Positions 1 through 64,000 of a stretch of DNA of 64,000 bases are shown piece by piece. The notes under the pieces were generated by a model. That model had not been told where the DNA came from. It searched no databases and saw only the letters and a list, made by a program, of their open reading frames with translations. The number at the start of each line of letters is the position of its first letter. Positions within the stretch are counted from its first letter, which is position 1. The position numbers and the translations under genes were made by a program. Source of the DNA: a phage; the NCBI GenBank assembly GCA_033664045.1, contig GCA_033664045.1_3674.1; one strand, given 5' to 3'.

Positions 1-35
1 ACCTTGTCTGGATTCGGACTGCATTCTAGCAGGCG

Positions 36-338
36 GTGGCAAGGATGCCACTTAAAAGAGTAATGAACATGTTATACCAGAAACACGAACTTTGTGCAGA
101 AAAAGAGTTAAATTTTGACAAAGTTATCCACAGATATTGTTATGGAAAAACCGGAAGACAACTAAGAAGATGCACTCCAGCATTCTTTCACCCCAGCAGG
201 CGGCTAAGTCCTGAAGAGGCGACAGCAGAAAGGGTTGCATACAACTGGGAAGTTGTGTACGATATTGACAGATCCGATGTGACATCTGTTTTGGAAAACT
301 TTGAAAACACTTACACACAAGTAGAGGACTTTTACTAA
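36..338 (+). CDS. hypothetical protein
   Basis: ORF co-directional with downstream operon; stop overlaps next start (TAATG). Confidence 0.4.
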   Translation: MARMPLKRVMNMLYQKHELCAEKELNFDKVIHRYCYGKTGRQLRRCTPAFFHPSRRLSPEEATAERVAYNWEVVYDIDRSDVTSVLENFENTYTQVEDFY

Positions 339-1522
339 TGTCAAGAAACGTATTTGAAAGTGGTCAAATCACTGTCCGTGAGTTGCCAGCTATCATTCAG
401 TTCGCCCAGCGTCATAACCGATCTGTCCTGATTTTAGGACCAATGGGCGTGGGTAAGAGCCAGGTGATGAAGCAGATTGCAGATAATATGTTCGGTGAGC
501 GAGATGACAACCTGGTTGACGTGCGACTGTCAGATAAAGATCCTGCTGACTTATCTGGGCTACCTATCCCTGTAGAAGCGGATGGAACTACACGTACAGT
601 GTTTGCAATTCCAGAATTTTGGCCTGCAGATCCGGACTGGAGCGGAATTATCTTTCTAGATGAGCTTACCCATGCAGATAATTACCTGCAGAAGGTTGCA
701 ATGCAAATTATGCTCGACCACAAGTGCGGCACTTATGCATTCCCTAAGGGCTCTGTTTTTGTAGCTGCAGGTAACCGTTCTACAGATGGTGCTGTTCTTT
801 CAGCGCTTGAAGCACCTCTGGCTAACCGCTTTATCATTGTAGAGGTTACAAGCAATGCAGAGGTGTTTATTGAGGACTATGCATTCCTCAACGGGGTGCA
901 CTCCTCTGTAATTGGGTATTTGAAAAGAGTTCCATCAGCTATCGATAATTATGAGGCTATGGCTGAGATTAATTGTCCATCTTTTGCCACACCGCGATCT
1001 TGGGTTGCTGCATCTGATATCTTGCACGATTTTGACAGCGGTATTATTTCTGACGCTATGGCCCGTGTTCTTCTGCAAGGTGCTATTGGTCACACTGCAG
1101 CGGTAGAGATCTGGACTTACCACACCAAAAAACGCAACTTACCGGAAATCGGTCGGATTATGGCAGGAGGTTGCAAAGAATACGTAGGTCCTAAACAGCC
1201 AGACATCTTGTGGATTCTTGGATCTGAAGGTTGTATCGCTATTCGTAATATGATGGAAAATGCAAGTATCTCCGACGAAGATCTTGTTAGCTGTGTGGCA
1301 AACTTCCTCGATTTCCTTTGGGAAAATTTCAAGGACGAGAACCGAGATTTTGTATTCTCAGTCTTTATGGCGATGATGAAACCTAATGCCTTAGGAAATG
1401 CCTTGCTTATCGGTAAAGGGCGTGACAAGATTGTTGCTCAGCTGATCAAAGCATACCCAAACCTGATGAAGATTGTAAAAGAGTTTGGTGAAGAGTTTAG
1501 CGCCATTTTGGCTAAAGCTTGA
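338..1522 (+). CDS. AAA+ ATPase (AAA_5 / MoxR-like)
   Basis: Walker A LILGPMGVGKSQ, Walker B IIFLDELTHA, downstream VFVAAGNRS sensor-like segment. Confidence 0.75.
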   Translation: MSRNVFESGQITVRELPAIIQFAQRHNRSVLILGPMGVGKSQVMKQIADNMFGERDDNLVDVRLSDKDPADLSGLPIPVEADGTTRTVFAIPEFWPADPDWSGIIFLDELTHADNYLQKVAMQIMLDHKCGTYAFPKGSVFVAAGNRSTDGAVLSALEAPLANRFIIVEVTSNAEVFIEDYAFLNGVHSSVIGYLKRVPSAIDNYEAMAEINCPSFATPRSWVAASDILHDFDSGIISDAMARVLLQGAIGHTAAVEIWTYHTKKRNLPEIGRIMAGGCKEYVGPKQPDILWILGSEGCIAIRNMMENASISDEDLVSCVANFLDFLWENFKDENRDFVFSVFMAMMKPNALGNALLIGKGRDKIVAQLIKAYPNLMKIVKEFGEEFSAILAKA

Positions 1523-1531
1523 GGAGGTTGT

Positions 1532-1912
1532 ATGGCTAAAGTAGGTAAGCGGGGAAACTACTTGGTAGTATTGACCGAGGAGCCGGAGAAGGAGTACGAA
1601 TGCAGCTCCACTTGCGTGATCGATATCCGAGAAAAAGATGTAGATGAAATCTGGTTTGAAATATTAGATGCTTGCGACAGCAGTGATTATTTCTTCATCT
1701 ATGTCAACGATAAAGCTGGGTTCTTCCATGACGACGGAGAGTTGCCGTATGAAATCTATGAACTTGTAGAGGCTTGCCATCGTGGAGATGCGGAGTTGTT
1801 TGGCTTACGGCTGAAAAGCGGTAAATTCTTCTATCAAGATGAGTGCATGAATCTTCATAACTTTGTAGAGGGAACTTGCAACGATGGAGAGATTTTGGCA
1901 CACTACGATTAA
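1532..1912 (+). CDS. hypothetical protein
   Basis: ORF with RBS GAGGAGG upstream of ATG; acidic, Cys-containing. Confidence 0.5.
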   Translation: MAKVGKRGNYLVVLTEEPEKEYECSSTCVIDIREKDVDEIWFEILDACDSSDYFFIYVNDKAGFFHDDGELPYEIYELVEACHRGDAELFGLRLKSGKFFYQDECMNLHNFVEGTCNDGEILAHYD

Positions 1913-1960
1913 TTTCTAAGACCACCCCGCTTCGGCGGGGATTTTCTATTTGGAGTTATT

Positions 1961-2461
1961 GTGAAAATTAAGATCTTTGCTATTATTTTGAGCGCATTTT
2001 TATCGCTGCCTGTTGTTGCAGCACCAAAACAAAAAGTATACCATACTTGCAAGCCATCAGATACTAAGGAAAACATTCTAGCATGCAATATCTACAGGGA
2101 AGCTAGAGGGGATGGCACGATGGGTATGCTGGCATCTGGGTTTGCCACATTAAACAGGAAATCTCACCCTAAATACCCAGACACTATAAGAAAGATTGTC
2201 TACCAGCCTAACCAGTTTTCGTGGACAAACCACGGCAAAACTTTTAAGGTGACAGAAAAAGATTCATGGGATCACGCTAAAAGTCTTGCAAAGATGCTTC
2301 TAAAGGTCTACAATAACAACCATGTTGCATACATGGCTATGGACATAACAGGTGGAGCAACACACTACCATACAACCAAAGTACGACCGAAATGGGCAAA
2401 AAAGATGCAGAGGACAGCTCAATTCGGGAGTCATATCTACTACAAGGAGCGCAATAAATGA
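1961..2461 (+). CDS. SleB/CwlJ-like cell wall hydrolase with N-terminal signal peptide
   Basis: GTG start after GGAG; hydrophobic leader MKIKIFAIILSAFLSLPVVAAP; motif IYREARGDG...ATLNR...IRKIVYQPNQFSW typical of SleB/CwlJ hydrolase domain. Confidence 0.7.
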   Translation: MKIKIFAIILSAFLSLPVVAAPKQKVYHTCKPSDTKENILACNIYREARGDGTMGMLASGFATLNRKSHPKYPDTIRKIVYQPNQFSWTNHGKTFKVTEKDSWDHAKSLAKMLLKVYNNNHVAYMAMDITGGATHYHTTKVRPKWAKKMQRTAQFGSHIYYKERNK

Positions 2462-4440
2462 TTGTAAACAGTAATGAAACTAAAGCAGTACTAACCGGAA
2501 ATATGGAGGTCACCAGGGGCTCAATTTCTCTGAACAAAGAGACTTTTGGGCTAATCATTAAAGGGATTTACGAAGATAAGGTGCTGGCAAGCTGCCGTGA
2601 ACCAATCTTCAATGCTGTGGACTCTCATGTTGAGTCTGGACGGAGTGATGTACCGATCATCATTCACTCTCCTACAGACCTTGAACCATACTTCTTTGTG
2701 CAGGACGTTGGATTGGGCATGTCAGAAGAGATGGTCCGCAACACGTTCATGAACCTTGGAGAGTCAACCAAACGCAACAGCAACGCCCTGGTAGGTAATA
2801 AAGGTGTTGGCTCAAAGGCTCCGTTCAGCATGGTGGACACTTTCGATGTTATCAGTGTGCACAATGGTGTTGAAAGCACATATCTATTGTTCTTGGATCA
2901 GGGTATCCCAAACGTTACCAAGATCCGAGAGCGGAAGACTGAAGAGCACAACGGGGTAAAAGTTCAGTTCCATGTTAAGAAAGAGCATGTCCTGAAATAT
3001 CGCACCGCTATTGCATCATGCCTACGCTATGCAAAATTCCCGTTCACCGTCACTGATCCGATGACGAGCAAGATGCTAGAGGGTGACAAGGTAGAGGCGC
3101 AATACTATTACGAAAAAGATGGTTGGAAGATGACCATCTTGAAGGGCTATACCAGCTCTGACGAGAGTCGTGTGGTAATGGGCCACCAACCTTACCGCTC
3201 TAAGTTCCTGGAGACATTGACCGATTACCCTGCAATCTGCGTGGAAATTCCTATTGGGGATTGCAATATTAACCCTGGGCGTGAATGGACCATAGAGGGC
3301 CATGACGACGGTGGATTCCAGGATCGCCTGGAGGCCTTTGTCAAAGAAGGTATACGTCTTCGCGGGGCAGAAGTTGTTGCAGAACTGGAGACGGCAAAAA
3401 CCTCCGCAGAAGCACGTGAGATGATGAAGAACAGTGGAGTGTTCGGGCACATCTTCGGTAAGAATTTTATGTGGGACCGATGGGAAGAGACAGGACTAGG
3501 AAGTTTGGGAGATTGTGAGATCTTCGCTGGAGGCTTAAATAAAGGCCGCATAGGTTACGCTTGTTACGGAAAGGTAGAATTCTTACGGGGAGTCTATTTA
3601 GTATTTAACGACGGAGACGGCAAATATAACCGAAATAAGTGTAACTACTTAAGCGAGATCACCGGACGCAACGTTTTCTATTGCCGTAACACGGATCTGG
3701 TGAAAGAGTTTAAAGAGGCGGCACACCATCCGTTCTTTGCAGATACGGTAAAATTGTTATCAGAGCTACCTCGCCGACCTGCGAAGAAAGGTGAAACAAA
3801 AACTCATTATGAGCCAGGTTATTGGGTTAAAAAACTTGAGAAGGATGGTTACTTCCGTCGTGAGCGTATTACTAAGGCAGAGTTCAAGAAGATTAAGCAC
3901 TGCATTCCTTATGAGGGTGATATCCAACGTGGAAGTTGTTGGCTGGGACAGCTGAGTAACATCTACCAGCAAAATTATGATCGTGTGCGTGCGGCACTCC
4001 AGATTCCTGAAGGGGAAGATCTGTACCTGGTATCAGAATCCCGTCTGCTTTGGACTGATCCTGATTGCCAGTATGTTACAGAGAAAAATGTGGAACATTT
4101 GTTGAAAGAGGACGCCTGGAAATTCTTACTGACTCGCGCAGCAAATGAAACTTCATATGACAGCCTGTATAGACAATTAGGGAAAATTATCCCCATGCAA
4201 GATTTTGGAAATTATCGGCCACATTTCCACAAGTGGGAAGGTAACACCGCGTGGAAGCACAGTGAGCTAAATCATCGTGCCAAAATCTTAATCGCCAACC
4301 GAGTCAAGTGCGGGAAGGCCTATATTGCAAGATTGGAAAAGAAATACCCACTTTTGAAGCATGTAGGCTTGAAATATTGGGACACTCCTGCTATGATTGA
4401 ATACCGTGAACTGATCGATACAAAGAATAACATCAAATAA
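2458..4440 (+). CDS. GHKL-type ATPase (Hsp90/HtpG-like N-terminal motifs)
   Basis: Bergerat-fold motifs in order: EPIFNAVDS (ExxxNxxD), QDVGLGMSEEM (DxGxGM), NLGESTKRNS, GNKGVGSKAPFS (GxxGxG). Confidence 0.6.
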   Translation: MIVNSNETKAVLTGNMEVTRGSISLNKETFGLIIKGIYEDKVLASCREPIFNAVDSHVESGRSDVPIIIHSPTDLEPYFFVQDVGLGMSEEMVRNTFMNLGESTKRNSNALVGNKGVGSKAPFSMVDTFDVISVHNGVESTYLLFLDQGIPNVTKIRERKTEEHNGVKVQFHVKKEHVLKYRTAIASCLRYAKFPFTVTDPMTSKMLEGDKVEAQYYYEKDGWKMTILKGYTSSDESRVVMGHQPYRSKFLETLTDYPAICVEIPIGDCNINPGREWTIEGHDDGGFQDRLEAFVKEGIRLRGAEVVAELETAKTSAEAREMMKNSGVFGHIFGKNFMWDRWEETGLGSLGDCEIFAGGLNKGRIGYACYGKVEFLRGVYLVFNDGDGKYNRNKCNYLSEITGRNVFYCRNTDLVKEFKEAAHHPFFADTVKLLSELPRRPAKKGETKTHYEPGYWVKKLEKDGYFRRERITKAEFKKIKHCIPYEGDIQRGSCWLGQLSNIYQQNYDRVRAALQIPEGEDLYLVSESRLLWTDPDCQYVTEKNVEHLLKEDAWKFLLTRAANETSYDSLYRQLGKIIPMQDFGNYRPHFHKWEGNTAWKHSELNHRAKILIANRVKCGKAYIARLEKKYPLLKHVGLKYWDTPAMIEYRELIDTKNNIK

Positions 4441-4450
4441 GGAGACCAAG

Positions 4451-5656
4451 ATGATTTTCATCTACGAACATTTCAAAACCCGTAAAGAAGCACGAGACCG
4501 CCGTGCAGAACTGGAGAAAAAGGGTTTCACATGTGCCATTGAGAAAGGCGACACAACCTGGACACTGGCAGTGGGTGCCCCAGAGTTGTTCGATCCTGAC
4601 CGTGACAGCGTCTGCTACACCCGTGAGGATTTTGAAACCCGCGAAGAGGCCCGTTTATTTCGATATGGTCTGGAAGATAACGGCAAGTACGCTATGATCT
4701 TAGATTTAGGCGAAGGTTCCGTTAAACGTTGGGGCGTGGTATATCCCCTGTGTGTTGTTCACGGTGTGGGGTTCACTGGGGTGGCAATCAAGTCAGAAGA
4801 ACCTTTAGTAGAAGTCAAAGATCCGGTGCTGGAGGTGGTGAGCAGTGTGTCTCAGCAACAGACTCGAAGCATCGAGCCTTTGGTAGTTATTTGTGGGGAA
4901 CTCCTCCAGATCACCTGCAACGAAGGTATTTTTGAAATTCGCCGCAGTGAAAGTGAGGAAGTTTACCAGAAAGTCTTCGACCATATCTCTGTTCAGGAAT
5001 ATGATGAGGCAATTGGTGAAATCCTTGTCTGGCTGGAACGCAAGAATGAGTTCACCACACTTGCAGACAACCTGATCATGAAAGATGGTAAGCTCTACTA
5101 CTACGGTGTAGAGATGCGATCCACCATTGCAAAGAAAATTGAGAAAGACTATGCAGACGGAACACTGGATGACCGCTATGTGAAATTCCTCGTTCGCCTG
5201 CTACGCAATCCTTCTGCAAAATCTGTAAACATGCTCTACGATTTTATGCAGGCCAACGATATCCAGATTGCAGAAGATGGTCGAATCGTTTGCTACAAAG
5301 GTGTTCAGTTTAACGGCAGCAAGTGGGTGGATTGGCACAGTGGTAAAGTTCCACAATACCAGGGTGCTTTTGTATCCATGCCTCGTAACTTTGTAGAGGA
5401 TGATCCGGAAGCTGCGTGCTCCTATGGCTTACACTGCGCCAGCAAAGAGTATGCAAAAAGCTACGGCACTGTAATGACTGTTATGGTTGACCCTGCAGAT
5501 GTGGTTAGTGTGCCATACCAACACAATAGCGCCAAGTGCCGTGCATGCCGCTATGAGATTGTGGTAGCTCCGGAAGCACGCAAGGACGGAGACCCGATTG
5601 AATACGTGGTTGACAGAGATGGTAACACTATCGACATTCTTTACGAGGAGGTGTAA
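4451..5656 (+). CDS. hypothetical protein
   Basis: 401-aa ORF with RBS AGGAGA; no motif recognised; stop overlaps next start. Confidence 0.55.
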   Translation: MIFIYEHFKTRKEARDRRAELEKKGFTCAIEKGDTTWTLAVGAPELFDPDRDSVCYTREDFETREEARLFRYGLEDNGKYAMILDLGEGSVKRWGVVYPLCVVHGVGFTGVAIKSEEPLVEVKDPVLEVVSSVSQQQTRSIEPLVVICGELLQITCNEGIFEIRRSESEEVYQKVFDHISVQEYDEAIGEILVWLERKNEFTTLADNLIMKDGKLYYYGVEMRSTIAKKIEKDYADGTLDDRYVKFLVRLLRNPSAKSVNMLYDFMQANDIQIAEDGRIVCYKGVQFNGSKWVDWHSGKVPQYQGAFVSMPRNFVEDDPEAACSYGLHCASKEYAKSYGTVMTVMVDPADVVSVPYQHNSAKCRACRYEIVVAPEARKDGDPIEYVVDRDGNTIDILYEEV

Positions 5657-7026
5657 TGGAAAAAGGGCAGTATGATGTAGGCACAGATGCTGCCCTCGTT
5701 GCAATCATGAGCGGTGAGAATGTCTTCGTTTCAGGACCCGCAGGTTGTGGGAAGACGTACCTCATCAACATGATCCAGTCAATGTATGGAGACTCTTGCA
5801 TAACGGTTGCCCCGACAGGGGTAGCCGCTTTAAACGTTAATGGAGCAACAGCACACCGAACCTTCGATCTTGCAGCAGGTGTGAGCATGGAGTCAGACTG
5901 GACCGCAATAAGGGCAAAAACAGCAAAGCCTTTGAAAAGCAAGGCATTTACCATCCTAATTATCGATGAAATCTCTATGATCCGTGCTGATAAGTTTATA
6001 GAGATGGATAGGAAACTTCGCTTCCTTCGAAAAAATGACAAACCTTTCGGAGGCATACAGGTCATATTGTTTGGCGACTTTTACCAGGCACCTCCTGTTG
6101 TCTCTTCTATGGAGAAGGAAGCCTACTTCAACTTCTACCATACGGACCTGTGTTGCTATACCGAATCTTGGAAAGAGCTTGACCTCCACAACATAGCCCT
6201 AGTAGATCAGTTCCGACAGGAGTCTATTCGATTTGCCACAATGCTCAACTGTGTTCGTGAGGGTCGTCGCATAAAAGAGGTTGTAGCAGAGCTTAATGCT
6301 CGCTGTTACAAAGGCGGTGTACCAACAGACGCTCTCACAATTTGCGCCACCAACAAACAAGCAGAGGAAGTGAACAGAAGGTTCTATGATGCCATCAACG
6401 CCCCAGAGAAGGTATACACTGGTGAAATGAAGGGTAAGTTTCCCTCCACCCTACCAGTTGAGCAGGAGATGAAGTTGAAAATTGGCATGAAAGTTATGAT
6501 AACCGCCAACGATGTTGACCCAACGCACAAAGTACCTTATTATGTTAACGGAACACGTGCCACAATTGTTAAATTTAAGAACAAGGCAGTGGTGGTAGAG
6601 CTTGAAGATGGAACACAGGTTGACATAGAGCAGATGTTGTGGGAGAATAACGAATATAAGCCATCTCAGAGATACAACATTGCAGAAAGGAAGATGGAGA
6701 AGTTTATAGAGAGGGTAGTGATCGGGTCATATAAGCAACTCCCTCTGAAATCTGGGTACGCCGTAACATCTCATAAAAGTCAAGGACTTACACTAGATTG
6801 TTACAACCTAGACCTTGGAAAGAACGGAGCTTTCTCTCCTGGGATGACGTATGTCGCTTTGAGTAGAGTTAAGACAATACAAGGAATAAACTTGTTGCGT
6901 CCACTAAGAGAGGTTGACATTATTGTTGACCCGCGAGTCGTAGAGTTTTACAATACAACATTCCCTGACTTAGACAAAATTGTCAGGAAAGATTTTGAAA
7001 CCAGAGCCGAAGAGGGGGACGTATGA
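5656..7026 (+). CDS. SF1 DNA helicase, Dda/RecD-like
   Basis: Walker A GPAGCGKTY, Walker B ILIIDEISM, C-terminal VTSHKSQGLTLD helicase motif. Confidence 0.8.
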   Translation: MEKGQYDVGTDAALVAIMSGENVFVSGPAGCGKTYLINMIQSMYGDSCITVAPTGVAALNVNGATAHRTFDLAAGVSMESDWTAIRAKTAKPLKSKAFTILIIDEISMIRADKFIEMDRKLRFLRKNDKPFGGIQVILFGDFYQAPPVVSSMEKEAYFNFYHTDLCCYTESWKELDLHNIALVDQFRQESIRFATMLNCVREGRRIKEVVAELNARCYKGGVPTDALTICATNKQAEEVNRRFYDAINAPEKVYTGEMKGKFPSTLPVEQEMKLKIGMKVMITANDVDPTHKVPYYVNGTRATIVKFKNKAVVVELEDGTQVDIEQMLWENNEYKPSQRYNIAERKMEKFIERVVIGSYKQLPLKSGYAVTSHKSQGLTLDCYNLDLGKNGAFSPGMTYVALSRVKTIQGINLLRPLREVDIIVDPRVVEFYNTTFPDLDKIVRKDFETRAEEGDV

Positions 7027-7364
7027 GTTTGTGGAGAAATATAGTTAACTACGTGTGCGGCAATCCAACTCCTGAAGAGAAGGATGTTGTGATTCACGAT
7101 TTTACTAAAAGATCTCGTGAAAAAGATCTACTGCTAACAAAGGTGACTGATAAAGATCCTGCAGTAGGGGACTGGGCAGGTTTTGCGTTTACATCGGACA
7201 AATACACCTTTAACAAAGGTGACTACCTTGTTGTAGATTTTAACGAAGACATCGAGGGTGCTGAACCTTACTATCAGACCCTTATTGTTGCAGGGTGTGT
7301 TGATCTCTCTGCAGGCATGCACAGTTTGATTCTTTTTGAGCTTGACTCTGAAGACCTTGAGTAG
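7023..7364 (+). CDS. hypothetical protein
   Basis: ORF overlapping upstream stop by 4 nt, co-directional. Confidence 0.5.
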   Translation: MSLWRNIVNYVCGNPTPEEKDVVIHDFTKRSREKDLLLTKVTDKDPAVGDWAGFAFTSDKYTFNKGDYLVVDFNEDIEGAEPYYQTLIVAGCVDLSAGMHSLILFELDSEDLE

Positions 7365-7424
7365 TAAGATGTGAGTATAAAGGGGAGGCACTCCTCCCCA
7401 CAAAAACTAAGGAAGCACTAAACG

Positions 7425-7727
7425 ATGAAACGTTATAAACCATACACTTTTGAAATCGATTTCGAACTTGACGATATGTTTACTGTAGAAGCTCAGGCAG
7501 TTGTCCAGTTGCCAGACCCGGAGTGCCGTGATTCTGATGTTGACTATTACGGATTTAGACAAATTACCGATGTGCATGTTTACCACAACGGTGAAGAGGT
7601 GGACTTCCACCAACTGCCAAACGATTTGCGACACTCAATTTACAAACGTGCAGCCCGTGAACTAGAGTCCTATCTGGATGCAGCGACGACAGCAGCTGCA
7701 TTTGCTGAAGAAGTGGGAGGTTTCTGA
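7425..7727 (+). CDS. hypothetical protein
   Basis: ORF preceded by GC hairpin ggggaggcactcctcccc and RBS AGGAAG. Confidence 0.5.
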   Translation: MKRYKPYTFEIDFELDDMFTVEAQAVVQLPDPECRDSDVDYYGFRQITDVHVYHNGEEVDFHQLPNDLRHSIYKRAARELESYLDAATTAAAFAEEVGGF

Positions 7728-8125
7728 TGATTACAGGTGTGAAGATTATCCAATACCACTTAACCAAATTGGAAGATGCTGAAAAAGAGCTTGCAGAAGT
7801 TCTGAATAGTGGATATACTTTACTATCATGCGCCTGCTCAGACACCTACGTTGTGTGGACACTTATCCGGAAGGAAGAGCCTGCGGGGATCTTGGTGCCA
7901 AACCCTAAGATCCTTAGTGAGGTGGATGACTACGCTCAGGACGGCCTGCCAGAAGGCTGGGAAGTATGGGAAGGTGGTGAAAACCCTGCACCAGGTAAGT
8001 GGGTAAAATACAAACTACGTAGCGGTGCGCAGTACGCTGACTACTCTGATGACCTAGACTGGAGTCATTCTTCACCAGGATCGTCTGCAAGTTCATATGA
8101 TATCGTTGCTTTTCAGGAAGAATAA
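7727..8125 (+). CDS. hypothetical protein
   Basis: ATGA overlap with upstream gene. Confidence 0.5.
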   Translation: MITGVKIIQYHLTKLEDAEKELAEVLNSGYTLLSCACSDTYVVWTLIRKEEPAGILVPNPKILSEVDDYAQDGLPEGWEVWEGGENPAPGKWVKYKLRSGAQYADYSDDLDWSHSSPGSSASSYDIVAFQEE

Positions 8126-8137
8126 GGAGATAGTGTT

Positions 8138-8620
8138 ATGTCAGATTTTATGTGGAAAGTAGGTTACGCAGCTCCTGAAATGTGTGAGGCTTGCTTTGTG
8201 AAAATAGGCCGCGAGGATATCGACAAAGTGATCCTTAAGTTTCGTGATGTAGCTGTGATCGGCAACCGAGTGCTTAAGCACTTAAAGAATCTGAAGCTCA
8301 CCAAAAAGAAGTTCTTCGGACTTTTCGAAGAGAAAGTTGATGCTTGGACCCATTGCATTCAGGAAGCTAAATCTCACTACAGTGCTATCGTTACCCCAGA
8401 ACGGGTAGCCAAGATGGAAGGACTCATCAACAGCACAGAGTTTGAGTGCCTAAAGGCTGCCCTTGATAGTTATCCGAAATGCCTCAAGCACTTGGACAAG
8501 TATGTGGAAAAGGATGGGGAAATGTATCTCACCCTGGACGCATATTATGAGATGCAAGAAATTTTAAATTTAGATTTGACATTGGTATCCACCGAGTATA
8601 CAATAGGTATCCGGGTTTAA
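8138..8620 (+). CDS. hypothetical protein
   Basis: RBS AAGGAGA upstream; followed by intrinsic terminator. Confidence 0.5.
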   Translation: MSDFMWKVGYAAPEMCEACFVKIGREDIDKVILKFRDVAVIGNRVLKHLKNLKLTKKKFFGLFEEKVDAWTHCIQEAKSHYSAIVTPERVAKMEGLINSTEFECLKAALDSYPKCLKHLDKYVEKDGEMYLTLDAYYEMQEILNLDLTLVSTEYTIGIRV

Positions 8621-8626
8621 CACTAG

Positions 8627-8654
8627 GCCCTGCCCGAAAGGGTGGGGCTTTTTG
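8627..8654 (+). terminator. rho-independent terminator
   Basis: hairpin gccctgcccgaaagggtggggc followed by TTTTTG. Confidence 0.6.
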
Positions 8655-8671
8655 CATTAGGAGACAGCAAA

Positions 8672-9433
8672 TTGAAATTTATCTACAAAGAACACTACCA
8701 CAAAGGTGTTGTGTGGAGTCTATTTGACGGGTCTGGTGGTGCAGTCATTGACTGGGCAAAAGCTGGATATCTGTGCCTGTGCTTTAATGCAGAAGGTGCT
8801 GATCACGGCAGCTATGCAGAGGTGATAACCGATCATCCCAACATTCACTACGTGGATTATTGGATTGACCCATGGTTCCCTCAGGAAACTTTTTGCATGT
8901 ACCCAGCTCCAGACTTTATTCTTGCATTTCCTCCGTGCACGCATTTAGCGGTATCAGGTGCCGCACATTTTAAGAAAAAGCTGGCTAAGGACCCCATGAT
9001 CCAAATTAATGCTGTAAAGGATGCTCGGGTTGCGGAAGAACTGGGAGAGATTTACGATTGCCCGTGGCATGTAGAGAATCCTGTTGGTGTTATGTCCACA
9101 CTGTGGCGCAAACCTGATTACCGTTTTCATCCTTCTGACTATGGCGGGTATTTACCGGAGGATGATGTAAACCCCTGGTTTCCTGAATTTATAGCTCCAC
9201 GTGATGCCTATCCAAAAATAACTTGCGGCTGGATAGGTAATGGATTTATAATCCCGGCCACAAAACCTGTCCCGCAAATAGTTGACGCGGTTAGCGGGTA
9301 TTCCATGCAACACGCCAAGCTGGGTGGAAAGAGTGCAAGAACGAAGATGATCCGAAGCCTTACACCACGTGGCTGGGCAAAAGCCGTATTCTTAGCAAAC
9401 GAGCCTGTAGTAAGGAGAAGGGCCAATGGTTGA
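8672..9433 (+). CDS. DNA (cytosine-5)-methyltransferase-like protein
   Basis: TTG start after AGGAG; C5-MTase-like motifs LFDGSGG (motif I), FPPCTHLAVSG (motif IV-like, PCT not PCQ), VENPVG (motif VI-like); short, no obvious TRD. Confidence 0.45.
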   Translation: MKFIYKEHYHKGVVWSLFDGSGGAVIDWAKAGYLCLCFNAEGADHGSYAEVITDHPNIHYVDYWIDPWFPQETFCMYPAPDFILAFPPCTHLAVSGAAHFKKKLAKDPMIQINAVKDARVAEELGEIYDCPWHVENPVGVMSTLWRKPDYRFHPSDYGGYLPEDDVNPWFPEFIAPRDAYPKITCGWIGNGFIIPATKPVPQIVDAVSGYSMQHAKLGGKSARTKMIRSLTPRGWAKAVFLANEPVVRRRANG

Positions 9434-10097
9434 CTGGAGCAAGTATTTCACCTACAGTGACGGCAAACTGTTCTGGGCGTACACTGCAAAAGCCGGAAGG
9501 GGCAGGGTTATACATTACGCAGGTGAGGAGGCCACAGGTACAGATAAAAATGGCTATAGAGTGATATATGTGTCAGGTGTTGGGAGTGTTCGTAGGCATA
9601 GAATAGTTTGGGAGATGCATTACGGGGAGATACCCGAAGGACTTGTTGTGCGGCACAAGAACGACATAGCAGGCGATGATAGGGTAGAGAACTTAGTCCT
9701 AGGTACACAGGGCGATAATGCACGAGACATGATCTACAGTGACAAACTGAGCATTAACAATACCTCAGGGTGTCGAGGTGTACGCTACCATAAAGGCATA
9801 AAAAGATGGATTGCATCTGTTGGAGACATATACTTAGGATGTTTTAAGACAAAAGAGGATGCAATTGCATGCAGAAAGTTATGGGAGAAGGGAAAATTCG
9901 TCCCGCAAGAGTTGGATGTTAGAAACACTAGCGGTGTAACAGGAGTGTTCTATGTGCCGAGCTCTGGAAGGTGGAGAGTAAGAGTGCAAAGCGGCAAAAA
10001 GAGAAAGAGCTATGGCACTTACAATACTTTAGAAGAAGCAAAAGCTGTAAGAGATAGAGTGATGAAAGAGATTGAGGAGTTTAAAGATGGGGAATAA
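9426..10097 (+). CDS. HNH homing endonuclease with AP2 DNA-binding repeats
   Basis: HNH core RRHRIVWEMHYGEIPEGLVVRHKNDIAGDDRVENL; two AP2-like repeats SGCRGVRYHKGIKRWIASV and SGVTGVFYVPSSGRWRVRV. Confidence 0.75.
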   Translation: MVDWSKYFTYSDGKLFWAYTAKAGRGRVIHYAGEEATGTDKNGYRVIYVSGVGSVRRHRIVWEMHYGEIPEGLVVRHKNDIAGDDRVENLVLGTQGDNARDMIYSDKLSINNTSGCRGVRYHKGIKRWIASVGDIYLGCFKTKEDAIACRKLWEKGKFVPQELDVRNTSGVTGVFYVPSSGRWRVRVQSGKKRKSYGTYNTLEEAKAVRDRVMKEIEEFKDGE

Positions 10098-12165
10098 GTT
10101 TATATCCTCTGCATATAGCCGCTATGGAGAACCCAACCCGGTTGCAACAAGATACAAAAGTGGGGGCAGTATGAAACGAGACTATCGTGATGAAAAAGAG
10201 GTTGAAACTGTAGAGACTGTTTTAGAAAATACTAAAATTGTCCCTGTTCCACAACAGAATATAGGGCTAATGGCTGCTCAATATTTTGGTGTGCGATCAG
10301 CATTATCCCAAGAAGATGGTGTGACAGTCACTGCAACATATTTTCCATATTATGACCGCTACGGAAATCTGTCTGGTTTCAAAAAACGTGATTGGTCTAA
10401 GCCGAAAGAGCAGAAAGGACACTGGTCTGTAGTAGGCATCGTAAAGGCTAACTCCCAGATGTTTGGTCAAAAGCTGTGTGCATCTTCCAACAACCGTAAG
10501 CAGATTAACGTTTGTGAGGGGGAAGGTGATGTTATTGCAGCATGGCAGGCTGCATATCAGATACAAGTAAAAGGGATTCTCACCAACGCTAAAGCCCCGG
10601 CAAAGGTGAAGCAGTGGGCTAAAGAGGTCCAAGACGGGATCGACGCAGTTATCAACGGTGGTGATCTGGCAGGAAAACCCTGCCTGCCTTTTGTTGGAAT
10701 TAACTGTGGATGTGCAAACGCAGTAGATACTTTTGCAAACAATGAGAAGTTTATCCGTAGCTATGGAACAGTTGTGCTGGCAATGGATAACGATGCAGCT
10801 AACGAGGTAGAGAAGCAAAAACACGTCATCAAAGGTGTTGAGGCCACGCACAATATCGCAGCATTTTTGATGGCTGATAACGTTTACCACGTAGAATACC
10901 CCGGTGAAGTAAACGACCCTGATGGTGTAAAAGATATCCGAGACATGCTGAAGGCTAAAAAGCTGGAAGATATTGTCAACATGTTCCGGCATCCTGTTAA
11001 ATATGTACCTGATGCTGTGTCGGATTTAGAAGACTTCTCTATCGAGTCTTTGCGGAAAAAGACTTCCAACGGGGTAGATATCAGTGCAGAGTTCCCAAAA
11101 CTGCAAAAAATGCTAAAAGGCTTGCACAAAGGGACACTCGTAATGCTTACAGGTCCATCAGGCGGCGGTAAAACAACCGTGGCTAAAAAACTGGAACACT
11201 GTATTGCAAGATACCTAATGGACCCGACATGCCCGAAGGCCGATGACTATGAAGAGGATGATCGTCTATGTATGATCCATCTTGAGGAGGATCCAGAGGA
11301 AGCAATTAACTCCTTGTATGCAAACCAGTTAGGGTTTGATGTTAAAGAGTTTGTTGAAGATCCTAGCCAGTTTTTAACTGATCAAGAACACGCAGAGATT
11401 CACCAATCATGGGCAAAAGCTGGAAAAATCAAAGTGTTCAAACATTTCGGGTCTATTCCGGTGGACGAGTTGATTACCAAGCTTAAGCAAATGGTTTGCC
11501 TGTACCATTGTCGTTATATTGTGCTGGATCACCTGTCCATGGTAATTTCAGGGCTTAATGTTAAGGATGAGCGAAAAGAACTGGACATGGCTATGACCCA
11601 ACTGGCTGCGTTTTGTAAGCAGTTTAACGTGTTTATCTTGGTGATCGCTCACCTCAAACGTACAGAGATTGTGCCTCCTAAAGACAAGGATGGTAACCCG
11701 TTACCTTTCTGGTATCCTGTGCGAAAAGAGAATTTGCGAGGATCGGCTGGGCTTGAACAGTTGAGTTGGGTAGTCATAGGTGTCGAGGCCGAAGAAATGG
11801 TGGATCGTTCTCGTGGGCGTGTCCGTTTAGTAGGTCTTAAAAACCGTCCAGCAAAAACATTGGGTATTGCAGACACTTTGGTTATGGACCCACATACAGG
11901 TAAGTTCCATGATGCCAGTAATTGGTACTGGGACAAAGAAATGCAAATGTTTACAGATGGAGAAGGTGGGGAGGTTGTTTGGAGACCTCAGGCTATGTTT
12001 GAGGATCAGGAGCATGCAGTTGTAGAAACACCTATGGGCAAGGTTGTGGCTGATAAGGTTGTAACTCCTACTGTTAAGCCTGTTGACACGCAGGAAGACC
12101 TCCAGTACGATGATCCGTCCTCTGACCATGTTCCTGGTTTTGAGGATGATGAAACACCTTTTTAA
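10087..12165 (+). CDS. primase-helicase (T7 gp4-like; Toprim + DnaB-family helicase)
   Basis: ATG at 10087 after GAGGAG (track start 10072 is TTG); Toprim EGEGD / AMDNDAANE; Walker A LTGPSGGGKTT; acidic C-terminus ending DDETPF. Confidence 0.85.
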   Translation: MGNKFISSAYSRYGEPNPVATRYKSGGSMKRDYRDEKEVETVETVLENTKIVPVPQQNIGLMAAQYFGVRSALSQEDGVTVTATYFPYYDRYGNLSGFKKRDWSKPKEQKGHWSVVGIVKANSQMFGQKLCASSNNRKQINVCEGEGDVIAAWQAAYQIQVKGILTNAKAPAKVKQWAKEVQDGIDAVINGGDLAGKPCLPFVGINCGCANAVDTFANNEKFIRSYGTVVLAMDNDAANEVEKQKHVIKGVEATHNIAAFLMADNVYHVEYPGEVNDPDGVKDIRDMLKAKKLEDIVNMFRHPVKYVPDAVSDLEDFSIESLRKKTSNGVDISAEFPKLQKMLKGLHKGTLVMLTGPSGGGKTTVAKKLEHCIARYLMDPTCPKADDYEEDDRLCMIHLEEDPEEAINSLYANQLGFDVKEFVEDPSQFLTDQEHAEIHQSWAKAGKIKVFKHFGSIPVDELITKLKQMVCLYHCRYIVLDHLSMVISGLNVKDERKELDMAMTQLAAFCKQFNVFILVIAHLKRTEIVPPKDKDGNPLPFWYPVRKENLRGSAGLEQLSWVVIGVEAEEMVDRSRGRVRLVGLKNRPAKTLGIADTLVMDPHTGKFHDASNWYWDKEMQMFTDGEGGEVVWRPQAMFEDQEHAVVETPMGKVVADKVVTPTVKPVDTQEDLQYDDPSSDHVPGFEDDETPF

Positions 12166-12223
12166 TGTTTAACAAAGAGTGGGAGGGGTAGTACAACCGC
12201 CTCCCCTTTAAGGAGAACACTTT

Positions 12224-15001
12224 ATGAGTATGTATAGCTTCGATTTTGAGGCCTCTGGGCTTTTGGAAGATCCAGACCTTTATTATCACTGCGGCCTGTT
12301 TAAAGCGTTGAATAAGAACCGTTTTATGCTGTTCCTTCCTCTGAATGACCGCACACACTACTCCGAGGAGGATATAGAGAAGGCTAAGAACTTTATTCTG
12401 GCAAAGAAAACTCTTTATAAGGATTTTGAAGTTCGCATAGCAGATTTTTCGGAGTTGGAAGGGTGGCTTACAGGAAATTCTGACTGGTCACCCACAGCTT
12501 TGAACTGCCACAACTGCTACAGCTACGACTTTATGCTGATGGAGAGATTGTCCGGTATTCATTTTGATATGTTCCGTGATCCTAAGTGTATGGGGACTAT
12601 CAACGACCACCAGGTTAATCTGTTTGATACATTGGCTATGAGCCGAATTTTGTGGCCTGACCGACCTTTGCCAAAAGGTTGTCCAGACGCTGTATTCAAC
12701 CCGGTTACTAAGAAAATGCAGCCTGTTGGTCCTCACGGCCTTATGGCATGGGGCTACGCTCTTGGTAACCAGAAAGTTCAAATTGATGACTGGCGCGATC
12801 TTCCGTTGTGGAAGTATGTGGATCGTGTATTCGAGGACGTTATCATCCAGGAGCTGCTCTGGAAAGAGCTGGTAGCGGAATCAAAAGGTGTATTCTACGG
12901 CAAATCTGACATGCAGAACTTTATGTACGATCCTGCCAAAGAGAAGCCGAAAGGATTCAAGAAGATCACCTGGAAGAACGCATTACGTCGAGGCATGCTG
13001 CAGCACTTCCTGATGGAGCTGCAGGCCCGTCAGGGCGTATACTTCGACATAGATGGAGCTATTGCTTTACGTGACCGTTGCGATGCGTGGATGAAAGAAA
13101 TCGCTGATCGTGTTGAACCACAACTGCCTTTAAAAGAGCTGTCAATGTCTCAGCGGCCCAAGTTCCCTGAAAAGCCGTTTAACCAAGACGGGACAATCTC
13201 CAATAATGGTTGGAAATGGTTAAAAGATAAGCTTGGCTATCCTGTAGACATGAGCGCTTTAGAGTTCAAAGCCCCGCCTAAGAGAGCATTTACCTCTACA
13301 GGAGATGTCAGCAAGATGGGGATAAAATGGTGTGAAGAGATGGGATGCAAAGACCCCGATAAGATGGCTGATTTCTTGAGAGGCTATATTAAGGGCACTT
13401 CCACACCACACCCTTTGCCTAAAGAGCTGATGGATCAGGCAATAAGTGATCTACAGCAGAAGCGAATGCCGGACTGCAAGATACCTATGAAAATCAGCAA
13501 CCAGGACGACATTAAGCGATACCTGATCAGTGCTGGCTGGCTTCCGACAATGTGGAGAACTAAGGATGTAACTAAAGACAGCAAGAAGAAAGCTTTACCT
13601 GATGCAGATGTTGATGCACGAGTATATGCATATATGGACGAGCTTTTGGAGTCAGAGTATTGTGACCTAATTATCAACTTCTGGAACAAAACTGATGCTA
13701 AGTTCCAGACAACCGTGCACAAGTTCCGAAGCTTTCCTAACTCCGAAAGGATTAAAAAGGAAGTATTCGGGAAAATACGTAGAAAAGCTAGGGCACTTAT
13801 TACTTCTCCGCAACTGAAAGATACGTTTGGACACCTATGCCCAAATCTTGAAAAATTGAACGGAGAGATGGCTAAAGATATCGTCTTGTGGTTATCATTG
13901 CGAAACCGCAGATCGGTCCTTGATCCAATCAAGGAGGATAAGGTTGATACTGGTCTTCTTAATCACCCACGCTTGAAGATTGACCATAAGCTTCCTGCTA
14001 AAAGTTCTGGATTAACAAACACTTCCCGACAGAAACACAGTATTTGTGCAAACATGCCTAAACCATCTCCTAAAGTGGTTATGGGTAAAGAGATGCGTAG
14101 TCTGTGGGGTGTTCCTCCAGGATACTTTGAGATCGGTATTGACGGGTCCAACTTAGAGCAGCTTATCGGGGCTTGGGGTGCCTTTGAGTTCGACAACGGC
14201 TTGTATTATGATGTTGTAAGTAACGGGGACGCACACCAAAACAATGCTGAGGCATATACAAAAGTAGCAGGCAGAGAGGTGTCTCGTAACGACGGTAAAC
14301 CTATCACGTATGGGGTTATGTACGGGGCACAAAAAGATAAAGTTGCAGACATGCTGGATATCTCTCCAGAGTTGGGGCAAAGGGTAATCGATGCGCTTTG
14401 GGATGCCAACCCAGGTCTTAAGGGGCGTAAAGAGGATCTGGAGAAATTCTGGGAAGCAACTGGTAAGAAGTTTATCTACTCTTTTGATGGTCATGCCATC
14501 TGGACCCGATCTAAACACTCTTTACTTAATGCATACCAACAAAATGGCGGTGCATCGTTGTGTGATTTAGTTGGGATACTCATGCACCACCAAATGGTGA
14601 GGCGTGGGTGGTACGATGAAGGTGTTCGTCGTATTATCTATTACCATGACGAATATCAGCTTCAAGTACCTGACACACCGAAGTATAAGACTGTGTACAC
14701 CTTCGACACAATTGAAGAATTGGAAGCATTTAAGGCAGAGCAGGAGGCCAAACTTCATGTGTTCGACGGTCATAAGTACAAAAAGGCACGCAAGGATGAA
14801 AACGGAAACGAAGTGGTTGACAGAGACGGAAACACGGTGTACGATCCTATCTTGAACGATGACGGAAAGCTTGAACTTATCTGGAGTCCTGTGGGCGAAA
14901 TGGTGGTACATTGCTTCTGGCAAGCTTCTAAAATGATGGGAGTCCCGTTCCAGATCACAGGTGAATACTTGTGTGGTCGTAATTGGGGTGATTGTCACTA
15001 A
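12224..15001 (+). CDS. DNA polymerase, family A, with 3'-5' exonuclease domain
   Basis: Exo I FDFEASG; motif A IDGSNLEQL; motif B RNDGKPITYGVMYGAQ; motif C YYHDEYQLQV. Confidence 0.9.
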   Translation: MSMYSFDFEASGLLEDPDLYYHCGLFKALNKNRFMLFLPLNDRTHYSEEDIEKAKNFILAKKTLYKDFEVRIADFSELEGWLTGNSDWSPTALNCHNCYSYDFMLMERLSGIHFDMFRDPKCMGTINDHQVNLFDTLAMSRILWPDRPLPKGCPDAVFNPVTKKMQPVGPHGLMAWGYALGNQKVQIDDWRDLPLWKYVDRVFEDVIIQELLWKELVAESKGVFYGKSDMQNFMYDPAKEKPKGFKKITWKNALRRGMLQHFLMELQARQGVYFDIDGAIALRDRCDAWMKEIADRVEPQLPLKELSMSQRPKFPEKPFNQDGTISNNGWKWLKDKLGYPVDMSALEFKAPPKRAFTSTGDVSKMGIKWCEEMGCKDPDKMADFLRGYIKGTSTPHPLPKELMDQAISDLQQKRMPDCKIPMKISNQDDIKRYLISAGWLPTMWRTKDVTKDSKKKALPDADVDARVYAYMDELLESEYCDLIINFWNKTDAKFQTTVHKFRSFPNSERIKKEVFGKIRRKARALITSPQLKDTFGHLCPNLEKLNGEMAKDIVLWLSLRNRRSVLDPIKEDKVDTGLLNHPRLKIDHKLPAKSSGLTNTSRQKHSICANMPKPSPKVVMGKEMRSLWGVPPGYFEIGIDGSNLEQLIGAWGAFEFDNGLYYDVVSNGDAHQNNAEAYTKVAGREVSRNDGKPITYGVMYGAQKDKVADMLDISPELGQRVIDALWDANPGLKGRKEDLEKFWEATGKKFIYSFDGHAIWTRSKHSLLNAYQQNGGASLCDLVGILMHHQMVRRGWYDEGVRRIIYYHDEYQLQVPDTPKYKTVYTFDTIEELEAFKAEQEAKLHVFDGHKYKKARKDENGNEVVDRDGNTVYDPILNDDGKLELIWSPVGEMVVHCFWQASKMMGVPFQITGEYLCGRNWGDCH

Positions 15002-15050
15002 TGTAAACTATCAACACATGGAAGTGTTGTTGAGCAAAGAGGAGACTTTT

Positions 15051-15335
15051 ATGGTAGTAGAGCCAACAAAAACATTTACATCCATGACCATTCCTGTTAT
15101 TATGCAGGTGGAGTGTGTTCAGGTATCTCAAGTGTGGCCTGGCACCAAAATCCCAACAGGGCCTGATTTCTTTCAGGTTGGGAAAGTGTACAATGTCTGG
15201 AAGGCACCAGATTGTTACCCTTTCATTAAAGATGACCGTGGGATGCTGTGGTATCTTGGAAATGACTTGACACTGCACCTTGGGAATGCTATTATTGCAG
15301 TATTCAGACTTAACAAGAAGGAGACCGATCAATGA
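15051..15335 (+). CDS. hypothetical protein
   Basis: ATG at 15051 with RBS GAGGAG (track start 14961 overlaps polymerase); KDDRGMLWYL motif shared with next two ORFs. Confidence 0.45.
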   Translation: MVVEPTKTFTSMTIPVIMQVECVQVSQVWPGTKIPTGPDFFQVGKVYNVWKAPDCYPFIKDDRGMLWYLGNDLTLHLGNAIIAVFRLNKKETDQ

Positions 15336-15559
15336 CGACTTTGGTTAAAGCTACCTTTGTAGAAGAAAAGATGACAGACCTGTCATTCTTTAAAGAAGGA
15401 AAGACCTACGAGGTTTATTACGATAAAAATCGTGCAAACAAGATGATTAAAGACGAGGAAGGGATTGCCTGGTTTATCTCCCATCTGGCAAACGGTGAGT
15501 ATCATATCTACGGAACCACCCTGCTTGCCAAGTTTGTAGCTGTTGAAGAGGGCCTATGA
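15332..15559 (+). CDS. hypothetical protein (small paralog)
   Basis: ATGA overlap; KDEEGIAWFI motif. Confidence 0.5.
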   Translation: MTTLVKATFVEEKMTDLSFFKEGKTYEVYYDKNRANKMIKDEEGIAWFISHLANGEYHIYGTTLLAKFVAVEEGL

Positions 15560-15750
15560 AAGTAAAGTATCTGGCTGAGGGTATGAGTAGGTATTTCACC
15601 CTTGGTGAAGAATATTGGCCCTTTACAAGCAACGGCGATGTCTACGTGAAAGATAATTCCGGCACGCCGTGGTTTCTGCACTTTAATGGGCTGGGATACT
15701 CCATTTACTGCGGTGCAGTGAACAACACAACACTTGCAGAGTTTGTATAG
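15556..15750 (+). CDS. hypothetical protein (small paralog)
   Basis: ATGA overlap; KDNSGTPWFL motif. Confidence 0.5.
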   Translation: MKVKYLAEGMSRYFTLGEEYWPFTSNGDVYVKDNSGTPWFLHFNGLGYSIYCGAVNNTTLAEFV

Positions 15751-15760
15751 GGGAGGCAGG

Positions 15761-16132
15761 ATGTTAGTAAAAGGTACTCACACAGTCAAACAGCGTATTG
15801 AAGTTGAGATTGATGATTGTGAGCTGAAGCATATTCTACGGTCATGTTCTAACGTTTTGCTCCTTAGCATTCTTCAGGAGCGAGCAGAGAACGAGTTCTT
15901 AAATGCACTGGCAGGCCGTCCTGGTGACTTCTGTGTGCGTAAGCGTGGTGACAACAAGTCATGGCTGTGGGAAATCGATGCCGACTGGGATTACCACAAA
16001 AATGAGGGTATAGATGAGCCTATTCGTGAATTGACAGACAAAGAGGTTCAGATGTACAATGAAGTTTGTCATTGGGCAACACGCCAACAAATTTACCTCG
16101 ACCCTGTGTGGCTGATTGAAAATAGTCATTGA
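15761..16132 (+). CDS. hypothetical protein
   Basis: ATG at 15761 after GGGGAGG RBS. Confidence 0.5.
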   Translation: MLVKGTHTVKQRIEVEIDDCELKHILRSCSNVLLLSILQERAENEFLNALAGRPGDFCVRKRGDNKSWLWEIDADWDYHKNEGIDEPIRELTDKEVQMYNEVCHWATRQQIYLDPVWLIENSH

Positions 16133-16208
16133 CAAGAAGTAAGATTAGATATAAGATGTTTCACACAAACAGAGCGTTGATTTTTAAATAACTAAGGAGA
16201 CTGCCAAG

Positions 16209-16463
16209 ATGAAAATTACTTTGAAGCCAGAATGCGTTGAAAATGACCGAGCTTTTAAAGATTGCACAGTCGGTGCAATTTATGAAGCAGAGTTTTGTGA
16301 GAACCCTCTGGTAAAAGCCCTTCTGGAAGAAGGGGCCCCTTTATCACAAGAAGAGATCGATGAGCTGGAAAACTCAGCACAGTGCCTTACCTTTAAAGAT
16401 GATGAAGGAGACTCTGTCTGGTGCACTGTTAATGAAGTAGTTTTTGTAAAACCTGAACATTAA
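16209..16463 (+). CDS. hypothetical protein (tandem paralog 1)
   Basis: RBS AAGGAGA; KPECVENDRAFKDCT...DDEGDSVWCT similar to next ORF. Confidence 0.55.
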   Translation: MKITLKPECVENDRAFKDCTVGAIYEAEFCENPLVKALLEEGAPLSQEEIDELENSAQCLTFKDDEGDSVWCTVNEVVFVKPEH

Positions 16464-16466
16464 TAC

Positions 16467-16495
16467 TTGACAACAGTGATAGGGCCTAATATAAT
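16467..16495 (+). promoter_or_regulatory. sigma70-like promoter, TTGACA-N17-TATAAT, -10 inside a palindrome
   Basis: cTTGACAacagtgatagggcctaaTATAATggccctatc; palindrome gatagggcc/ggccctatc flanks the -10. Confidence 0.6.
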
Positions 16496-16526
16496 GGCCC
16501 TATCAAAACGAAAGGGGACCACAGCA

Positions 16527-16799
16527 ATGACCAAACAATATCAACGAATTAAAGCCAAGGTTAAGCCAGACTATCTGGAGAAGGACTCTGCTTTTCGGGA
16601 CTGCACAGCTGACAAAGTTTACACAGGTGCCGTCCTGTTGAACGATGAACTTGAAGTAGATATTCTGGGTAAAGAGGCCACTATTAAGGACGACCAAGGC
16701 GATTATGTTTGCTGCACCACACGTGAGCTAGAAATCTTAGAATACTTCGGTGAAATCTTCACCTCTCTTGATGATTACTTAGACGACGAGGAAGCGTAA
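16527..16799 (+). CDS. hypothetical protein (tandem paralog 2)
   Basis: ATG at 16527; KPDYLEKDSAFRDCT...DDQGDYVCCT. Confidence 0.55.
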   Translation: MTKQYQRIKAKVKPDYLEKDSAFRDCTADKVYTGAVLLNDELEVDILGKEATIKDDQGDYVCCTTRELEILEYFGEIFTSLDDYLDDEEA

Positions 16800-17188
16800 T
16801 GAAAAATATTTGGGATATTGATATCTTTGAAGCCTCTAAGCTTGACGGTGCTGATGGAGTGATTATGGTGTCTGATGGCAAGGCAACACTAACTTCCGGA
16901 GATATCATCTATGCCTTGGACGAGCTGGCGCTTCTGAAGTCTACCGGTAACACTCTAGAGGAGCGTCTTCAAGGCTTCGCCTTCAAAGAAGGCACAAATA
17001 CCGCCATGATGTGCACCACACGGACAGTTCAGGTGGGTAACGGTGTCTATATGATTATTGCTGTGTGTCCTAAATTCAGCAACGTCAACAAAGATGATGC
17101 TGACGCGGTAAACGATGTGGTTGTTCTCTTCGTGGGTGACGCTATGGCAGATCTGATGAATGCAGGAGAAGCAGCAAATGAAGACTGA
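16799..17188 (+). CDS. hypothetical protein
   Basis: overlapping stop/start, co-directional. Confidence 0.5.
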   Translation: MKNIWDIDIFEASKLDGADGVIMVSDGKATLTSGDIIYALDELALLKSTGNTLEERLQGFAFKEGTNTAMMCTTRTVQVGNGVYMIIAVCPKFSNVNKDDADAVNDVVVLFVGDAMADLMNAGEAANED

Positions 17189-17480
17189 AAACATCACCCC
17201 AGCAGGGTTCTTAAAAGTATACCGTGAACTGCTATATACTACAGAGGACAGTGTTCTGGAGTATCCAGAATATCTTTTGCTGTATAAGTATCTACAGGAG
17301 GCTGGTGAAAATCTGCCAGTTAATGCAGAAGGCGGTCCGAACTGGGTATACAGCGCATGGAGAAAGGTTGACATTCTCCCAGATCCAGGTAAAGATATGG
17401 TAGTTTGGCAGCTTATCAACAACATCGGGATTCCAATCTTCGATGAGGCTGTTAAAATCTATTTTGAACTTGACGATTAA
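17178..17480 (+). CDS. hypothetical protein
   Basis: ATG at 17178 with AGGAG RBS (track start 17160). Confidence 0.5.
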   Translation: MKTENITPAGFLKVYRELLYTTEDSVLEYPEYLLLYKYLQEAGENLPVNAEGGPNWVYSAWRKVDILPDPGKDMVVWQLINNIGIPIFDEAVKIYFELDD

Positions 17481-17497
17481 TATCAGGAGACCTTAAG

Positions 17498-17743
17498 ATG
17501 ACTGAAGTAGTTGCTCGCGCAGGACAGAAAGTACGTTGTGTTGAAGTAGGTTTTGGTGGCAAAGGGTGTCAAAACTTGACTCAAGGTAAGGAATACGCTG
17601 TTATCTCTGGTGGTGGCGACGAAAGTATTGTGTTCGAGGGCCACATCCTGGATGCTGAAAACTTTGAAATCTTTGACGACGATGGGGATCCGATCACCTG
17701 CCTGCTGGACGGGAATTGGGGAACTTTCGAAGTGATTGGCTAA
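17498..17743 (+). CDS. hypothetical protein
   Basis: RBS CAGGAGA; small acidic protein. Confidence 0.5.
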   Translation: MTEVVARAGQKVRCVEVGFGGKGCQNLTQGKEYAVISGGGDESIVFEGHILDAENFEIFDDDGDPITCLLDGNWGTFEVIG

Positions 17744-17826
17744 CAAATACCTATTGTAATTTACAGAAGGGGATGCTAAAATAGTGTCTCCTTCTATGTT
17801 GTTCAAATAAAATCGGAGATTCCATA

Positions 17827-18192
17827 ATGGAACAAATGAACGATCAAGCGTCGGTTGCGATGAACGAGCAAGAACAACCTCAAGAATTTTTCTTAGGGTT
17901 AAGTAAAGATCAAGTGTCTCTTCTGCTAGTGCTTTCTTCTTTCATGGGAAGACTTCAGGAGCTCACACAACAGCCAGAGGCTGAACAATTATTCCAAGCT
18001 TTGCGTGAAGAAGAAAAATATCGTCGTTTGGACTATGCCTTAGGTTGGGTAGCTCAACAACGAGATATGCTAATGGCCCTCTCTGGGACTACAAGTTTTG
18101 CAATGGGCCTGTTGGCTCAAGTTCAGGACAAATTAATTCAAGCAGGGTTTGCACACACGGCAAACACTAACGAAGAACAAGGAGATAAATAA
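17827..18192 (+). CDS. hypothetical protein
   Basis: ORF with upstream AATCGGAGA RBS. Confidence 0.5.
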   Translation: MEQMNDQASVAMNEQEQPQEFFLGLSKDQVSLLLVLSSFMGRLQELTQQPEAEQLFQALREEEKYRRLDYALGWVAQQRDMLMALSGTTSFAMGLLAQVQDKLIQAGFAHTANTNEEQGDK

Positions 18193-19418
18193 TGAGCGTT
18201 ATTCAACAATTCGCTAACCCAATGAATCCGCGTGAAACTGTTTTACTGGCTCACGGCATGATTAAACGTGTTAGCATCAAGCCTATCAAAGGTGCTGATC
18301 CTACAACAGGTATTAAAACCACTGTGTGGCAAGGTAAGAAAATTGAATCCAGCCACACCATCTCTTTACTGATTTCTGAACTGGATTCCTCTGATAACCT
18401 GCTTCAAGGTGGTGAAGAAGTCTGGATCAGCATGGGTGATAAGCTGCTTAAACCAGGTCATCAAGACTCTGTCTCTGTTAAGATTGATGACAAGTGGGAA
18501 ACCGTAACGCCAGGATGGATCGTAAATATCCCTTTGAAGGCAAACGAGCATAACGGTAAGACCTATTACAAGGGCTCACTGGCTAAGATGGTTAAGCTGG
18601 GTGCAGGAGAGGCTCCAGCAGCGACTCAGCAGCAAAAACAGCAACAAGGTGCACAATCACAAGGCCAGAAGCAGAAACCTCAGCAGAATGCCAATCAGGA
18701 CGTTTTACGCATCTATGGTGATGTGACTCAGATTGTTGGCAACGTGGTTACTGTTAATGACCACAAGATTGGCGAAGGTGCTATGGTTGTAACTGATGAG
18801 CAGCTTAAAGACCTGGTGGTAGGTGGTCGTGTTGCAGCCATTGTTGACAAAGACACCGGAAACATTATCAGTGGTTTCAAGGCCTATCCCCCTAAGGCAG
18901 AGAACGGCACTCAAGGCTCTGGTGGCAAGCGTAAATCCTCTTACGACCCTATCGGTGTGGAAACGGGGCATAGCATCAATGCGTTGCAGATCATCCTGGA
19001 TCGCGGGTTTAAGGTAGACGACCCGCTGGGCGTGGCTAAAACACTGCACGTAGTCACCATTGAGCTTAAGAAAGAGTATGCTCAAGCCACCAACCGAACT
19101 GAAGATGAAGTAGGTGCCAGTGTCGGTAATGCGGTGTTGAACGCTTGTCGCCGTATTGACAAGAAAACGAAAGTTGATGATTTTGCAGCGGCAATTACTG
19201 CAGAAGCAAAAGATGTCTTGACTAATCTGGCTGAACCGTTGTACGATTGGATCAAGAACGGTGCTGGGTCAACCGACCATCAAGAACCTCAGGCTGCCAA
19301 ACAGGAAGCAGCTCCACAGCAAAACACTGTAGACGCTCCTCCTGTAAATGATGAGGAAGATGACCCAATGGATCAGAATCCAGCACAGTACGCCTTTGAT
19401 GATGACATCCCTTTTTAA
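18192..19418 (+). CDS. putative ssDNA-binding protein (SSB-like acidic C-terminal tail)
   Basis: Q-rich linker and C-terminal DDDIPF, identical to the E. coli SSB tail; N-terminal OB fold not verified. Confidence 0.5.
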   Translation: MSVIQQFANPMNPRETVLLAHGMIKRVSIKPIKGADPTTGIKTTVWQGKKIESSHTISLLISELDSSDNLLQGGEEVWISMGDKLLKPGHQDSVSVKIDDKWETVTPGWIVNIPLKANEHNGKTYYKGSLAKMVKLGAGEAPAATQQQKQQQGAQSQGQKQKPQQNANQDVLRIYGDVTQIVGNVVTVNDHKIGEGAMVVTDEQLKDLVVGGRVAAIVDKDTGNIISGFKAYPPKAENGTQGSGGKRKSSYDPIGVETGHSINALQIILDRGFKVDDPLGVAKTLHVVTIELKKEYAQATNRTEDEVGASVGNAVLNACRRIDKKTKVDDFAAAITAEAKDVLTNLAEPLYDWIKNGAGSTDHQEPQAAKQEAAPQQNTVDAPPVNDEEDDPMDQNPAQYAFDDDIPF

Positions 19419-19433
19419 CAATTAGTTAACATA

Positions 19434-19462
19434 GCCCTGCCCGAAAGGGTGGGGCATTTTTG
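19434..19462 (+). terminator. rho-independent terminator (same hairpin as at 8627)
   Basis: gccctgcccgaaagggtggggc + ATTTTTG. Confidence 0.6.
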
Positions 19463-19480
19463 TATAAGGAGATCTGAAAA

Positions 19481-19897
19481 ATGACATTAGAAGATATCAT
19501 TGTTAAACCTGAGAACTATGACCAATACAACCTGTCAACTCAATCTGTAGACCTCGGATGCGCCACAGTCAGTGCATGGCTGGTTAACGGAAAAGAGCTT
19601 GACGAGTGCCTGGAAGCACACATGTCGGTGAATAAATTTCTTGATGAAAATACCCACTGGCTAGAGGGTGCAGGAGTATATGCTTCATGGTTGGAGAGTA
19701 TGGGATTCGACTACCAATCTGAAGAGGGGTGGTGGAGCTATTTAGCTATCTGCCCAGAGACGCTGCAATGCTTCATGAAATATTCTGAAGATTTGGAGTA
19801 CCGGGCGGTGGTTGATAGTGCCATTGCCCGTTATAGCCGTAAACCTTTTTCCCACGACATTAAAACTGTGGAAGAATTTGTTGAAGTTTTCTGTTGA
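19481..19897 (+). CDS. hypothetical protein
   Basis: RBS AAGGAGA. Confidence 0.5.
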   Translation: MTLEDIIVKPENYDQYNLSTQSVDLGCATVSAWLVNGKELDECLEAHMSVNKFLDENTHWLEGAGVYASWLESMGFDYQSEEGWWSYLAICPETLQCFMKYSEDLEYRAVVDSAIARYSRKPFSHDIKTVEEFVEVFC

Positions 19898-19993
19898 CAC
19901 AGGTTGAAAGGTGTGCAATTATAACTTCATATAACGGGAGGACGCGATGAACGAAGAAAACTGGGATGTATAACTAACAGGAGGCCACTGCCC

Positions 19994-20191
19994 ATGATTT
20001 ATCGAATCCGTGTAAGAGAAGATGCACCAGGCTGTTACTTTGACTGGCGTGGGTGGTGGTTTCTCCACCCAATGGATGGACTCACAGATAGAATGCTGGA
20101 TGCTGCCCTTTATACAGATATCGACATAGAATATAATCTCTATCTGAAGGACGGTATAGATAACGGCCTGTTTGAAGCAATTCCTGTATAA
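19994..20191 (+). CDS. hypothetical protein
   Basis: RBS CAGGAGG; preceded by TTGACA promoter-like site near 19903. Confidence 0.4.
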   Translation: MIYRIRVREDAPGCYFDWRGWWFLHPMDGLTDRMLDAALYTDIDIEYNLYLKDGIDNGLFEAIPV

Positions 20192-20259
20192 GAGACTGTG
20201 ATAGCCATGTTTTATGATCTCCCTGTAGCACCACCCCCTGTTGAACCCGGAGAACTAAG

Positions 20260-20685
20260 ATGATCTATGAAATGCCAAAACTGATTCGCGACGATGCCCA
20301 AAACGCTCACACCATTATTATGGGCAAGCGCATGGATATTATTTGTCATAAAGATTTCTGGGAAGGGAGTTACTTCACAGAATATTTTGGTAAACTGGAT
20401 AATGGTCTGCTGATCCAGTTCTACACCGATGCGGAAAACAACATTCACTGGGAGTTCGAAACTGAAGATATCCATAAACTTTTCACCTTCCTAGGTATTA
20501 AGGTTGAGGCCAAGTTCGAAGAAGGTGAGTGCGACGATTGTGGATTCTACGAGGTAACAGATTTCTATCTCCCAAGTGGTGAGAACCTTTACTATGAAAG
20601 CCACTTCGGCAACTCAAATATGCCACAAGGTTGGGATGAGTTTTTTGAAATTGCGGAAGAGGAGCTGGCATACCGTGATTATTGA
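20260..20685 (+). CDS. hypothetical protein
   Basis: ORF with GGAG RBS. Confidence 0.5.
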   Translation: MIYEMPKLIRDDAQNAHTIIMGKRMDIICHKDFWEGSYFTEYFGKLDNGLLIQFYTDAENNIHWEFETEDIHKLFTFLGIKVEAKFEEGECDDCGFYEVTDFYLPSGENLYYESHFGNSNMPQGWDEFFEIAEEELAYRDY

Positions 20686-21133
20686 TACTGTAGAGGGAGA
20701 TCTAATCTCCATTTTCAAGAAAGGGTCAGGCCACATGATCCACGGTTGTAACTGCTTTCACACAATGGGTGCAGGTATAGCGAAAGATATTGCCCGTGAG
20801 TTCCCTCAAGCACTGGCAGCCGACAAAGAGACTGCCTATGGTAATCTAGACAAGCTGGGTATGTTTTCTTGTTGGGAGCATTTTGCCAAGAACAGGGTTG
20901 TATATGGGATCAACCTGTATACCCAGTTCTACCCAGGGCCCAATGCTGAATACTTCTCAATCATGAAAGGTTTTGAGCGAGTCAACGAGGTATTCAAAGG
21001 TGTGTCATTGCCGTTCTACATCCCTAAGATCGGGTGCGGCATAGGCGGTTTGAAGTGGGAGCACGTGGAAGATGTCATTAATCTTGCAACCACGGATATT
21101 GATGTGGTTGTAGTAGAGTACAAAAAGTGTTGA
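20675..21133 (+). CDS. macro-domain-like protein (putative ADP-ribose binding/processing)
   Basis: GTG at 20675 in frame with track ORF 20576; Gly-rich loops HGCNCFHTMGAGIAKDI and IPKIGCGIGGLKW resemble macro-domain diphosphate-binding loops. Confidence 0.45.
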   Translation: MIIDTVEGDLISIFKKGSGHMIHGCNCFHTMGAGIAKDIAREFPQALAADKETAYGNLDKLGMFSCWEHFAKNRVVYGINLYTQFYPGPNAEYFSIMKGFERVNEVFKGVSLPFYIPKIGCGIGGLKWEHVEDVINLATTDIDVVVVEYKKC

Positions 21134-21384
21134 CGACCATCTTCTGAGGTGATATATTCTCCACAACGACTAAGAGAGGAGAGCGCTGTGGAGACTAAAA
21201 TCTTAATTCTTGCTGTGGTAGATACAACCGAAGGAGCTATATTCGAATCTGCAGGAGGGTATTTCTATCTACCATACGGAAAAAGAACTTCCGAGCCAAG
21301 TAAAGATTCAATCCTCAAAGTGTTCCCGTGTGCTTTCTGGCTGGAGATTTTGGTATAAGATTGCATAGGATTTGAGAGAGAATT

Positions 21385-21579
21385 ATGAGAAACAAGAGAG
21401 AGCTTTACTCTGGAGAGTGGATAAACGATCAACAGGTTGGAGAGGTAACCTGCTTCCGGTGTTTTACTCGGTACAATCTTAAAACTGCACCAAAAAGTGT
21501 TCCAAAGACTGATGGTTATTACATAAAAGAACCTCATTGCCCAAAATGTAAATGCCGATTATACTGGAGTAACCTGTAA
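21385..21579 (+). CDS. hypothetical zinc-ribbon protein
   Basis: CFRCF ... CPKCKC cysteine pairs. Confidence 0.45.
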   Translation: MRNKRELYSGEWINDQQVGEVTCFRCFTRYNLKTAPKSVPKTDGYYIKEPHCPKCKCRLYWSNL

Positions 21580-21583
21580 AAGA

Positions 21584-21611
21584 TTGACATCTTAAAACTA
21601 CAGTGTATAAT
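21584..21611 (+). promoter_or_regulatory. sigma70-like promoter TTGACA-N16-TATAAT
   Basis: aTTGACAtcttaaaactacagtgTATAATat upstream of ORF 21643. Confidence 0.55.
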
Positions 21612-21642
21612 ATACGCACAGACTAACAGAGAGCGACGTATT

Positions 21643-21834
21643 ATGGTAATTTTTAACCGGGATGGCATCATAGTTAGACAGCACCCCTTCCTTGAATACT
21701 ATCAAATTGAGCAATGGTGCTACGGAGATTGCAGTCACTCCTATGGGCAAAGTTGGGGATATCGCACAGTTTTTGAATCAACAGACCTTGACAAAGTAAG
21801 ACAGAAAGTTTTAGAACTTATTAACAACAAGTGA
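21643..21834 (+). CDS. hypothetical protein
   Basis: ORF downstream of consensus promoter. Confidence 0.45.
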   Translation: MVIFNRDGIIVRQHPFLEYYQIEQWCYGDCSHSYGQSWGYRTVFESTDLDKVRQKVLELINNK

Positions 21835-21843
21835 GTATGACAT

Positions 21844-22176
21844 ATGGTAACATTAGAAAGACGTAAAGCTATCGCCGCAACACTGGCAGACATCTTTTGG
21901 GATTGCAACTTAAAAGATACCCGAAATTGTGGCGCATCTGTAGATGTATTATTCCCACGGCCCACCATTGTTGCAATGGGAAACCTGTTAAACGTAGTGT
22001 ACGGAGCATGGGACAAAGAAGGTGGATTCTATATCTGGCAACCTGACTACGGAGCCTGGAAAGAGGTAAGGGGTGCGGATGACTTTGGGCCTACAGTTGC
22101 TAAGATGGACGGCTGGGAAATTTATGTTGGAAACGACATGAAGCTGAAAGGCGAGATTGTTTACTGGCTACCTTAA
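21844..22176 (+). CDS. hypothetical protein
   Basis: co-directional ORF. Confidence 0.5.
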   Translation: MVTLERRKAIAATLADIFWDCNLKDTRNCGASVDVLFPRPTIVAMGNLLNVVYGAWDKEGGFYIWQPDYGAWKEVRGADDFGPTVAKMDGWEIYVGNDMKLKGEIVYWLP

Positions 22177-22185
22177 GGGTAAAGT

Positions 22186-22431
22186 ATGAACACAGAGTGG
22201 ACATCTGTAGACGGCGTTAAAAACATGCCTCTTGGAAAGTATATCGTAGCCATGGCTGATGAGGATGGCAATGTAGATTTCGGAGCTTGCGAGGTTATTC
22301 TTGCAGGATCTGGTAACTATGTAGACAAAACCGGGATAATTAACGGTCAGTTCTACTTTGATCACAACCCTGTTGTAGCGTATATGGCTATGCCAGAGTT
22401 TAAGTTCCCAAAGGAGGGTGCTGATGTTTAA
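22186..22431 (+). CDS. hypothetical protein
   Basis: RBS upstream; stop overlaps next ORF. Confidence 0.5.
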   Translation: MNTEWTSVDGVKNMPLGKYIVAMADEDGNVDFGACEVILAGSGNYVDKTGIINGQFYFDHNPVVAYMAMPEFKFPKEGADV

Positions 22432-22621
22432 GCTTAAATCCGCATGGAACATTGCTGTAGGTGACGAGATCCGTATCCCCGGTGGGAAGACCATTATGAA
22501 GATATCTCGTATTGAGTACGAAGGTGACCGTGTATTCCACATCTTCGCAGAAGATGGTCGAGAAATTTATATACAGGCAGGTTCTCACATTTATATCCGT
22601 AAGAAAGGGGACGACAAATGA
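22418..22621 (+). CDS. hypothetical protein
   Basis: RBS AAGGAGGG upstream. Confidence 0.5.
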   Translation: MLMFKLKSAWNIAVGDEIRIPGGKTIMKISRIEYEGDRVFHIFAEDGREIYIQAGSHIYIRKKGDDK

Positions 22622-22947
22622 CAGAGATCATCATTTCAACTGCAGGGTATGTGTTCCTGACAATCATTGCACTGACTATTTTGGTGACAGTGTATGGGTT
22701 TGTTATCCTTCCTATCCTTGAGACATTTAGTTTGTGTCGGTGTTGGAGAAAAGCTTACGGTCCACAACCATGGAAGGACTGGCCCCACCTGGTGCGCTTA
22801 GCGTTCTCTTATGCTTACGATCACTCCAGTAGTGCATGCATAACCGGATACCACGCCCACAACTGGAGCTGGGAAGGGTTGAGGAAATGGAATGTTACAA
22901 AGACCATACCTCTGCGCATGTACAAACCTAAAAACAAAGACAGCTGA
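22618..22947 (+). CDS. hypothetical membrane protein
   Basis: N-terminal hydrophobic helix IISTAGYVFLTIIALTILVTVYGFVILPIL. Confidence 0.5.
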   Translation: MTEIIISTAGYVFLTIIALTILVTVYGFVILPILETFSLCRCWRKAYGPQPWKDWPHLVRLAFSYAYDHSSSACITGYHAHNWSWEGLRKWNVTKTIPLRMYKPKNKDS

Positions 22948-22984
22948 TACTTGAAAATTCCTGGCATATCAAGTATAAGGGGGA

Positions 22985-23440
22985 TTTCTAAAATGGATTT
23001 CCTCCTTTTGATATTTCACCGGGCTGGATATTTTAAAATTCTTAGAAAATCAGAAAATGGATCGAAAACTAAAATGGATTTTTCAGAGTAGGCGCGACAA
23101 GCTGAATAACTCATCCTATCGTTTGCACCATATTCCAGGCCACAATTACAGATTTCCAGCACATGCTCCCACCCTTCTACTAGAACTTCCTCCACTTACC
23201 CTTTACCTTCTATGGTAACAATCTAACCACTATCTTGAAGTTGCGGTGCAGCTTTCCAGGTACTCGATCTACTTTTCATTTCAGGGCTTGGATTTTCTGA
23301 AAATTTTTCTCGATAAATTTCTCAGTACTCGATCTGTTTTTCGTTTTCTGAATCGGATTTTCTGGAAATCGTTCCGGATCTCGACCTGAAATTTTTGGGG
23401 ACGAAATCGATTTTTCGTTTTCAGAAATGGATTTTTAAAA
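22985..23440. repeat. non-coding tract with short direct repeats
   Basis: AAAATGGATTT x4, TACTCGATCT x2, GGATTTTCTG x2, TTTTTCGTTTTC x2. Confidence 0.5.
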
Positions 23441-23579
23441 TTTGTATATGGAAATATTTTAGGAGGTATTATTTTATATAGAATTGTCACGGTAGGTAAT
23501 TAGCATGCTAACTAAATTTATGAAATGCGAAAAGTTCTCATTTAGAATTTTGAATGATAATCATTCTCGTTTGCAGAAT

Positions 23580-23605
23580 AACGGGCACCCCCGGTGATTG
23601 TCTCC
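23580..23605. repeat. 26-bp repeat, left arm of perfect inverted repeat
   Basis: aacgggcacccccggtgattgtctcc; exact reverse complement at 32392-32417. Confidence 0.6.
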
Positions 23606-23712
23606 CGGCCCCTACTGCCCCGGCTTGTTATTATAGTAACACACAGGACAAAGAAAGCAAGAAGTTTTTTGCATAAATTTTTAGACGATAATGATAATCG
23701 TTCTCATTTTAT

Positions 23713-23741
23713 GCAGCGCCCATCCCCGGTGGTTGTCTCCC
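23713..23741. repeat. degenerate direct copy of the 23580 repeat
   Basis: gcagcgcccatccccggtggttgtctccc, preceded by gataatcgttctcatttt as the first copy is by gataatcattctcgttt. Confidence 0.4.
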
Positions 23742-23963
23742 TGTCACCGGTGCCTGCCGTCCTTTCGATATGTATATTGTGCCACCTGGCGGGGCCGCTG
23801 TCAACACTTTTCAAAAAATTTTTCTAACCTGATGCGCTAACCGCTGCAACCTGGCGGGGCCAGCCTGGCAGGACCTAACTGACCAGGTAGGAGAGAATGA
23901 AGGCTTGCAAACCTGGTGGGCCTATGCTATAGGATAGGTAACAATTGAAGAGGAGGTACAAAA

Positions 23964-24140
23964 ATGAAAGGTAATATAATCCCCCTGGAAAATGTAGCTA
24001 TTAATGACGCTGAGGCTATCGCCCTGGTTGAAAAGGCTATGGCGGGAGCGTTGGAACATAAAGAAGAGTACGAAAAAATGATGGTTAACCTGGCAGGGGC
24101 GGCGGCTGGAGAATTCTACCCAAAAAATAATTTTAACTGA
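23964..24140 (+). CDS. hypothetical small protein (58 aa)
   Basis: not in track (<60 aa); strong RBS AGGAGGT 7 nt before ATG; clean 59-codon frame. Confidence 0.5.
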   Translation: MKGNIIPLENVAINDAEAIALVEKAMAGALEHKEEYEKMMVNLAGAAAGEFYPKNNFN

Positions 24141-24224
24141 TGGTTGACAGCTCGTACAGTTATTGTTATTCTTATCCTCGCAAGGTGAACAACACCACAC
24201 CAATTAACAGAGAGGATAAAAATC

Positions 24225-24422
24225 ATGAACGCCTACGGAATCAAAGTACGTCGCAACACTCGCCAGGTGGTCACCGATCAAATGGTTTGCCGGGTGGATG
24301 TAACCATCAACAACGGGCAAGGCCTTTATAAATTCCGTCGCGGTCAGAGCTATACCCGGCAGCAGCTTAATCGTTGCGCCCTGACAAAAGGTCAGATAAA
24401 CCACTGGTTTAATAAAAAATAA
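24225..24422 (+). CDS. hypothetical protein
   Basis: RBS GAGAGGA; basic small protein. Confidence 0.5.
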   Translation: MNAYGIKVRRNTRQVVTDQMVCRVDVTINNGQGLYKFRRGQSYTRQQLNRCALTKGQINHWFNKK

Positions 24423-24486
24423 GTATTGACATATAGTCCGACACCAAATACACTAAAAGCACAAAAGACACTAAGAGGATAAAATC

Positions 24487-24885
24487 ATGAAAACCACTAC
24501 CTTTAATTTTGATAATGCGGACTTTTCTTTTTCTGATGTCAAGAACTGCCGCCGTGATCGTGGATTTTACAAGGCCTATAATCTGGTGGGCCTGGACGAT
24601 GACAATAATTTGCACGAAGTAGCTGAGATCCGGTATTATGCCGCCGCCAGCGGGAACACTCACTACTGCGTTTTTTGGATACACGACAACAAGAACAATA
24701 AGTACGGCTATACTGGAGGCAAGGCGAGCGGTCACGGTTATGATAAAGCCAACGCAGCACTTCAGAGCGCATTAAATGCTATGGGGATCACTGCCGACGG
24801 CTGGATCTACGAAGAAGAGTTTTTGTCGGCACTTGCTGACCGCCTGGGCTATAAAAAGCACATTGTAACATGCGCCCACGAATAA
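24487..24885 (+). CDS. hypothetical protein
   Basis: promoter TTGACA-N17-TACACT near 24426; RBS AAGAGGA. Confidence 0.55.
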   Translation: MKTTTFNFDNADFSFSDVKNCRRDRGFYKAYNLVGLDDDNNLHEVAEIRYYAAASGNTHYCVFWIHDNKNNKYGYTGGKASGHGYDKANAALQSALNAMGITADGWIYEEEFLSALADRLGYKKHIVTCAHE

Positions 24886-24967
24886 AAATTGTTGACACGC
24901 TGCAAAATTCAAGTAAACTGGGCACAAAAGGCGGGAATGTTTCCCGCCAACATAAAGGAAAAAGATC

Positions 24968-25372
24968 ATGAATAAGAACGTACGCCGCATCATGAACGAA
25001 CTGGCAAACGATGAAAAAATTATTGATATGCATTTGGTCAACATTTGCCGCCGTTGTGTAACATACAACAACCGCGCCGCAAAAGCGCGTGAGATGAACG
25101 CAAAAGGCACCTTAAAGCCATTCCAGGTGGTGGTAAAGGCCATTAAAGATGTAACTAATACGGCAAACCAGGTACAGGGGAACACCAACGAGAGTACCAA
25201 TATTGATCCGTCTTACGTAATGAAACGGATCCGGACTTGCAAGAATAAAGAGCAGGTGTATAACGTCATAGATTGGCTGGACTCCCTGGGCGATGTGGTT
25301 TACAATAGGTTTTCTGCAGCTATTGAGATTCAGTTAGACAGGTTGGACGGGAAAGTACTAAAAACTTACTGA
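24968..25372 (+). CDS. hypothetical protein
   Basis: promoter TTGACA-N16-TAAACT near 24893; leader hairpin ggcgggaatgtttcccgcc; RBS AAAGGAA. Confidence 0.55.
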   Translation: MNKNVRRIMNELANDEKIIDMHLVNICRRCVTYNNRAAKAREMNAKGTLKPFQVVVKAIKDVTNTANQVQGNTNESTNIDPSYVMKRIRTCKNKEQVYNVIDWLDSLGDVVYNRFSAAIEIQLDRLDGKVLKTY

Positions 25373-25373
25373 G

Positions 25374-25420
25374 TTTATTTTTAGATGGCCTTGACTTCAG
25401 GGCCATCAATAAAGTAAACT
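25374..25420 (+). repeat. 47-nt repeated hairpin element, copy 1
   Basis: tttatttttagatggccTTGACTtcagggccatcaataaagtaaact; stem tggcc/ggcca with TTGACT in loop. Confidence 0.5.
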
Positions 25421-25452
25421 AGTCTCAACTAAGCGAAAAAGGGGGCTTTAAG

Positions 25453-25572
25453 ATGAGCACTACACGCCAATACACAAAGGTAACTATTATCGTTTGCGTT
25501 GTCGGTTACATCCTGGCGCAAATGTTAATGAGTAGCGCCAACAGTTTTGCAAAATTTTTCTTAAATTTTTAA
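25453..25572 (+). CDS. hypothetical small hydrophobic protein (39 aa)
   Basis: not in track; RBS AAGGGGG before ATG; VTIIVCVVGYILAQMLM hydrophobic core. Confidence 0.4.
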   Translation: MSTTRQYTKVTIIVCVVGYILAQMLMSSANSFAKFFLNF

Positions 25573-25651
25573 TTGACAAGCTAACCCAAATCGGTATACT
25601 TAAACACGTAAACGGGAAAACTTCCCAGAACACACAAAAGGAGAAAACACC

Positions 25652-25993
25652 ATGACTACTATGACCGCCACAGAAAAAGCTATGCAGATCGCCGCGCTGA
25701 AAAAACAGATCGCAGACCTTGAGAACAAGATCGATAACTTTGAAATCGACGAGGACAAGTACGACGAAAACTATGACGAATGGTTAGACGAGATCTACGG
25801 CGAAATTATGATCGGAAACATTTCTTTTCTTCCGTCGCGTATCCTCAAGGAGCTGGATCCTATCGCTTACCGCTGCGGATTTAGCGACTACATCGACAGC
25901 TTGGATATTGAGGACGATGAAGAGTACCAAGAATTACAGACAGAGCTCGAAGAAGTGAAAGAAGAGCTTGCAGAACTGGAAGAAAACGAGTAA
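25652..25993 (+). CDS. hypothetical highly acidic protein
   Basis: promoter TTGACA-N16-TATACT; RBS AAGGAGA; roughly 30 percent D+E with coiled-coil-like C-terminus. Confidence 0.55.
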   Translation: MTTMTATEKAMQIAALKKQIADLENKIDNFEIDEDKYDENYDEWLDEIYGEIMIGNISFLPSRILKELDPIAYRCGFSDYIDSLDIEDDEEYQELQTELEEVKEELAELEENE

Positions 25994-25995
25994 AA

Positions 25996-26042
25996 TTTAT
26001 TTTTAGATGGCCTTGACTCCAGGGCCATCAATAAAGTAAACT
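25996..26042 (+). repeat. 47-nt repeated hairpin element, copy 2
   Basis: tttatttttagatggccTTGACTccagggccatcaataaagtaaact. Confidence 0.5.
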
Positions 26043-26083
26043 TTATACTGTTAACACTGAACTAATGCATAGGAGTTAAAACC

Positions 26084-26329
26084 ATGGCAGCACTAATCAC
26101 CAAATATTATGCCCCTACCAACACCAAAAGCGCCCGTATCATGGTAAAAGGCTTCGGACGTAAAAAGGTTTACACCTGGGATTATGCCTTAGACACAGAA
26201 GACAACTACACCAACGCGATGACCGATTTTATTAATGATCTGAACACGCGGATCTTGACAAATTATCAAATTACCGATATTGCCTATATAGGGGAAGGCG
26301 GGATCTGTTTTGTCGGTATCGTCAAATAG
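26084..26329 (+). CDS. hypothetical protein
   Basis: RBS AGGAG. Confidence 0.55.
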   Translation: MAALITKYYAPTNTKSARIMVKGFGRKKVYTWDYALDTEDNYTNAMTDFINDLNTRILTNYQITDIAYIGEGGICFVGIVK

Positions 26330-26406
26330 GCTGTTTTTTCGGTGGTCCTGGTAGCAGGGCCATCTATAAAGATAGTTTATCAACACAATGAAAGGAGAAA
26401 GTACAC

Positions 26407-26760
26407 ATGATCAGCGGGGCTAGTTTTATTATTGGCGCTATTGCTACGGCTTTAATTGTAAACAAGATCCAGGATAAAAAAGAAAGAGGAAGTACCGCCC
26501 TTGCAGAATATCCATTTTGGACATTCAACGATAACGAAGATTATATTATAAAGTATAAAAATAAAGAAGGCGACCAAGTAACACCGCGACCGATCCCGGC
26601 TTACAAAATGCAGGAAACACTATACCGCCTGGAGGCGGGGGGCGCAAAAATTGTGGACTTTTGGGGATACGACCACACAGATCAGGAAGTTATAAAGCGC
26701 CGTATCCGGGCTATTCAGGCCAATATTGAAGTTAGCAAGGGTGGAATATATGAAAATTAA
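26407..26760 (+). CDS. hypothetical protein
   Basis: RBS AAAGGAGA. Confidence 0.55.
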   Translation: MISGASFIIGAIATALIVNKIQDKKERGSTALAEYPFWTFNDNEDYIIKYKNKEGDQVTPRPIPAYKMQETLYRLEAGGAKIVDFWGYDHTDQEVIKRRIRAIQANIEVSKGGIYEN

Positions 26761-26947
26761 TTTCGAGAAAATTGTAAAGCGCCCTCATGATTCCGAAGAG
26801 CTGCCAGAACGCCGACAGCGTAACAATAAACTGAATAAGCCAAAAAGATTTGGGAAGATCTGGCGGAATCATTATGATCGTAAATTGCCCGGCCTACTTT
26901 TGGAACGTGAACGACAGGCAGAACGATACCGCCATAAAGACAAATAA
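26750..26947 (+). CDS. hypothetical basic protein
   Basis: ATG at 26750 after AAGGGTGGA; overlaps upstream stop. Confidence 0.5.
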   Translation: MKINFEKIVKRPHDSEELPERRQRNNKLNKPKRFGKIWRNHYDRKLPGLLLERERQAERYRHKDK

Positions 26948-26955
26948 CAACCAAC

Positions 26956-26984
26956 GCCCCGCCATTGTGCGGGGCTTTTTATTT
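26956..26984 (+). terminator. rho-independent terminator
   Basis: gccccgccattgtgcggggc + TTTTTATTT. Confidence 0.6.
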
Positions 26985-27166
26985 CTATCCTACGAATAGC
27001 GCCCCTGGTTGGCCCTGTAAGCGCCAAAAAGGCCCCCACCTATGCAATCGCCCCCCTTTAACCTGAAAACATCGCCCAGGGCCGTTTTATGGCGTTAAAA
27101 ATATCATTGACATCGTCAACAGGTTAGCTATACTAACCACATCAAAGAGAGAAAGGAGTAAACGCC

Positions 27167-27427
27167 ATGCGTAAATTAAAAAATTTTGATAAAGTTGATG
27201 TTATCCTGAATAATTTTTACTACTGCAACAATAAGGCTATTTGGTGGCGTGATAGTTCCACCGATAAAGTCAAGGCGCGCTTTCTTCAGGGGCACTGGCA
27301 AGGCCGCCCAGTGATTAAAATCATGGGGCAATTGGTAGCGTTTAAAAATTGCCGCCGTGTTGATGACGTTGAGGAGATTTTAAACATTTTGCGCCACAAT
27401 AATTTAAAAAATAGTGTTGACAAGTAA
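27167..27427 (+). CDS. hypothetical protein
   Basis: promoter TTGACA-N16-TATACT near 27104; RBS AAAGGAG. Confidence 0.55.
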   Translation: MRKLKNFDKVDVILNNFYYCNNKAIWWRDSSTDKVKARFLQGHWQGRPVIKIMGQLVAFKNCRRVDDVEEILNILRHNNLKNSVDK

Positions 27428-27444
27428 ATCTCAATAAGTATAAT
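27417..27444 (+). promoter_or_regulatory. sigma70-like promoter TTGACA-N16-TATAAT followed by leader hairpin
   Basis: gTTGACAagtaaatctcaataagTATAATtaaacacacaGGCGGGaaaacttCCCGCC. Confidence 0.55.
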
Positions 27445-27501
27445 TAAACACACAGGCGGGAAAACTTCCCGCCACTAACAAAGAAAACAGGAGAAAATAT
27501 C

Positions 27502-28125
27502 ATGACCACCGTTAACATTACCACAGGTTACAATTTATCTTTCGACGTGCTGACCGATGAACAAAAAGAAAAAGCTATTGAAATGGTCCGCGAAAGAGAA
27601 GAACACAGCGGGGATAACTTTTTTGCAGAAAGTGTAATTGAAGACTATAAAGAACATATCTTTCCAGAGTATGGCCTTGAAGATACCAAGGTACATTGGT
27701 CCGGATTTTGGTGCCAGGGCGACGGCGCATCAATCAGTGCGGAAAACGTGGATTTAGAAAAATTCTTGCGTAAAGTAAAGGCCCTTACCAAGTTCCGATC
27801 AATTCGTCACTTGTTCGGCACAATGCACGATGGCGAACTATCCGCAAGCGTTGAGCGTGATCCATATAGCCGCTATAGTCACGAAAACACTGTAAGCGGG
27901 TACATCGATACTACATGGCTAGACCTGACCGCCAAACAAGAAAATAAAGTGGAAGATCTGGAAGAGCTGATCACCGAGACGGTACGGGAGCTATCCCGCA
28001 AGGTTTACGTAGACCTGGAGCAAGCTTATCTTGAACAATTTACTACCGAAAACCTGATCGGCCTTATCGAGGCCAATGATTGGCGGTTTGATGTGGATGA
28101 ATATGGCGAGATGACTTTTTCATAA
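27502..28125 (+). CDS. hypothetical acidic protein
   Basis: RBS CAGGAGA; 207 aa. Confidence 0.55.
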   Translation: MTTVNITTGYNLSFDVLTDEQKEKAIEMVREREEHSGDNFFAESVIEDYKEHIFPEYGLEDTKVHWSGFWCQGDGASISAENVDLEKFLRKVKALTKFRSIRHLFGTMHDGELSASVERDPYSRYSHENTVSGYIDTTWLDLTAKQENKVEDLEELITETVRELSRKVYVDLEQAYLEQFTTENLIGLIEANDWRFDVDEYGEMTFS

Positions 28126-28214
28126 ATAAAGTGTTGCAATAACCTAAAAACCTGCTATATTAAAACTCAAGGGGCAAGACGTTTGCCCCCACACAAAACA
28201 AAGAGGAAAACATC

Positions 28215-28595
28215 ATGAAAAACACCACTAAAGCTATTGACACCGTTATGTTTAACCTGGTTACCTTTCGCGAGGATATGAAAGATCTTCCGCGTGAAAC
28301 AGTGTGCGACCATATCGAAAACTATCGCAAACTAATCAAAGAGTTGCCTTTAAAACGTGATCAGTATGCGGCTAACGCCATGCTTAATGCCATGATCAAA
28401 AAGATGATCCAGTGTGATTTAACTCTGGCCTATGACTATGCGGGTGGTCGTTTTGCAGTATACAATCAGCCCGTGCCTGGTATGAGCACCACCGAAGAAT
28501 TGCACGCGCTCAATCTAAAACAAGACGTGTGGGATAGTATGCCTCGCGTGGTGGTATGGGTAGAAAGCGGAAAGATTTACGGCGATAATTTTTAA
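28215..28595 (+). CDS. hypothetical protein
   Basis: promoter TTGCAA-N16-TATATT; leader hairpin ggggcaagacgtttgcccc; RBS AAAGAGGA. Confidence 0.55.
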   Translation: MKNTTKAIDTVMFNLVTFREDMKDLPRETVCDHIENYRKLIKELPLKRDQYAANAMLNAMIKKMIQCDLTLAYDYAGGRFAVYNQPVPGMSTTEELHALNLKQDVWDSMPRVVVWVESGKIYGDNF

Positions 28596-28659
28596 TCAGG
28601 TAACAGGCGGCATATTTGCCGCCTTATTGTTAATCAGAACTGTAAAAGAGGTACATAGA

Positions 28660-29031
28660 ATGGAATTTATTATTTTGGCTGTACTGGTTGCCTTGTTTAA
28701 CGCCTGGATCGCTGGCAAGATGGGAAGATCCGCCTTTTTATGGTTTATTATATCTATTTTCCTGGGGGTGGTTGCAACTATTGTATTGGTTATCCTTGCA
28801 ATTGTTGACAAGGGGAATAATAGAAAGGGTAAAGTATTTTCAGACCTGTACGACGCTCAAACGTTTGTCAACGCCTATTATAGTGATCTCCCAGTCTCCC
28901 TACGTTGCAGCCTTGCACAACAGGTTTTCGATGAAGCTAAAACCAGAGATCACGCCCATGAGATTTGTTTAACTGAGGCGGATCGCTTATTTGAGAGGAA
29001 TAGAAAATATGTGGGCCAGCCGTTTAAATAA
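28660..29031 (+). CDS. hypothetical membrane protein
   Basis: ATG at 28660 after AAAAGAGG; two hydrophobic helices. Confidence 0.5.
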   Translation: MEFIILAVLVALFNAWIAGKMGRSAFLWFIISIFLGVVATIVLVILAIVDKGNNRKGKVFSDLYDAQTFVNAYYSDLPVSLRCSLAQQVFDEAKTRDHAHEICLTEADRLFERNRKYVGQPFK

Positions 29032-29250
29032 TACCACGTTAATTAATCCGCTTAGTGAAGATTTGAGGCCAGCCGCCTGGCGGGATGGATTCAATAATGA
29101 AAGCTTTATTTTCAGGCCTGATCTTAAGGAATTTTATAACAATGGATCGGACAACGACAGAGATAATTTTTCTTGTAATGTGCGTGGTGATAATACTCCT
29201 GGGGGCCATTGCAAACCACGTAACTGCTAACAGGGGGAAGGGGGGAGACG

Positions 29251-29370
29251 ATGACAACCAAGGATAAGCCCCGCACCGATAAGGCGCGCCGTGCTATGGT
29301 ATGGCTTGAGATCATCGCCCTTGAAATATTGTTAGGTGTAGGGATGTATTTTATCGCTGTAAGTAACTGA
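29251..29370 (+). CDS. hypothetical small membrane-anchored protein (39 aa)
   Basis: not in track; G-rich RBS before ATG; basic N-terminus then hydrophobic helix; terminator follows. Confidence 0.35.
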   Translation: MTTKDKPRTDKARRAMVWLEIIALEILLGVGMYFIAVSN

Positions 29371-29374
29371 TAAC

Positions 29375-29415
29375 GGCCCCCGATCCCTGGGGGCCTAACT
29401 TTTTAAAATTTTTTT
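29375..29415 (+). terminator. rho-independent terminator
   Basis: ggcccccgatccctgggggcc followed by long T-tract. Confidence 0.55.
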
Positions 29416-29513
29416 CTCCTTGGGTGTTGCAATCCGATCCAGAATATGGATAATAACAATCAACGGGGAGACACTCCCCACCACACAGACAAAATTCCAA
29501 AAGGAGAAACAAA

Positions 29514-29714
29514 ATGAGCAACAATATCCGCGTTATTAACTTCAAAAAAGAAGAAAAAATTGCTGTGCTGGTTGATGGTCAAGAAATCTTCAAGGGCGAC
29601 TATGAAGATCATCAAACGGCGATTAGTATCACTCGCGTGATCGGTTACCATAATTTCTACCCCCAAGGCGCTGAGGCAGCAGTTAAACGAATCAAAGAGA
29701 TTGTAGGCCTGTAA
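29514..29714 (+). CDS. hypothetical protein
   Basis: promoter TTGCAA-N17-ATAATA; leader hairpin ggggagacactcccc; RBS AAAGGAGA. Confidence 0.5.
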   Translation: MSNNIRVINFKKEEKIAVLVDGQEIFKGDYEDHQTAISITRVIGYHNFYPQGAEAAVKRIKEIVGL

Positions 29715-29716
29715 AA

Positions 29717-29762
29717 TTTATTTTTAGATGGCCTTTACTTCAGGGCCATCAATAAAGTAAAT
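29717..29762 (+). repeat. 47-nt repeated hairpin element, copy 3
   Basis: tttatttttagatggcctttacttcagggccatcaataaagtaaat. Confidence 0.5.
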
Positions 29763-29805
29763 TTAAACCCTGTTAAAATAATCAGTGCAAAAAGGAGTAA
29801 TGATC

Positions 29806-30105
29806 ATGTTTATACCCGCCAATAATCTTTATTTCTTTGATGGTCAGATCGTAGACGGTGTGGAAGTGGAGATCACTGGGTGCCCTGGTGGTCAGGCTAT
29901 GACTTTTCGGAATAATGCCTTTGATGATTCTCATATCGTTATGAGAATGGAAGTTACAAAGCTGGACGACAAGAAAACGCTTATTGACTATTCCGTGAAA
30001 GATCATCCAGACTACCACATGATCTATGGTGATTTGTGTATTGTTGACCGTGACAAGGTGGGCGGCATTGTGATCGCTATTGTGAACGATGTTTTCTCTG
30101 AATAA
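29806..30105 (+). CDS. hypothetical protein
   Basis: ATG at 29806 with AAGGAG RBS (track start 29785). Confidence 0.5.
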   Translation: MFIPANNLYFFDGQIVDGVEVEITGCPGGQAMTFRNNAFDDSHIVMRMEVTKLDDKKTLIDYSVKDHPDYHMIYGDLCIVDRDKVGGIVIAIVNDVFSE

Positions 30106-30329
30106 TTCCGGCAAATGATGCAAAATAAGGCCCCTAGCAGGGCCTGCAGCGATATAATCACATAAAGGCTATGCGGTTGCATGGCCTTTATTATTTTAGC
30201 GTTACAGCGGCCCCCAAGGCGCTTAAAAAATTTTTAAAGAAGTACTTGCATCAAGCCCTACAATATGGATAATAGGACGTGTCAGGGGGGCGGCCCCAAT
30301 CATTAACCGGATAGATAGGAGTTAAAACC

Positions 30330-30614
30330 ATGGCTATTGTTACTGCTGGCGATGTAGTAGAAATGGAAGCAAAATACTTAAAAGCGGGTATGCATATCCT
30401 ACGGAATGATCAAGAGTTATTATTAACGATGGTCGACTATAATCCCGGCCAGGATTATCCAAGCATCGACTACTTTTTTGAGTATGTTGATGAAGAATTA
30501 AAAGAGGATGAGGCCTATTGCGGTGAGTTCTGCAATTTCTTTTGTCCTGATGAGGTTGTAAAGGTTATCTATCAACCTGGCGTAGCTTTCCCTCTGCACG
30601 CTATCAATAAATAA
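30330..30614 (+). CDS. hypothetical protein
   Basis: promoter TTGCAT-N17-ATAATA; RBS TAGGAG. Confidence 0.55.
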   Translation: MAIVTAGDVVEMEAKYLKAGMHILRNDQELLLTMVDYNPGQDYPSIDYFFEYVDEELKEDEAYCGEFCNFFCPDEVVKVIYQPGVAFPLHAINK

Positions 30615-30679
30615 ACCTGGCGGGGCCGAAAAGGCCCCTACAGCATAAAATCATAAAAAATAAAGAGAGGCAAATCATC

Positions 30680-30913
30680 ATGATGGAACAAATTAAACGC
30701 GCTGAGGCTATTAATGGCAATGTGATCTATTTTGTCAGCAAAAACGAAAAAGGCGTACCATATGCGGCGGTAATAGTACAGCCTGACGGAGATTATTGGT
30801 TTACTGTATACGGATCTTATTCTTTTGGGCGTCCAGTGCATGATAAAATTTTGAAAGTAGCGAACCCCACCGGGAAGAATATCACGGCAGAAAAATTTTT
30901 TGAAAAGTGTTGA
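30680..30913 (+). CDS. hypothetical protein
   Basis: RBS AAAGAGAGG. Confidence 0.5.
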   Translation: MMEQIKRAEAINGNVIYFVSKNEKGVPYAAVIVQPDGDYWFTVYGSYSFGRPVHDKILKVANPTGKNITAEKFFEKC

Positions 30914-30988
30914 CATGACCATATAAAACTGTAGTATATAAATCAAAGGGGGCAACAAGCCCCACCAACCACAAAGAGGATAAAAATC

Positions 30989-31168
30989 ATGGCTATTATT
31001 GCAAAAACTGAGATCGTAGGCTTAGATTCTATTCTCCTCGCATATGAGGAAGCTATAGAAATGTATGTGGTTTCCTATGGTGAGTATATCCGTGAATATA
31101 AATCTATTGATCTGGCTTTTGAATGTTATATTCGCCAGGTAAATAAAGCATATGATGATTATCGTTAA
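30989..31168 (+). CDS. hypothetical small protein (59 aa)
   Basis: not in track; promoter TTGACA near 30910, leader hairpin gggggcaacaagcccc, RBS AAAGAGGA. Confidence 0.45.
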   Translation: MAIIAKTEIVGLDSILLAYEEAIEMYVVSYGEYIREYKSIDLAFECYIRQVNKAYDDYR

Positions 31169-31264
31169 AATAGTTTGACAACAAACAACCATCTAACAAA
31201 GCATAATACATAAGGTGGTAGAATGATCTGATCCGCCACCTGGAACAAAGAAGAGGTAAACACC

Positions 31265-31369
31265 ATGAAACAGAAATTAATTGATGCAGTGATCTTGGTT
31301 ATTGCCCTAGGTATTGGCCTGATTGCAACCATGGCTAATGTGATCTTGTCTTCCAACGGTATCGGGTGA
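31265..31369 (+). CDS. hypothetical hydrophobic peptide (34 aa)
   Basis: not in track; RBS AAGAAGAGG; single predicted TM helix. Confidence 0.35.
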   Translation: MKQKLIDAVILVIALGIGLIATMANVILSSNGIG

Positions 31370-31378
31370 GGTTGACAA

Positions 31379-31594
31379 ATGATCACTAACAAAACAGGCA
31401 AAACGGAATTTTTACGCAACTTGCAGATCGGCAAGCCTGAGATCTGGTATTGCACTAAAACACCACGTGACGAAATGAAAGACTTCACCGCCACGCTGCA
31501 ACGGGTAAAGATATCTATCACGCAGAAAAAGGCCTTACTAGTGGTGGAAGGGGAGATCCCCCAAACCGTTGTTATAGTTGAGCGTACAGCATAG
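31379..31594 (+). CDS. hypothetical protein
   Basis: ORF close after the 34-aa peptide. Confidence 0.5.
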   Translation: MITNKTGKTEFLRNLQIGKPEIWYCTKTPRDEMKDFTATLQRVKISITQKKALLVVEGEIPQTVVIVERTA

Positions 31595-31683
31595 TTTAAT
31601 CTATACCGTACGCCCCATTAACTAACAAAGCATAAACAGGCGGCGGTAACCGCCTTAAACGCAGCAGAAAGAGGATAGACAAC

Positions 31684-31968
31684 ATGAAAAAGATGATCGC
31701 AGTGGTTGCCCTGGTTATTGGACTTAATGCGCCTGTAATGGCTAAAGAGCTGGCAAAAGAGGTAGATCTAACTGATATCCATGCCGTCAATCAAATCGGT
31801 GTTACTTATCGGTTATGCCTTGCCGCAAAAACTTTCCAGGATGGCACAACAGAGTACTACGGATTCGAAGGCATCCGGTGCGGTGAGCTTGCTCGCGACC
31901 TTAAAGAAGATCCAGACCTGGAGGATCTGCCGATAACCGTAAACGGGAAAACTTACGTGAACCGTTAA
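31684..31968 (+). CDS. hypothetical secreted protein
   Basis: signal-peptide-like MKKMIAVVALVIGLNAPVMA; RBS AAAGAGGA. Confidence 0.5.
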   Translation: MKKMIAVVALVIGLNAPVMAKELAKEVDLTDIHAVNQIGVTYRLCLAAKTFQDGTTEYYGFEGIRCGELARDLKEDPDLEDLPITVNGKTYVNR

Positions 31969-31970
31969 CC

Positions 31971-32105
31971 ATGAGAAAGATAATTATCACCATGGGGATC
32001 GTGGCGGGATCGCTGGCGCTCTTTCTCCTTATGGTTAGGTATGTGCTGATCAGTATTGTCCTGACAGTCAGTGATCTATTGGAAACGGTTGGCACCTTGT
32101 TTTAA
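31971..32105 (+). CDS. hypothetical hydrophobic peptide (44 aa)
   Basis: not in track; starts 2 nt after upstream stop; weak RBS. Confidence 0.3.
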   Translation: MRKIIITMGIVAGSLALFLLMVRYVLISIVLTVSDLLETVGTLF

Positions 32106-32118
32106 AGAGCGATAGAAA

Positions 32119-32310
32119 ATGAATATCGAACAAGTTAGAAAGGTATTAACGGTACTGCGTTATCATAATCATAGAAAGGTCATAGACGATCCTGATTATG
32201 TTGATTCAAGCCTGGAAGGGGATACACTGCAAGCCATAAGCAACATGCAAGAATTGCTCAAGCGCATGACAGAGAAAAACCGACCGGACTACATAGGCGA
32301 AAAAATATAA
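32119..32310 (+). CDS. hypothetical protein
   Basis: ORF followed by terminator-like hairpin and T-tract near 32322-32350. Confidence 0.5.
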   Translation: MNIEQVRKVLTVLRYHNHRKVIDDPDYVDSSLEGDTLQAISNMQELLKRMTEKNRPDYIGEKI

Positions 32311-32391
32311 TCCTTATAAACTACAAAACAGGGCTTGCAATGGTCCTGTTTTTTGTTATACTTGTTTCACGGGTGGCACCTGGCGACGGGG

Positions 32392-32417
32392 GGAGACAAT
32401 CACCGGGGGTGCCCGTT
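32392..32417. repeat. 26-bp repeat, right arm of perfect inverted repeat
   Basis: ggagacaatcaccgggggtgcccgtt is the exact reverse complement of 23580-23605. Confidence 0.6.
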
Positions 32418-32522
32418 ATATAAAAAACTATAAAAACCGTTGACATCTGCCGGGTGGTGGGGTAGCATTTACCTTGAAGGGGCAAAAGTGCCCACACAAC
32501 AACCAGAAGAGAGGAAAACACT

Positions 32523-32795
32523 GTGTCAAGCTGGATTAATCAAGAAGTAGAATCACGTTTTAATGCTATTTGGGATCTCATCGAAAAAGAGGACGGAACA
32601 TCAAGCCCCTACCTCAACAATTTGGAATTCCATTTTGTGGAAGCGATGAACGCAGAACATGATCACGAAGGTGGCGCGGATGATTTCGCTAAAGGTTATG
32701 GCTTTAACAATGCCAACGAAATGATCGAGTCGGTCGTACTCCAGGCTGAGGAAGATTATCAATTAAAAACGCTTGAATTCTGCCGCCATAAGTAA
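32523..32795 (+). CDS. hypothetical protein
   Basis: GTG start; promoter TTGACA-N17-TAGCAT near 32443; RBS GAGAGGA. Confidence 0.5.
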   Translation: MSSWINQEVESRFNAIWDLIEKEDGTSSPYLNNLEFHFVEAMNAEHDHEGGADDFAKGYGFNNANEMIESVVLQAEEDYQLKTLEFCRHK

Positions 32796-32856
32796 TAAGA
32801 TAATGACACGGGCCAAAAGGCCCACCAATCAGAACCGCACAAAGAGGAAAAACATC

Positions 32857-33120
32857 ATGAAACGTCTTGACCAGCTCAAATTAGTTCAATATATGGCTTA
32901 TCGTGTTCTTGAAGTCCAAAAAGGTAGCAAAAAAGAGGTTTGCGAGAAAGCATATAAGATCTTTACCCGTAAAAAAGATGATTGGATGTTACGCCAGACC
33001 AAAAAGGCTGACATCTTGGGGTACCTGGAAGAAGAGATCCGGCTTGAAGAACAAGAAGAGATCCGCCGCAGTGAGGCAGATTATCAGGCAGCTTGGGAAA
33101 ACTGGATGAGCAACAAATAA
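32857..33120 (+). CDS. hypothetical protein
   Basis: ATG at 32857 after AAAGAGGAAA; leader hairpin gggccaaaaggccc. Confidence 0.5.
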   Translation: MKRLDQLKLVQYMAYRVLEVQKGSKKEVCEKAYKIFTRKKDDWMLRQTKKADILGYLEEEIRLEEQEEIRRSEADYQAAWENWMSNK

Positions 33121-33265
33121 TACAACAAGTTACATGGTCAGGGGGCAATAAAGCCCCTTTATCGCATAAAAATTATGCTATCCTTGGTTGACAGGGATCG
33201 GCAGTTTTGCTATATTCTTTTTTGAAGGGAAGTTGTAAGAAAATTAACTAAGAGGTAAAAACACC

Positions 33266-33685
33266 ATGAACATTAAATCTAATAATCCGGCATATAGCTT
33301 TGATAACGCTTTTTGTCACGGTCCGGCGGCGAAAGGATTCGAAATCGATGGTAAACTAATTATTGTCAATGTTGACGGGGAAGAGGTTGCAGTATATCCG
33401 GTGGCAGACGTTAAAAGCCGTTTGCAATGCCGCATGGATGTTACCGCCTATCAGCTTGATCCGGTCCGCATAGTTGCCCTGGTCCTGGAAGAAGAAATTA
33501 AAGCCATGCACCATAGCAACAGGTTTATTGGTGACGCACAGGATAATATGAAGGTATGCCGCCATAAAGTTAATGAAGTGCTTAAAGAATATGGCTTTAA
33601 AGATCTGATGATCAAACGTGAGGAAAAATTCCGTTATCGTAACGACCTGGCAAATCGGATTTTTGAAATATACGAATCATTATAA
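33266..33685 (+). CDS. hypothetical protein
   Basis: promoter TTGACA-N17-TATATT near 33186; RBS TAAGAGG; last gene of plus-strand block. Confidence 0.55.
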   Translation: MNIKSNNPAYSFDNAFCHGPAAKGFEIDGKLIIVNVDGEEVAVYPVADVKSRLQCRMDVTAYQLDPVRIVALVLEEEIKAMHHSNRFIGDAQDNMKVCRHKVNEVLKEYGFKDLMIKREEKFRYRNDLANRIFEIYESL

Positions 33686-33703
33686 TTTATTAACTGAATT
33701 ATC

Positions 33704-33730
33704 AAGGGGCTTAAGGCCCCTTTCTTTTTG
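33704..33730 (+). terminator. rho-independent terminator closing the plus-strand block
   Basis: aaggggcttaaggcccc + TTTCTTTTTG. Confidence 0.6.
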
Positions 33731-34179
33731 TTTGCTCTTTTCCTACCACAAACGGCCCAGCCTGGCAAGTGGAATAATTGACTAGCCATCAATCCCGCAC
33801 ACTGTACAAATATACATATAAAATAGATATTGCATAACCTTTCATTGTGTGGTAGCAGGGCCATTTTTACACGTTTTTCCTTCCAAAATTGCACGTAATG
33901 CAGCTATTGCACAAAATTTAACCTGATGCACATCTTCAGTATACTGTCAACAATTAAAAACCCTTATAAGTCATACACTTACACAAACCAAAAAGCGTGT
34001 CCTACGTGAAAAATCGGGTGTAACTATAGCCGACAGATCTCAGAATCCACGTACGATCACCATTCTATAGCCTGCAAAGTATTTATTCCAACCACAGAAT
34101 AACGGAATAGTCAATACCTGTATAAAATAATTATTCGTATAAACTGCATAACATAAACCCGCCCAGGTGTCAACATTTT

Positions 34180-35040
34180 TCGTAAACAGTCCGAAATTGT
34201 CACGGTGAGTTATCATAAATAGAGAAATATTTAGTCGTCTAATGTTTACTGTACATTACTATACTGACTGGAATCATTAGATGACTAAGAGAAAGATAAG
34301 AAATAATTAACAATGTAAGTATTTTACCTGCAACAATAAGGCAACTATGCAAACGAATGTCATGGCGCGACGGAGTCGCGACATAATATAAAAGCAGTAA
34401 CCATCACCCCCGTGATAGTTTGTCTGCAAACTATTAATCAGATCATAGTTGCCTTGTATTTAGTTAATCATGACATAACAAGCAAGGCAACTATAGATCT
34501 TCTAATAGTTGCCCTGCTTTTATATTATGTCATCTATTGTAAATCAGTTAATTGTTTTCATGCAAACGAATGTCATGGCTTATCATTTTTGAGTAAATAG
34601 TTTGTTTGTAAACAATCTATACGTAAACAGTTAACTATGTAAACTATTAGATATGTAAACTATTGGTTATGTAGACTATCAGGAATGTAAACAGTAAAGC
34701 GAGTGAATAGTGAGAGCGTAAACAGTCAGGCATGTCAATTATGTTTAATGTGCCCAGTATGTCACTATTGTGTCTAAAGTGTCATAGTATGTCACAGTAT
34801 GTCAGACAAGTTTTTCTCCTCTTTGTCAAGTGCTGCATGAAAAATTTACAAACTGGTATGGTAGCATTTTTGCGGCCCTGTTTACATTCAGTAATGTATG
34901 TATAATCCTTGTTGTGTGGGCGTTTGGACGTCTAGACGGTTGGAAGTCTGCAGGTCAATATCTAATCTATTGGCTGCTAACTATATCCCACACAAATAGT
35001 AAGAAATATGATTGTTATATGCGTAAACAGTAACTCATGT
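34180..35040. repeat. iteron-rich non-coding region
   Basis: at least 8 copies of GTAAAC(A/T)(G/A)T; 5 copies of (A)GTATGTCA at about 10-11 bp spacing (34757-34805); inverted ATAGTTGCC/GGCAACTAT pairs; palindrome cgcgacggagtcgcg. Confidence 0.55.
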
Positions 35041-36222
35041 TATCAATCCCTGTATGTATCGCCAGTGGTGCGCATAATGGGTATTATGTTAAATTGCCCG
35101 TAATGATAACTATTCTCACAATGATAGGTATTCTCATTCACCCCCACAAGATAGGTTGCAAATGTTGTGCCACTGTGTGAACGGCCTCACCTATTAATTT
35201 GCCTCACTGCCTCGATATTTGAGAATTGTTATAAGAATGAGAAGTATTCCCATTCCGTCCGCCTGGCAGCACTCCAGTCGCTACGGCTCATAACAGGGCA
35301 GAACTGGGTCCATTCAGATATTTCTGGCTGGCTCTTCAGGTCTGTGTGGGAAAAGCCAACCTCTCCTGCGGCGGGGAGGGGGTCAATTAAAAAATTTACG
35401 TGGTATATGTAGCGCTGTTCAGGTAAGGCATGTATTATGGGATGAAATCCTCTTCAGGCAATGATATTTGTGGGTGTGATATTTGCTGGAAAGCCAGATA
35501 TGACGGGACTCCCGGCGGGGCAGGGGTGGTACAGACAGGGAAAATATGGAGGATGTGGTTGGGTGAATTGATCAGACAGGTAGAGTATGGAATATGTTAC
35601 AAGTATGTTAAATATGAAGGGTGAATATCTGTAGGATTTGTGTGTAAAATCAAAGACTTAAGTAGTGTTGTGGTATTTTCTATAAATAATTCAAGTTTAA
35701 TAGGTAATATTTGTCTCTATCCACTTTGTGTGGTAAACAAATTCAGATGAGATTGGTTTACAAGTGTATACATAATATACAAATTAAAGATACAAGAAAC
35801 CCCCCTCCCCCTTCGGCTACCATTCACCTTTTCCTCTGACTGGTACTTAAACACTTATTCAGACTCTTCAGGTTATCACCCATATATCATATGGCAGTGA
35901 CTGGTGTCCTCCGGCCCCTCTTTCGTCACCCGTCCGCTTCGCCATGCTAATGCCATAGCCAAATGTTCGGTTGTTCACCCTGTTCACTCAGGTGTATCTC
36001 CATACCCCTTCAAACCGAAGAGAACAGAAAACCCGAATTACTCGGTAAAAGAAAAGAGAAGAACTTAATTTTATCAAGATAGGCAAGAATGTCAAGGCAT
36101 GACTGCTCACTAAACAAGCAAACAGTCATGTGCGGTAGGTAAGTGATTGTGGTTGTAGGAAATTTAATTGAAAGATGTGTTATAGGTGCTTCCAGCACTT
36201 TAGCCTGGCAGCTAATTGTGTG

Positions 36223-36438
36223 TCAGTCCAGCGGTTCATCCTCTACTTCACTGAAATCAATGTTCATGGTCTCTTCCCAACCATCGATCTCAGCACAAGA
36301 GTGGAGTTCTTTAGGGTTTACTCCCAAAGCCTCAGCAACAGAGTCTATATTTAACACCTCTGGCAGGTATGATTCATCGAATTCAAGGTAAATCAGGCCA
36401 CGAGTGTTGTCAGCTCCACCAAATATTTCTATCTTCAT
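36223..36438 (-). CDS. hypothetical small acidic protein
   Basis: last ORF of minus-strand block; MKIEIF N-terminus shared with family. Confidence 0.5.
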   Translation of the reverse strand: MKIEIFGGADNTRGLIYLEFDESYLPEVLNIDSVAEALGVNPKELHSCAEIDGWEETMNIDFSEVEDEPLD

Positions 36439-36559
36439 GAAATCTCCTCTGGAAATGAGAGTGTGAACAGGGTTTCATACGTTCCAGTGCACAGGAATTA
36501 TGCACGTTTGCCTCTTCAGGCCATGCTTTAGCATGAGAAACCTGTGTGGGCTCGGTGCT

Positions 36560-36865
36560 TCATAGTCTACCACCTCTGAACTCCTCGTGCTCAGGCATAA
36601 TAGAGAACCAGATATCTACGATGTCTTCCCACGTTAAGTCATCAGCCTCAGGATCTACCTGGAGCGAAGATGGAGAATCTTCAGAATCGAAGTTTTCCTC
36701 TTTAACTGGCTCATCCAAGGGACATATAGTCACTCCTTTGGATGTCTCTTCAGATGCATGTGTGTTGATCATGTTCCACCAGTGAGTATTCCTGCAACAG
36801 CCGCTATGGACGTAATGATCATCAGGATCACCACTAAAACTTCGGACAATGTTTTCATTGTGCAC
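36560..36865 (-). CDS. hypothetical protein
   Basis: co-directional minus-strand ORF. Confidence 0.45.
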   Translation of the reverse strand: MHNENIVRSFSGDPDDHYVHSGCCRNTHWWNMINTHASEETSKGVTICPLDEPVKEENFDSEDSPSSLQVDPEADDLTWEDIVDIWFSIMPEHEEFRGGRL

Positions 36866-37069
36866 TCCATATTCTCCAGACTATGTGTGGATACTATCAC
36901 GAGAGTAGCAATGTGTCAACAGAAACGCCGCGAGGGTTTGGTTAAAATCCGAGCGTATGGTGATTTGGGTCAAAACGGACGTGCGTTCTCGCTACGCTCG
37001 AAATATGGAGTTGTTTGTAGAAAGCTCTTAAACGCTCTATAATGAGATTATCTGTCCAAGGTATGCAAT

Positions 37070-37108
37070 CGTGCACTAGATAAAGAAAAGGACGCCACAG
37101 AGCGTCCT
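37070..37108 (-). terminator. rho-independent terminator (minus strand)
   Basis: hairpin aggacgc...gcgtcct followed on minus strand by CUUUUCUUUAUC. Confidence 0.5.
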
Positions 37109-37132
37109 AGGTGTCTTAAATTTGATATTTTG

Positions 37133-37444
37133 CTATACCCATGAGGGCTTATCAAGGTTGGAGTAGCTGAAAGGTGTCAAAAGGTGATTGTCAAAATCTC
37201 TCAAACTATCCAGATCTTTTTCCTCGTCCTGACACCATCTGTGCCTACATTTATTGTTGTAGTGCATAGAATGCATAGCGTTCTGCAACTTAACAGGCAC
37301 AAGTGATTCGGGAGTAGATAGTATTGTTGGGTATGCCAGAACCACCTCAAACAGTGGAAACACATCGAAACTAAAGTCTACCTCTGCAGAGGTTGATGGC
37401 ATGTAGGAGTATTTAGCCGCCTTTGTAGACATAATCCACCTCAC
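37133..37444 (-). CDS. hypothetical protein
   Basis: co-directional ORF, ATGA-type junction with upstream gene. Confidence 0.5.
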   Translation of the reverse strand: MRWIMSTKAAKYSYMPSTSAEVDFSFDVFPLFEVVLAYPTILSTPESLVPVKLQNAMHSMHYNNKCRHRWCQDEEKDLDSLRDFDNHLLTPFSYSNLDKPSWV

Positions 37445-37767
37445 ACAGGTTTGATAATACCTTCACCGAATAGCTCTTCGTATCTAATCTTGTCAGGATC
37501 CCACTCCTGGATAATTTCGAAGACAATATCCAACCCTGGGATAATCACTTCTCCAGTGTCAAGTTTAGCAAGAACAAAACCAGAAGGCTGAATGGTTTCC
37601 CAGTTGCGACGATTGGAATAGAAGACCTCGAAAATATCACCGACCTTGATCTGTTGATCAAGATGTTCAAGATTCTCTTTCATGTAGACGCAGCGTATTT
37701 TTCGTGCAGGCCATAGACCACCTGCATCACGTTCATTTAATTCTTTTACAGTGATCGGTATACCCAT
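37441..37767 (-). CDS. hypothetical protein
   Basis: co-directional ORF. Confidence 0.5.
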   Translation of the reverse strand: MGIPITVKELNERDAGGLWPARKIRCVYMKENLEHLDQQIKVGDIFEVFYSNRRNWETIQPSGFVLAKLDTGEVIIPGLDIVFEIIQEWDPDKIRYEELFGEGIIKPV

Positions 37768-37821
37768 CTCAAATCTCCTTCATAGATAGTAAAAGAGGGG
37801 CCCAAGCCCCTCTCTTTGTCA

Positions 37822-38127
37822 TTATTCCACAGAGCGTTTGAACAGAATGTCTGCCTCGGACATGTGCTCAACCTCTTCTTCGATTTTAGCTCGACGTTTT
37901 TCAGCCTCATATCGAATATCGAACTCGGTAGCCACCAGAGATTTGATGAATTTAGGAGAATACAGATGATCCTGCTTCTCAACGAGAATGATATCCTTGA
38001 TGGCATCTTTCAGATCTTTAATCTGAAGTTGGAGTTCCACCAGTTCTTCGATTGTTTTGCGAAGGCGATCACGTTCTGCAGTGTCAGAAGGAAGAGAGGT
38101 GAACAGTTCAACTTTAGATTTAGCCAT
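37822..38127 (-). CDS. hypothetical coiled-coil protein
   Basis: heptad-like charged repeats; minus-strand terminator hairpin agaggggc...gcccctct downstream. Confidence 0.5.
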   Translation of the reverse strand: MAKSKVELFTSLPSDTAERDRLRKTIEELVELQLQIKDLKDAIKDIILVEKQDHLYSPKFIKSLVATEFDIRYEAEKRRAKIEEEVEHMSEADILFKRSVE

Positions 38128-38155
38128 AGTAAGAGTCTCCTTATGTTGTTTTAAA

Positions 38156-38407
38156 TTAACGTTCTACAAAAATACCGTTCAGTTCAATAACCAGGAATTT
38201 CTGATCTTCACTATCGTCTCGTGCCAGCACCTCACATACGTATCGGTCATCCCCATCATCATCGCAGTCAAATACAAGACTGAGAACTTTATCATGGTAA
38301 ACCTTCGCCACTACCGCCTCGTAAGTATTGCCGATTGTGAATCCAAGATAATCTCCGATGCATTTGACAACAACATGGTCTCCAGCATTTAAGTCAATCT
38401 TCGTCAT
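38156..38407 (-). CDS. hypothetical protein
   Basis: ATG at 38407 with AAGGAG RBS preferred over track TTG start at 38473. Confidence 0.45.
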   Translation of the reverse strand: MTKIDLNAGDHVVVKCIGDYLGFTIGNTYEAVVAKVYHDKVLSLVFDCDDDGDDRYVCEVLARDDSEDQKFLVIELNGIFVER

Positions 38408-38534
38408 TACTGCGCTCCTTGGGTAATAATACTGTATGTAAAACTTTAACCAGAGATGTGAATAACGCCCCAAAACACACCGATAGCGCTAAAACAGACA
38501 AGGCCATCATTAAAGCTTCAGTAAAATCAGTCAT
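38394..38534 (-). CDS. hypothetical small membrane protein (46 aa)
   Basis: not in track; RBS AAGAGGTGAGGA before ATG; hydrophobic core; overlaps next start. Confidence 0.4.
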   Translation of the reverse strand: MTDFTEALMMALSVLALSVCFGALFTSLVKVLHTVLLPKERSNDED

Positions 38535-38562
38535 TCCTCACCTCTTGTTAGTCACTATACTA

Positions 38563-38826
38563 TCATTTATCCTCGCCGTCAAGAACTTTTTTAAATCTTT
38601 CAGGTATATCACCCGTTCTTAGATAGTTCATGACCTCACAAGGTTCCCACTTGAATTTCTTACAGAGCAGGGCGGCTGAGATTGTTTCATTGCGAAAAGA
38701 AAGGATATTAATATCCCACTCTGAGAACCCCAACTTCCGAAGGGTAGCTACAGAAATCCTCACCGCAACCCAGCAGCAAAAACATGCAACAAAAGCCACT
38801 GCTACAACCCACATCAGGATGTTCAT
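38563..38826 (-). CDS. hypothetical membrane protein
   Basis: N-terminal TM helix MNILMWVVAVAFVACFCCWVAV. Confidence 0.5.
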   Translation of the reverse strand: MNILMWVVAVAFVACFCCWVAVRISVATLRKLGFSEWDINILSFRNETISAALLCKKFKWEPCEVMNYLRTGDIPERFKKVLDGEDK

Positions 38827-38915
38827 ATAAGCACCTTACTGAAATACAAGACATAGGGTTAAGGTTACTGACCAGCAAATAATTAACAGTGCCGTTGCAA
38901 CCTTGGCAAGATTTA

Positions 38916-39203
38916 TCATAGTGCCTCTAAGATTTCATATCCTTCGGGTCGGAATACAAGCCACTCCGTGGCTCCGTTTGGTCGATACGCTTTATACAGA
39001 ACAACCTGATCTCGGCACATGCACATAGCTACATAGTTTTCATCCACACCTGCAGCCTGCATTGCAGCTTCTTCTCCGGCAACTGCTTTGCTTACAACCT
39101 CTTTGGTAGGCAGGTGTGCGATCAGCTCGTCACCATCATTAATTCCAAAATGGCTGAGTTCTCCATTGGTATCTTTAATCTTAATCTTAACCAGATCTTT
39201 CAT
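38916..39203 (-). CDS. hypothetical protein
   Basis: co-directional ORF. Confidence 0.5.
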   Translation of the reverse strand: MKDLVKIKIKDTNGELSHFGINDGDELIAHLPTKEVVSKAVAGEEAAMQAAGVDENYVAMCMCRDQVVLYKAYRPNGATEWLVFRPEGYEILEAL

Positions 39204-39532
39204 TAGTCTTCCTCCAGGTTCAAAGGTCCTAAGATTTCATATGCCAGATTAGAAGTTACCAGAGGATCTTCTGCATCTTTAGTATTATACCACCCGTGAA
39301 TAACCAGAGTCCCACTCTGTTTCATATCTAACTGGAACTGTTCTGCAGTTTCCTCATCCATCTCTAAGATCTCCATAAGGTATTTGATGTTAGGGAGGTA
39401 TGCAGCTGTTACAGTCCCCTCTACCAGACCTTCAGGCCAACCTACATCTGGATGACAAGTAGGAACCAGGTTGGTCAGCTTAATGGTGTACGCTTTTTCT
39501 GCACGAGCCTTCAGTAACGGGTCAATCTTCAT
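39203..39532 (-). CDS. hypothetical protein
   Basis: abutting start/stop with neighbours. Confidence 0.5.
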   Translation of the reverse strand: MKIDPLLKARAEKAYTIKLTNLVPTCHPDVGWPEGLVEGTVTAAYLPNIKYLMEILEMDEETAEQFQLDMKQSGTLVIHGWYNTKDAEDPLVTSNLAYEILGPLNLEED

Positions 39533-39882
39533 TATTCGTCCTCCTCTTCGGTGCCTGCTTCCAGTAATAAGTTAAGAATATCTTCTGCACAAGGCTCATA
39601 GAACTCTTGGCCTTCATTATCGATGATTTTGTAGTCATCTCCACGAATAATCAGTGGATCACTCTCAAAATTATCGAGACCTTTAACAACGACAACACGA
39701 TCGATTGCCATCATTGTAAGAACTTTATCGACATTTTCCTCTGCTACACCATACTGCAGCAGAATGTCTTTGGTAGGAGGAACAGCATCCACAACAACAC
39801 CGTTACCAAAACCTTCCGGAAGTTTAGCTAAAATATCTTCCGGAACCGCATTCACATCAAAACCGGTAATTTCTACTTTCAT
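39532..39882 (-). CDS. hypothetical small acidic protein (family C)
   Basis: MKVEITG N-terminus, acidic C-terminus EEEDE. Confidence 0.5.
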   Translation of the reverse strand: MKVEITGFDVNAVPEDILAKLPEGFGNGVVVDAVPPTKDILLQYGVAEENVDKVLTMMAIDRVVVVKGLDNFESDPLIIRGDDYKIIDNEGQEFYEPCAEDILNLLLEAGTEEEDE

Positions 39883-40143
39883 TTACAGCACCTCTTCGTC
39901 AACTACTTCATAAAAATGGCTTGGGATTGCAATAGCGTTCTCACCTTCACCTACAAACACAGTTCCGTCAAGAATCAACATCATAAGAATTTCTGGAATA
40001 TCCTCTTCCGGAACGTTGCCAAAACCTTTAATCAGCTTGTAGGTTGGAAGATTTACCTCTAAGATGTCACCATCTTTAGAGCGGAAATCAACACCATCCT
40101 GAATCTCTGCCATTTCAAGGTTTTTCAGTTTAATCTTCATCAA
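39883..40143 (-). CDS. hypothetical small acidic protein (family C)
   Basis: MKIKLK N-terminus; C-terminal FYEVVDEEVL. Confidence 0.5.
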   Translation of the reverse strand: MMKIKLKNLEMAEIQDGVDFRSKDGDILEVNLPTYKLIKGFGNVPEEDIPEILMMLILDGTVFVGEGENAIAIPSHFYEVVDEEVL

Positions 40144-40219
40144 TCAGTCTCCCGTCTTGTTAAGATGAAGGTATTATTTCACACAGGGTTGGCGTTGTCA
40201 ACACCTGTGTGCAAGAAAA

Positions 40220-40615
40220 TTACTGAAACAGTGCGGATAAATTACCTTCTGGTGGGAACTTATCTGCCAAAAACGGTGTTAGCACAGTAGCCTTCTGAAG
40301 ATCTGGGGTCCACTCGTTGTTCAGAACATCCCAGTAGTACGCAATGTTGCTGTGTGGGTGCCGCATTACGAACTTTTTCCCTTCGTAGTCATCTGAAACC
40401 TCTACAGAAGAAATAACAACAGAATCTTCAAGGGTTTCTTCATAGAAAGATCCACCTTCAAATTTCCAACGAGATGCAAGAGCCCCTGCCTTGAACGCTG
40501 CAGATAACGGACTGTCGGCAAGAACATACATTTCTTGCACTCTGTCGCTGCGATCTTTGCTTCTTACGTTGTATACAGTATCTGAGCTATACTCAACACG
40601 GTATAGGCTTACCAT
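40220..40615 (-). CDS. hypothetical protein (family B paralog)
   Basis: FVMRHPHSNIAYYWDVLNNEWTP matches 42425 ORF FVIVHPDSRVKHYWNARTKTWTP. Confidence 0.55.
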   Translation of the reverse strand: MVSLYRVEYSSDTVYNVRSKDRSDRVQEMYVLADSPLSAAFKAGALASRWKFEGGSFYEETLEDSVVISSVEVSDDYEGKKFVMRHPHSNIAYYWDVLNNEWTPDLQKATVLTPFLADKFPPEGNLSALFQ

Positions 40616-40974
40616 TACCGCACCTCCTCAATAACTTCCACATCTGAACCTACCACAAATGCAAAAGGACAGGTTTCATGAAAGATATCCGGATCGCCGC
40701 CAAGCTTGCTAACAATTTCTCCACCACTAATAAACACAAGCTCACCGATATTCATCAGATTGCTGAAATAGTACCCATAATGATTAAAGAATGCAGCAGG
40801 GTCAGGTAGACTAGTGGCCTCAAGCACTACATCGGTTGAGGTTACTTTCTTATCATAACCTCTCGCCTTTTGAGATGCAAGATCTGCAGAATCCTCAGGA
40901 GACCGGAGATGCACAGGAATTGTTTCACCAATAAAGCGTACTTTCATATTATCACCCAACAACCATAGCTTCAA
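40615..40974 (-). CDS. hypothetical small acidic protein (family C)
   Basis: C-terminal VEVIEEVR; internal MKVRFIG may be true start. Confidence 0.45.
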   Translation of the reverse strand: MKLWLLGDNMKVRFIGETIPVHLRSPEDSADLASQKARGYDKKVTSTDVVLEATSLPDPAAFFNHYGYYFSNLMNIGELVFISGGEIVSKLGGDPDIFHETCPFAFVVGSDVEVIEEVR

Positions 40975-41215
40975 AAGGAGTCATGAACGAATAAACGGCA
41001 TCATCATCTGCTTCAGGGAATGCTCCCAAAGACTTCATGTCTGAGCCCTTGACAAATACAAGGTTTTGATCAAAAGCTTCTTGGGGGTCAATCCGATACA
41101 TATTTCGTAGAATATCGCTTACCTCCTCATCAAGAGGTGAGTATGCTGTGCACGTTTTTCCGATCAAGCTTTGAGAATCAGGGTAGCCACCTGAAGTTTT
41201 AAAATAAACAATCAT
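40952..41215 (-). CDS. hypothetical protein
   Basis: co-directional ORF. Confidence 0.45.
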   Translation of the reverse strand: MIVYFKTSGGYPDSQSLIGKTCTAYSPLDEEVSDILRNMYRIDPQEAFDQNLVFVKGSDMKSLGAFPEADDDAVYSFMTPFEAMVVG

Positions 41216-41309
41216 ATAGTATCACCTCTGGTAAGAGATTGGGATTCCTTTCCCATAAATAATTACAAATCTTCCTTAGCGAGGAAGTAGTATGCTAATC
41301 CAAGCAGGA

Positions 41310-41579
41310 TTATTCCTCTACAATCTCATACACATCAGGAGTTACAATCAACTCTTCTCCGTTACCCGGTGCAACAAACACCACCATTCCTTCAGGTGTG
41401 TGCTTTTTAGCCATCTCGATAACATCTTCTCGCAGAGCTGGCTCCATCAGATCAAAACCTTCACCCAGGGCATCACGAACCACCTTCATATAGTCAACTG
41501 GTTGTGCTTCGACAATCATGCCTTCAACCAGTCCACAGTTTTTGTCTGCCAGCTCAGTTTTGAATAATTTAATTTTCAT
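41310..41579 (-). CDS. hypothetical small acidic protein (family C)
   Basis: MKIKLFK N-terminus; C-terminal VYEIVEE. Confidence 0.5.
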   Translation of the reverse strand: MKIKLFKTELADKNCGLVEGMIVEAQPVDYMKVVRDALGEGFDLMEPALREDVIEMAKKHTPEGMVVFVAPGNGEELIVTPDVYEIVEE

Positions 41580-41716
41580 TTAGAGGTCTCCTCAATTATT
41601 TGATATTAATAGCCGTAACCTAACACATTAACTACAACTGCGATTGCAAACATAATTTCAAAGCATGCAATCTCTACATTTGGGACTAATTTCTTAATCA
41701 CGCCCATTGTAGCACC

Positions 41717-42034
41717 TCATTCTCCAAAGTCAATCTTTACTTTGCCTTTCCTCTTACCTTTCTTTCCACCACATTTAGCCAGCTGACGTGCTGCAACATC
41801 TACCATACGGTCAGTTGCCTCGTAAGCATCACCTCCTTTAGCCTTGGCAATAACTTCTTTTCCAGAATTGTCAAAAATGAACGCCATAACTTCCTGGCGA
41901 TCATTTTCAACTTTTACACTCACACGTGCATGATTTACAGAAGGATGTAGACGCTCCAGTTTTGACATTTTTTGGGAAATGAAAGACACCATGCCTTCGG
42001 TGATTTCTACGTTGCCAGTGATCTCAATTTGCAT
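41717..42034 (-). CDS. hpf: ribosome hibernation promoting factor (HPF/RaiA family)
   Basis: collinear with E. coli HPF: MQIEITGNVEIT...KLERL...VSVKVE...GKEVIAKAKGGDAYEATDRMVDVAARQLAK vs MQLNITGNNVEIT...KLEQY...VVLKVE...GGEIHASAEGQDMYAAIDGLIDKLARQLTK. Confidence 0.8.
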   Translation of the reverse strand: MQIEITGNVEITEGMVSFISQKMSKLERLHPSVNHARVSVKVENDRQEVMAFIFDNSGKEVIAKAKGGDAYEATDRMVDVAARQLAKCGGKKGKRKGKVKIDFGE

Positions 42035-42116
42035 AACGTGTTCCTTTTAAAGAAGAGGGAACCAAACCCTCTTTGAAAACAATGATACTAAATCTGAAGC
42101 GTTGTGTCAACAGTTT

Positions 42117-42407
42117 TTACAGCTTGTTGTCGATAGTATCCAAAATATCTACAGCAAGATCTGCCATTTTTCGAACATACTCTGCAAACTCAACAGGGTC
42201 CTTGATTAAAGAATTCACAGGGTCGTACCCTAGAGCGTTCAAAATGGCTGCAGCATCTACAACCTTCTCATCATTTGCAAAGATCTCTCCGTCAAACTTA
42301 TAGGTCCCTTTTGAGTCAATCTTGGCAGGGCATGGTTGGTCCATGCTTATTACACCATCTTTTTTAAACGATTCGGTGTTATCAGTATCCAAAACTAAAT
42401 CCATCAT
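42117..42407 (-). CDS. hypothetical protein
   Basis: co-directional ORF; minus-strand terminator hairpin near 42043-42065 downstream. Confidence 0.5.
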   Translation of the reverse strand: MMDLVLDTDNTESFKKDGVISMDQPCPAKIDSKGTYKFDGEIFANDEKVVDAAAILNALGYDPVNSLIKDPVEFAEYVRKMADLAVDILDTIDNKL

Positions 42408-42424
42408 GTAAGTACCCCACTGTT

Positions 42425-42823
42425 TCAGCTTATTTTTTCTTCAACAACCCCGTAGCTCGGGGCAGAGTCAAGAGCTTTCTGGTTTAAAAGTGGTGTAGCA
42501 GAATCTGCAAACGGTGTCCAGGTTTTTGTTCTGGCATTCCAGTAATGCTTCACTCTGGAATCAGGATGCACTATAACAAAAACTTTTTCACTTGTCAACA
42601 CATTAATTTCTTCCACACCCCTGCTGATAATTTCTCCGTCATATCCCCCGGTCTGGTATCCTTCGTACCAGGTTCTTGCATAGGCATAGCCAGCCTGCCA
42701 GCATGCAGCCTCCTCCGAGGTGGAGACTACGTAGAAGTCTTTCTCAAATTCTGGGATACGCCCTTGCTTTACGCTCCAAGCTCCGCGAATTTTCATTGTA
42801 ACTTTGAACAGTTTATTTTTCAC
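42425..42823 (-). CDS. hypothetical protein (family B paralog)
   Basis: paralog of 40220 ORF. Confidence 0.55.
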   Translation of the reverse strand: MKNKLFKVTMKIRGAWSVKQGRIPEFEKDFYVVSTSEEAACWQAGYAYARTWYEGYQTGGYDGEIISRGVEEINVLTSEKVFVIVHPDSRVKHYWNARTKTWTPFADSATPLLNQKALDSAPSYGVVEEKIS

Positions 42824-42835
42824 AACGGTTACCCA

Positions 42836-43090
42836 TCACAGCTCTACAATATCTGCATCTGACCCTGCCCCAAAGGCATAATATGACTCTTCCCCGAAAT
42901 AATATTCCGGTGCACCAGCCGCGATCAGGTCTGATCCCAAGATGAACACCACATTGTGGCCTACATAGCTGTGATTTTGCCGCACAGGATCATCCCACGG
43001 CAACCCTTCGAAGTATACAGCAGGTACGATCTTTCCCTTCAGGAATGATTGCCCCAAGTAGACGTTAGAGTCAAGAATTTTAACCTTCAT
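42836..43090 (-). CDS. hypothetical small protein (family A paralog)
   Basis: MKVKILDSNVYLGQ...GSDLIAAGA shared with 43080 and 46712. Confidence 0.55.
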   Translation of the reverse strand: MKVKILDSNVYLGQSFLKGKIVPAVYFEGLPWDDPVRQNHSYVGHNVVFILGSDLIAAGAPEYYFGEESYYAFGAGSDADIVEL

Positions 43091-43304
43091 GATCGTCCTC
43101 CACTACCTCTACATCCTCGCCTAGGGCAAAGTTGTAATTCCACTGACTGTCAAAGCATTCCTGAGATGCGCCAGCGGCAATAAGATCTGACCCTTTTATT
43201 TTTAAAAGGTCAGGGTAATCTTCATTAGGAACAGCGGTAAACACTTTTCCAACCAAAGGCTCTTGACCAATATAGAAGTTTGAATCTAAAACTTTAACTT
43301 TCAT
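43080..43304 (-). CDS. hypothetical small protein (family A paralog)
   Basis: MKVKVLDSNFYIGQ...GSDLIAAGA...VEVVEDD. Confidence 0.55.
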   Translation of the reverse strand: MKVKVLDSNFYIGQEPLVGKVFTAVPNEDYPDLLKIKGSDLIAAGASQECFDSQWNYNFALGEDVEVVEDDHEG

Positions 43305-43588
43305 CAGCGGTCTCCATCGGGCGGCTGTGGAACGTAAACACTGTTACGAATCTCGTCAGCAGTGTAGTAACAAGTTTTCCCCTCTCTGTCTCTGGCAGCA
43401 ATGTATTCAGCTATACCAATAAGTGCCATAGACTTGGTGGCGTATCTTTTAAGCTCGTTAGCTCCCCAGCAAAATCTCTGCCAAAACGGTATGAAACCGA
43501 ATAGGTACACCTTCTGTTTCACTATCCAATAAGTTCCTTTACAGATCACTTTAAACTCTGCAGCACTGTTACTGACACCATTGCTCAT
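43304..43588 (-). CDS. hypothetical protein
   Basis: co-directional ORF. Confidence 0.5.
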   Translation of the reverse strand: MSNGVSNSAAEFKVICKGTYWIVKQKVYLFGFIPFWQRFCWGANELKRYATKSMALIGIAEYIAARDREGKTCYYTADEIRNSVYVPQPPDGDR

Positions 43589-43600
43589 TATCTTCTCCTT

Positions 43601-43885
43601 TTATTTTTCTAGGTTTGGCAGATATTGCACATTGGCAGGAGGAACACCGGATAGCTCCCAAACAACCATAGTGCTATACCCTGGCACACTTCTAACATTT
43701 AAAAGAGTAGGAGCACCAACACATTTAAACTTCCTTTTCCCAAATCCGTTCTCCATCATAACCCAGTATCCGGTATCCTGATCACCTGGAATTTGTGTTC
43801 CATCATCGTCCACCCAGCGGACGGTCCATTTCGATACAGCAACTGATCGGTATTTAAACTTTTTAAACCACTCAAACAGTTTCAT
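43601..43885 (-). CDS. hypothetical protein
   Basis: co-directional ORF. Confidence 0.5.
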   Translation of the reverse strand: MKLFEWFKKFKYRSVAVSKWTVRWVDDDGTQIPGDQDTGYWVMMENGFGKRKFKCVGAPTLLNVRSVPGYSTMVVWELSGVPPANVQYLPNLEK

Positions 43886-43980
43886 AATTCAGCCTCGCAT
43901 AGCCATAATAACTATAAACAGACAAATAATGAATCCGAATGCCACGCCACCCATAAACGTTAATATTGATGCGACCATAA

Positions 43981-44166
43981 TCAATCATCCTCGTTTGGCA
44001 GCTCTTCCATTTTGACATACCGAAAAGTGTTGCCGTAATAGTTGATCCATGACATCAGCTCGCTTTCTTGCTCTTCCTCTGGAATTGACTCTCGGATACT
44101 GACAAGTTTTAAGAAAATCCAATCACAATCCACACCCATCCTACCAGACAGGCAATAGTGCTTCAT
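43981..44166 (-). CDS. hypothetical protein
   Basis: small ORF. Confidence 0.4.
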   Translation of the reverse strand: MKHYCLSGRMGVDCDWIFLKLVSIRESIPEEEQESELMSWINYYGNTFRYVKMEELPNEDD

Positions 44167-44184
44167 AGAACCCTCCCGCCTGGT

Positions 44185-44379
44185 TTAGAATATTGCTTCT
44201 TCCATTACGCCTGAGAGCAATAAAGAGGTAATATGACTAACATTCATCTCAGACTCTACTTCCTCTCCTTTGAAAGGTTCGCGGCAGAATAGGACTGTTT
44301 CAGGACTTTTACTTCGAACAATATAATACAAATCATTCAAAGTGTTGTAGTAATAAGTGTTAAAACGTAAGTTTTTCAT
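44185..44379 (-). CDS. hypothetical protein
   Basis: small ORF; stop overlaps upstream gene. Confidence 0.4.
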   Translation of the reverse strand: MKNLRFNTYYYNTLNDLYYIVRSKSPETVLFCREPFKGEEVESEMNVSHITSLLLSGVMEEAIF

Positions 44380-44663
44380 TTTCTAGTCCCCTTCTTAGAT
44401 TTTTGTGCAGAAACGCTTTCTGCAATACGAGACAGGCGTTCTTCTGAAGCTTTACCTACCCCAGGTTTCTTGAGCGGGTTATCTTTATGACCGCAATCCA
44501 ATTGGATGCTAGATACCTCCCCAACCTTGTAAGTCAATTCTAACAAAAGGTTGTCGTCCTTGTCAAATGTTTTTACGATAAATTTTTTATCGTCCTCCTG
44601 AACTTCGTACCTAGTACCTGCAGTATACAGCATGGTGCCATCAGCATAGGATATCCAGATCAT
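44376..44663 (-). CDS. hypothetical protein
   Basis: overlapping junctions both sides. Confidence 0.5.
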   Translation of the reverse strand: MIWISYADGTMLYTAGTRYEVQEDDKKFIVKTFDKDDNLLLELTYKVGEVSSIQLDCGHKDNPLKKPGVGKASEERLSRIAESVSAQKSKKGTRK

Positions 44664-45025
44664 TGAGCCTCCTTCTGCTGCAACAGCATTAACTCTTTGT
44701 TAGAGATCTTTACTGCTGTTTTTATTGTTCCATCTTTGCGGAACCACGACCAGAACTCTACAGTGTCCCCATTATCAAGCAAAGCATACCCGTGGTAGAA
44801 GTCTTTGTCCTTAGACAGTTTCTCATCTATGTCTGCATCGACACATTCGTGATCCATAGCATTTTGCCTGAATGCATCGGTTATGCCAATGCACGCCTTG
44901 CTCTCAAGACTGGTATATCCAGTATCTTTTAATTCGGTTTCCCAAACCCAGTATCCTACAAAAGCTACGACGGTTACCAGCCCCATAGCAGCTACCCACA
45001 TTAATATCGACTTAATATTTGGCAT
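44660..45025 (-). CDS. hypothetical membrane-anchored protein
   Basis: N-terminal TM helix ILMWVAAMGLVTVVAFVGYWVW. Confidence 0.5.
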   Translation of the reverse strand: MPNIKSILMWVAAMGLVTVVAFVGYWVWETELKDTGYTSLESKACIGITDAFRQNAMDHECVDADIDEKLSKDKDFYHGYALLDNGDTVEFWSWFRKDGTIKTAVKISNKELMLLQQKEAQ

Positions 45026-45085
45026 TCTCTCTACCTCTTTCTTAGTTTAATTAATCATGGCACATCCTTTGTGCCTTGTTGTACA

Positions 45086-45547
45086 CTACTTAAACAACAG
45101 TTCAAGATAGTGCAAAATTAACAGAAGTTGAATTACGCCTAGCACAACGGCGAGTATGTTAATCTTAGAATCAAAAAACTTCTTAACTTTTACCCTAAAA
45201 GGCTCTTTAATGTCCTTTACGATCCTATTTATAGATGATTTCATATCCCTGATTACCATCCTAAACATTAGAGACGGATCCTCCTTCTCTGTAACAGAAT
45301 CGAAAACATACTCTCTTCGGTCATAAGGCCCTCCAGATCTGCGTATTAACCTCTCCACAGAGACCTCGTACGACACACCTGTAACGTAATCATCTATGAC
45401 AAGTAGTGACGGGTCTTTATCATCCAAGGGTATTAAAGTTATCTTTCCAGATTTTGTTAAAATTTCTCCTTTTTCAAGCAAGGTGTACCAATGCTCTCTA
45501 CCAAGATTGTTGAGGCACGTTTTTACATATTTAACAAACATCGTCAC
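45086..45547 (-). CDS. hypothetical protein
   Basis: C-terminal hydrophobic helix. Confidence 0.5.
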   Translation of the reverse strand: MTMFVKYVKTCLNNLGREHWYTLLEKGEILTKSGKITLIPLDDKDPSLLVIDDYVTGVSYEVSVERLIRRSGGPYDRREYVFDSVTEKEDPSLMFRMVIRDMKSSINRIVKDIKEPFRVKVKKFFDSKINILAVVLGVIQLLLILHYLELLFK

Positions 45548-45747
45548 CCCTCATCGCACGTCTGATATAACCATTCTATGAAATCTTGATACCACTCTCC
45601 CTCTGAGCGCTCCGTAGGCCAATAATCTTCCCCCTCTCTTGCATTAAAATCTGAGTATTCAACTTTCCACTCCTTTACCAGCTCGTGGAGAAGGTTTTCG
45701 GCCTGTTCTAAGGATTTATTTTTTGTCATTACTGTCCCCTTTTTCAA
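45544..45747 (-). CDS. hypothetical protein
   Basis: ATGA-type overlap. Confidence 0.45.
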   Translation of the reverse strand: MKKGTVMTKNKSLEQAENLLHELVKEWKVEYSDFNAREGEDYWPTERSEGEWYQDFIEWLYQTCDEG

Positions 45748-45949
45748 GATAATTATACATCAGTGCCGCGCCACCCAAAATGGCTACTAGCAGTAATACT
45801 CCAGAGAGCATTTCAATAAACATGGCTTGAAACATTAGAAGGCCCCCTCTAATTTTACGCACCATTTTAAATACACACTCTTTTCCCATGAAGATGCTGA
45901 ACTAAGGTCTGTATGGAATGCAATCTCCCTAAGAATAGTGTAAACAGTT

Positions 45950-46186
45950 TCAGGCACTGTTACCATCCTTATCTGCCTCCTTCATTTTCCTGACGGTTTT
46001 ACAGTGATCTACCAAGCACATAACAACAATGAAGAGAACGACAGGCCAAAAAGGTGCGGCAGTGATTATAGTTATAAAGTCGTCAAACTTAATTTTTCTA
46101 CAAGATATGATGCAAAGAGTTGCTAAAACAACCATTGTCAGAAAGGTCAATGCGCAATACCAAACCAACACAGTATCTATGGCCAT
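45950..46186 (-). CDS. hypothetical membrane protein
   Basis: two hydrophobic helices. Confidence 0.45.
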   Translation of the reverse strand: MAIDTVLVWYCALTFLTMVVLATLCIISCRKIKFDDFITIITAAPFWPVVLFIVVMCLVDHCKTVRKMKEADKDGNSA

Positions 46187-46187
46187 A

Positions 46188-46715
46188 TCACATCTCCTGG
46201 TTCAAACTGTTAAGAAAGGATACTCTGTCTTCGCTATTTTTCTCTGTGATATACCCTCCAAACATGGAAAGAATCACATGCTTCAAGTAATCTTTTTCTG
46301 GGTCGCTTAGATGATTGCGTGGCTTTATTTCCACATCATGGTAGTCATACAATCCACAATCATGATACCCCCAGTATCGACACACCTCAATACTGATCGG
46401 GAGTTTTTTGTCACACGAAACTTTCCAACGGGTTACGTTGTTACCAGGGGATAAATCCTCGCCCACCTTCACGAATGACAAATCGTAATTCATAAACTTT
46501 TCGTACAGTTTAAGTACAAAACCCTCGACCTGTGGAGAAACACCAGCCACTAGCTGGGCGTATCTATATTTACTTTCAATAATTTTTCGGCGCTTTGCTG
46601 TAAGGTTTATTGCAGCAATTTGACTCTCTGAGTATCTCCAAGGCTTGTATATAAATGCTTTCGGGTCTTTATCGCCATAAAAATCTTTCCAATCAACTAG
46701 CAGCATACCTGTCAC
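46188..46715 (-). CDS. hypothetical protein
   Basis: co-directional ORF. Confidence 0.5.
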   Translation of the reverse strand: MTGMLLVDWKDFYGDKDPKAFIYKPWRYSESQIAAINLTAKRRKIIESKYRYAQLVAGVSPQVEGFVLKLYEKFMNYDLSFVKVGEDLSPGNNVTRWKVSCDKKLPISIEVCRYWGYHDCGLYDYHDVEIKPRNHLSDPEKDYLKHVILSMFGGYITEKNSEDRVSFLNSLNQEM

Positions 46716-46945
46716 TCCTCCACAACTTCAAGGCCTTTTCCGCCTCGTTCTGGTAGATTACTTAAAGACAGGTAATACGTATAGTCAGGAGAGATCCTGC
46801 CAGACTCTGCACCTGCAGATAGTAAATCTTTTCCCTTAACCATGACAACATTATCGTTTGCAGATAGTCGTTTTGCTTCCACAATTTTACCAACGCAGTC
46901 AACCAAGGAAGGGTACCCTAAATCTGTAAGAAATTTAACTTTCAT
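46712..46945 (-). CDS. hypothetical small protein (family A paralog)
   Basis: MKVKFLTDLGY...GKDLLSAGA...LEVVEE. Confidence 0.55.
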   Translation of the reverse strand: MKVKFLTDLGYPSLVDCVGKIVEAKRLSANDNVVMVKGKDLLSAGAESGRISPDYTYYLSLSNLPERGGKGLEVVEE

Positions 46946-46984
46946 GCTACCTCCTACTTCTACCGTCCCTGGTAAGATAAATTA

Positions 46985-47383
46985 TTACTGAACAGAGCGC
47001 GGAGCTGGGAAGGATAACTCTTCTAAAGAGAAGATTTCATTCCCCACAATCCATGTTGCAGGATCATCTGGGTTTACTGGATAGATAATCATCACCTCGT
47101 CAGTGTTACATACCCGCTTTTTACCTGTGGAGTCATCAGCAACCAGCATGCGCGGTTCTTCAGAAATGCACAGGTAGCCTCCTCGGCCCACTGTTCCTTC
47201 CACAGGATCTTGTCCTTTGATCACGATGATTATCTTCTCTCCTGAGGCGATATTACCTTGCACACTCACCGTTTGACCAACCTTGGATGTGCCAATCTTA
47301 GTGACTTCGAACATTACATCCCGAATTACTGTTGCATAATCGCCAGACACTTTCTTACCTTCTTTAGTGATCTCAATCTTCAT
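46985..47383 (-). CDS. hypothetical protein
   Basis: MKIEITK N-terminus. Confidence 0.5.
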   Translation of the reverse strand: MKIEITKEGKKVSGDYATVIRDVMFEVTKIGTSKVGQTVSVQGNIASGEKIIIVIKGQDPVEGTVGRGGYLCISEEPRMLVADDSTGKKRVCNTDEVMIIYPVNPDDPATWIVGNEIFSLEELSFPAPRSVQ

Positions 47384-47646
47384 ACACTGGGCTCCTTAAA
47401 TGAATCTATGTAATCAATTAAATCCCAAGCATCCCTATGACCTGTCAGAGGGTATACTTCTCCAAGAGGGATCATAGCAATAAGTCTATCAAAAACCCAA
47501 TCTGGACGCAACATTTTATGGTGATATTCCCACTCACCTTCTACAGATTTTTTCTGAGTAATCAGGATCTCTGTGTAGTGTTTCGCCTGTCTTGAGTAAA
47601 TTGAAAATGACTTGTACATAAATGACCCCCTTGTTGAGAACAACAA
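47380..47646 (-). CDS. hypothetical protein
   Basis: overlapping junction. Confidence 0.45.
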   Translation of the reverse strand: MLFSTRGSFMYKSFSIYSRQAKHYTEILITQKKSVEGEWEYHHKMLRPDWVFDRLIAMIPLGEVYPLTGHRDAWDLIDYIDSFKEPSV

Positions 47647-47653
47647 TACACAA

Positions 47654-47968
47654 CTACCAAGTTACTGTCAAGTAGGCAACAGTGTTATTTTTCTCTGGAG
47701 AGATGCCAACAACATCTACCTGCAGACCTCCTGCCCTCAAATCCCCAACAATATGCGGGAAGTAATCTGAGAGATGCGAGGGTAGATTTATCGAAAATCC
47801 GCATCCCAGAAAGCCTGCTAACGCTTTATTTTGTATCTCCCCTACAATCGCATCATAAATGGAGTTAAGCTCGTCAGGGAGCGTTACAGGACGTTTTAGC
47901 GCTAACTGGTGTAATTTGTCCTTAGCACTCATTTTCATTTCAGGTCTACCTCTGGGGGTGCCAACCAC
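47654..47968 (-). CDS. hypothetical protein
   Basis: co-directional ORF. Confidence 0.45.
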   Translation of the reverse strand: MVGTPRGRPEMKMSAKDKLHQLALKRPVTLPDELNSIYDAIVGEIQNKALAGFLGCGFSINLPSHLSDYFPHIVGDLRAGGLQVDVVGISPEKNNTVAYLTVTW

Positions 47969-48468
47969 ATAAACGGCGGCAAGTCTAAACGGTTTTTCTT
48001 ATCCCACACAAAATATGCATATGCTTGCCCGTCAGTTCTGCCATTTGATTGAAATGATGGACGCTTAGATATTGTGATCACAGTGGTAGGTGCATTATCA
48101 AGCCACCATTCAAATCTGGCTTTGCTTTCCAGAAAATTAAGACGCAAAAGCATAATAACTACGTCAGCATCTTTCAACGCCTTGTCTACGAACTCACGAG
48201 CCAGACTGTACGGTGGGTTGGTGATAATACAGTCAACATGGTTGTATTCTGTATTCAGATAGTCAACACCTTCTTGGATTTCTCCCCATGCAGATCCTAA
48301 CGGCATACGGGAGTAGAACACACCTGAGGCACTATTCCTGCAAGGCTCTAAGTAGGTCCAGTCCTCTGGGAACGGAATAAGGTCATACAGCCCTTCTGCA
48401 CACCACTCCGGTGTCACATACTCATCGTATGCGTTACGTTGTTCATCAGGTTTTCTAGCACAAGTCAT
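47935..48468 (-). CDS. DNA N6-adenine methyltransferase (small phage Dam-like)
   Basis: catalytic motif IITNPPYSLA (NPPY) in a 177-aa protein. Confidence 0.65.
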   Translation of the reverse strand: MTCARKPDEQRNAYDEYVTPEWCAEGLYDLIPFPEDWTYLEPCRNSASGVFYSRMPLGSAWGEIQEGVDYLNTEYNHVDCIITNPPYSLAREFVDKALKDADVVIMLLRLNFLESKARFEWWLDNAPTTVITISKRPSFQSNGRTDGQAYAYFVWDKKNRLDLPPFMWLAPPEVDLK

Positions 48469-48519
48469 GCAAATCTCCAGATCATAAAAGCCCTCCGAAG
48501 AGGGCTTTAGAATTAATGT

Positions 48520-49569
48520 TTAAGCTTCTTCGACAATTCCTGCACCCAGGATTTTTTCATTGAGCTCTTTTGCTGTTTTAATGATATTGTCCATCAGACG
48601 CTTGCGGGTCTTATCTTTCACCTTAATCTCTTCACCGCCGTTCAGAGTAGTCTTCAATTGAGACAGAATATCCTGAAGTTCGACGACAGAGAATCGCTGC
48701 AGATCTTCTGAAGTAATTTCACCCAAGGCGATCCGGACGGTCTCGCCACTTTCCATCTGCAGATTCAGGAACACAGTGTGAACATCGCCTTTCGTACCAT
48801 TTGCTTTTGCAGACTCAACAGCATGAACCAGCTCGTCCAGAGATGTGCATTGGTGAATCTCTGGCAGGCCTGCTTCGCCTAGCACACCTTCTTCATCACT
48901 TTTTGCCAAAAGCTTTTTCGGTTTCTGTCCATTCTGAATGCGCTGAATGTTTTCATCGTCCAGAATGATAGCACCAGTTCTAGATGCCAGCTCTTCTCCA
49001 TCTAACCACACTTCACCGCCAGCTGTAATGGATGCGATCTCATCTTCTGTTAGCACCCCACCGTAGTATTTTTCAATCAGGCGTTCAAAACGTTTCTTCC
49101 AGTAGTTGATCTGAGTATTCATGTTCACACCGTTACCATAGGTGCCACCTTGATAGTAGTGGAACATAAACTCTGTGTCCGGAGCCACAGTGCGTTCTTT
49201 GCAACCCAGCCATAGGATTGTTCCAGCAGAGCAGCACATACCTTCAGCATGTGCAACAACGCTTGCCTGAGACTCGCGGAATGCCTGCAGATAAGCCATT
49301 GCAATGTGCACGCAACCACCAGGACTATTGATGATCACCCGAATGCTTTCTTCAGGCTGAGCCATACGGATCGTCTGCAGACGAGACATATGATCTTGTA
49401 AGTCTTCCAGATCGTCGATATAAAGAACGTGGTCAACAACAGGTGTTGGGTAGCTGTATGTCTCCATAATACCACCCGGCATACCAAACATTTTATTACT
49501 CATAGGTTCAAAACCGTTCTGTTTTTCTTTCATACCGTGTACCATGGTGCTGCGAGGTGTTAAATTCAT
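48520..49569 (-). CDS. ClpP-family (S14) serine peptidase-like protein with C-terminal extension
   Basis: INSPGGCVHIAMAYLQAF...AEGMCCSAGTILWLG...FMFHYYQGG collinear with ClpP NSPGG / GxAASMG / HQP segments; about 150 extra C-terminal residues. Confidence 0.7.
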   Translation of the reverse strand: MNLTPRSTMVHGMKEKQNGFEPMSNKMFGMPGGIMETYSYPTPVVDHVLYIDDLEDLQDHMSRLQTIRMAQPEESIRVIINSPGGCVHIAMAYLQAFRESQASVVAHAEGMCCSAGTILWLGCKERTVAPDTEFMFHYYQGGTYGNGVNMNTQINYWKKRFERLIEKYYGGVLTEDEIASITAGGEVWLDGEELASRTGAIILDDENIQRIQNGQKPKKLLAKSDEEGVLGEAGLPEIHQCTSLDELVHAVESAKANGTKGDVHTVFLNLQMESGETVRIALGEITSEDLQRFSVVELQDILSQLKTTLNGGEEIKVKDKTRKRLMDNIIKTAKELNEKILGAGIVEEA

Positions 49570-49628
49570 GAGAAATCCTTAATATTGGAAGTTGAAAGCT
49601 ATTTATTAAACCTGATTCACATTTACCT

Positions 49629-49940
49629 TTATTTAGCAATCACTATAGAATACTTACGATTGTCAGAAGCATCACAGCTCAAGGATTGCCAGTCTACCAC
49701 ATACCACGTATCATTGTCAACAATTACTTTATCGCCTGTTCTGTAGCAGGTGCTGCTTTCAATAATCCGAGACTCGATAAAGAATCTGTGTCGGCGCTCA
49801 CGTAGCAACGCTAAGTTGATTATATTACCACCACTGTCCTTGATCCACACATTCTTGGATCCTTTATTTGCCAAAATTGTCTCTCCGTTATAGACAAACA
49901 GGCAGTATATTTTATTCAGTCTCTCTTGTATTGTAGCCAT
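49629..49940 (-). CDS. hypothetical protein
   Basis: ORF downstream of minus-strand promoter. Confidence 0.5.
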   Translation of the reverse strand: MATIQERLNKIYCLFVYNGETILANKGSKNVWIKDSGGNIINLALLRERRHRFFIESRIIESSTCYRTGDKVIVDNDTWYVVDWQSLSCDASDNRKYSIVIAK

Positions 49941-49970
49941 ACTATCTCCTTCTACTTGTCTTGTCCGATA

Positions 49971-49999
49971 ATAATATCTAAAGCTTACCTGTTTGTCAA
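49971..49999 (-). promoter_or_regulatory. sigma70-like promoter (minus strand) TTGACA-N17-TATTAT
   Basis: minus-strand reading: TTGACAaacaggtaagctttagaTATTAT. Confidence 0.5.
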
Positions 50000-50043
50000 C
50001 AACTGTTTTAGATATTTAAGGGTGGAATAACCACCCTTCTGTA

Positions 50044-50832
50044 TTACTCGGAAACAGGGGTCCAAATATGATTTGCACGATCCTCGATAAGATTGAGTGC
50101 AATCTGACGACCCAACCCGGAACGAACGACATCATCTGGACTATCAAAGCTGATCATTCCAACCTCAGGATCTGGATGGCGAGTAAAGAAATCCGTCACC
50201 CATGCAAGGCCAGATTTACCAGGGATGTCACGTTGGCTATTATCGCCCATAATTACAAGGGTGGCCTGATCAGAGATCCTTGTGATAATTGACAACATTT
50301 CTTCAGGGTTAGTTTGCTGTGCCTCGTCAATCAGGACAAAGCATCGCTCATCGAAACTACGACCACGAATGCTTTCAACTTCACAAATCTCGATACGGCT
50401 GTTCTGACCGTCTCCCAGCATTGCGGCAAAAGCACCTTTGCCAACACGACGACAAATAGTGTCCATCATACTACGAAGGTAAGGCCAAAGCTTCTGCATT
50501 GACGTTCCCGGTTTGTATCCGCTTGATTTTCCGGTCTGTACATAAGGACGTGCAACAATGATCTTATCAATCTCGTTCTTACGCAGAAGATCACCTGCAT
50601 ATGCAGATGCCATGAACGTCTTACCAGACCCAAACACACCGTTTACAATAATAATCTTACGTGACCCTAGATAATCAAGATACTTTTGCTGCTTCTTATT
50701 CATTGGTCGGAGAGCTGGAGCGGTGTGCTCTCGTTCGTCAGCAAATTTCTCAGCAGCCTTGCGCAAGCGATCAGATTTGCGAGCCTCTCTAGCTTCATCA
50801 CGCATGCGTTTTGTTTCTTTAGCTCGACCCAT
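50044..50832 (-). CDS. phoH: PhoH-like ATPase
   Basis: Walker A GVFGSGKTF, Walker B FVLIDEAQ, PhoH signature IMGDNSQRD. Confidence 0.85.
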   Translation of the reverse strand: MGRAKETKRMRDEAREARKSDRLRKAAEKFADEREHTAPALRPMNKKQQKYLDYLGSRKIIIVNGVFGSGKTFMASAYAGDLLRKNEIDKIIVARPYVQTGKSSGYKPGTSMQKLWPYLRSMMDTICRRVGKGAFAAMLGDGQNSRIEICEVESIRGRSFDERCFVLIDEAQQTNPEEMLSIITRISDQATLVIMGDNSQRDIPGKSGLAWVTDFFTRHPDPEVGMISFDSPDDVVRSGLGRQIALNLIEDRANHIWTPVSE

Positions 50833-50870
50833 GTTGGGACTCCTTTCAGATTGAGATGTGCCAAGTACTT

Positions 50871-51221
50871 TTACTGCAACAGTTTTTCAATAGCCGCTTC
50901 CATGCTGCTTGCAACAGCCTGAACTCGGATATTCATCTCTTCTTGGTGGATCAGCTCCTTAAGCTCTTTAATGGTAAATTCTTTAGAGAAACCTTCCACC
51001 ATAATCTTGTGTAAGGCTTCTTGCGTATCTACTTGCAAGAACTTTTCCAGTTTGTCGGCAGAGGCTTCTAAATCAGCCCGAATACGAGGGTCATCTGTGC
51101 GATTCAGCATTAGACGTAAGCCATCAAGATTAGTAGAAATAGCGTCTGCATGTTGAGTAACTAACCGTGGCAAAATGAGATCTACAAACTTATTAGCCAA
51201 ATCGATACGTTCTTGTGTCAC
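50871..51221 (-). CDS. hypothetical protein
   Basis: GTG start overlapping upstream stop (GTGA). Confidence 0.5.
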   Translation of the reverse strand: MTQERIDLANKFVDLILPRLVTQHADAISTNLDGLRLMLNRTDDPRIRADLEASADKLEKFLQVDTQEALHKIMVEGFSKEFTIKELKELIHQEEMNIRVQAVASSMEAAIEKLLQ

Positions 51222-51331
51222 TGCTGCACCCCCTCTTCATCCTCATGATGTTTCTTTTCACGCTTGTGTTTTTTCTTAAGCTCAAGCGCAATCTCTTTTT
51301 TGTACGCCTTCTTCAAGGCTTTTTTAGCCAT
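51218..51331 (-). CDS. hypothetical small lysine-rich protein (37 aa)
   Basis: not in track; RBS GGAGGTG; minus-strand promoter TTGACA-N18-TATAAT near 51363-51392. Confidence 0.4.
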   Translation of the reverse strand: MAKKALKKAYKKEIALELKKKHKREKKHHEDEEGVQQ

Positions 51332-51395
51332 TTGGCACCTCCTCTGCTTTCATTTTACGATAATTATACCTATCTAAACAAAGCTTTGTCAACAA

Positions 51396-51869
51396 CTAGT
51401 CTACCTGGACCCAACCGCCTGCTACTTTTTTAAACATTCTTTGGTTATCGCTACCTCGGAACGGTTTCTTGGTTGGTAAGTCTTTTACATACTTACCGTC
51501 AATGATGATATCAGCCAGTTTAAGAACATCACTAGAGATATGGTCAAATGTGAACCCAGTATATACAAGAATAGTTTTCTTGTCACCAAATTTTTCCTTA
51601 ATTTTCTCCATCAGACTAATAATATCTGGCTCATTATAGTATGCTAAGGGTTCTCCACCCAGCAGAGAGATACCGCACACAGACGGGTTATCTAAATCTG
51701 ACAAGATTTTTTGCAAGTCTTCTTCAGTAAACTCTCTCCCCTTATCTTTTGACCAAAATGCCTGATTAAAGCAACCAGGGCAAGCGTGTGGGCACCCAGA
51801 TACCCATAAGGCAGTTCTAATACCTGGCCCTTCGGTGTAAGATATTTCTGTGTATCCGGCAATGTTCAT
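51396..51869 (-). CDS. nrdG: anaerobic ribonucleotide reductase activating protein
   Basis: radical-SAM CX3CX2C motif GCPHACPGCFN; adjacent to nrdD. Confidence 0.85.
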   Translation of the reverse strand: MNIAGYTEISYTEGPGIRTALWVSGCPHACPGCFNQAFWSKDKGREFTEEDLQKILSDLDNPSVCGISLLGGEPLAYYNEPDIISLMEKIKEKFGDKKTILVYTGFTFDHISSDVLKLADIIIDGKYVKDLPTKKPFRGSDNQRMFKKVAGGWVQVD

Positions 51870-51982
51870 AGATACTCCGCATCACATTTAGGGCAATGCC
51901 AAATAAAATCGTCCAGTGCCTTGCACCAACGAAGATTACAATGACAACCGCACTTGCAGATTTTATAGATACCCGATGACAT
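51866..51982 (-). CDS. hypothetical Cys-rich zinc-ribbon micro-protein (38 aa)
   Basis: not in track; RBS AGGAGGT; CKCGCHC...WHCPKC; stop overlaps nrdG start (ATGA). Confidence 0.45.
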   Translation of the reverse strand: MSSGIYKICKCGCHCNLRWCKALDDFIWHCPKCDAEYL

Positions 51983-52034
51983 ACTGCACCTCCTTAGTTA
52001 ATAGCATATTTAAGATATGCATATCTTTCTACGA

Positions 52035-52967
52035 TCATTTACCACAAATCTTCTTGTATACCTCTTCTACCGTGTCAAACACTTCAGGCCTGTAGTAGAA
52101 AAACTCAGTGCTACCGTCAAATTTTACAGGAAAGTTTATTTTATACTTGCTGAAGGCCTTATGCACAGATTTTTCTAAATCTACCATGTTTTGAGTTGAT
52201 CCGCTCCATGTTTTTACTACGTGAAGAGTGTGGACACCTGCGCCAGATTTACGAGCACTGTTAAGCACCTCATTTTTCCTCCTGTGCATTTTAACGCATA
52301 CACCGATTTTCATAAGTGTTGGCACTTCTAAGTCATCAACCATAATGTAGAGTTTACCGTACTCATGAGATAAGAATCCATTTTGTGCGCATTTACAGCA
52401 GCCACGACCACTTTTTAGGTTATTAGGTTTAGCAGACCACTTATACCCACAAATTTTGCACCTACATTGCACTTTTGTGTTATCATTGGCAATTTCCTCT
52501 AATATTTCTATATCTGGGTTGGCTTTGTGGATAATTGCAGCATGCTCCTTATGGGTTAACGCTTGACTTTGCCCACGTCTTAAGTCATAGCACTCTGGGC
52601 AGCCGTTTCTTTGGTATAAGTGGTTTTCAGGGTATTGTTCAAACACACCGTGTTCAGGGCAAACAATTTTTACAGGCGTTCTCATGTTCACATATTTGAC
52701 TAATGAGTAATCGTACTTGTCCCCATGAACAGCCATAGCCTCTTTTATGAACTCTTCAGTGTTCTTTTTCGCTGACCCACCACACCTTGGACAACCATGC
52801 TTCTTGAAAGCATGTGCCACAGGGGTTTGCCAGAACTCACCGTGCTCAGGACAAATTATGCACACAGGTGTCTTGTTGTTTTTATACTCCACTTTGAAGT
52901 AATCATATTTGTCACCATGTATAGTCTGAGCTTTTTCTATAAACTCTTCGGTTGTTAGTCTCCTCAT
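52035..52967 (-). CDS. putative homing endonuclease (T5orf172 / GIY-YIG-like C-terminal domain)
   Basis: three repeated modules HGDKYDY...V.I.CPEHG.F.Q.P..H...GCP.C, then KLYIMVDD...LMKIGVC...RRKNEV. Confidence 0.55.
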   Translation of the reverse strand: MRRLTTEEFIEKAQTIHGDKYDYFKVEYKNNKTPVCIICPEHGEFWQTPVAHAFKKHGCPRCGGSAKKNTEEFIKEAMAVHGDKYDYSLVKYVNMRTPVKIVCPEHGVFEQYPENHLYQRNGCPECYDLRRGQSQALTHKEHAAIIHKANPDIEILEEIANDNTKVQCRCKICGYKWSAKPNNLKSGRGCCKCAQNGFLSHEYGKLYIMVDDLEVPTLMKIGVCVKMHRRKNEVLNSARKSGAGVHTLHVVKTWSGSTQNMVDLEKSVHKAFSKYKINFPVKFDGSTEFFYYRPEVFDTVEEVYKKICGK

Positions 52968-53076
52968 TACCAGACCAGACCCTTCCGCTATTCACTTTAT
53001 ATTGCATACTATAGAAAAGAGGAATAGAAGTCAATAAAAACAAAAATGAGAGCATCCTTGCTCTCAATCTCTTTCC

Positions 53077-54366
53077 TTATTTACTCAACGGACAACAGTC
53101 TACATTCCCAACATGTTTAACACGTTCGATAACCTCTGCTTGTTTACCTGTGTTATACGGTCTACTGTTCGGGCTGGAGAGATAGCCAGACACTCTTCGG
53201 ATCACTGAGATATATTGTTCATCGTGGCATCCACACGCAGGGCAGCAGAACCCTTTAGCTGTTGCACTGAACTCACCAGAGAAACCACACTTAAGACATT
53301 TATCCACAGGTTGGTTAATACCAAAATACATAATGTGTTTATACCCGAAATCGACAAGGGCTTCCAAAGCATCCAAGTTGTTTTTCAGGTTAGGTGTTTC
53401 TATGTATCCAATGTTGCCGCCAGAAGAGATCATAGCAAAACCTTCCTCATACTTCCACTTATCAAAAGGCGAGCTGTTGATCCATACTGGCTGATGGAAA
53501 CTGTTGGTGAGGTATTCATGCTCGTGCTTCAACACTTCTGGGTATTCACGATCCAGACAGGTTGCAGCTTTATAGCATAAACTCTCAGAAGGTGTGCCGT
53601 ACAAGCTAAATGCTAGTCCACTTTCCTTCTTATATCGATCACAAGCATCTTTCATATGCTGAAGGATTCCAAGAGCTAAAGCCTTGTCACCCTCTCTGCC
53701 CAAAATTTGGCAGGTTTCATACACACCAATATACCCAATACTGATGGAAGCGTACCCGTCATAGAAGAGTTTATCGATACTCTCTTCAGGATCCAGGCGA
53801 GCAAGAGCTCCTTCACACCACATGATAGGGTTCTGCCCAGCCTTGGTGCCTTTCAAACGATTAACTCTTACAAGGTGAGCCTCATATGCCAAATCCAAGT
53901 ATTCGTCAAGAACGGCAAAGAAATCAACACCTTCCGTCTTAGCTTTTGCCGCAATCATTGGCAGGTTAAGACTAACAACCCCCAAGTTGAATCTGCCGAG
54001 GTATTTCTCCTCACCTGTTTCCAAGTCATTGTATTTGCTAAGAAAACTCCGGCAACCCATGCTCGTTACTTTGCCATCTGTAGAGCCTGTCACTTTACGA
54101 TTTAGTGGAACAGAAACAAAGTCAGGATAAATCCGCTCTGCAGAGCATTCCAGAGCTAATCGTTTCAAATCATAGTTAGGATCTCCAGGGTTCATGTTGA
54201 CACCTTCTTCTAGGAAGAACAGCACTTTAGGGAACACAGGTGTGATACGTTCTTCACCAAGACCCATTTTGTGGACTTTCAAGTAGTTTTTGGTAATCAT
54301 TCTACCAAATACTGAGGTGTCCAGACCTAAACTTAATGTGATGAATGGAGTCTGCTGTCTCCTCCC
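53077..54366 (-). CDS. nrdD: anaerobic ribonucleoside-triphosphate reductase, 3' exon (glycyl-radical half)
   Basis: QQTPFITLSLGLDTS...GDPNYDL collinear with E. coli NrdD QVPFSSINYGT...GDPNYDL; Zn ribbon CLKCG...CPACGC; glycyl-radical motif RRVSGY. Confidence 0.85.
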   Translation of the reverse strand, partial: GRRQQTPFITLSLGLDTSVFGRMITKNYLKVHKMGLGEERITPVFPKVLFFLEEGVNMNPGDPNYDLKRLALECSAERIYPDFVSVPLNRKVTGSTDGKVTSMGCRSFLSKYNDLETGEEKYLGRFNLGVVSLNLPMIAAKAKTEGVDFFAVLDEYLDLAYEAHLVRVNRLKGTKAGQNPIMWCEGALARLDPEESIDKLFYDGYASISIGYIGVYETCQILGREGDKALALGILQHMKDACDRYKKESGLAFSLYGTPSESLCYKAATCLDREYPEVLKHEHEYLTNSFHQPVWINSSPFDKWKYEEGFAMISSGGNIGYIETPNLKNNLDALEALVDFGYKHIMYFGINQPVDKCLKCGFSGEFSATAKGFCCPACGCHDEQYISVIRRVSGYLSSPNSRPYNTGKQAEVIERVKHVGNVDCCPLSK

Positions 54367-55161
54367 CTGTGTTTCCACAGGGCCAGACTATCTCTTACTC
54401 TACTTCAATAAGATAATAACCCTTTATTGTGAGATGCTTACCTTCGGCATTTCCTTCGATAGCCCTATGAACGTTACCTACGTTCAAATTTAAGGCTTTT
54501 GCACAGGCATAGAGTGAAGGATATTCACCCACCAAGGTTTTCCCTTTGTATGCCTGCACTTTCCTATAGCACTTGCCTGGGCAAAGCCCTGTTCGGAAAG
54601 CATGTCTCTTATTATCTTCCGGCAAAACCCACTCTAGGTTAGACGGATGATCATTCAATGTATTGCCGTCTTTATGATTCACTTCCCAGTTTTCAGGGTC
54701 TTCTGGGACATCTGGCAAACAATACAAGGCAACAATCCTTGAGGTTTGGATTCGAATCTTTTTACCTTTGTGGTTGAAAGAGTACATATAACGGCGTTTA
54801 ACATGCTTGTTACCTTTTCCATAACCTCCCCACAATATTGGGTGTAGCATTCCACGTTTTCCGTATACGTTTCCAACCTCATCAATCACATAGTTTGATT
54901 CTTCACCATTAAGAATGATCTTTTTCATAGAGCCTCTCCATTTCGAAGTTAGTATTTCAACTAACCCCTACACTACTTGGTTCAGAAATGTTTGTCAAGC
55001 ATCTCTGCCTTTCGTTAGTCGTTACAACCGTTCCAACTCCTGTAAGAACTAGTCACGGGATTGGCATAGCTTTCGCCTTAGCGTTCCCCGTTAGCCGGAT
55101 TTACCGACCCCTCTTATGAGGTTAGGAGAGTTTTACAACGGCCAGTTTGTTAACCGTTGAC
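54367..55161 (-). mobile_element. putative group I self-splicing intron interrupting nrdD
   Basis: splits a collinear NrdD reading frame; 5' exon ends in U, proposed intron ends in G; P7-like GACUA ... UAGUC segments; carries HNH ORF. Confidence 0.6.
54395..54928 (-). CDS. HNH homing endonuclease (intron-encoded)
   Basis: HNH core EVNHKDGNTLNDHPSNLEWVLPEDNKRHA. Confidence 0.8.
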   Translation of the reverse strand: MKKIILNGEESNYVIDEVGNVYGKRGMLHPILWGGYGKGNKHVKRRYMYSFNHKGKKIRIQTSRIVALYCLPDVPEDPENWEVNHKDGNTLNDHPSNLEWVLPEDNKRHAFRTGLCPGKCYRKVQAYKGKTLVGEYPSLYACAKALNLNVGNVHRAIEGNAEGKHLTIKGYYLIEVE

Positions 55162-56013
55162 AGAAGTTAACGTATTGATTTGATAAAGCAACGTCTGCAT
55201 GCTGTCAAACACGTCTTTATCTGTCATTTGCATTGCAACAGTCTCAGCATCTGGCAACCAATGTTCCTGGCAAAACTTAAGGTTCTTCTCATAGGTTGCT
55301 TCAGCATATTGTGCCAGATAATGATCAATATGGCTCATAGTCTGACCACCATATTGAGCACTAGCTACCGCACTAGAGATTTGGCTAAGGATTGTTGTTG
55401 CAACCCCTATTGACTTCGGCTTACTGACATGGGCGTTGCCAATGTTGAATCCGTTTTCCAACATATCTGGATAATTTACCAAACAACAGTTTGTTAACGG
55501 ACTGATCAAGTAGTCAAGATCATGCACATGGATGAAGCCTCTATTGTGCTCTTCTGAGACACGGTCTGGCAGGATTTGTGTTGATGCAAGGTGTTTGCTA
55601 AGGATGCCTGCAAGCAGGTCACGATGAGTGTGTACATGATTGGTAGGCTTATTTGCGTTTTCTTTTGTAAATTCATCACAAGTGCGATCCAAGAAGCCAC
55701 TAATATCTGCAAGCAGTTTTCCACCTGCCTCTCTGTTATTATCTCTTGTCTGCCTATACTGGATGTATTCTCTGGCTGCACATTTTAAACCCATATCCAT
55801 AAAAGCGTCTTCAACAAGGGTATGGATATTTTTTACAGAGATCGTGCACTGGTCGGTTGGTAGATTGTTAGCAACAACTTCATTAACCGCGCAGGCGATC
55901 CGGTAAGCTTCTTCTTCAGTATGCCCAGACTCAAGTAAGGCGGACTCTGCCGCCTTGATCACCTTAATTCCGTTATAGACCTCTTCTCTACCGTCCCGTT
56001 TTACAACTTTCAC
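55162..56013 (-). CDS. nrdD: anaerobic ribonucleoside-triphosphate reductase, 5' exon (ATP-cone half)
   Basis: ATP-cone MKVVKRDGREEVYNGIKVIKAAESA; HVHDLDY; ends ...YQINTLTS; track ORF 55150-56013 reads into intron. Confidence 0.8.
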
Positions 56014-56288
56014 TTTTTCTCTCCAAAACCATTCTTAACAAAAGAGATGAAATCGTCGGCACCGCCTATATGGACACTTTCAAGATTGCTTTCTAAGAAT
56101 ATCTGCGGCAACGTTCTGGGTACGATTGGACTGCACTTCTCAATAAGCTCTTCTTTTGTGTAACCCTCGCCAAGTGTCTTATATACAAAAGGCAGACCTT
56201 TACTGACTGCAAATTCTTTTGCTCTTACACAATGTGGGCAGTTATCTTTACCGTAAATGATAAAGAAAAAAGATTTTTCACAGCTCAT
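56010..56288 (-). CDS. glutaredoxin/NrdH-like redoxin
   Basis: CPHC active-site motif near N-terminus, about 90 aa, adjacent to nrdB. Confidence 0.7.
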   Translation of the reverse strand: MSCEKSFFFIIYGKDNCPHCVRAKEFAVSKGLPFVYKTLGEGYTKEELIEKCSPIVPRTLPQIFLESNLESVHIGGADDFISFVKNGFGEKK

Positions 56289-56291
56289 ATA

Positions 56292-57440
56292 TTAAAACTC
56301 CCAAATTTCTTCTTCAGCGTCGTTAACAGTTGTGTTGACGCGGTAGTCGGTGTTCGACATTTCCTGGTTCGCCGTCTGTTGCAATGAAGGTTTCATCCAC
56401 ACCTGCATAAACGGTAGAGGGTCCTTTGTTGGCGGCACAAAGTCTTTGTCGATGCCGTAGTAATCATAAATAGGTGAGCAGTTATAGTCAACCCATTCTT
56501 TAAGCAACGGTGAGTTAAGACCTATAATCGCTCTTCCTTCGCTGAAAATATAGTCACTCCAACCGTACTCTTTGGTTCGTACTTCATCAAGAATCTCTTT
56601 TAACTCCCCTTTTATCTCAAGGAAGCTTTTCTCCCATGCTGGATCATTAAGCAGGATATCAATGATGGCAAAATCACCTTTCGAGTGTAGCATTTCGTCA
56701 AGCATGATTTTTTGAACAAGCTGCGCCACCTGAACAAAAATACCCTGTTCAGCTACTGCGAAAGTGCATGCAAAACTTGCAATAAACTCAATACTCTCTA
56801 GGGCTAAAAGTGCAAAAAGCGCTCTAAGAATGCATTTCCGCACAATATCTTCTTCAACACTAGAAGGATCCAGTCGGTATTTTGCACCAATAACCTCAAG
56901 CTCTTGCATGTATTTGACAATAACGCCAGATCTGCTCAGAACGTTTTGGTTTTCCTGAATCTCTTCTATAATCTCACGGGCATTGGGGAGGCATTGTCTA
57001 ACAATCTCTGAGTAAGTTAGTGCGTGAAGAACTTCAATCTCTGACTGTTTCATCAATAGAGTGAAAAGCTCACTATTAGTGATGAATGGTGAAAAGAGGC
57101 AGATGATCGATCTTGCCGCAACGCTATCAGCCTCCCATTGCCACATCAAGGTCTGCACCATCACATCATAAGTTGACTTGGAGCATGTTACAAAATCTGA
57201 AATAGATTGCGACAAATCTACTTCATCCTCTGCCCAGTCTTGTTCTTTTTGTTTTTTGTACAGTTCGAACAGTTGTGGATATTTTTTGTTGATAGAGTCG
57301 TACATACCCATTTGCTGTCCCAGAAACAGCGGATAGTCACCAGTTTTATGAGCGGTGTTCTCAGCATTAAATACAGCCATTATTCTACCTCTAAAATGGG
57401 GCCGAAGCCCCTTTAAAATTATAGTGCACAGCTTTCGCAA
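56292..57440 (-). CDS. nrdB: ribonucleotide reductase class I small subunit
   Basis: 382-aa ORF directly downstream of and overlapping nrdA; size and position typical of R2. Confidence 0.8.
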   Translation of the reverse strand: MRKLCTIILKGLRPHFRGRIMAVFNAENTAHKTGDYPLFLGQQMGMYDSINKKYPQLFELYKKQKEQDWAEDEVDLSQSISDFVTCSKSTYDVMVQTLMWQWEADSVAARSIICLFSPFITNSELFTLLMKQSEIEVLHALTYSEIVRQCLPNAREIIEEIQENQNVLSRSGVIVKYMQELEVIGAKYRLDPSSVEEDIVRKCILRALFALLALESIEFIASFACTFAVAEQGIFVQVAQLVQKIMLDEMLHSKGDFAIIDILLNDPAWEKSFLEIKGELKEILDEVRTKEYGWSDYIFSEGRAIIGLNSPLLKEWVDYNCSPIYDYYGIDKDFVPPTKDPLPFMQVWMKPSLQQTANQEMSNTDYRVNTTVNDAEEEIWEF

Positions 57441-59734
57441 TACGGATCTTCAACTGAGCTATCTGCAATCAAAGGATAGTTCTTTCTGGTTTCATCTTCA
57501 GCCTGTTTCTTGGCATGAAGTTCCTCTGCCAAGGAGTCACCAGCACCAACCCTAGAGTTTAAATAATACCATGTCTTCATCCCGAATTTAGTGGCACGGA
57601 TAAGGTACCCTAGCTGCTCCTTCATTGAAATTTTACCATCTTTCAACTTGGTGTAGTCTATGTATAAATCCGCGCTGATTGCCTGACCTGTAAATTTTTG
57701 AATCACAGCATACATATCGATCATGTCGTTAGTATCAACGTCCCAAGCCGAGGTGTAATACTCTTTCAACTCATCATAGTCAGGAACGATAAACAGCACC
57801 TGCCCTTGTGGCGATTTTTTAAAGATAATGTGCTCACGGACAGGATAAACCCCATTAGTGGTGTTTGTTGCCAGCGAAGAGCTTTCATTAGGCATATATG
57901 CTTCAAGAACGCTATTACGTAGCCCACCATTTTCAATGATTTCTTTACGTAACCCTTCCCAATCCTGTTTAAGAGAAGGATCTTTCACCACGCTATCGAC
58001 CTCTTTGTTATAGGTGTCGACTGGTAACCAACCTTCTGGATACTTTGTTTTATGCATCCATTCGCAGACACCACGCTCTTTTGCCAACCGTAAACTTGCC
58101 TTATGCAAGCTGTAGCTGTGAAGTTCTGCAAGATCGTGAACAAGCTGCTTACTTTCAGGAGATCCGTAAGTAACCTTGTGGCTGGCAATAAAATGTGCAA
58201 CATTGGTAAGGCCAACCCCGATGGATCTGCGCTTTTTAACAGTGCTCTCCATATTTTCATACGGATATGTCATGATTTCCATAACATTGTCAATCATAAG
58301 CACCGTGTAGTATGCAACATCCTCATACTCCTCTGGGGTAACCCTTCCAGCTACAAGAGATGACAGGAAGCACAATGCAACCTCACCATCATCAACATCG
58401 TACTTGAAGATATTACGCATATCTGAATAGCCTTTTGTCGGGAGGGCTATTTCTGCACACAGGTTACTTGAATAGATCACATCTTTAAAAGGTGTATGTC
58501 TATTCATCTCATCTGTCCAGTATACGTACAGCCTTCCCACTTCGGTACGCTGCGTGATCAGCTCAACAGCAAGATCCCTAGCTCGGATCCATGTTTTAGG
58601 AATACTGTCATCTTTAGCGATACGATCAACCTCTGCATCAAACTCCTCCATAGACATGGTGAAGATACCTTCATGCAGTTGAGGCGCGTGCTTATAAGAA
58701 ACAAGCATCCAATCTAAATTCTTAGCCACACGGTTGATAAACGACCTATTAATACCTATAGAGTAGTCCATGGTGTTGATTCTTTTTGAAGCAACAGTCA
58801 TAGGGTTTCTCAAACGGATTAGCTCATCAATCTGTGGGTCTAGTGCAAGGAATGATACTGTTGCAGAACCGCCACGTGATTGTTGTCTGTTCTCCTTAAC
58901 CCCAGCATCGATACCTCGATAATATGGAATCTTACCCATGTGTTTAATAGTGTTACCACGAACACCATCGCCTGCAGATCTTGATGATAAATAGTAGCCG
59001 ATACCTGCTTGGTTAACCGTCATTGTGTACGCAACTTCACGTGCCACACCAATAGATTTTGCTGTATCATCCGCTTTTATTACACAGCAAGATGCATACC
59101 CTGTCTTACCTGTGCGCAGCCCGTTTAAGTACGGTGTCGGAGCATTGATCTTTAAGTCTGACAGATAAGTGTATAATTTTACAACATCGTTGATACGACG
59201 TTCTTTCGGCATATTCTTCATGACAGCCATTGCTATCCCCATAAACATCATCTGGGGAGATTCAAACAGGGTGTCTTTAAGAGTATCCTTGATCCCGTAT
59301 TTGTCGCGAAACTGTTTAAGTACTGCATAGCCGTAACCGAGATCTTTACTGTGGTCAATAACAGCGTCTAAAGTATTTAGCTCGGTAAAGCTATAACCCA
59401 TCTCCTCCCAATACCCTTTCTCAACCATGGTATTGTAAAACGATGGTAAGGAAGGGATCTTTGTAAACCCTCCAAAAGCCTCTTTATAAATCTGACCAAT
59501 AAGAACACGACCAGCCATACGGGAATGTGCTTCGTCTTTACGGCTAACACAGGAGTCTATGATAGCTTGGTTAACTTCTTTGGTTGTACATCCATCATAC
59601 AGTCGTTTGTATGCATCCAGTGCAATGTGTGACCAATTGCCGTTACCGTCGTCACCGAAAATAGCTGCCTTATTTAAACGTTCTGGATCGAATGCCACTT
59701 CACATCCGTTGCTTTTAATTACCTTGGTGATCAA
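57419..59734 (-). CDS. nrdA: ribonucleotide reductase class I large subunit
   Basis: N-terminal ATP-cone; active-site NLCAEIALPT; C-terminal cysteine pair YCESCAL. Confidence 0.95.
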   Translation of the reverse strand: MITKVIKSNGCEVAFDPERLNKAAIFGDDGNGNWSHIALDAYKRLYDGCTTKEVNQAIIDSCVSRKDEAHSRMAGRVLIGQIYKEAFGGFTKIPSLPSFYNTMVEKGYWEEMGYSFTELNTLDAVIDHSKDLGYGYAVLKQFRDKYGIKDTLKDTLFESPQMMFMGIAMAVMKNMPKERRINDVVKLYTYLSDLKINAPTPYLNGLRTGKTGYASCCVIKADDTAKSIGVAREVAYTMTVNQAGIGYYLSSRSAGDGVRGNTIKHMGKIPYYRGIDAGVKENRQQSRGGSATVSFLALDPQIDELIRLRNPMTVASKRINTMDYSIGINRSFINRVAKNLDWMLVSYKHAPQLHEGIFTMSMEEFDAEVDRIAKDDSIPKTWIRARDLAVELITQRTEVGRLYVYWTDEMNRHTPFKDVIYSSNLCAEIALPTKGYSDMRNIFKYDVDDGEVALCFLSSLVAGRVTPEEYEDVAYYTVLMIDNVMEIMTYPYENMESTVKKRRSIGVGLTNVAHFIASHKVTYGSPESKQLVHDLAELHSYSLHKASLRLAKERGVCEWMHKTKYPEGWLPVDTYNKEVDSVVKDPSLKQDWEGLRKEIIENGGLRNSVLEAYMPNESSSLATNTTNGVYPVREHIIFKKSPQGQVLFIVPDYDELKEYYTSAWDVDTNDMIDMYAVIQKFTGQAISADLYIDYTKLKDGKISMKEQLGYLIRATKFGMKTWYYLNSRVGAGDSLAEELHAKKQAEDETRKNYPLIADSSVEDPYCESCAL

Positions 59735-60039
59735 TTTGCTTCCTCCACTTCATTAACGTATTTATCAAGGCAGGTATCAGTATCTTGCTGGACAAAGGTA
59801 TCCTCTTCTACAGAGATATTTATAATTTTACCTGTATACTCGTCATAATAAACATCATCATACATTTTAATATCGTTTGTCAGGCCGTTGAACCAAAGCC
59901 AACCAACATATTCTGCCCGACTTGCAAAACCAAGATCCTTCCACTTGGAGTTATGACTCATCTTCACCACCTTAGCTTTCAATACCGAATAATTTTTCCA
60001 GGCGATGTAGATCTTCAAAATTGAAAGGTTCATCAACAA
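59731..60039 (-). CDS. hypothetical protein
   Basis: ATGA overlap with nrdA. Confidence 0.5.
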   Translation of the reverse strand: MLMNLSILKIYIAWKNYSVLKAKVVKMSHNSKWKDLGFASRAEYVGWLWFNGLTNDIKMYDDVYYDEYTGKIINISVEEDTFVQQDTDTCLDKYVNEVEEAN

Positions 60040-60472
60040 TATGAATATCTTCAGCCTTTTCAGATTGTTTTGTATACTTTCTTACATTAACACGATCCTC
60101 TACAGGGATATCATACGGGAGATCTTGAACAAGCATTGCCTCACCGGGTGCTTTATCTACATCTAAAATATCTACACCGTTATACATTTGCGGGTATCTA
60201 AAGTCTGCACGCATGACACCAGCAAATACATCTGCCTTTCGATAATGTGTTGGCTTATTTTTGCATCGAACGTTTTTTCCACGAAGAACATCAATACTTT
60301 TTAAATCAAACCCTACGGCAAAGAGTGCAGCTCGGAGACCGTTTCGTGTGCGAACGTTAAACCCGGGAACGGTAGATAGGAAATCCAAAGTAACTGAAAT
60401 AAATGTCTTTTTAGGAATCATAACATTACTCATATCTGTCTCCATTTCTGGCTCACTAACAAAGTGAGCCAT
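59972..60472 (-). CDS. hypothetical protein (weak dUTPase/dCTP-deaminase-like resemblance)
   Basis: 166-aa ORF in nucleotide-metabolism block; TRNGLRAALFAVGFDL only loosely resembles dUTPase motifs. Confidence 0.35.
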   Translation of the reverse strand: MAHFVSEPEMETDMSNVMIPKKTFISVTLDFLSTVPGFNVRTRNGLRAALFAVGFDLKSIDVLRGKNVRCKNKPTHYRKADVFAGVMRADFRYPQMYNGVDILDVDKAPGEAMLVQDLPYDIPVEDRVNVRKYTKQSEKAEDIHIVDEPFNFEDLHRLEKLFGIES

Positions 60473-60531
60473 TATTATAGATTATCTAATACTATTAGTC
60501 AACACAAAAGTTACCTATCGCTGTGATAGGA

Positions 60532-61515
60532 TTAACCTTTCACGAAGTGGTTATTAAGCAGTTGTCTGTGCTGAACCCACCCACAAAAGTTGGCAGACCA
60601 GAATTTACCATCACGGTCTTGATGGGTTACACCTTCCTGCCAAGTGCTAATGTCTTGTGTGATTTCACATGAAGACAGGTAGTAGTTTAAACGTTCCATT
60701 GCGTTATCATGATCCATAGGTGTTGCCTGGTGTTCGTAAGGGCTTGCATGAATACGATCCCCACCAATCAACTTTTTAGCCACACTGTCTGCCTTTTCAA
60801 ACGTACTGTCAATATTTCGATAAGATACTTGTGCACAGCAACTAGCACTAATAGACAGAGCTTCTTTAGTATCAAGAATGCAGAGCTTTCCTTCTGTGTC
60901 ACGTACAGCGTAGTTAAACTCTCCGTCCAAATAAACGTGCTCTACATATGGAGTGTGCCATTGACCTGGTTTAAGGATTTCAGGAGTGCTATTCACAAGA
61001 GCTTCCCACATACAATTAGCCAACATCTGAATCGTAGGATCCGCATCGTGCCAGCAACGGAGATGGAAAAAATTATTCCACTCTGTGCTTGTTACAACTG
61101 TTTTCATGCGCTGAAACGGCTCCACTAAGCGGTTGCATACTTGTTTATGGTAACCAGCAAGGGCGAACTTCTCTGCATGCCAAGCGGCGTTTTTTGCAGC
61201 TTCTTTCCAAAACTCTTCAGGGGTTAGCTCCATGTCAGTGTACTCTACACGGATCTTTTGATCGTGTTCCCCACCATCTTCCATCCCTCGCTTATTTACA
61301 CCGAAGCGAACTGGCATTGCCGGATTCTCCACAATCTGTTGCAGCATCTTGCCGACAGGCACTGCACGGGAAGACATGGCGTTTCGGCTGAACACTCGGT
61401 GCGTCATAAGCTCTGAGTGAATAATTCGAGGATACTCTAGTTCAAAAGTGGTGATACGCTTACCTTTCTCGGAAATGCTGTCAGCAATAATCTTTGCAGT
61501 GCACAGTTTTAGCAT
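60532..61515 (-). CDS. thyX: flavin-dependent thymidylate synthase
   Basis: ThyX-like signature MTHRVFSRNAMSSRAVP and N-terminal FELEYPRIIHSELMTH. Confidence 0.75.
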   Translation of the reverse strand: MLKLCTAKIIADSISEKGKRITTFELEYPRIIHSELMTHRVFSRNAMSSRAVPVGKMLQQIVENPAMPVRFGVNKRGMEDGGEHDQKIRVEYTDMELTPEEFWKEAAKNAAWHAEKFALAGYHKQVCNRLVEPFQRMKTVVTSTEWNNFFHLRCWHDADPTIQMLANCMWEALVNSTPEILKPGQWHTPYVEHVYLDGEFNYAVRDTEGKLCILDTKEALSISASCCAQVSYRNIDSTFEKADSVAKKLIGGDRIHASPYEHQATPMDHDNAMERLNYYLSSCEITQDISTWQEGVTHQDRDGKFWSANFCGWVQHRQLLNNHFVKG

Positions 61516-61715
61516 TATTTAGCTCTCCTTGTTTTAATTTTGGAAATTTCGTCTGGGTTTATGTTGGCCTTAAATGCAAGGTATCTGTTAAACATGTCAG
61601 AGCACATATCTTGGGTGATCCTGGAGGCATACACTAGCTTACCTCCCAGATCATACACCTCTAGCCAGTCACCGTATCTGACTACAGGATCGCCACCTTT
61701 AGAACATCTGCCCAT
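61515..61715 (-). CDS. hypothetical protein
   Basis: small ORF, overlapping junction. Confidence 0.45.
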   Translation of the reverse strand: MGRCSKGGDPVVRYGDWLEVYDLGGKLVYASRITQDMCSDMFNRYLAFKANINPDEISKIKTRRAK

Positions 61716-61716
61716 T

Positions 61717-62310
61717 TCAAATACCTTCTAAAAACTTTCCTATTTTATACCAGCTATCAGCGGTATAGTCAACACTGACCTTTAACTCCTCAAATTGCTC
61801 ATAAGGCGTATCTTTTAGAATTTTAATAACTTCAGGTCGTGAAGCGAATTGGTTCAGGTATTCATGCCTGTCGTCAATTATAACATCTACAGCCACATTT
61901 CCTTTAAAATGTGTGGCGTAGAATCCGTGGCCCTGGGTGTGATCGTCCAGATCCATAAACTCACTTGTCCAACGCTTTAAGAACCTTGATTTAGATGCAA
62001 GGTGACCTTTCTTGCATACCGAGATAAATGCAAGCTTGTGACCGCGAGCCACCAAATCTTTCATAACCTCAATAGCCCCCTCTTCAGGCTTAAGAAAGTC
62101 GTAGAGGAACGGATCACTCCAGAAATCAAAAGGTCCTATGATGTTTTCTTTGGGGCGATCAGGCCAATACTTTGACAGATCGTAATACATCAGCCCATTA
62201 GAAGGTTTAACGACTGTCTTACTGGCTGGACCATACAAACGCTCCAACCACTCCCACCATGCTGTTCCTGAATCTACCAGTGTCAAATCTACATCAATTC
62301 CGATTAACAT
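61717..62310 (-). CDS. HAD-superfamily nucleotidase-like protein
   Basis: HAD motif I GIDVDLTLVDS (DxDxT). Confidence 0.55.
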   Translation of the reverse strand: MLIGIDVDLTLVDSGTAWWEWLERLYGPASKTVVKPSNGLMYYDLSKYWPDRPKENIIGPFDFWSDPFLYDFLKPEEGAIEVMKDLVARGHKLAFISVCKKGHLASKSRFLKRWTSEFMDLDDHTQGHGFYATHFKGNVAVDVIIDDRHEYLNQFASRPEVIKILKDTPYEQFEELKVSVDYTADSWYKIGKFLEGI

Positions 62311-62921
62311 TCTTCTTGGGCCTCTTTAGCATCAATATACTTGCACACAATCTCCGATGCACATTCCCAAGGTGCACCTTCAGGATTTACAACATCGAAC
62401 TCAATCCCTTTTATTCCGTTCTTTTCCAGACTTAGATAGGTTCTGGAATCATTTCCCCAGTCATATCCGACACGGTGAATACGGAACAACAACAGATCTC
62501 CACCTGTGCTGTATGCGTACTCACTAAGGCATGCCAGCTCCTCTTTGAATCCACCATCGGAGTAAACAACAACCCCTTTACCTTTAGGGAAATCTTTCTT
62601 CAAGGATGTGACTGCGGCCTTACCGAAAGCATCTTCACCAAAGATAGGTTTAATCAGATTTTCACTACAATGGATCATCCACTCTCGCGGAGAAACATGC
62701 TTGCCGTCTATCATTAAGAAAGGGCAAGGCTCTTCTTTGTAGTGGCGGTCATAAAGTGCATTCCAAAGTTGAGGAGTTACACCAGCTGCCTTAATTGCCA
62801 CACTGAAGAGCATCTCCTTAACCTCACGGTGGTGTGATTTAGGAATAGCTTCCAACAAGAGATCTGCAATGTGGTCCTTACCACTGCTTGGTGGGGCGTT
62901 AAGAACAATAATATCCATCAA
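62304..62921 (-). CDS. deoxynucleoside monophosphate kinase-like P-loop kinase
   Basis: P-loop VLNAPPSSGKDHIADLL resembles T4 gp1 LSGVKRSGKDTTADF. Confidence 0.6.
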   Translation of the reverse strand: MMDIIVLNAPPSSGKDHIADLLLEAIPKSHHREVKEMLFSVAIKAAGVTPQLWNALYDRHYKEEPCPFLMIDGKHVSPREWMIHCSENLIKPIFGEDAFGKAAVTSLKKDFPKGKGVVVYSDGGFKEELACLSEYAYSTGGDLLLFRIHRVGYDWGNDSRTYLSLEKNGIKGIEFDVVNPEGAPWECASEIVCKYIDAKEAQEEC

Positions 62922-63121
62922 AAACCTCCGTGGTATTCTTCAACTGCATCAATAATACTTTTACACTTATCTACCAGCTCGTTAGCCACTACAGCATCGT
63001 CTTCCCAAACAGCCTCTTCAATCTGATCAAGCAATGATCGCATCTTATCCATCATTTCTGGGATAAAGTTTTCTGAAAAGCTGTCTGGAACTGTTAACTT
63101 TAGTGTCATTGCGGTCTCCAA
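62918..63121 (-). CDS. hypothetical protein
   Basis: small acidic ORF. Confidence 0.45.
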   Translation of the reverse strand: METAMTLKLTVPDSFSENFIPEMMDKMRSLLDQIEEAVWEDDAVVANELVDKCKSIIDAVEEYHGGF

Positions 63122-63136
63122 TCATACTATTCGTTA

Positions 63137-63595
63137 TTAGAAGTTTGTTTTTACACGTCCCTTTTCATCTACCTCATTGTTAGCTAAAAGCGTTACAAAG
63201 TCTGTGAAACGGACATGAAGAACTCTTTTCTTGTCAAGGTATCCTAAAGCCACCCCTGAAAAATTTAGCATCAAGGGGGCTAAAGAAGCTCTAGCACTGA
63301 AATGCTGTTGTTCTACTCTTCCTACACCCTTAGTGTAGGATGGGTTAAGATTGTAAGTTCTGAATCCCAGTTTTGTTGGAGCTTTAGAATTAAAAACAAC
63401 TTTATAGCGTTTCTTACTCAACTTATGCTCCAGGATAAGAATTCCCTTATCACCCTTGATAAGTTGAAAATCTGTAAAGTGCTCTTTTAAGACGAAAGGT
63501 AGTGCCAGTCCCATAGCCTGGCCTCTTTGTACCGCTGTCTCACCAAAAGCTTTTGCATCAGTAAGTTCTTTGGTCAAGTCTATGCTTTTGATCAT
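63137..63595 (-). CDS. hypothetical protein
   Basis: co-directional ORF. Confidence 0.5.
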   Translation of the reverse strand: MIKSIDLTKELTDAKAFGETAVQRGQAMGLALPFVLKEHFTDFQLIKGDKGILILEHKLSKKRYKVVFNSKAPTKLGFRTYNLNPSYTKGVGRVEQQHFSARASLAPLMLNFSGVALGYLDKKRVLHVRFTDFVTLLANNEVDEKGRVKTNF

Positions 63596-63986
63596 ATCGG
63601 GTCTCCAAAATGTATTGTAGTTCTTTCTTGCCTATACTCTTCATTCCAGCAGTCTTACCTGCTTCTTCTTGAAAAGAAGAATAGCATTCAGCAAACACTC
63701 TGTCAACACCGTCAACTAAAGATTTTATGAAATATGTAGATTCTTCAGATTTTGGATCACTATCACCCAATACTTTTCCAGCGTTATACCCAACACGTCT
63801 TACACAGAAGTCGTAGTCATCCGGTGTGCTAAAAGAAAATAACTTATTCTCTCCAATCTCTACAGGATCCCTATTGCACGCCTTTTTCTCCCAAATTTGG
63901 AAAACACATGGCACGTCATAAGGTTTGCCATTAAGTAAAAACGAGTTCTTAGGGCACCTTTCGCTATAGACAAGGTGCATAGACAT
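63558..63986 (-). CDS. hypothetical protein
   Basis: co-directional ORF near window edge. Confidence 0.45.
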   Translation of the reverse strand: MSMHLVYSERCPKNSFLLNGKPYDVPCVFQIWEKKACNRDPVEIGENKLFSFSTPDDYDFCVRRVGYNAGKVLGDSDPKSEESTYFIKSLVDGVDRVFAECYSSFQEEAGKTAGMKSIGKKELQYILETRYDQKHRLDQRTY

Positions 63987-64000
63987 GTCCAGTTTGTTTG

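What the first reader, a model, noticed from the sequence alone, without database searches (positions are those of the whole stretch)
25374..29762. Three copies of a ~47-nt hairpin element with a -35-like hexamer in its loop
tttatttttagatggccTTGACTtcagggccatcaataaagtaaac occurs almost identically at about 25374, 25996 and 29717 (copy 3 has TTTACT), each directly after a stop codon. Degenerate relatives containing agcagggcca occur near 26345, 30130 and 33850. The stem tggcc/ggcca encloses TTGACT, an arrangement reminiscent of promoter-stem-loop elements in T4-type early regions. It may couple termination of one cassette to initiation of the next, or be a small mobile or recombinogenic repeat.
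Basis: partly seen in the sequence, partly recalled or inferred. Interest (0 to 1): 0.55.

Follow-up and report, generated by a model that had tools for sequence, protein, structure and literature searches.

The report
RNase III-like hairpins between phage genes
Four copies of a roughly 55-base RNA hairpin sit just after stop codons in the early genes of an rV5-like coliphage; they most likely mark mRNA cutting and stabilising sites like those of phage T7, three also carry a host-type promoter, and recombination between copies removes or moves gene cassettes.

Summary
Three near-identical copies lie at 25374, 25996 and 29717. A fourth copy at 26326-26380 is only 61% identical but has the same fold. 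No further copies occur in the window or in the rV5 early unit. The window is an rV5-like phage (Vequintavirus).

The conserved feature is a hairpin in the sense-strand RNA, not the -35 hexamer. It has an 11-bp A/U lower stem, a 2/3-nt internal loop, a 10-bp upper stem and a tetraloop. It shows G·U pairs, compensatory changes and strong strand asymmetry. There is no U-tract, so it is not an intrinsic terminator.

The copies lie between cistrons, inside operons bounded by sigma-70 promoters and canonical terminators. A covariance model built only from these four copies picks five known T7 RNase III sites among its six hits across T7. T7 site R1 has the same UA/AAU internal loop.

Three copies also keep TTGAC-N18-TAAAYT, so a weak promoter is plausible.

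Copies 1 and 2 have recombined in at least five relatives, deleting 622 bp. A promoter-gene-hairpin cassette ending exactly at the element also occurs in a phage of another subfamily.

The element is not described in the literature. I judge it a new variant of a known kind, of moderate interest.

The parts
25372..25423 (+). Copy 1 (site 1). Lower stem 25372-25381 / 25411-25420; internal loop 25382-83 (UA) and 25408-10 (AAU); upper stem 25384-25393 / 25398-25407; tetraloop ACUU 25394-97. Follows the TGA stop of the 134-aa ORF and precedes a 39-aa ORF.
   Evidence: RNA fold -25.9 kcal/mol, z -6.5, versus -18.5 for the minus strand. Covariance model 82.9 bits.
25990..26046 (+). Copy 2 (site 2). 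Same architecture, tetraloop ACUC. Follows the TAA stop of the 113-aa ORF and precedes the 81-aa ORF.
   Evidence: Fold -23.0 kcal/mol, z -7.5. 82.1 bits.
26326..26380 (+). Divergent copy (site d). 61% identical in sequence with an identical dot-bracket structure and six G·U pairs; no TTGAC in the loop. Follows the TAG stop of the 81-aa ORF and precedes the 117-aa ORF.
   Evidence: RNA fold -27.8 kcal/mol (z -6.9) versus -9.2 for the minus strand. As DNA the lower stem is lost. 73.2 bits.
29714..29764 (+). Copy 3 (site 3). The G-to-T change (TTTACT) opens the closing pair of the upper stem in this window. Follows the TAA stop of the 66-aa ORF and precedes the 99-aa ORF (29806-30105).
   Evidence: -20.3 kcal/mol, z -6.3; 81.5 bits. 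Most of the relatives examined have TTGAC at this site; one metagenome contig (L124) also has TTTAC.
25391..25420 (+). Sigma-70-like hexamers TTGACT-N18-TAAACT inside copy 1. The same arrangement occurs at 26013-26042, and as TTTACT-N18-TAAATT at 29734-29763. The -35 lies in the upper stem and loop, the -10 in the 3' arm of the lower stem, and the T-rich 5' arm lies where a UP element would sit.
   Evidence: Consensus scan, 9/12 matches. PhagePromoter annotation in phage Gotham. TTGAC and TAAAYT are invariant in canonical copies across about 12 relatives.
25573..26046 (+). Expression cassette: sigma-70 promoter (TTGACA-16-TATACT), 5'-UTR hairpin, 113-aa ORF and copy 2. It is shared at 96% identity with Justusliebigvirus KKE7M, which belongs to another subfamily. 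Homology starts at the promoter and stops at the end of the element.
25421..25995 (+). Segment lost or gained by recombination between copies 1 and 2 (39-aa ORF, promoter, 113-aa ORF; repeat spacing 622 bp).
   Evidence: A hybrid element with site 1 upstream flank and site 2 downstream flank occurs in ECP32, ECP26, phiWec189, ime and L051.
24892..24919 (+). Sigma-70 promoter (TTGACA-16-TAAACT) heading the operon 134-aa ORF - copy 1 - 39-aa ORF.
   Evidence: Corresponds to P194 of the rV5 paper.
26956..26985 (+). Canonical intrinsic terminator (GCCCCGC...GCGGGGC followed by TTTTTATTTC). It closes the operon P25573 - 113 aa - copy 2 - 81 aa - copy d - 117 aa - 65 aa.
29375..29405 (+). Canonical terminator upstream of the unit 66-aa ORF - copy 3 - 99-aa ORF. 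That unit is closed by the terminator at 30162-30201.
   Evidence: Correspond to t181 and t177 of the rV5 paper.
33850..33864 (+). 15-nt relic (TGGTAGCAGGGCCAT) identical to the loop and 3' arm of copy d. It has no hairpin and is conserved in relatives.

Best explanation
The element is a stem-loop that functions in the sense-strand mRNA. It has an 11-bp A/U-rich lower stem, a 2/3-nt internal loop (UA/AAU), a 10-bp G+C-rich upper stem and a tetraloop. It sits directly after the stop codon of an upstream early cistron, inside polycistronic transcripts made by host RNA polymerase. I propose it is an intercistronic processing and stability signal of the phage T7 type. Host RNase III would cut once in the 3' side of the internal loop, near 25408-11, 26030-33, 26365-68 and 29751-54. 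That would leave the upstream message capped by the upper hairpin and release the downstream message with an unstructured A-rich leader. In three of the four copies the same DNA also reads as a moderate sigma-70 promoter (TTGACT-N18-TAAACT) that could add transcription of the downstream gene. Because the copies are about 50-bp direct repeats, homologous recombination between them deletes, inserts or transfers the intervening promoter-gene-hairpin cassettes. What is shown: the repeat, the fold and its covariation, the strand asymmetry, the operon context, the recombinant genomes and the structural match to T7 sites. What is inferred: cleavage by RNase III, promoter activity and the effect on expression.
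For: RNA-level structure. All four copies give the same two-part hairpin on the + strand (-20 to -28 kcal/mol, z -6.3 to -7.5). The minus strand is much weaker, and copy d collapses to -9.2. As DNA, copy d loses the lower stem. On 29 distinct sequences from relatives, 96.7% of cells pair versus 36-55% when the partners are slid. Four lower-stem pairs change on both sides (30 cells, 0/500 shuffles reach this). All upper-stem changes are one-sided and keep G·U, and one U·G pair is invariant. Canonical copies are variable at 8-10% of columns, versus 24% for other intergenic DNA and 33% for third codon positions. Operon context. Strong sigma-70 promoters lie at 24892 and 25573, and U-tract terminators lie at 26956, 29375 and 30162, so the hairpins are internal to operons. 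T7 analogy. T7 intergenic RNase III sites fold with the same plan and also start at stop codons; R1 has a 9-bp upper stem with G·U pairs, a tetraloop and an identical UA/AAU internal loop. The covariance model built only from the four window copies gives six hits at E<=10 in the searches of the whole of T7 (both strands). Five fall in the intergenic regions that hold R1, R0.3, R1.1, R0.5 and R18.5. The cleavage coordinates, which I recall from the T7 record, map to the model's 3' internal loop. RNase III rules. A helix of about 22 bp, a distal box about 11 bp from the cut and an internal loop that gives a single cut leaving a stabilising 3' hairpin are the established features. The upper stem carries the UA/UG doublet reported as the optimal distal box. 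Cassette behaviour. Promoter.
Against: No transcript data exist for any Vequintavirus in the searched literature, so cleavage and promoter use are untested. Individual model hits on T7 are weak (7-14 bits, E 0.19-8.3); only their joint placement is telling. The G-C pair next to the internal loop may be a catalytic antideterminant at proximal-box position 4, depending on the register. Only four such hairpins serve an early region of about 75 genes, so this is not a general processing strategy as it is in T7. The invariance of loop bases AC in canonical copies is better explained by a DNA-level -35 constraint than by RNase III. The hairpin could protect 3' ends without any endonuclease.
Confidence: 0.5

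Rival explanations
1. The element is a 3'-end protector or protein-binding hairpin that works without RNase III. The stem-loop simply blocks 3'-to-5' exonucleases, as intercistronic REP hairpins do in E. coli operons, or it binds a host or phage RNA-binding protein. Either would give unequal expression of neighbouring cistrons.
For: The same structural evidence applies as for the best explanation and the same operon context. The lower stem and internal loop are conserved to the letter, including in unrelated AT-rich phages, which suggests a sequence-specific reader rather than RNase III.
Against: A plain exonuclease block does not need a conserved asymmetric internal loop or a two-turn helix. 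The specific match to T7 RNase III sites would then be coincidental. No candidate RNA-binding protein is encoded nearby: all neighbours are of unknown function.
Confidence: 0.2
2. The element works purely at the DNA level, as a sigma-70 early promoter whose -35 is embedded in a palindromic operator (GATGGCC-N10-GGCCATC) bound by a dimeric regulator. On this view the RNA fold is incidental.
For: TTGACT-N18-TAAACT scores 9/12, and the upstream T-rich tract lies at the UP-element position. TTGAC and TAAAYT are invariant in canonical copies while loop positions 3-4 vary. PhagePromoter predicts a promoter here. The distance to the downstream SD/ATG (25-40 nt) is suitable.
Against: Copy d has no -35 (CTGGTA) and six changes that keep pairing only as sense-strand RNA. 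A protein operator should conserve sequence, not covary. The half-sites tolerate A-to-G and C-to-T changes that preserve G·U pairing. In KKE7M the element travels with the upstream gene, not with the gene it would drive. The 18-bp spacer and the weak -10 contrast with the 16/17-bp consensus promoters used elsewhere in this region.
Confidence: 0.15
3. The element is a T4-type composite terminator/promoter, in which the hairpin terminates or attenuates upstream transcription and the promoter restarts it, insulating each cassette.
For: It lies between a stop codon and an ATG in a plastic early region. It combines a promoter-like sequence with a stem-loop. Recombination between copies removes a cassette, as shown for T4-type elements in RB49/phi1. 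The Murica record annotates the element as a terminator.
Against: No U-rich tract follows the stem in any copy; the 3' flank is A-rich (AAUAAAGUAAAC). The terminator scan flags the neighbouring canonical terminators but not the element. The base of the helix is A/U-rich, unlike intrinsic terminators. In T4-type elements the stem-loop lies upstream of the AT-rich region and the -35, not around the -35.
Confidence: 0.1
4. The element is a selfish or mobile miniature repeat, or a dedicated recombination site recognised by a specific nuclease or recombinase, with no role in gene expression.
For: It is an imperfect palindrome of about 55 nt present in several copies. Variants such as loop ACAC and internal loop G recur at different sites in different genomes, suggesting gene conversion. 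It lies at the edge of a horizontally moved cassette. Hairpins with identical flanks occur in unrelated phages, one of them next to an HNH endonuclease gene.
Against: The four sites are fixed in 121 records, with no presence/absence polymorphism of the element alone and no target-site duplications. Other indels in the region use microhomology rather than the element. No recombinase or nuclease gene is adjacent. Strand-specific G·U covariation points to RNA.
Confidence: 0.06

Closest known systems
Phage T7 RNase III processing sites (R0.3, R0.5, R1, R1.1, R1.3, R18.5)
   Same: Both are intercistronic and start at the stop codon of the upstream gene. Both occur in transcripts made from sigma-70 promoters. 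Both have a two-part helix of about 20 bp with an asymmetric internal loop, a 9-10-bp upper stem containing G·U pairs, a tetraloop and no U-tract. R1 has the identical UA/AAU internal loop. The rV5-derived covariance model finds five T7 sites among its six hits. Some T7 sites share their intergenic region with minor E. coli promoters B, C and E.
   Different: There is no sequence homology beyond short GGCC motifs, and the T7 consensus CUCAAGGUC...GUGGCCUUUAUGAUU is absent. The lower stem here is longer and almost pure A/U. The promoter hexamers lie inside the hairpin. There are only four copies, in a myovirus that encodes no RNA polymerase. Cleavage is untested.
PeSL (promoter-early stem-loop) cassettes of T4-type phages (Arbiol et al. 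2010; Comeau et al. 2014)
   Same: Both are repeated elements of about 50-60 bp lying between a stop codon and the next ATG in a plastic early region, and both combine a sigma-70-like promoter with a stem-loop. Recombination between copies deletes or moves small genes of unknown function. Several rV5 early genes have RB49 homologues.
   Different: A PeSL stem-loop is a short G(n)/C(n) hairpin placed upstream of the AT-rich tract and the -35, and it works as a terminator in reporter tests. Here the helix wraps around the -35 and includes the -10, lacks a U-tract and resembles RNase III sites. There are 4 copies rather than dozens. The host phage is not T4-type.
Intercistronic stabiliser hairpins (REP-type) in bacterial operons
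   Same: Both are stable stem-loops after a stop codon inside an operon, expected to shield upstream mRNA from 3' exonucleases (general knowledge).
   Different: REP elements are chromosomal and have their own consensus. They lack the conserved asymmetric internal loop and the embedded promoter.
Rho-independent terminators
   Same: Both have a G+C-rich stem-loop in an intergenic region. One public record annotates the element as a terminator.
   Different: There is no U-tract, the base of the helix is A/U-rich, and the flanks have the reverse polarity: T-rich on the 5' side and A-rich on the 3' side on either strand.

Membership tests
T7-type RNase III processing signal | Helix of about two turns (about 20-22 bp), interrupted or not | tested here: met
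   11 + 10 pairs in all four copies.
T7-type RNase III processing signal | Asymmetric internal loop about 11-12 bp below the hairpin tip, giving a single cut | tested here: met
   A 2/3 internal loop lies below the 10-bp upper stem in all copies and relatives. The loop UA/AAU is identical to that of T7 R1.
T7-type RNase III processing signal | Intercistronic position in a polycistronic transcript | tested here: met
   Predicted promoters and terminators place all copies inside operons. This rests on sequence prediction, not on transcripts.
T7-type RNase III processing signal | Favourable proximal and distal box pairs, with no antideterminants | tested here: inconclusive
   A UA/UG doublet lies near the loop and AU/UA pairs lie at two proximal positions. 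However, the G-C pair adjoining the internal loop could be a catalytic antideterminant, depending on the register.
T7-type RNase III processing signal | Cleavage by RNase III in vitro, or rnc-dependent ends in vivo | not testable with these tools
   No transcriptome of a Vequintavirus was found.
T7-type RNase III processing signal | Resemblance to known sites when sequence and structure are scored together | tested here: met
   Covariance model R1 hits T7 R1, R0.3, R1.1, R0.5 and R18.5 as five of its six hits across the 39.9-kb genome. Each hit is individually weak.
PeSL (T4-type promoter-early stem-loop) | Sigma-70-like -35/-10 with an AT-rich upstream tract, between a stop codon and the next ATG | tested here: met
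   Three of four copies read TTGACT-N18-TAAACT (9/12, 18-bp spacer) after a T-rich tract. Copy d fails.
PeSL (T4-type promoter-early stem-loop) | Stem-loop placed upstream of the promoter and acting as a terminator | tested here: not met
   The helix encloses the -35 and contains the -10. There is no U-tract and the terminator scan does not detect it.
PeSL (T4-type promoter-early stem-loop) | Recombination between copies creates indels or exchanges of small early genes | tested here: met
   A hybrid site 1/site 2 element with a 622-bp deletion occurs in five genomes. The cassette shared with KKE7M ends at the element.
PeSL (T4-type promoter-early stem-loop) | Many copies spread through the plastic regions of a T4-type genome | tested here: not met
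   There are four copies within 4.4 kb of a Vequintavirus.
Intrinsic (rho-independent) terminator | G+C-rich stem immediately followed by a U-tract | tested here: not met
   The 3' flank is AAUAAAGUAAAC. The element is absent from the terminator-like sites, whereas neighbouring true terminators are listed.
Sigma-70 promoter | -35 and -10 hexamers at 16-18 bp that are conserved across relatives | tested here: inconclusive
   Hexamers are present and invariant in canonical copies. But they overlap paired positions, the spacer is 18 bp, copy d lacks the -35, and activity is untested.
Miniature mobile repeat (MITE-like) | Presence/absence polymorphism of the element alone, with target-site duplication | tested here: not met
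   The same four sites are occupied in all relatives examined. The only polymorphism is recombination between copies.
Rfam RNA families | Match to any curated covariance model | tested here: not met
   No relevant match in 22000-37000 at E<=1.

The most novel reading that the evidence does not exclude
The lower stem and internal loop (TTTATTTTTAGA ... TCAATAAAGTAAAT) may form a sequence-specific RNA module shared across unrelated phage lineages. Letter-identical flanks enclose different, covarying upper stems in AT-rich uncultivated phages, beside tail-fibre and HNH endonuclease genes (L011, L098, L076, L127, L145, L125), as well as in Vequintavirus and one Justusliebigvirus. If this reflects a common dedicated reader, or horizontal spread of a portable 'cassette boundary' signal, it would be a new widespread phage RNA motif that marks exchangeable gene modules, rather than convergence on RNase III preferences or a bias of my search.
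Probability: 0.12. Interest if true: 0.7.

Novelty: new variant of a known kind. Interest (0 to 1): 0.42.

Why it matters
rV5-like phages are widely used as therapeutic and biocontrol coliphages, yet their early-gene regulation is known only from promoter and terminator prediction. These hairpins give a concrete, testable handle on post-transcriptional control: rnc-dependent processing and unequal expression within early operons. They also explain a recurrent natural deletion and a cassette transfer between two phage subfamilies. They show that 'regulatory linker' shuffling, described for T4-type phages, also operates in another myovirus group with a differently built element. Public records annotate the same sequence inconsistently as a promoter or as a terminator, and this analysis argues that neither label captures it. 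For engineering, the repeats are predictable instability points.

Tried and rejected
- Rfam scan of 22-37 kb: nothing relevant.
- Pfam and PHROGs on ten neighbouring proteins: all of unknown function, with no nuclease, recombinase or regulator (searches failed on a frame error).
- Intrinsic terminator reading: rejected because no U-tract follows the stem.
- DNA cruciform or operator reading: rejected as the main role because copy d folds only as sense-strand RNA.
- Further copies: none found with the covariance model in the window or in the rV5 early unit.
- Deeper orthologous sites via the 81-aa protein: homologues occur only in unrelated phages, with no intermediate Vequintavirinae.
- Identity of the AT-rich contigs: no isolate relatives. 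A search for related loci added nothing.
- The genome-contig scan for the flank pattern gave 22 loci, none of which formed the hairpin.
- Literature searches for the element, for rV5-like stem-loops and for Vequintavirus transcriptomes found nothing.
- The rV5 paper's promoter and terminator tables do not list the element.
- The loop-variant table by script misclassified sites, so I read the variants from the alignment instead.

Full report
**What the window is.** The 7-kb stretch around the finding is 93-96% identical to more than 100 Escherichia phages of the genus Vequintavirus, the rV5-like myoviruses. The + strand of 1-36000 corresponds to the minus-strand early transcription unit of rV5, genes 164-238 and 1-10. 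This unit is packed with small ORFs of unknown function driven by consensus sigma-70 promoters. GC skew changes sign near 36 kb.

**The observation.** The 24-nt core occurs three times, at 25384, 26006 and 29727, with 0-1 mismatches. Shuffled sequence gave none.
- The repeat finder extends the copies to 54 nt at 87-100% identity and adds a fourth, 61%-identical copy at 26325-26378.
- Each copy begins 0-3 nt after a stop codon.
- A covariance model built from the four copies finds no other copy in the window; the next hit has E=0.24. It finds none elsewhere in the rV5 early unit either.
- BLAST finds the canonical element in 121 phage records, almost always three places per genome. All are Vequintavirus except one Justusliebigvirus.
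- The 'relative' at 30128 is a different 6-bp hairpin. It ends a gene that is present in EdH4 but deleted here.
- The one at 33850 is a 15-nt relic that does not fold.

**Anatomy.** Folded as RNA, the + strand of all four copies gives one architecture:
- lower stem of 11-13 A/U-rich pairs;
- internal loop of 2 nt (UA) opposite 3 nt (AAU);
- upper stem of 10 pairs (GAUGGCCUUG/CAGGGCCAUC, with one U·G);
- a tetraloop.

Energies are -20 to -28 kcal/mol with z-scores of -6.3 to -7.5. The minus strand is weaker throughout, and for copy d it drops to -9.2 kcal/mol with z -1.8. With DNA parameters copy d keeps only the upper stem. These hairpins rank among the most stable 58-nt local folds in 37 kb despite 31-42% G+C.

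The 5' flank is T-rich and the 3' flank is A-rich on either strand. This is the reverse of a terminator. The terminator scan lists the neighbouring canonical terminators but not the element.

**Comparative evidence.** I took the region from about a dozen relatives and several metagenome contigs.
- On 29 distinct element sequences, 96.7% of cells pair, versus 36-55% with slid partners.
- Four lower-stem pairs change on both sides, for example U-A/C-G, A-U/U-A and G-C/A-U (30 cells; 0/500 shuffles reach this).
- All upper-stem changes are one-sided and preserve G·U. One U·G pair is invariant.
- Variable columns make up 8-10% of canonical copies, 24% of other intergenic DNA and 33% of third codon positions.
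- Variation concentrates in loop positions 3-4, one internal-loop base and the helix base.

Together this shows selection on a structure in the sense-strand RNA.

**Promoter reading.** Copies 1 and 2 read TTGACT-N18-TAAACT, and copy 3 reads TTTACT-N18-TAAATT.
- Across relatives TTGAC is nearly invariant in canonical copies, although its last two bases are unpaired loop bases, while the next two loop bases vary freely. That pattern fits a -35 constraint.
- PhagePromoter called the element a promoter in phage Gotham. The Murica annotators called it a terminator.
- Copy d has no -35 yet keeps the fold, so the promoter is at most a second function of three copies.
- A transcript started there would not contain the hairpin. 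The RNA structure can therefore act only on read-through transcripts from upstream.

**Operon context.** Consensus promoters lie at 24892 and 25573. U-tract terminators lie at 26956, 29375 and 30162 (P194, P192, t181 and t177). The layout is:
- P24892 - 134 aa - [copy 1] - 39 aa;
- P25573 - 113 aa - [copy 2] - 81 aa - [copy d] - 117 aa - 65 aa - terminator;
- terminator - 66 aa - [copy 3] - 99 aa - terminator.

The hairpins are intercistronic elements inside operons.

**Analogy with T7.** RNase III substrates need about two helical turns. The distal box lies about 11 bp from the cut. Internal loops restrict cleavage to one strand and leave a stabilising 3' hairpin.
- T7 intergenic regions known to hold RNase III sites fold with the same plan and also begin at the upstream stop codon. 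R1 has a 9-bp upper stem with G·U pairs, a tetraloop and the same UA/AAU internal loop.
- The model built only from the four window copies gives five hits in T7 800-6600. Four lie in the intergenic regions of R1, R0.3, R1.1 and R0.5.
- It gives a single hit in the remaining 33 kb, in the gene 18/18.5 spacer that holds R18.5.
- Each hit is weak (7-14 bits). Five of six hits on RNase III sites is far from chance.
- The cleavage coordinates I recall from the T7 record (890, 1468, 3138, 5887, 36856; from my own knowledge) all map to the model's 3' internal loop.
- T7's minor E. coli promoters B, C and E share these spacers, so a promoter beside an RNase III site has a precedent.

**Recombination and cassette transfer.**
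- In ECP32 and IMG/VR contig L051 the 134-aa gene is followed directly by the 81-aa gene. A single hybrid element carries site 1's upstream flank and site 2's downstream flank.
- A junction-specific search finds the same hybrid as one uninterrupted match in ECP32, ECP26, phiWec189 and ime.
- In Justusliebigvirus KKE7M (subfamily Stephanstirmvirinae) a 475-bp block is 96% identical to 25572-26046. It starts at the -35 of P25573 and ends at the last base of copy 2. The flanking genes are unrelated. The element therefore travels as the 3' end of a promoter-gene-hairpin cassette.
- The same loop and internal-loop variants recur at different sites in different genomes, suggesting gene conversion.
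- Other indels nearby, in rV5_ev146 and at the gene missing at 30105, do not use the element. It is therefore one recombination substrate among several.

**Comparison with known systems.** The element behaves like T4-type promoter-stem-loop elements (PeSLs) in being a repeated promoter-plus-stem-loop linker that mediates cassette shuffling. It fails two of their defining features: a stem-loop upstream of the promoter, and terminator function. Its structure matches T7 RNase III sites without sequence homology. It has no Rfam family and no mention in the searched literature.

**Unexplained extra.** Pattern scans for the outer flanks found hairpins in AT-rich uncultivated phage contigs. Their lower stem and internal loop are letter-identical (26 nt) to the rV5-type element. 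Their upper stems differ and covary, and they again fold only on the coding strand. They lie upstream of tail-fibre genes or an HNH endonuclease gene. Those contigs share nothing else with the window. Non-hairpin chance matches to the same pattern lack the additional shared bases. The cause could be convergence on an RNase III reactivity epitope, horizontal spread of a portable signal, or selection bias in my search. I cannot decide between these.

**Verdict.** The repeat is real, and it is a conserved sense-strand RNA hairpin at the 3' end of early cistrons.
- It most likely works as a T7-like RNase III processing and stability site: about 0.5 for this full model and about 0.85 for an RNA-structure role of some kind.
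- Three copies probably double as weak sigma-70 promoters (about 0.5).
- Recombination between copies is demonstrated.
- It is a new variant of a known kind, of moderate interest.

Noticed in passing
L011 890-955, L098 365-437, L076 11-78 (-), L127 1011-1082, L145 6306-6371 (-), L125 762-807: AT-rich uncultivated phage contigs carry coding-strand hairpins with the same 26-nt lower stem and internal loop as the rV5-type element, but with different, covarying upper stems. They lie next to tail-fibre genes or an HNH endonuclease gene. The contigs share no other similarity with the window.
   Followed up: partly
window 25573-25638 and 27417-27482 (partial third copy at 31938-31962): A 66-nt module is repeated at 74% identity. 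It consists of a consensus sigma-70 promoter plus a 5'-UTR hairpin (GGGAAAACTTCCC). It forms the 5' end of the cassette shared with KKE7M.
   Followed up: partly
L089 (KKE7M) versus window 25572-26046, 30977-31170, 31314-31592, 28248-28581: A Justusliebigvirus shares four separate small early-gene modules (75-96% identity) with this Vequintavirus, embedded among unrelated genes. This indicates cassette exchange between the two subfamilies.
   Followed up: partly
window 23250-23435 and 63052-63089: Degenerate repeats spaced about 65 nt apart (70-74% identity) lie in an intergenic stretch upstream of the early ORFs, with a related sequence 40 kb away. Tandem Repeats Finder sees almost nothing here.
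   Followed up: no
window about 33700-36000: A stretch of roughly 2.3 kb has no convincing ORFs, and GC skew changes sign near it. It corresponds to the 'non-coding' box of the rV5 paper. It contains the 15-nt relic of copy d at 33850-33864.
   Followed up: no
GenBank MG0656xx records (hits): 21 'Campylobacter phage' records, marked UNVERIFIED, are 93-95% identical to this coliphage. Their host label is probably wrong. One of them (A12a) starts inside copy 1, which suggests the assembly broke at the repeat.
   Followed up: no
window 25386-25418 (also inside copies 2 and 3): The canonical copies contain a 10-codon ORF, ATG GCC TTG ACT TCA GGG CCA TCA ATA AAG TAA, with no Shine-Dalgarno sequence. 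It is probably meaningless.
   Followed up: no
window 30105-30160; L001 6602-6952: A 351-nt gene present in EdH4, isim, Murica, ECP32 and others is deleted in this window and in rV5. Only its last codons and its 3' hairpin (30128-30145) remain, followed by a TATAAT sequence.
   Followed up: partly
L090 (rV5_ev146): This rV5 derivative has lost the equivalents of window 24961-25465 and 26895-32398, with 12-18-nt overlaps at the junctions. These deletions arose by microhomology rather than through the hairpin repeats.
   Followed up: partly
window 8627-8653 and 19434-19460: Two nearly identical (96%) strong terminator hairpins, GCCCTGCCCGAAAGGGTGGGGC followed by a T-run. They correspond to t232 and t213 of the rV5 paper.
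   Followed up: no

What the first reader, a model, noticed from the sequence alone, without database searches (positions are those of the whole stretch)
25652..28125. Strongly acidic early proteins as DNA-mimic candidates
ORF 25652-25993 is roughly 30 percent Asp+Glu with a C-terminal acidic coiled-coil-like stretch (DIEDDEEYQELQTELEEVKEELAELEENE). ORF 27502-28125 is also acidic. Acidic small early proteins are the usual form of anti-restriction and anti-defence DNA mimics.
Basis: inference. Interest (0 to 1): 0.45.

Follow-up and report, generated by a model that had tools for sequence, protein, structure and literature searches.

The report
Two acidic early phage proteins
Two unrelated genes of unknown function in an rV5-like E. 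coli phage are probably switched on right after infection; one is as negatively charged as the classic DNA-mimic Ocr and stays a fair but unproven mimic candidate, and the other belongs to a very large uncharacterised family carried on the first DNA that phages and plasmids send into a cell.

Summary
The window comes from an rV5-like Vequintavirus (about 95% identical to FV3 and ECP2303). Both ORFs exist exactly as described.

**ORF A (25652-25993)**
- It has 31% Asp+Glu and net charge -26. It is the most acidic protein of the window and of a whole related genome.
- It has a conserved core of about 45 residues, clamped by two heptad-repeat helices.
- Relatives are early genes in phage PAK_P3 (by experiment) and PM16 (by position).

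**ORF B (27502-28125)**
- It is only moderately acidic (21% Asp+Glu, rank 14 of 117 window genes).
- It is a globular domain with invariant GF-QGDGA and Y-HENT motifs and a conserved basic patch.
- Its family has over 7,000 sequence clusters, no Pfam entry and no solved structural match.
- The family sits in phage terminal repeats, in plasmid modules that resemble leading regions, and in giant polyvalent proteins.

**Shared features and tests**
- The two genes co-occur only in rV5-like phages. Each has a near-consensus sigma-70 promoter followed by a shared 5'-UTR hairpin.
- Neither is related to Ocr, ArdA, KlcA, T3 SAMase or CbeA/YeeU.
- Published plating data show rV5-like phages escape type I restriction but not type II or III. 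phi92-like relatives that lack both genes escape it too, so this allows the hypothesis without pointing to these genes.

DNA mimicry is plausible for A (about 0.3) and unlikely for B.

The parts
25573..25600 (+). Sigma-70-type promoter of ORF A (TTGACA-16-TATACT, 11 of 12), followed by the conserved TAAACAC
   Evidence: Promoter scan, sequence, shared pattern search, alignment of upstream regions
25613..25627 (+). Weak 5'-UTR hairpin CGGGAAAACTTCCCA (5 bp, -5.9 kcal/mol), a degenerate copy of the hairpin upstream of ORF B
25652..25993 (+). ORF A, 113 aa, PHROG 9294, function unknown; the most acidic protein of the phage
25667..25735 (+). ORF A residues 6-28: N-terminal heptad-repeat helix, roughly charge-neutral, variable in sequence across the family
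25751..25900 (+). ORF A residues 34-83: the conserved family core (helix, beta-hairpin, two helices). Near-invariant residues are Y41, S62, E67, D69, P70, I71, A72, Y73, C75 and D79. Helix 34-49 carries the repeat [DE][DE]x[aromatic].
   Evidence: Many homologs consist of this core alone, at 60-80 aa.
25904..25990 (+). ORF A residues 85-113: acidic C-terminal heptad helix (16 of 29 residues are Asp or Glu) that pairs with the N-terminal helix
27417..27444 (+). Sigma-70-type promoter of ORF B (TTGACA-16-TATAAT, 12 of 12). The -35 hexamer overlaps the last codons of the upstream ORF.
27455..27473 (+). 5'-UTR hairpin GGCGGGAAAACTTCCCGCC (8 bp, -14.6 kcal/mol, z = -5.4). No T-run follows, so it is not a + strand terminator.
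27502..28125 (+). ORF B, 207 aa, PHROG 5162, function unknown; a globular alpha/beta domain from a very large family found on mobile genetic elements
27700..27732 (+). ORF B residues 67-77, SGFWCQGDGAS: the invariant G68, F69, Q72, G73, D74, G75, A76 beta-hairpin motif
   Evidence: Alignments A2 and A3, model
27874..27891 (+). ORF B residues 125-130, YSHENT: the second conserved motif (Y125, H127, E128, T130)
24892..24948 (+). A third copy of the same promoter-plus-hairpin cassette (TTGACA-16-TAAACT, then GGCGGGAATGTTTCCCGCC), upstream of the unrelated ORF 24968-25372. It shows that ORF A and ORF B belong to one regulatory class.

Best explanation
These are two unrelated accessory genes that are transcribed independently and most likely act on host components at the very start of infection. 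Each sits behind its own near-consensus host sigma-70 promoter, followed by a shared 5'-UTR stem-loop and a GGAGA ribosome-binding site. Unmodified host RNA polymerase could therefore express both as soon as the DNA enters (inferred).

ORF A is a small, elongated, very acidic protein. It has a conserved core of about 45 residues flanked by an N-terminal and an acidic C-terminal heptad helix that zip together. Its most likely mode of action is stoichiometric: it would act as a polyanionic decoy that occupies the nucleic-acid-binding surface of a host protein. The target is unknown. A type I restriction enzyme is one possibility among several.

ORF B is a globular alpha/beta domain with no fold match among solved structures. 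It belongs to a very large family that mobile elements place on the first DNA to enter a cell: phage terminal repeats, conjugative-plasmid modules, and giant polyvalent proteins. Its invariant polar motif cluster suggests that it binds or modifies one specific host protein or small molecule, rather than imitating DNA.

What is shown: the genes exist and are under purifying selection, the charge is conserved across both families, the fold predictions are confident, the family distributions are as described, and there is no relationship to known families. What is inferred: the early timing in this phage, the decoy mechanism, and the targets.
For: **Promoters and shared cassette**
- The promoters and hairpins are described.

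**ORF A**
- It ranks first for acidity in the window and in the Bas59 genome.
- Acidity is conserved in 71 homologs.
- Seventeen alignment columns are at least 70% acidic, including the repeat on helix 34-49.
- PAK_P3 gp86 is a family member (HMM E = 8e-11) and lies inside the experimentally defined early region gp74-gp112 (PMC4933390).
- PM16 gp02 is a family member (E = 2e-12) and is the second gene from the left end of a T7-like genome.

**ORF B**
- The family has 7,123 representatives of 50%-identity clusters at E <= 1e-3.
- It has no Pfam, NCBIfam or PDB sequence match.
- Its motifs are invariant across the family.
- It occurs as a domain in a 1,479-aa protein with an N-terminal Fic/Doc domain and in other giant proteins.
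- It is gene 6 inside the 20-kb terminal repeat of phage Muenster and gene 9 at the left end of Bacillus phage Hobo.
- In Rhodobacterales plasmids it sits in a module of ssb, RadC, DUF6878 and Strawberry-notch genes.

**Independence and selection**
- A and B co-occur only in rV5-like phages, and neither has a conserved neighbour.
- dN/dS is 0.05-0.11.
Against: - No experiment addresses either protein, and no transcript data exist for rV5-like phages, so 'early' rests on consensus promoter matches and on homologs in other phages.
- Ten of ORF A's residues are near-invariant, and seven of them (Y41, S62, P70, I71, A72, Y73, C75) are not acidic. This fits a specific protein-protein interface at least as well as a generic polyanion.
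- ORF B's conserved Gln, Asp, His, Glu, Arg and Tyr residues could form an enzyme active site, which would make 'binder' the wrong word.
- ORF B is broken or partly deleted in some isolates (magaca, Alma, ECML-10), so it is dispensable on laboratory hosts.
Confidence: 0.5

Rival explanations
1. One reading: ORF A, and possibly ORF B, is an Ocr/ArdA-type DNA mimic that blocks type I restriction-modification enzymes.
For: - ORF A matches Ocr in length and charge density, and it has an early-type promoter.
- Raw BASEL data (PMC8594841 S1 Data and S5 Table) show that Vequintavirus Bas56-59, with 9-15 EcoKI sites and 4-6 EcoCFT_I sites, plate at EOP 0.06-1.0 on both type I systems.
- The same phages are restricted about 1e-4 to 1e-3 by EcoRI and give no plaques on EcoRV or on the type III system EcoCFT_II.
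- In the same assays, siphoviruses with 3-7 EcoKI sites drop to 1e-4 to 1e-5.
- I recounted 15 EcoKI and 5 EcoAI-type sites in Bas59 and found no ArdA, Ocr, T3 SAMase or KlcA homolog anywhere in its genome. An unassigned anti-type-I function is therefore plausible, and ORF A is the most Ocr-like protein the phage has.
Against: - phi92-like Bas60-62 (12-14 EcoKI sites, 7-9 EcoCFT_I sites) and the FelixO1-like Bas63 escape type I restriction just as well.
- Bas60 has no family A or family B member in the 100 kb searched, so the phenotype is not tied to these genes.
- hhalign gives 0.2% probability for A against Ocr, 1.2% for A against ArdA and 0.5% for B against ArdA.
- There is no Pfam or PDB sequence hit.
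- ORF B has a conserved basic patch (R90, K93, R99, R119, R162, R166) and is only moderately acidic.
Confidence: 0.17
2. ORF B is an enzyme, not a binder or mimic. Its invariant Gln72, Asp74, His127, Glu128, Arg162 and Tyr169 would form an active site that modifies or degrades a host protein, nucleotide signal or nucleic acid early in infection.
For: - Polar residues are invariant across more than 60 diverse sequences that share only 25-40% identity overall.
- The domain occurs next to a Fic/Doc domain in a polyvalent protein. By established knowledge (PMC5512222), polyvalent proteins are largely strings of catalytic effector domains.
Against: - The motif could equally be a ligand-binding or protein-binding pocket.
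Confidence: 0.2
3. ORF A is a regulatory or scaffolding coiled-coil protein, for example a modulator of host or phage transcription. Its charge would be incidental to a specific protein-protein interface in the conserved core.
For: - The conserved part of the family is the core, not the acidic tail, and many members are the core alone at 60-80 aa.
- The near-invariant residues are mostly aromatic, hydrophobic or Cys/Pro.
- The terminal helices are canonical heptad zippers.
Against: - Net charge of -20 to -35 is kept in every full-length member, and even the 64-aa core-only proteins carry -11. This is hard to call incidental.
- There is no DNA-binding or known regulatory domain.
Confidence: 0.2
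4. ORF B is an antitoxin, as RefSeq ('antitoxin of toxin-antitoxin stability system') and one phage record ('YeeU-like antitoxin') name its relatives.
For: - These names appear on Rhodobacterales plasmids and on phage Muenster gp006.
- In plasmids the gene follows RadC and a small DUF gene, which resembles by position the E. coli CP4 cluster RadC-DUF987-YeeU-YeeV.
Against: - hhalign of the family profile against E. coli CbeA/YeeU gives 0.2% probability.
- phmmer with YfjZ finds nothing.
- No NCBIfam model stands behind the RefSeq name.
- No toxin partner is conserved among 61 phage neighbourhood groups and 20 bacterial ones.
- The adjacent toxin-antitoxin pairs on the Celeribacter plasmid are complete without it.
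Confidence: 0.03

Closest known systems
Ocr (T7 gp0.3), DNA-mimic inhibitor of type I R-M and BREX
   Same: ORF A is almost the same length (113 aa against 117 aa). It has the same Asp+Glu fraction and net charge per residue (31% and -0.23, against 29% and -0.24), is helical, ends in an acidic tail, and is driven by a host-type promoter. A family member is the second gene from the left end of a T7-like phage.
   Different: There is no sequence or profile similarity (hhalign 0.2%; no Pfam or PDB sequence hit). The architecture differs: a conserved helix-hairpin-helix core plus an antiparallel heptad zipper. Ocr is not among the top 60 structural matches. No anti-restriction activity has been shown.
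ArdA (Tn916 Orf18 / plasmid ArdA), DNA-mimic anti-restriction protein of conjugative elements
   Same: ArdA is an acidic protein encoded on the first-entering (leading) DNA of mobile elements. ORF B's family occupies comparable positions on plasmids and in phage terminal repeats.
   Different: Profile-profile comparison with a profile of nine genuine ArdA sequences gives 0.5% (B) and 1.2% (A) probability. A short motif resemblance to a single ArdA sequence (4.7%) disappeared once the real profile was used. ORF B is compact and globular with a basic patch, whereas ArdA is an elongated three-domain mimic.
Domains of polyvalent proteins and leading-region or terminal-repeat 'first-entry' genes (Iyer et al. 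2017, PMC5512222; Samuel and Burstein 2024, PMC11541004)
   Same: ORF B's domain is found both as a solo gene and embedded in giant multi-domain proteins with Fic/Doc. It is also found near ssb, RadC and Strawberry-notch genes on conjugative plasmids, and inside phage terminal repeats. This is the distribution typical of counter-defence and establishment functions.
   Different: The domain is not one of the named LPD or Pfam domains. No activity is known, and in this rV5-like phage it is a stand-alone gene inside a long run of small early-type genes.
CbeA/YeeU type IV antitoxin (the name databases give to ORF B relatives)
   Same: Only the gene position downstream of a RadC-like gene in some elements.
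   Different: There is no homology (hhalign 0.2%), the size differs (about 200 aa against 122 aa), and there is no partner toxin.
T4-type promoter-early stem-loop cassettes (PeSL; recalled from the literature, not checked here)
   Same: Small early genes are each preceded by a strong sigma-70 promoter associated with a conserved stem-loop. Here the elements are TTGACA-16-TATAMT-TAAACAC plus the hairpin CGGGAA-NNN-TTCCCG, and separately the repeat GATGGCCTTGACTYCAGGGCCATC.
   Different: The sequences are unrelated to the T4 elements. Whether these cassettes mediate gene shuffling here was not tested.

Membership tests
Ocr (Pfam 'ocr' family; T7 gp0.3) | Sequence or profile homology to Ocr | tested here: not met
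   Pfam scan at E <= 0.1 gives no hit. PDB sequence search with the single sequence and with the profile at E <= 10 does not list Ocr. hhalign of A1 against Ocr gives 0.2%. phmmer with Ocr against all window ORFs and all Bas59 ORFs finds nothing.
Ocr (Pfam 'ocr' family; T7 gp0.3) | Very high negative charge density in a small helical protein | tested here: met
   ORF A has 31% Asp+Glu and net -0.23 per residue, against 29% and -0.24 for Ocr. ORF B has only 21% and -0.11.
Ocr (Pfam 'ocr' family; T7 gp0.3) | Surface carboxylates arranged like the phosphates of bent B-DNA on an elongated dimer | not testable with these tools
The only indirect hints are the 4-residue acidic repeat on helix 34-49 and 16 acidic residues among positions 85-113.
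Ocr (Pfam 'ocr' family; T7 gp0.3) | Inhibits type I R-M in vivo | tested here: inconclusive
   Published EOP data show that phages carrying ORF A escape EcoKI and EcoCFT_I. Relatives lacking ORF A and ORF B escape them too. No gene-level experiment exists.
ArdA (PF07275) | Sequence or profile homology to ArdA | tested here: not met
   Pfam gives no hit. hhalign against a profile of nine genuine ArdAs gives 0.5% for B and 1.2% for A. The ArdA HMM finds nothing in the window, in Bas59 or in Bas60.
ArdA (PF07275) | Elongated three-domain fold | tested here: not met
CbeA/YeeU/YfjZ antitoxins (the database name of ORF B relatives) | Homology to YeeU family proteins | tested here: not met
   hhalign of A3 against E. 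coli CbeA gives 0.2%. phmmer with YfjZ gives no hit. The PDB profile search does not list YeeU structures.
CbeA/YeeU/YfjZ antitoxins (the database name of ORF B relatives) | Adjacent cognate toxin gene | tested here: not met
   No neighbour family is conserved in more than 5 of 61 phage groups or 5 of 20 bacterial groups.
PHROG 9294 (ORF A) and PHROG 5162 (ORF B), both 'unknown function' | Full-length match to the family profile | tested here: met
   E = 5e-54 over residues 1-113 for ORF A and E = 2e-89 over residues 4-205 for ORF B.
Early (host RNA polymerase-dependent) phage genes | Own sigma-70 consensus promoter | tested here: met
   11 of 12 and 12 of 12 hexamer matches with 16-nt spacers, 50-60 nt upstream of the start codons. 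The region has 26 promoter-like sites against 13.8 expected.
Early (host RNA polymerase-dependent) phage genes | Transcript present in the first minutes of infection | not testable with these tools
   No rV5-like transcriptome was found. The only data are by homology: PAK_P3 gp86 lies in the RNA-seq-defined early region.
Polyvalent-protein / first-entry module domains (ORF B) | The same domain occurs solo and inside giant multi-domain proteins of mobile elements, and on the DNA that enters first | tested here: met
   P0145 is 1,479 aa with Fic/Doc plus the B domain at residues 777-958. L075 encodes a 1,190-aa protein and L066 a 781-aa protein with the domain. The domain is in the Muenster terminal repeat, at the left end of Hobo in two copies per record, and in the plasmid ssb-RadC-DUF6878 module.

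The most novel reading that the evidence does not exclude
ORF A founds a new, widespread family of early DNA-mimic decoys. The family is found in rV5-like, PAK_P3-like, T7-like Proteus, Vibrio and marine phages. It would explain the unassigned type I restriction resistance of Vequintavirus. ORF B's family, with more than 7,000 sequence clusters and absent from Pfam, would be a new-fold counter-defence domain that phages, plasmids and polyvalent proteins all deliver first into the cell.
Probability: 0.15. Interest if true: 0.75.

Novelty: new member of a known kind. Interest (0 to 1): 0.45.

Why it matters
rV5-like phages are among the most commonly isolated E. coli phages and are candidates for phage therapy, yet nearly all of their roughly 100 small early genes have no known function.

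- **ORF A.** If it is a mimic or decoy, it would be a new anti-host family shared by many phage lineages. It could also explain why these phages ignore type I restriction despite carrying 9-15 target sites. The BASEL authors did not comment on this pattern in their raw data.
- **ORF B.** Whatever it does, it marks a very large family with no Pfam entry and no structural match. Its placement on first-entering DNA of phages and plasmids makes it a strong target for anti-defence screens.
- **Database names.** The work also shows that two names in circulation ('antitoxin of toxin-antitoxin stability system' and 'YeeU-like antitoxin') have no detectable basis.

Tried and rejected
- **Known-family searches.** Pfam, NCBIfam, PADLOC and PDB sequence searches of both ORFs and their neighbours gave only sub-threshold coiled-coil noise for ORF A (GvpG, SlyX, SbcC, LmuB) and nothing for ORF B.
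- **A linked pair?** I tested whether A and B form a linked pair and rejected it: they co-occur only in rV5-like loci among 170 loci.
- **Conserved neighbours.** None was found for either family.
- **ArdA lead.** hhalign gave 4.7% on the GFxSQGDGA motif against ArdA's GKYNEGELVGAW. The signal vanished against a real ArdA profile.
- **YeeU/antitoxin naming.** Rejected.
- **PM16 gp01.** I tested whether it is a family B member sitting next to the family A gene gp02. It is not.
- **The BASEL sentence.** I first took the statement that Vequintavirinae 'lack any effective protection' against R-M as evidence against the hypothesis. The raw EOP tables showed that this holds only for type II and III systems. 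I then checked whether type I escape tracks with ORF A or B. It does not, because Bas60-62 lack both.
- **Literature.** Searches for PHROG and VOG identifiers and for an rV5 transcriptome found nothing useful.
- **RNA families.** An Rfam scan of 22-30 kb found nothing.
- **Not possible here.** Surface electrostatics could not be computed because no model coordinates are available.
Full report
**Identity of the window.** The region 24-30 kb is 94-96% identical to more than 100 rV5-like Vequintavirus genomes (FV3, ECP2303, isim, rV5). Every gene in it is annotated 'hypothetical'. Upstream on the + strand lie rIIA/rIIB, a Dda-like helicase, a primase-helicase and the DNA polymerase. From about 36 kb onward the genes run on the - strand and include nucleotide-metabolism genes. 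The finding sits in a long run of small + strand genes.

**Observation.**
- Both ORFs are present as described.
- ORF A (25652-25993, 113 aa) has 31% Asp+Glu and net charge -26. It is the most acidic of 117 window ORFs (z = 3.2). Its ortholog is the most acidic protein of the entire Bas59 genome, at 31.9% against 25% for the next.
- ORF B (27502-28125, 207 aa) has 21% Asp+Glu and net charge -23. It ranks 14th of 117 (z = 1.3), so its composition is ordinary for this phage.
- Acidity is conserved across both families.
- dN/dS of 0.05-0.11 shows that both are real, constrained genes.

**ORF A anatomy.**
- Seventy-one homologs were found. The close ones are from rV5-like phages. The distant ones, at 40-55% identity, come from marine and other metagenomes.
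- What the family conserves is not the acidic tail. It is residues about 34-83 (YDxxLDExYG...SRxLKELDPIAYRCGFSDY), and many members are this core alone at 60-80 aa.
- The AlphaFold model (pLDDT 90.4) has an N-terminal helix (6-28), a helix (34-49), a beta-hairpin (52-59), two helices (61-83) and a C-terminal helix (90-111).
- Seventeen alignment columns are at least 70% acidic. Helix 34-49 carries the regular repeat ED-KY-DE-NY-DE-WL-DE-IY. This repeat would lay carboxylate pairs about 6 Å apart along one face of the helix. That is an inference, not a measurement.

**ORF B anatomy.**
- Homologs share the invariant residues G58, G68, F69, Q72, G73, G75, A76, Y125 and Y169. Near-invariant residues are D74, S77, H127, T130 and N192. 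There is also a conserved basic patch: R90, K93, R99, R119, R162 and R166.
- An exhaustive profile search finds 7,123 representatives of 50%-identity clusters.
- There is still no Pfam, NCBIfam or PDB sequence match, and no Pfam family recurs among 60 members.

**Where the families live.**
- Family A member PAK_P3 gp86 (HMM E = 8e-11) lies in the RNA-seq-defined early region gp74-gp112 (PMC4933390).
- Family A member PM16 gp02 (E = 2e-12) is the second gene from the left end of a T7-like Proteus phage, bracketed by its own terminators.
- Family B is in jumbo phages (PBECO4, RaK2, and Muenster gp006 inside the 20-kb terminal repeat), at the left end of Bacillus phage Hobo with two copies per record, and in Acinetobacter phages.
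- Family B is also found in many bacterial phyla.
- In Rhodobacterales plasmids it sits within a module of DUF932-like, RadC, DUF6878 and Strawberry-notch genes, downstream of ssb.
- It occurs as one domain of giant proteins, one of which has an N-terminal Fic/Doc domain.
- A and B co-occur only in rV5-like phages, and neither has a conserved neighbour. They are independent genes.
- ORF B is split or partly deleted in a few isolates (magaca, Alma, ECML-10), so it is dispensable in the laboratory.

**Regulation.**
- ORF A, ORF B and the unrelated ORF 24968 share one cassette: TTGACA-16-TATAMT-TAAACAC, then a hairpin CGGGAA-NNN-TTCCCG, then a GGAGA ribosome-binding site.
- The hairpin has 8 bp and -14.6 kcal/mol upstream of ORF B and ORF 24968. 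It is weaker (5 bp) upstream of ORF A.
- ORF B's promoter is a perfect 12 of 12 match.
- This supports immediate transcription by host RNA polymerase, which is an inference. No rV5 transcriptome was found.

**Known-family tests.**
- hhalign gives 0.2% for A against Ocr, 1.2% for A against a nine-sequence ArdA profile, 0.5% for B against the same ArdA profile, and 0.2% for B against CbeA/YeeU.
- A 4.7% hint between B's GFxSQGDGA motif and a single ArdA sequence disappeared with the real profile.
- The RefSeq name 'antitoxin of toxin-antitoxin stability system' has no NCBIfam model behind it. The 'YeeU-like' label on Muenster gp006 traces to a BLAST hit on an E. coli database protein that itself bears the YeeV-YeeU antitoxin name.

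**Restriction phenotype.**
- The BASEL paper says that Vequintavirinae 'lack any effective protection' against R-M. Its raw data are more specific.
- Bas56-59 have 9-15 EcoKI sites and 4-6 EcoCFT_I sites. They plate at EOP 0.06-1.0 on both type I systems. They are restricted about 1e-4 to 1e-3 by EcoRI and give no plaques on EcoRV or EcoCFT_II.
- In the same assays, Bas01 and Bas02 (3 and 7 EcoKI sites) fall to 1e-4 and 1e-5, while Bas03 (1 site) is unaffected.
- I recounted 15 EcoKI and 5 EcoAI-type sites in Bas59, and 8 and 3 in the window. I found no ArdA, Ocr, T3 SAMase or KlcA homolog in either.
- This is the phenotype an Ocr-like protein would give.
- However, phi92-like Bas60-62 (12-14 and 7-9 sites) and the FelixO1-like Bas63 behave the same way. 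Bas60 has no member of family A or B, or of any known anti-type-I family, in the 100 kb searched.
- The phenotype therefore allows the hypothesis but does not single out these genes.

**Verdict.**
- ORF A remains a fair, untested DNA-mimic or polyanion-decoy candidate. I put this at about 0.3, and at about 0.17-0.2 for type I restriction specifically.
- ORF B is unlikely to be a mimic (about 0.07). It is better described as a first-entry domain with a specific pocket that has no match among solved structures.
- Both belong to the known kind 'early phage anti-host accessory proteins', but to families with no characterised member.

Noticed in passing
window 24892-24967, 25573-25651, 27417-27501: Three otherwise unrelated small genes share a regulatory cassette: a near-consensus sigma-70 promoter, TAAACAC, a GC-rich 5'-UTR hairpin (CGGGAA-NNN-TTCCCG) and a GGAGA ribosome-binding site. 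This suggests a co-regulated early class with stabilised transcripts.
   Followed up: partly
window 25384-25407, 26006-26029, 29727-29750: An intergenic repeat, GATGGCCTTGACTYCAGGGCCATC, forms a hairpin with a TTGACT -35-like hexamer in its loop. It occurs three times against zero expected by chance and resembles T4 promoter-early stem-loop cassettes.
   Followed up: partly
window 22948-23963: A 1-kb gene-free stretch carries iteron-like direct repeats: 47-62-nt units at 23250, 23315 and 23389 spaced 65-74 nt apart, and 20-34-nt units about 136 nt apart at 23553-23754. There is no Rfam match. It could be an origin or a regulatory region.
   Followed up: partly
window 36223-36438(-), 36560-36772(-), 45544-45729(-), 39532-39882(-): Other small ORFs with 24-27% Asp+Glu. 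By composition alone they are equally valid 'acidic candidates', and all are more acidic than ORF B.
   Followed up: no
GenBank MG0656xx records (hits to window 24000-30000): Seventeen unannotated records named 'Campylobacter phage' are 94-98% identical to E. coli rV5-like phages. They are probably mislabelled or contaminants.
   Followed up: no
BASEL S1 Data / S5 Table (PMC8594841): Bas55-63: Large virulent myoviruses (Vequintavirus, phi92-like, FelixO1-like) with 9-15 EcoKI sites and 4-9 EcoCFT_I sites plate almost normally on both type I systems. Small siphoviruses with 3-7 sites are restricted 1e-2 to 1e-5. The paper attributes weak type I restriction to rare sites, which these numbers do not support. 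An unexplained anti-type-I mechanism, or several, seems to exist.
   Followed up: partly
P0192 (775 aa), P0175, P0251, L075:7140-10712, L066:7008-9353: In giant proteins the ORF B domain matches in two pieces, and in P0192 the pieces are in swapped order (profile positions 101-198 come before 11-89). This suggests tandem or circularly permuted copies.
   Followed up: no
window 25454-25573: A 39-aa ORF with one hydrophobic helix (MSTTRQYTKVTIIVCVVGYILAQMLMSSANSFAKFFLNF) lies just upstream of ORF A's promoter. It is annotated as a CDS in phage isim.
   Followed up: no
Database names of ORF A relatives (P0064, P0076, P0077; phage SSBI34): ORF A homologs are variously named 'gas vesicle protein GvpG', 'Zn-ribbon protein', 'SbcCD ATPase subunit' and 'SH3 domain protein'. 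All of these look like artefacts of coiled-coil or low-complexity matches.
   Followed up: partly
window 9426-10097(+), 47935-48468(-): By position in the syntenic Bas59 genome (not aligned directly), these ORFs appear to correspond to the Dcm-like C5-cytosine methyltransferase (bas59_0072) and one N6-adenine methyltransferase (bas59_0157). A second N6-adenine methyltransferase (bas59_0177) was not mapped to the window. Methylation could contribute to restriction evasion but is unlikely to cover two unrelated type I specificities.
   Followed up: no

What the first reader, a model, noticed from the sequence alone, without database searches (positions are those of the whole stretch)
33731..36222. 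Iteron-dense non-coding zone where the two transcription blocks converge
About 2.5 kb without convincing ORFs lies between the plus-strand terminator (33704-33730) and the last minus-strand gene (ends 36223). It contains at least 8 copies of GTAAAC(A/T)(G/A)T clustered at 34608-34725, five copies of (A)GTATGTCA at about one helical turn spacing (34757-34805), inverted ATAGTTGCC / GGCAACTAT pairs (34333-34500), two copies of caaacgaatgtcatggc and a palindrome cgcgacggagtcgcg. Phased direct repeats like these are typical of a protein-binding array such as a replication origin, a packaging site or a partition-like site.
Basis: seen in the sequence. Interest (0 to 1): 0.65.

Follow-up and report, generated by a model that had tools for sequence, protein, structure and literature searches.

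The report
Phage genome ends and packaging zone
This gene-free 2.5-kb stretch of an rV5-like E. coli phage holds the physical ends of the packaged chromosome, a 459-bp terminal repeat flanked by phased short repeats and a large conserved hairpin; the terminal repeat is already published for the genus, the flanking architecture is not.

Summary
The zone has no credible ORFs, and the GTAAAC, TGTCA and GGCAACTAT motifs are strongly non-random and phased.

The window is a Vequintavirus (rV5-like). The zone is the unexplained "non-coding" box of the rV5 paper. Phages with determined ends (Gotham, HdK5 and others) map both termini to window 34805-35263, a 459-bp direct terminal repeat (DTR).

The 10-bp-phased TGTCA array ends exactly at one DTR edge (TGTCA^GACA). 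The 15-16-bp GTRAAY array lies next to it. Both arrays are hypervariable: GTRAAY has 0-9 copies among 13 relatives whose DNA polymerase is ≥90% identical, which argues against an essential iteron origin.

The GGCAACTAT inverted pairs belong to a near-invariant 152-nt compound hairpin (z about -12) roughly 275 bp inside the DTR edge. Sister genera (Mydovirus, Seunavirus) carry an unrelated-sequence hairpin at the same position, with 10 compensatory pairs and a consistent strand bias.

Best reading: a concatemer-junction and packaging region of the T7/DTR type. A late replication role is not excluded; the distant relative ICP1 is the precedent. The terminus itself is already known for the genus. 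The flanking architecture and the structured element appear undescribed.

The parts
33704..33730 (+). Intrinsic terminator closing the plus-strand gene block
   Evidence: 8-bp stem (5 GC), 3-nt loop, T-run. Conserved in 13 genomes.
34347..34366 (+). First copy of the 20-nt direct repeat ATGCAAACGAATGTCATGGC that brackets the structured element
   Evidence: D11, 100% identical copies 213 bp apart. Both copies carry T at the position where most relatives carry G in both copies.
34366..34380 (.). Small palindrome CGCGAC-GGA-GTCGCG
   Evidence: Invariant in 13 genomes.
34380..34531 (-). Compound nested inverted repeat (structured element): perfect 18-nt outer arms (34380-34397 / 34514-34531) enclosing hairpins built from the GGCAACTAT / ATAGTTGCC pairs
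   Evidence: I2, I8, I16, I17; DNA z=-12.2; minus strand -69.3 vs plus strand -62.6 kcal/mol. Near-invariant. rV5 has a 33-nt insertion inside a loop. A positional analogue in sister genera shows covariation.
34560..34579 (+). Second copy of the 20-nt direct repeat
   Evidence: D11. Absent in V18.
34594..34726 (+). GTRAAY (GTAAAC-type) array, 9 units at a 15-16-bp period; hypervariable between phages
   Evidence: 0-9 copies among 13 genomes. Pairwise column identity 0.24-0.37.
34732..34804 (+). TGTCA array, about 10-bp period; the last unit (34800-34804) abuts the terminal repeat
   Evidence: 2-8 copies in 13 genomes. The terminal TGTCA is invariant.
34805..35263 (.). 459-bp direct terminal repeat (single copy in this assembly). 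The virion ends correspond to 35263 (left end, read on the minus strand) and 34805 (right end).
   Evidence: Gotham repeat_region 1-459 and 136567-137025; both ends of Gotham and HdK5 aligned; records starting exactly at either boundary; exact coordinate. Literature: PMC7471380, PMC6563267.
35264..35400 (.). Variable outer flank of the other DTR edge; GGCAGCACTCC motif, duplicated in some relatives; indels
   Evidence: identity about 0.40-0.45 in bins 35250-35299 and 35350-35399.
35786..36129 (-). Near-invariant 340-bp block with an orphan sigma-70-type promoter (36095-36068, TTGACA-16-TGaTAAAAT) pointing at the DTR, and a weak hairpin plus T-run (36045-36033)
   Evidence: 0.965-1.00; 97-99% in 119 records. 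No significant RNA fold.
36223..36438 (-). Last gene of the minus-strand block (71 aa, rV5 gp158 homologue)

Best explanation
The zone is the chromosome-end (concatemer-junction) region of a Vequintavirus.

Window 34805-35263 is the 459-bp direct terminal repeat that is present at both ends of packaged DNA. In replicating concatemers the terminase must recognise this junction and cut at its two edges, TGTCA^GACAAG... and ...CCGCC^TGGCAG, each centred on a small palindrome. The repeat is then duplicated by synthesis, as in T7-type packaging.

The roughly 30 bp just inside the array-side edge (CTTGACAAAGAGGAGAAAAACTTGTC on the minus strand) is shared with sister genera and is the most likely core cleavage signal. 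The helically phased TGTCA units abutting that edge most likely load or position a recognition protein (a small-terminase-like factor) on one face of the helix. The adjacent GTRAAY array is an accessory, dispensable binding array.

The near-invariant 152-nt compound hairpin about 275 bp inside the edge acts in single-stranded form on the minus strand (DTR-inward). I favour a DNA-level role in end processing or late replication initiation.

Shown: position of the ends (by homology), repeat statistics and phasing, conservation pattern, covariation and strand bias of the hairpin in sister genera. Inferred: which protein binds what, and every mechanistic step.
For: Identity of the genome and zone. 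The window is 90-95% identical to about 120 vequintaviruses. The homologous rV5 stretch is unannotated and is the 'non-coding' box of PMC3606486.

Published ends. Terminal repeats of 458-459 bp are reported for HdK5/EdH4 and Gotham. Gotham's annotated repeat_region, and both record ends of Gotham and HdK5, align base-for-base to 34805-35263.

Independent records. HdK5, ECP2309, YN3, bov11CS3 and A13b start at the 35263 edge. Pr121LW starts at the 34805 edge.

Conservation pattern. The DTR is 95-98% conserved while both outer flanks are hypervariable.

Arrays and cut sites. The TGTCA array has a 9-11-bp period, at least 2 copies in all 13 genomes, and an invariant last unit abutting the DTR. 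The palindromes at both cuts are conserved; rV5 changes only the central base of GCC-T-GGC.

Sister genus. KPP-1 has a 514-bp DTR with 2x coverage, called T7-type by PhageTerm. It also lies between convergent gene blocks and has a similar edge motif.

Distant relative. ICP1 (polymerase 43% identical) has its terminus in a 1.3-kb ORF-less space with read-start peaks about 460 bp apart.

Hairpin. z=-12.2 in the window and -12.5 in KPP-1. In sister genera there are 56 pairs, 98.6% of cells paired, and 10 pairs with double changes against 4.7 in shuffles (0/500) and 0-1 when partners are slid. Strand bias points the same way in both lineages.
Against: No reads or virion DNA exist for this isolate, so the ends are assigned only by homology; the window holds one copy of the repeat.

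The packaging mode is disputed. The rV5 paper called the genome circularly permuted. One recent Vequintavirus paper reports a PhageTerm 'headful' call, and ICP1 is interpreted as headful pac.

The TGTCA and GTRAAY arrays are absent from sister genera that share the DTR layout, so they cannot be the universal recognition signal. No terminase small subunit or any binding protein is identified.

The window's own hairpin is nearly invariant, so its pairing cannot be tested by covariation within the genus. One variant (WM) breaks a wobble pair.

Covariation of inverted repeats could also come from gene conversion between arms or from concerted change of duplex half-sites.

The cut-site palindromes were noticed post hoc and are not evident at KPP-1's coverage-derived boundaries.
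Confidence: 0.7

Rival explanations
1. Iteron-type origin of replication. The GTAAAC/GTRAAY repeats bind a phage initiator, and the AT-rich DNA around them melts to start replication.
For: Direct, same-strand, regularly spaced repeats. The lowest G+C of the zone (27.5%) is at 34500-34699. The rV5 paper saw a skew change at the homologous place. In ICP1 the late (rolling-circle) origin is proposed to lie beside the packaging site.
Against: Copy number is 0-9 among 13 close relatives; V18 has none and MaxTheCat and Phage206 have one, although all genus members have a polymerase at least 90% identical. The 15-16-bp period puts successive units on alternating helix faces. There are no DnaA boxes in the zone and no initiator gene adjacent. 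The skew changes coincide with changes in transcription direction. ICP1's early theta origin is far from its terminus. The arrays are absent in sister genera with the same replisome.
Confidence: 0.2
2. pac site of a headful packager. Terminase starts packaging series here and the ends are only partly fixed. The 459-bp block is then the interval between two preferred cuts rather than a true terminal repeat.
For: PhageTerm 'headful' calls for one Vequintavirus and for ICP1, where two cut sites bound an over-represented 460-577-bp block. Short repeats flanking a cut are classical for pac sites such as P1 (own knowledge).
Against: Two groups report defined terminal repeats with the same start in all virions. 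At least six independently assembled records begin at exactly the same base. KPP-1 shows a 2x-coverage block and a T7-type call.
Confidence: 0.15
3. Transcription-related locus. On the minus strand the TGTCA array reads TGACA, a cluster of -35-like boxes, and the hairpin is a small structured RNA made from there. The orphan promoter at 36095 makes a second non-coding transcript.
For: Promoter-like sites are in excess: 23 against 11.5±3.5 expected, many on the minus strand in 34500-34800. There is a strong conserved promoter at 36095-36068. The hairpin's strand bias (G·U pairs) fits an RNA. A hairpin plus U-rich tail lies at 34420-34399 on the minus strand.
Against: No Rfam family matches. The array promoter hits are mostly 9/12 matches generated by the repeat itself. 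Block 35780-36062 has no fold signal (z -1.2 and -0.3). G·T wobble is also tolerated in single-stranded DNA. No expression data exist.
Confidence: 0.2
4. Functionless spacer between convergent operons, in which slippage has generated short tandem repeats.
For: The arrays are hypervariable and partly dispensable.
Against: Most of the 2.5 kb is as conserved as, or more conserved than, the neighbouring genes. Motif cores and phasing are kept while spacers change. Virion ends map here. The hairpin is maintained by compensatory change in sister genera.
Confidence: 0.03

Closest known systems
Bacteriophage T7/T3 concatemer junction (short direct terminal repeat, flanking short-repeat arrays SRL/SRR, pac signals, promoter phiOR near the right end, hairpin processing intermediate). 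Details from my own knowledge of Dunn & Studier 1983 and Chung & Hinkle 1990; the pac description is also in PMC9860248.
   Same: A short DTR with fixed ends. Arrays of short imperfect repeats immediately outside the repeat. An orphan promoter pointing at the junction. An inverted repeat near the junction. PhageTerm calls the sister-genus phage KPP-1 'T7-type'. The family A polymerase is T7-like.
   Different: A 137-kb myovirus with no phage RNA polymerase. The repeat is 459 bp rather than 160 bp. The arrays lie on one side only, have two different units (10-bp and 16-bp period) and vary in copy number between strains. The hairpin is far larger (152 nt, nested) and sits about 275 bp from the edge. 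No sequence similarity. No functional data.
Vequintavirus / Vequintavirinae terminal repeats as published (HdK5, EdH4: 458 bp, PMC6563267; Gotham: 459 bp, PMC7471380; KPP-1: 514 bp, PMC9862379)
   Same: Same element. The window's 34805-35263 aligns base-for-base to the Gotham and HdK5 repeats.
   Different: Those papers give only length and coordinates. None that I read describes the flanking arrays, their hypervariability, the compound hairpin, or the link to rV5's 'non-coding' box.
Vibrio phage ICP1 terminus / pac region (10.1101/639039; PMC11417361)
   Same: Related replisome (polymerase 43% identical). The terminus lies in a 1.3-kb ORF-less space. Read-start peaks are about 460 bp apart. 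A packaging signal has been shown experimentally in that region (via satellite mimicry). The late rolling-circle origin is proposed to be adjacent.
   Different: Interpreted as headful pac. No TGTCA- or GTAAAC-like arrays and no large perfect inverted repeat were found in the ICP1 locus I examined. No DNA similarity.
P1 pac site and lambda cosB-type terminase recognition arrays (own knowledge)
   Same: Several copies of a 5-6-bp core at about one helical turn, next to the cleavage point.
   Different: Those phages give headful or cohesive ends, not a DTR. The motifs are different. Binding has not been shown here.
Iteron origins (lambda ori, theta plasmids)
   Same: Same-strand direct repeats near the AT-richest DNA.
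   Different: The unit core is 6-9 bp at a 15-16-bp period rather than 17-22-bp iterons. Copy number is not conserved (0-9). No adjacent initiator gene.

Membership tests
Short direct-terminal-repeat (T7-type) genome terminus | The same sequence is present at both ends of the virion DNA | tested here: met
   Met by homology only. Both record ends of Gotham and HdK5 carry the block that aligns to window 34805-35263. This assembly holds one copy.
Short direct-terminal-repeat (T7-type) genome terminus | Fixed, non-permuted ends at the same base in independent isolates | tested here: met
   HdK5, ECP2309, YN3, bov11CS3, A13b and Gotham start at the 35263 equivalent. Pr121LW starts at the 34805 equivalent.
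Short direct-terminal-repeat (T7-type) genome terminus | Two-fold read coverage and read-start pile-ups bounding the repeat | not testable with these tools
   No reads are available. Reported for Gotham and KPP-1.
Short direct-terminal-repeat (T7-type) genome terminus | Large terminase belonging to the DTR-type clade | not tested
   I did not locate or examine the TerL gene in the window.
Iteron-type replication origin | Three or more direct repeats of one unit in regular phase | tested here: inconclusive
   Nine GTRAAY units at 15-16 bp. The core is short, and the period of about 1.5 turns is atypical.
Iteron-type replication origin | Adjacent AT-rich unwinding region | tested here: inconclusive
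   G+C is 27.5% at 34500-34699, the minimum of the array-containing half of the profile (a second low, 27.0%, is at 35600-35799). That stretch overlaps the array itself.
Iteron-type replication origin | Iterons retained in relatives that keep the same replication proteins | tested here: not met
   0-9 copies among 13 genomes: V18 has 0, MaxTheCat and Phage206 have 1. The polymerase is at least 90% identical in all 119 genus records.
Iteron-type replication origin | Cognate initiator protein binds the repeats | not testable with these tools
   No initiator is identified. The neighbouring genes are small hypothetical proteins.
Headful pac site | Imprecise ends and partial circular permutation downstream of one initiation site | tested here: inconclusive
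   Identical record starts argue against it. One PhageTerm headful call in the genus and the ICP1 interpretation argue for it.
Partition (parS-like) site | Adjacent parA/parB-type genes and a plasmid or prophage lifestyle | tested here: not met
   No such gene is annotated within about 4 kb in rV5, or within about 1.3 kb in 12 other relatives. The genus is described as lytic. I ran no profile search of the neighbouring genes.
Known RNA family (Rfam 15) | Match reaching a family's gathering score | tested here: not met
   The best hits have E about 0.6-0.8, far below gathering score.
Conserved single-strand structured element (RNA or ssDNA) | Base pairs maintained by compensatory substitutions | tested here: inconclusive
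   Met in the Mydovirus/Seunavirus analogue: 10 pairs with double changes, 0/500 shuffles reach that, slid controls give 0-1. Untestable for the window's own element, which is near-invariant. Homology between the two elements rests on position and form only.
Conserved single-strand structured element (RNA or ssDNA) | One strand pairs better than its complement (G·U/G·T pairs) | tested here: met
   Sister genera: alifold -78.7 vs -64.4, mean MFE -100.1 vs -88.0. Window: minus strand -69.3 vs plus strand -62.6. The orientation relative to the DTR is the same in both.

The most novel reading that the evidence does not exclude
Vequintavirinae carry, at a fixed distance (about 275-310 bp) inside one terminal-repeat edge, a 150-210-nt multi-helix element that functions as a single strand (the DTR-inward strand). 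It is kept by compensatory evolution across genera even though its sequence has been completely replaced between Vequintavirus and Mydovirus/Seunavirus. This would be an undescribed class of cis element (or small RNA) that couples end processing or repeat duplication with late replication in large DTR myoviruses. The strain-variable phased arrays next to it would act as fast-evolving packaging-specificity determinants.
Probability: 0.3. Interest if true: 0.6.

Novelty: new member of a known kind. Interest (0 to 1): 0.42.

Why it matters
It explains the 2.5-kb "non-coding" box that has been left blank in the type phage rV5 and in more than 100 related genomes. It also gives annotators a correct start point for these genomes, many of which are deposited as circularly permuted or with arbitrary starts.

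rV5-like phages are widely used therapy and biocontrol candidates. Knowing the packaging signal matters for engineering them, for building transducing particles, and for judging transduction risk.

The hairpin and the hypervariable arrays give concrete, testable cis elements for a question that is poorly understood outside T7: how large myoviruses with short terminal repeats recognise, cut and duplicate their ends.

Tried and rejected
Searches that found nothing:
- Rfam scans of the window zone and of the KPP-1 locus: nothing near threshold.
- tRNA scan of the window: none.
- PHROG search of 9 gap ORFs: no hits.
- DnaA-box scan: none in the zone.
- Search of 5,426 E. coli genomes for a chromosomal or plasmid copy or mimic of the terminus region (the satellite hypothesis): no match.

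Attempts to reach other genera:
- IMG/VR pattern scans for the GGCAACTAT inverted pair and for three phased GTAAAC units returned mostly unrelated contigs, including giant-virus bins and tandem repeats. The motifs are therefore genus-specific and I did not follow those hits.
- tblastn with the flanking 71-aa protein found it only within the genus.
- The ICP1 ORF-less terminus region was inspected for comparable arrays or a large palindrome: none found.

Other dead ends:
- RNA folding of the near-invariant block 35780-36062 on both strands was not significant, so I dropped the idea that it is a structured RNA.
- Literature searches for T7 SRL/SRR and pacB gave only a secondary description. T7 details therefore rest on my own knowledge.
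- Loci fetched by accession, or as non-first calls in a batch, were not visible to Python, so I worked through the alignment tools instead.

My own error: I first placed the DTR start at 34808 by miscounting a ruler line. An exact-match search corrected it to 34805. As a result, the query lacked the first 3 bases of the repeat.
Full report
WHAT THE WINDOW IS. The flagged stretch is 90-95% identical over its full length to about 120 phage records, almost all Escherichia phages of the genus Vequintavirus (rV5-like myoviruses). In the type phage rV5 the homologous stretch (104014-106617) has no annotated feature and lies between convergently transcribed genes gp158 and gp159. The rV5 paper draws it as a grey box labelled "non-coding". 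That paper failed to find the bidirectional terminators it expected there, considered the genome circularly permuted, and noted a skew change at 104425-105475 that it attributed to the change of transcription direction.

CHECK OF THE OBSERVATION. The zone has no ORF longer than 81 aa. Nine candidate ORFs match no PHROG family. Different annotators place small ORFs at inconsistent positions.

GTAAACWRT occurs 12 times in 64 kb against 2.6 expected. Eight copies lie within 34182-35031, all on the + strand. GGCAACTAT occurs 5 times against 0.5 expected. An unbiased k-mer analysis ranks GTAAACA, AACTAT and ATGTCA at the top, with p from 2e-8 to 5e-7 before correction for about 2,000 tests.

TGTCA units start at 34760, 34771 (degenerate), 34780, 34790 and 34800. 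The 20-nt repeat at 34347 and 34560 and the palindrome at 34366-34380 are present.

THE KEY FINDING: THE GENOME ENDS ARE HERE. [quoted passage not shown] Gotham's record annotates repeat_region 1-459 and 136567-137025.

Aligning both ends of Gotham and of HdK5 with the window shows that all four ends coincide with one block. An exact-match search fixes that block at 34805-35263, which is 459 bp. My first reading, 34808, was a miscount.

Other independently assembled records begin at exactly these bases. HdK5, ECP2309, YN3, bov11CS3 and A13b begin at the 35263 edge, and Pr121LW begins at the 34805 edge.

In virion orientation (the window's minus strand) the order is: left end, DTR, TGACA array, GTTTAC array, hairpin, about 0.65 kb of spacer, then genes pointing toward the end. 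At the other end the order is: genes pointing toward the end, about 0.96 kb of spacer, DTR, right end.

CONSERVATION ANATOMY (13 genomes). The DTR and most of the zone are above 90% conserved. Two segments immediately outside the DTR edges are hypervariable:
- 34534-34804, which holds the arrays, has pairwise column identity of 0.24-0.37.
- 35264-35400 has identity of about 0.40-0.45, with indels.

GTRAAY units keep a 15-16-bp period, but their number ranges from 0 (V18) and 1 (MaxTheCat, Phage206) to 9.

TGTCA units keep a 9-11-bp period and number 2-8. The last one is invariant and abuts the DTR, giving TGTCA^GACA, a 9-bp palindrome centred one base from the cut. The other cut, GCC^TGGC, is also centred on a small palindrome, and the only variant (rV5) changes just its central base. 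I noticed these palindromes post hoc and treat them as suggestive only.

Two blocks are nearly invariant: 34332-34533, and 35786-36129 (97-99% in 119 records).

THE INVERTED PAIRS ARE ONE LARGE HAIRPIN. 34380-34531 has perfect 18-nt outer arms 116 nt apart, enclosing hairpins built from the GGCAACTAT / ATAGTTGCC pairs. Its folding energy is far beyond shuffled controls: RNA z is -9.4 and -7.6 on the two strands, and DNA z is -12.2. rV5 carries a 33-nt insertion inside a loop. The element is almost invariant in the genus, so covariation cannot be tested there.

EVIDENCE FROM SISTER GENERA. Klebsiella phage KPP-1 (Mydovirus) has a 514-bp DTR defined by 2x coverage, and PhageTerm calls it T7-type (PMC9862379).

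Its DTR also lies in a gap between convergent gene blocks. Its inner edge, CTTGACAAGGAGAGAGAATTGTG|, resembles the window's CTTGACAAAGAGGAGAAAAACTTGTC|.

It has no TGTCA or GTAAAC arrays. About 310 bp inside the same edge, however, it has a perfect 21-nt inverted repeat enclosing 164 nt, with DNA z of -12.5. That is the same position and form as the window's element, without sequence similarity.

This neighbourhood is alignable across Mydovirus and Seunavirus at 73-98% identity. On 10 sequences the consensus structure has these properties:
- 56 pairs, with 98.6% of cells paired.
- 10 pairs with changes on both sides, against 4.7±1.5 in shuffles (0 of 500 reach 10) and 0-1 when partners are slid by 1-3 columns.
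- Large insertions are confined to loops.

The strand reading from the DTR inward pairs better than its complement: alifold -78.7 vs -64.4 and mean MFE -100.1 vs -88.0. The same is true of the window's element, where the minus strand gives -69.3 and the plus strand -62.6. This argues for a single-stranded functional form, either RNA or DNA. Gene conversion between arms, or concerted change of duplex half-sites, remain alternative explanations. No Rfam family matches either locus.

A MORE DISTANT PRECEDENT. The window's family A polymerase is 43% identical to that of Vibrio phage ICP1. In ICP1 the virion terminus lies in a 1.3-kb ORF-less space, with PhageTerm peaks at 431 (+) and 891 (-). The late rolling-circle origin is proposed to be adjacent, and the early theta origin is about 60 kb away (10.1101/639039). 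A packaging signal in that region has been demonstrated through satellite mimicry (PMC11417361). The ICP1 locus I inspected has no comparable arrays or large palindrome.

INTERPRETATION. Near-certain: the zone contains the genome ends and the terminal repeat. Most likely: it is the concatemer-junction and packaging region. The conserved roughly 30 bp at the DTR's inner edge would be the core cleavage signal. The 10-bp-phased TGTCA units would be a genus-specific loading or positioning array for a recognition protein. The GTRAAY array would be an accessory, dispensable array. The hairpin would be a single-strand cis element for end processing, repeat duplication or late replication. This parallels T7, which has a short repeat, flanking short-repeat arrays, a promoter aimed at the junction, and a hairpin intermediate (my own knowledge; pac description in PMC9860248).

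An iteron-type origin is disfavoured for three reasons. The array is not retained among phages with near-identical polymerases. The zone has no DnaA boxes. The arrays are missing in sister genera. A late origin next to the packaging site is not excluded. A headful-pac reading is a minority possibility. A partition site has no support.

WHAT REMAINS UNEXPLAINED.
- Why 340 bp at 35786-36129 are nearly invariant, with a strong orphan promoter aimed at the DTR but no RNA-fold signal.
- Which proteins bind the arrays.
- Whether the hairpin acts as RNA or as DNA.

NOVELTY AND SCORE. The terminal repeat is already published for the genus, so the core identification is not new. The link to the rV5 "non-coding" box, the flanking phased hypervariable arrays, and the covariation-supported hairpin at a conserved position across three genera were not described in any paper I could read. 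I could not search subscription literature. I rate this a new member of a known kind (a DTR-type packaging region) and of moderate interest.

Noticed in passing
window 35786-36129: A near-invariant 340-bp non-coding block (97-99% identical in 119 vequintaviruses, at least as conserved as the neighbouring gene). It has a strong orphan sigma-70 promoter on the minus strand (36095-36068) aimed at the terminal repeat and a weak hairpin plus T-run at 36045-36033. There is no significant RNA fold on either strand and no Rfam hit. Its function is unexplained.
   Followed up: partly
L116 2839-3044 (Klebsiella phage KPP-1, MT438396.1 117138-117343) and homologues L117-L126: A 200-260-nt multi-helix element next to the DTR of Mydovirus and Seunavirus phages. 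It has 10 compensatory base pairs, loop-confined insertions of 50-80 nt, strand-biased pairing and no Rfam family. It looks like an undescribed structured cis element or RNA.
   Followed up: yes
ICP1 literature (10.1101/639039) and L115 1-1440: ICP1's PhageTerm peaks (431 on + and 891 on -) are about 460 bp apart, and a later paper describes a 577-bp over-represented block between two cut sites. This resembles the 459-514-bp DTRs of Vequintavirinae, so ICP1 may have a short DTR rather than classical headful ends.
   Followed up: no
relatives of window 34534-34580 (alignment A2, columns 1004-1050): A roughly 48-nt GC-rich hairpin cassette (AGAAACACCCGAAGGGGTGACCAAAGGTCACCTGGCATAGCCAG) is present just outside the compound hairpin in rV5, Murica, APCEc02, MaxTheCat and WM, and partly in V18. 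It is absent in the window, BP9, FFH2, Phage206, nomo, naswa and slur16. This is a presence/absence polymorphism that looks like a small mobile insert.
   Followed up: no
window 34347-34366 and 34560-34579: The two 20-nt direct repeats bracketing the hairpin change in concert. The window has T in both copies (GAATGTCATGG). Most relatives have G in both, and WM is mixed. This suggests gene conversion, or selection for identical copies.
   Followed up: partly
window 35102-35139 and 35234-35256; L116 2413-2468: AATGAGAA / TTCTCATT-type boxes recur inside the terminal repeat of both the window phage and KPP-1, even though the two repeats are otherwise not alignable. They may be a conserved protein-binding motif within the DTR.
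   Followed up: partly
phage collection hits: Eighteen to nineteen records named 'Campylobacter phage' (MG0656xx, host Campylobacter jejuni) are 93-97% identical to E. coli vequintaviruses across this zone. They are probably mislabelled or contaminant E. coli phages.
   Followed up: no
window 12224-15001 and relatives: The family A DNA polymerase gene is intact in the window. In several relatives (ime, A147, phiWec189, SophiaRose, SYGMH1) it is split into two pieces by an HNH homing-endonuclease insertion.
   Followed up: no
relatives' gene next to the zone (e.g. nomo_87, APCEc02 gp064; equivalent to rV5 gp160): An 87-aa protein adjacent to the gene-free zone is annotated 'DNA translocase FtsK' in several records. 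That name is implausible for its size and is probably propagated annotation. Some relatives also lack the gp159 homologue (window 33266-33685).
   Followed up: no
whole window: DnaA-box-like 9-mers (TTATCCACA with at most 1 mismatch) are over-represented in the 64-kb window as a whole (32 against 19.4 expected, 0/100 shuffles), but none lies between 30273 and 36885.
   Followed up: no
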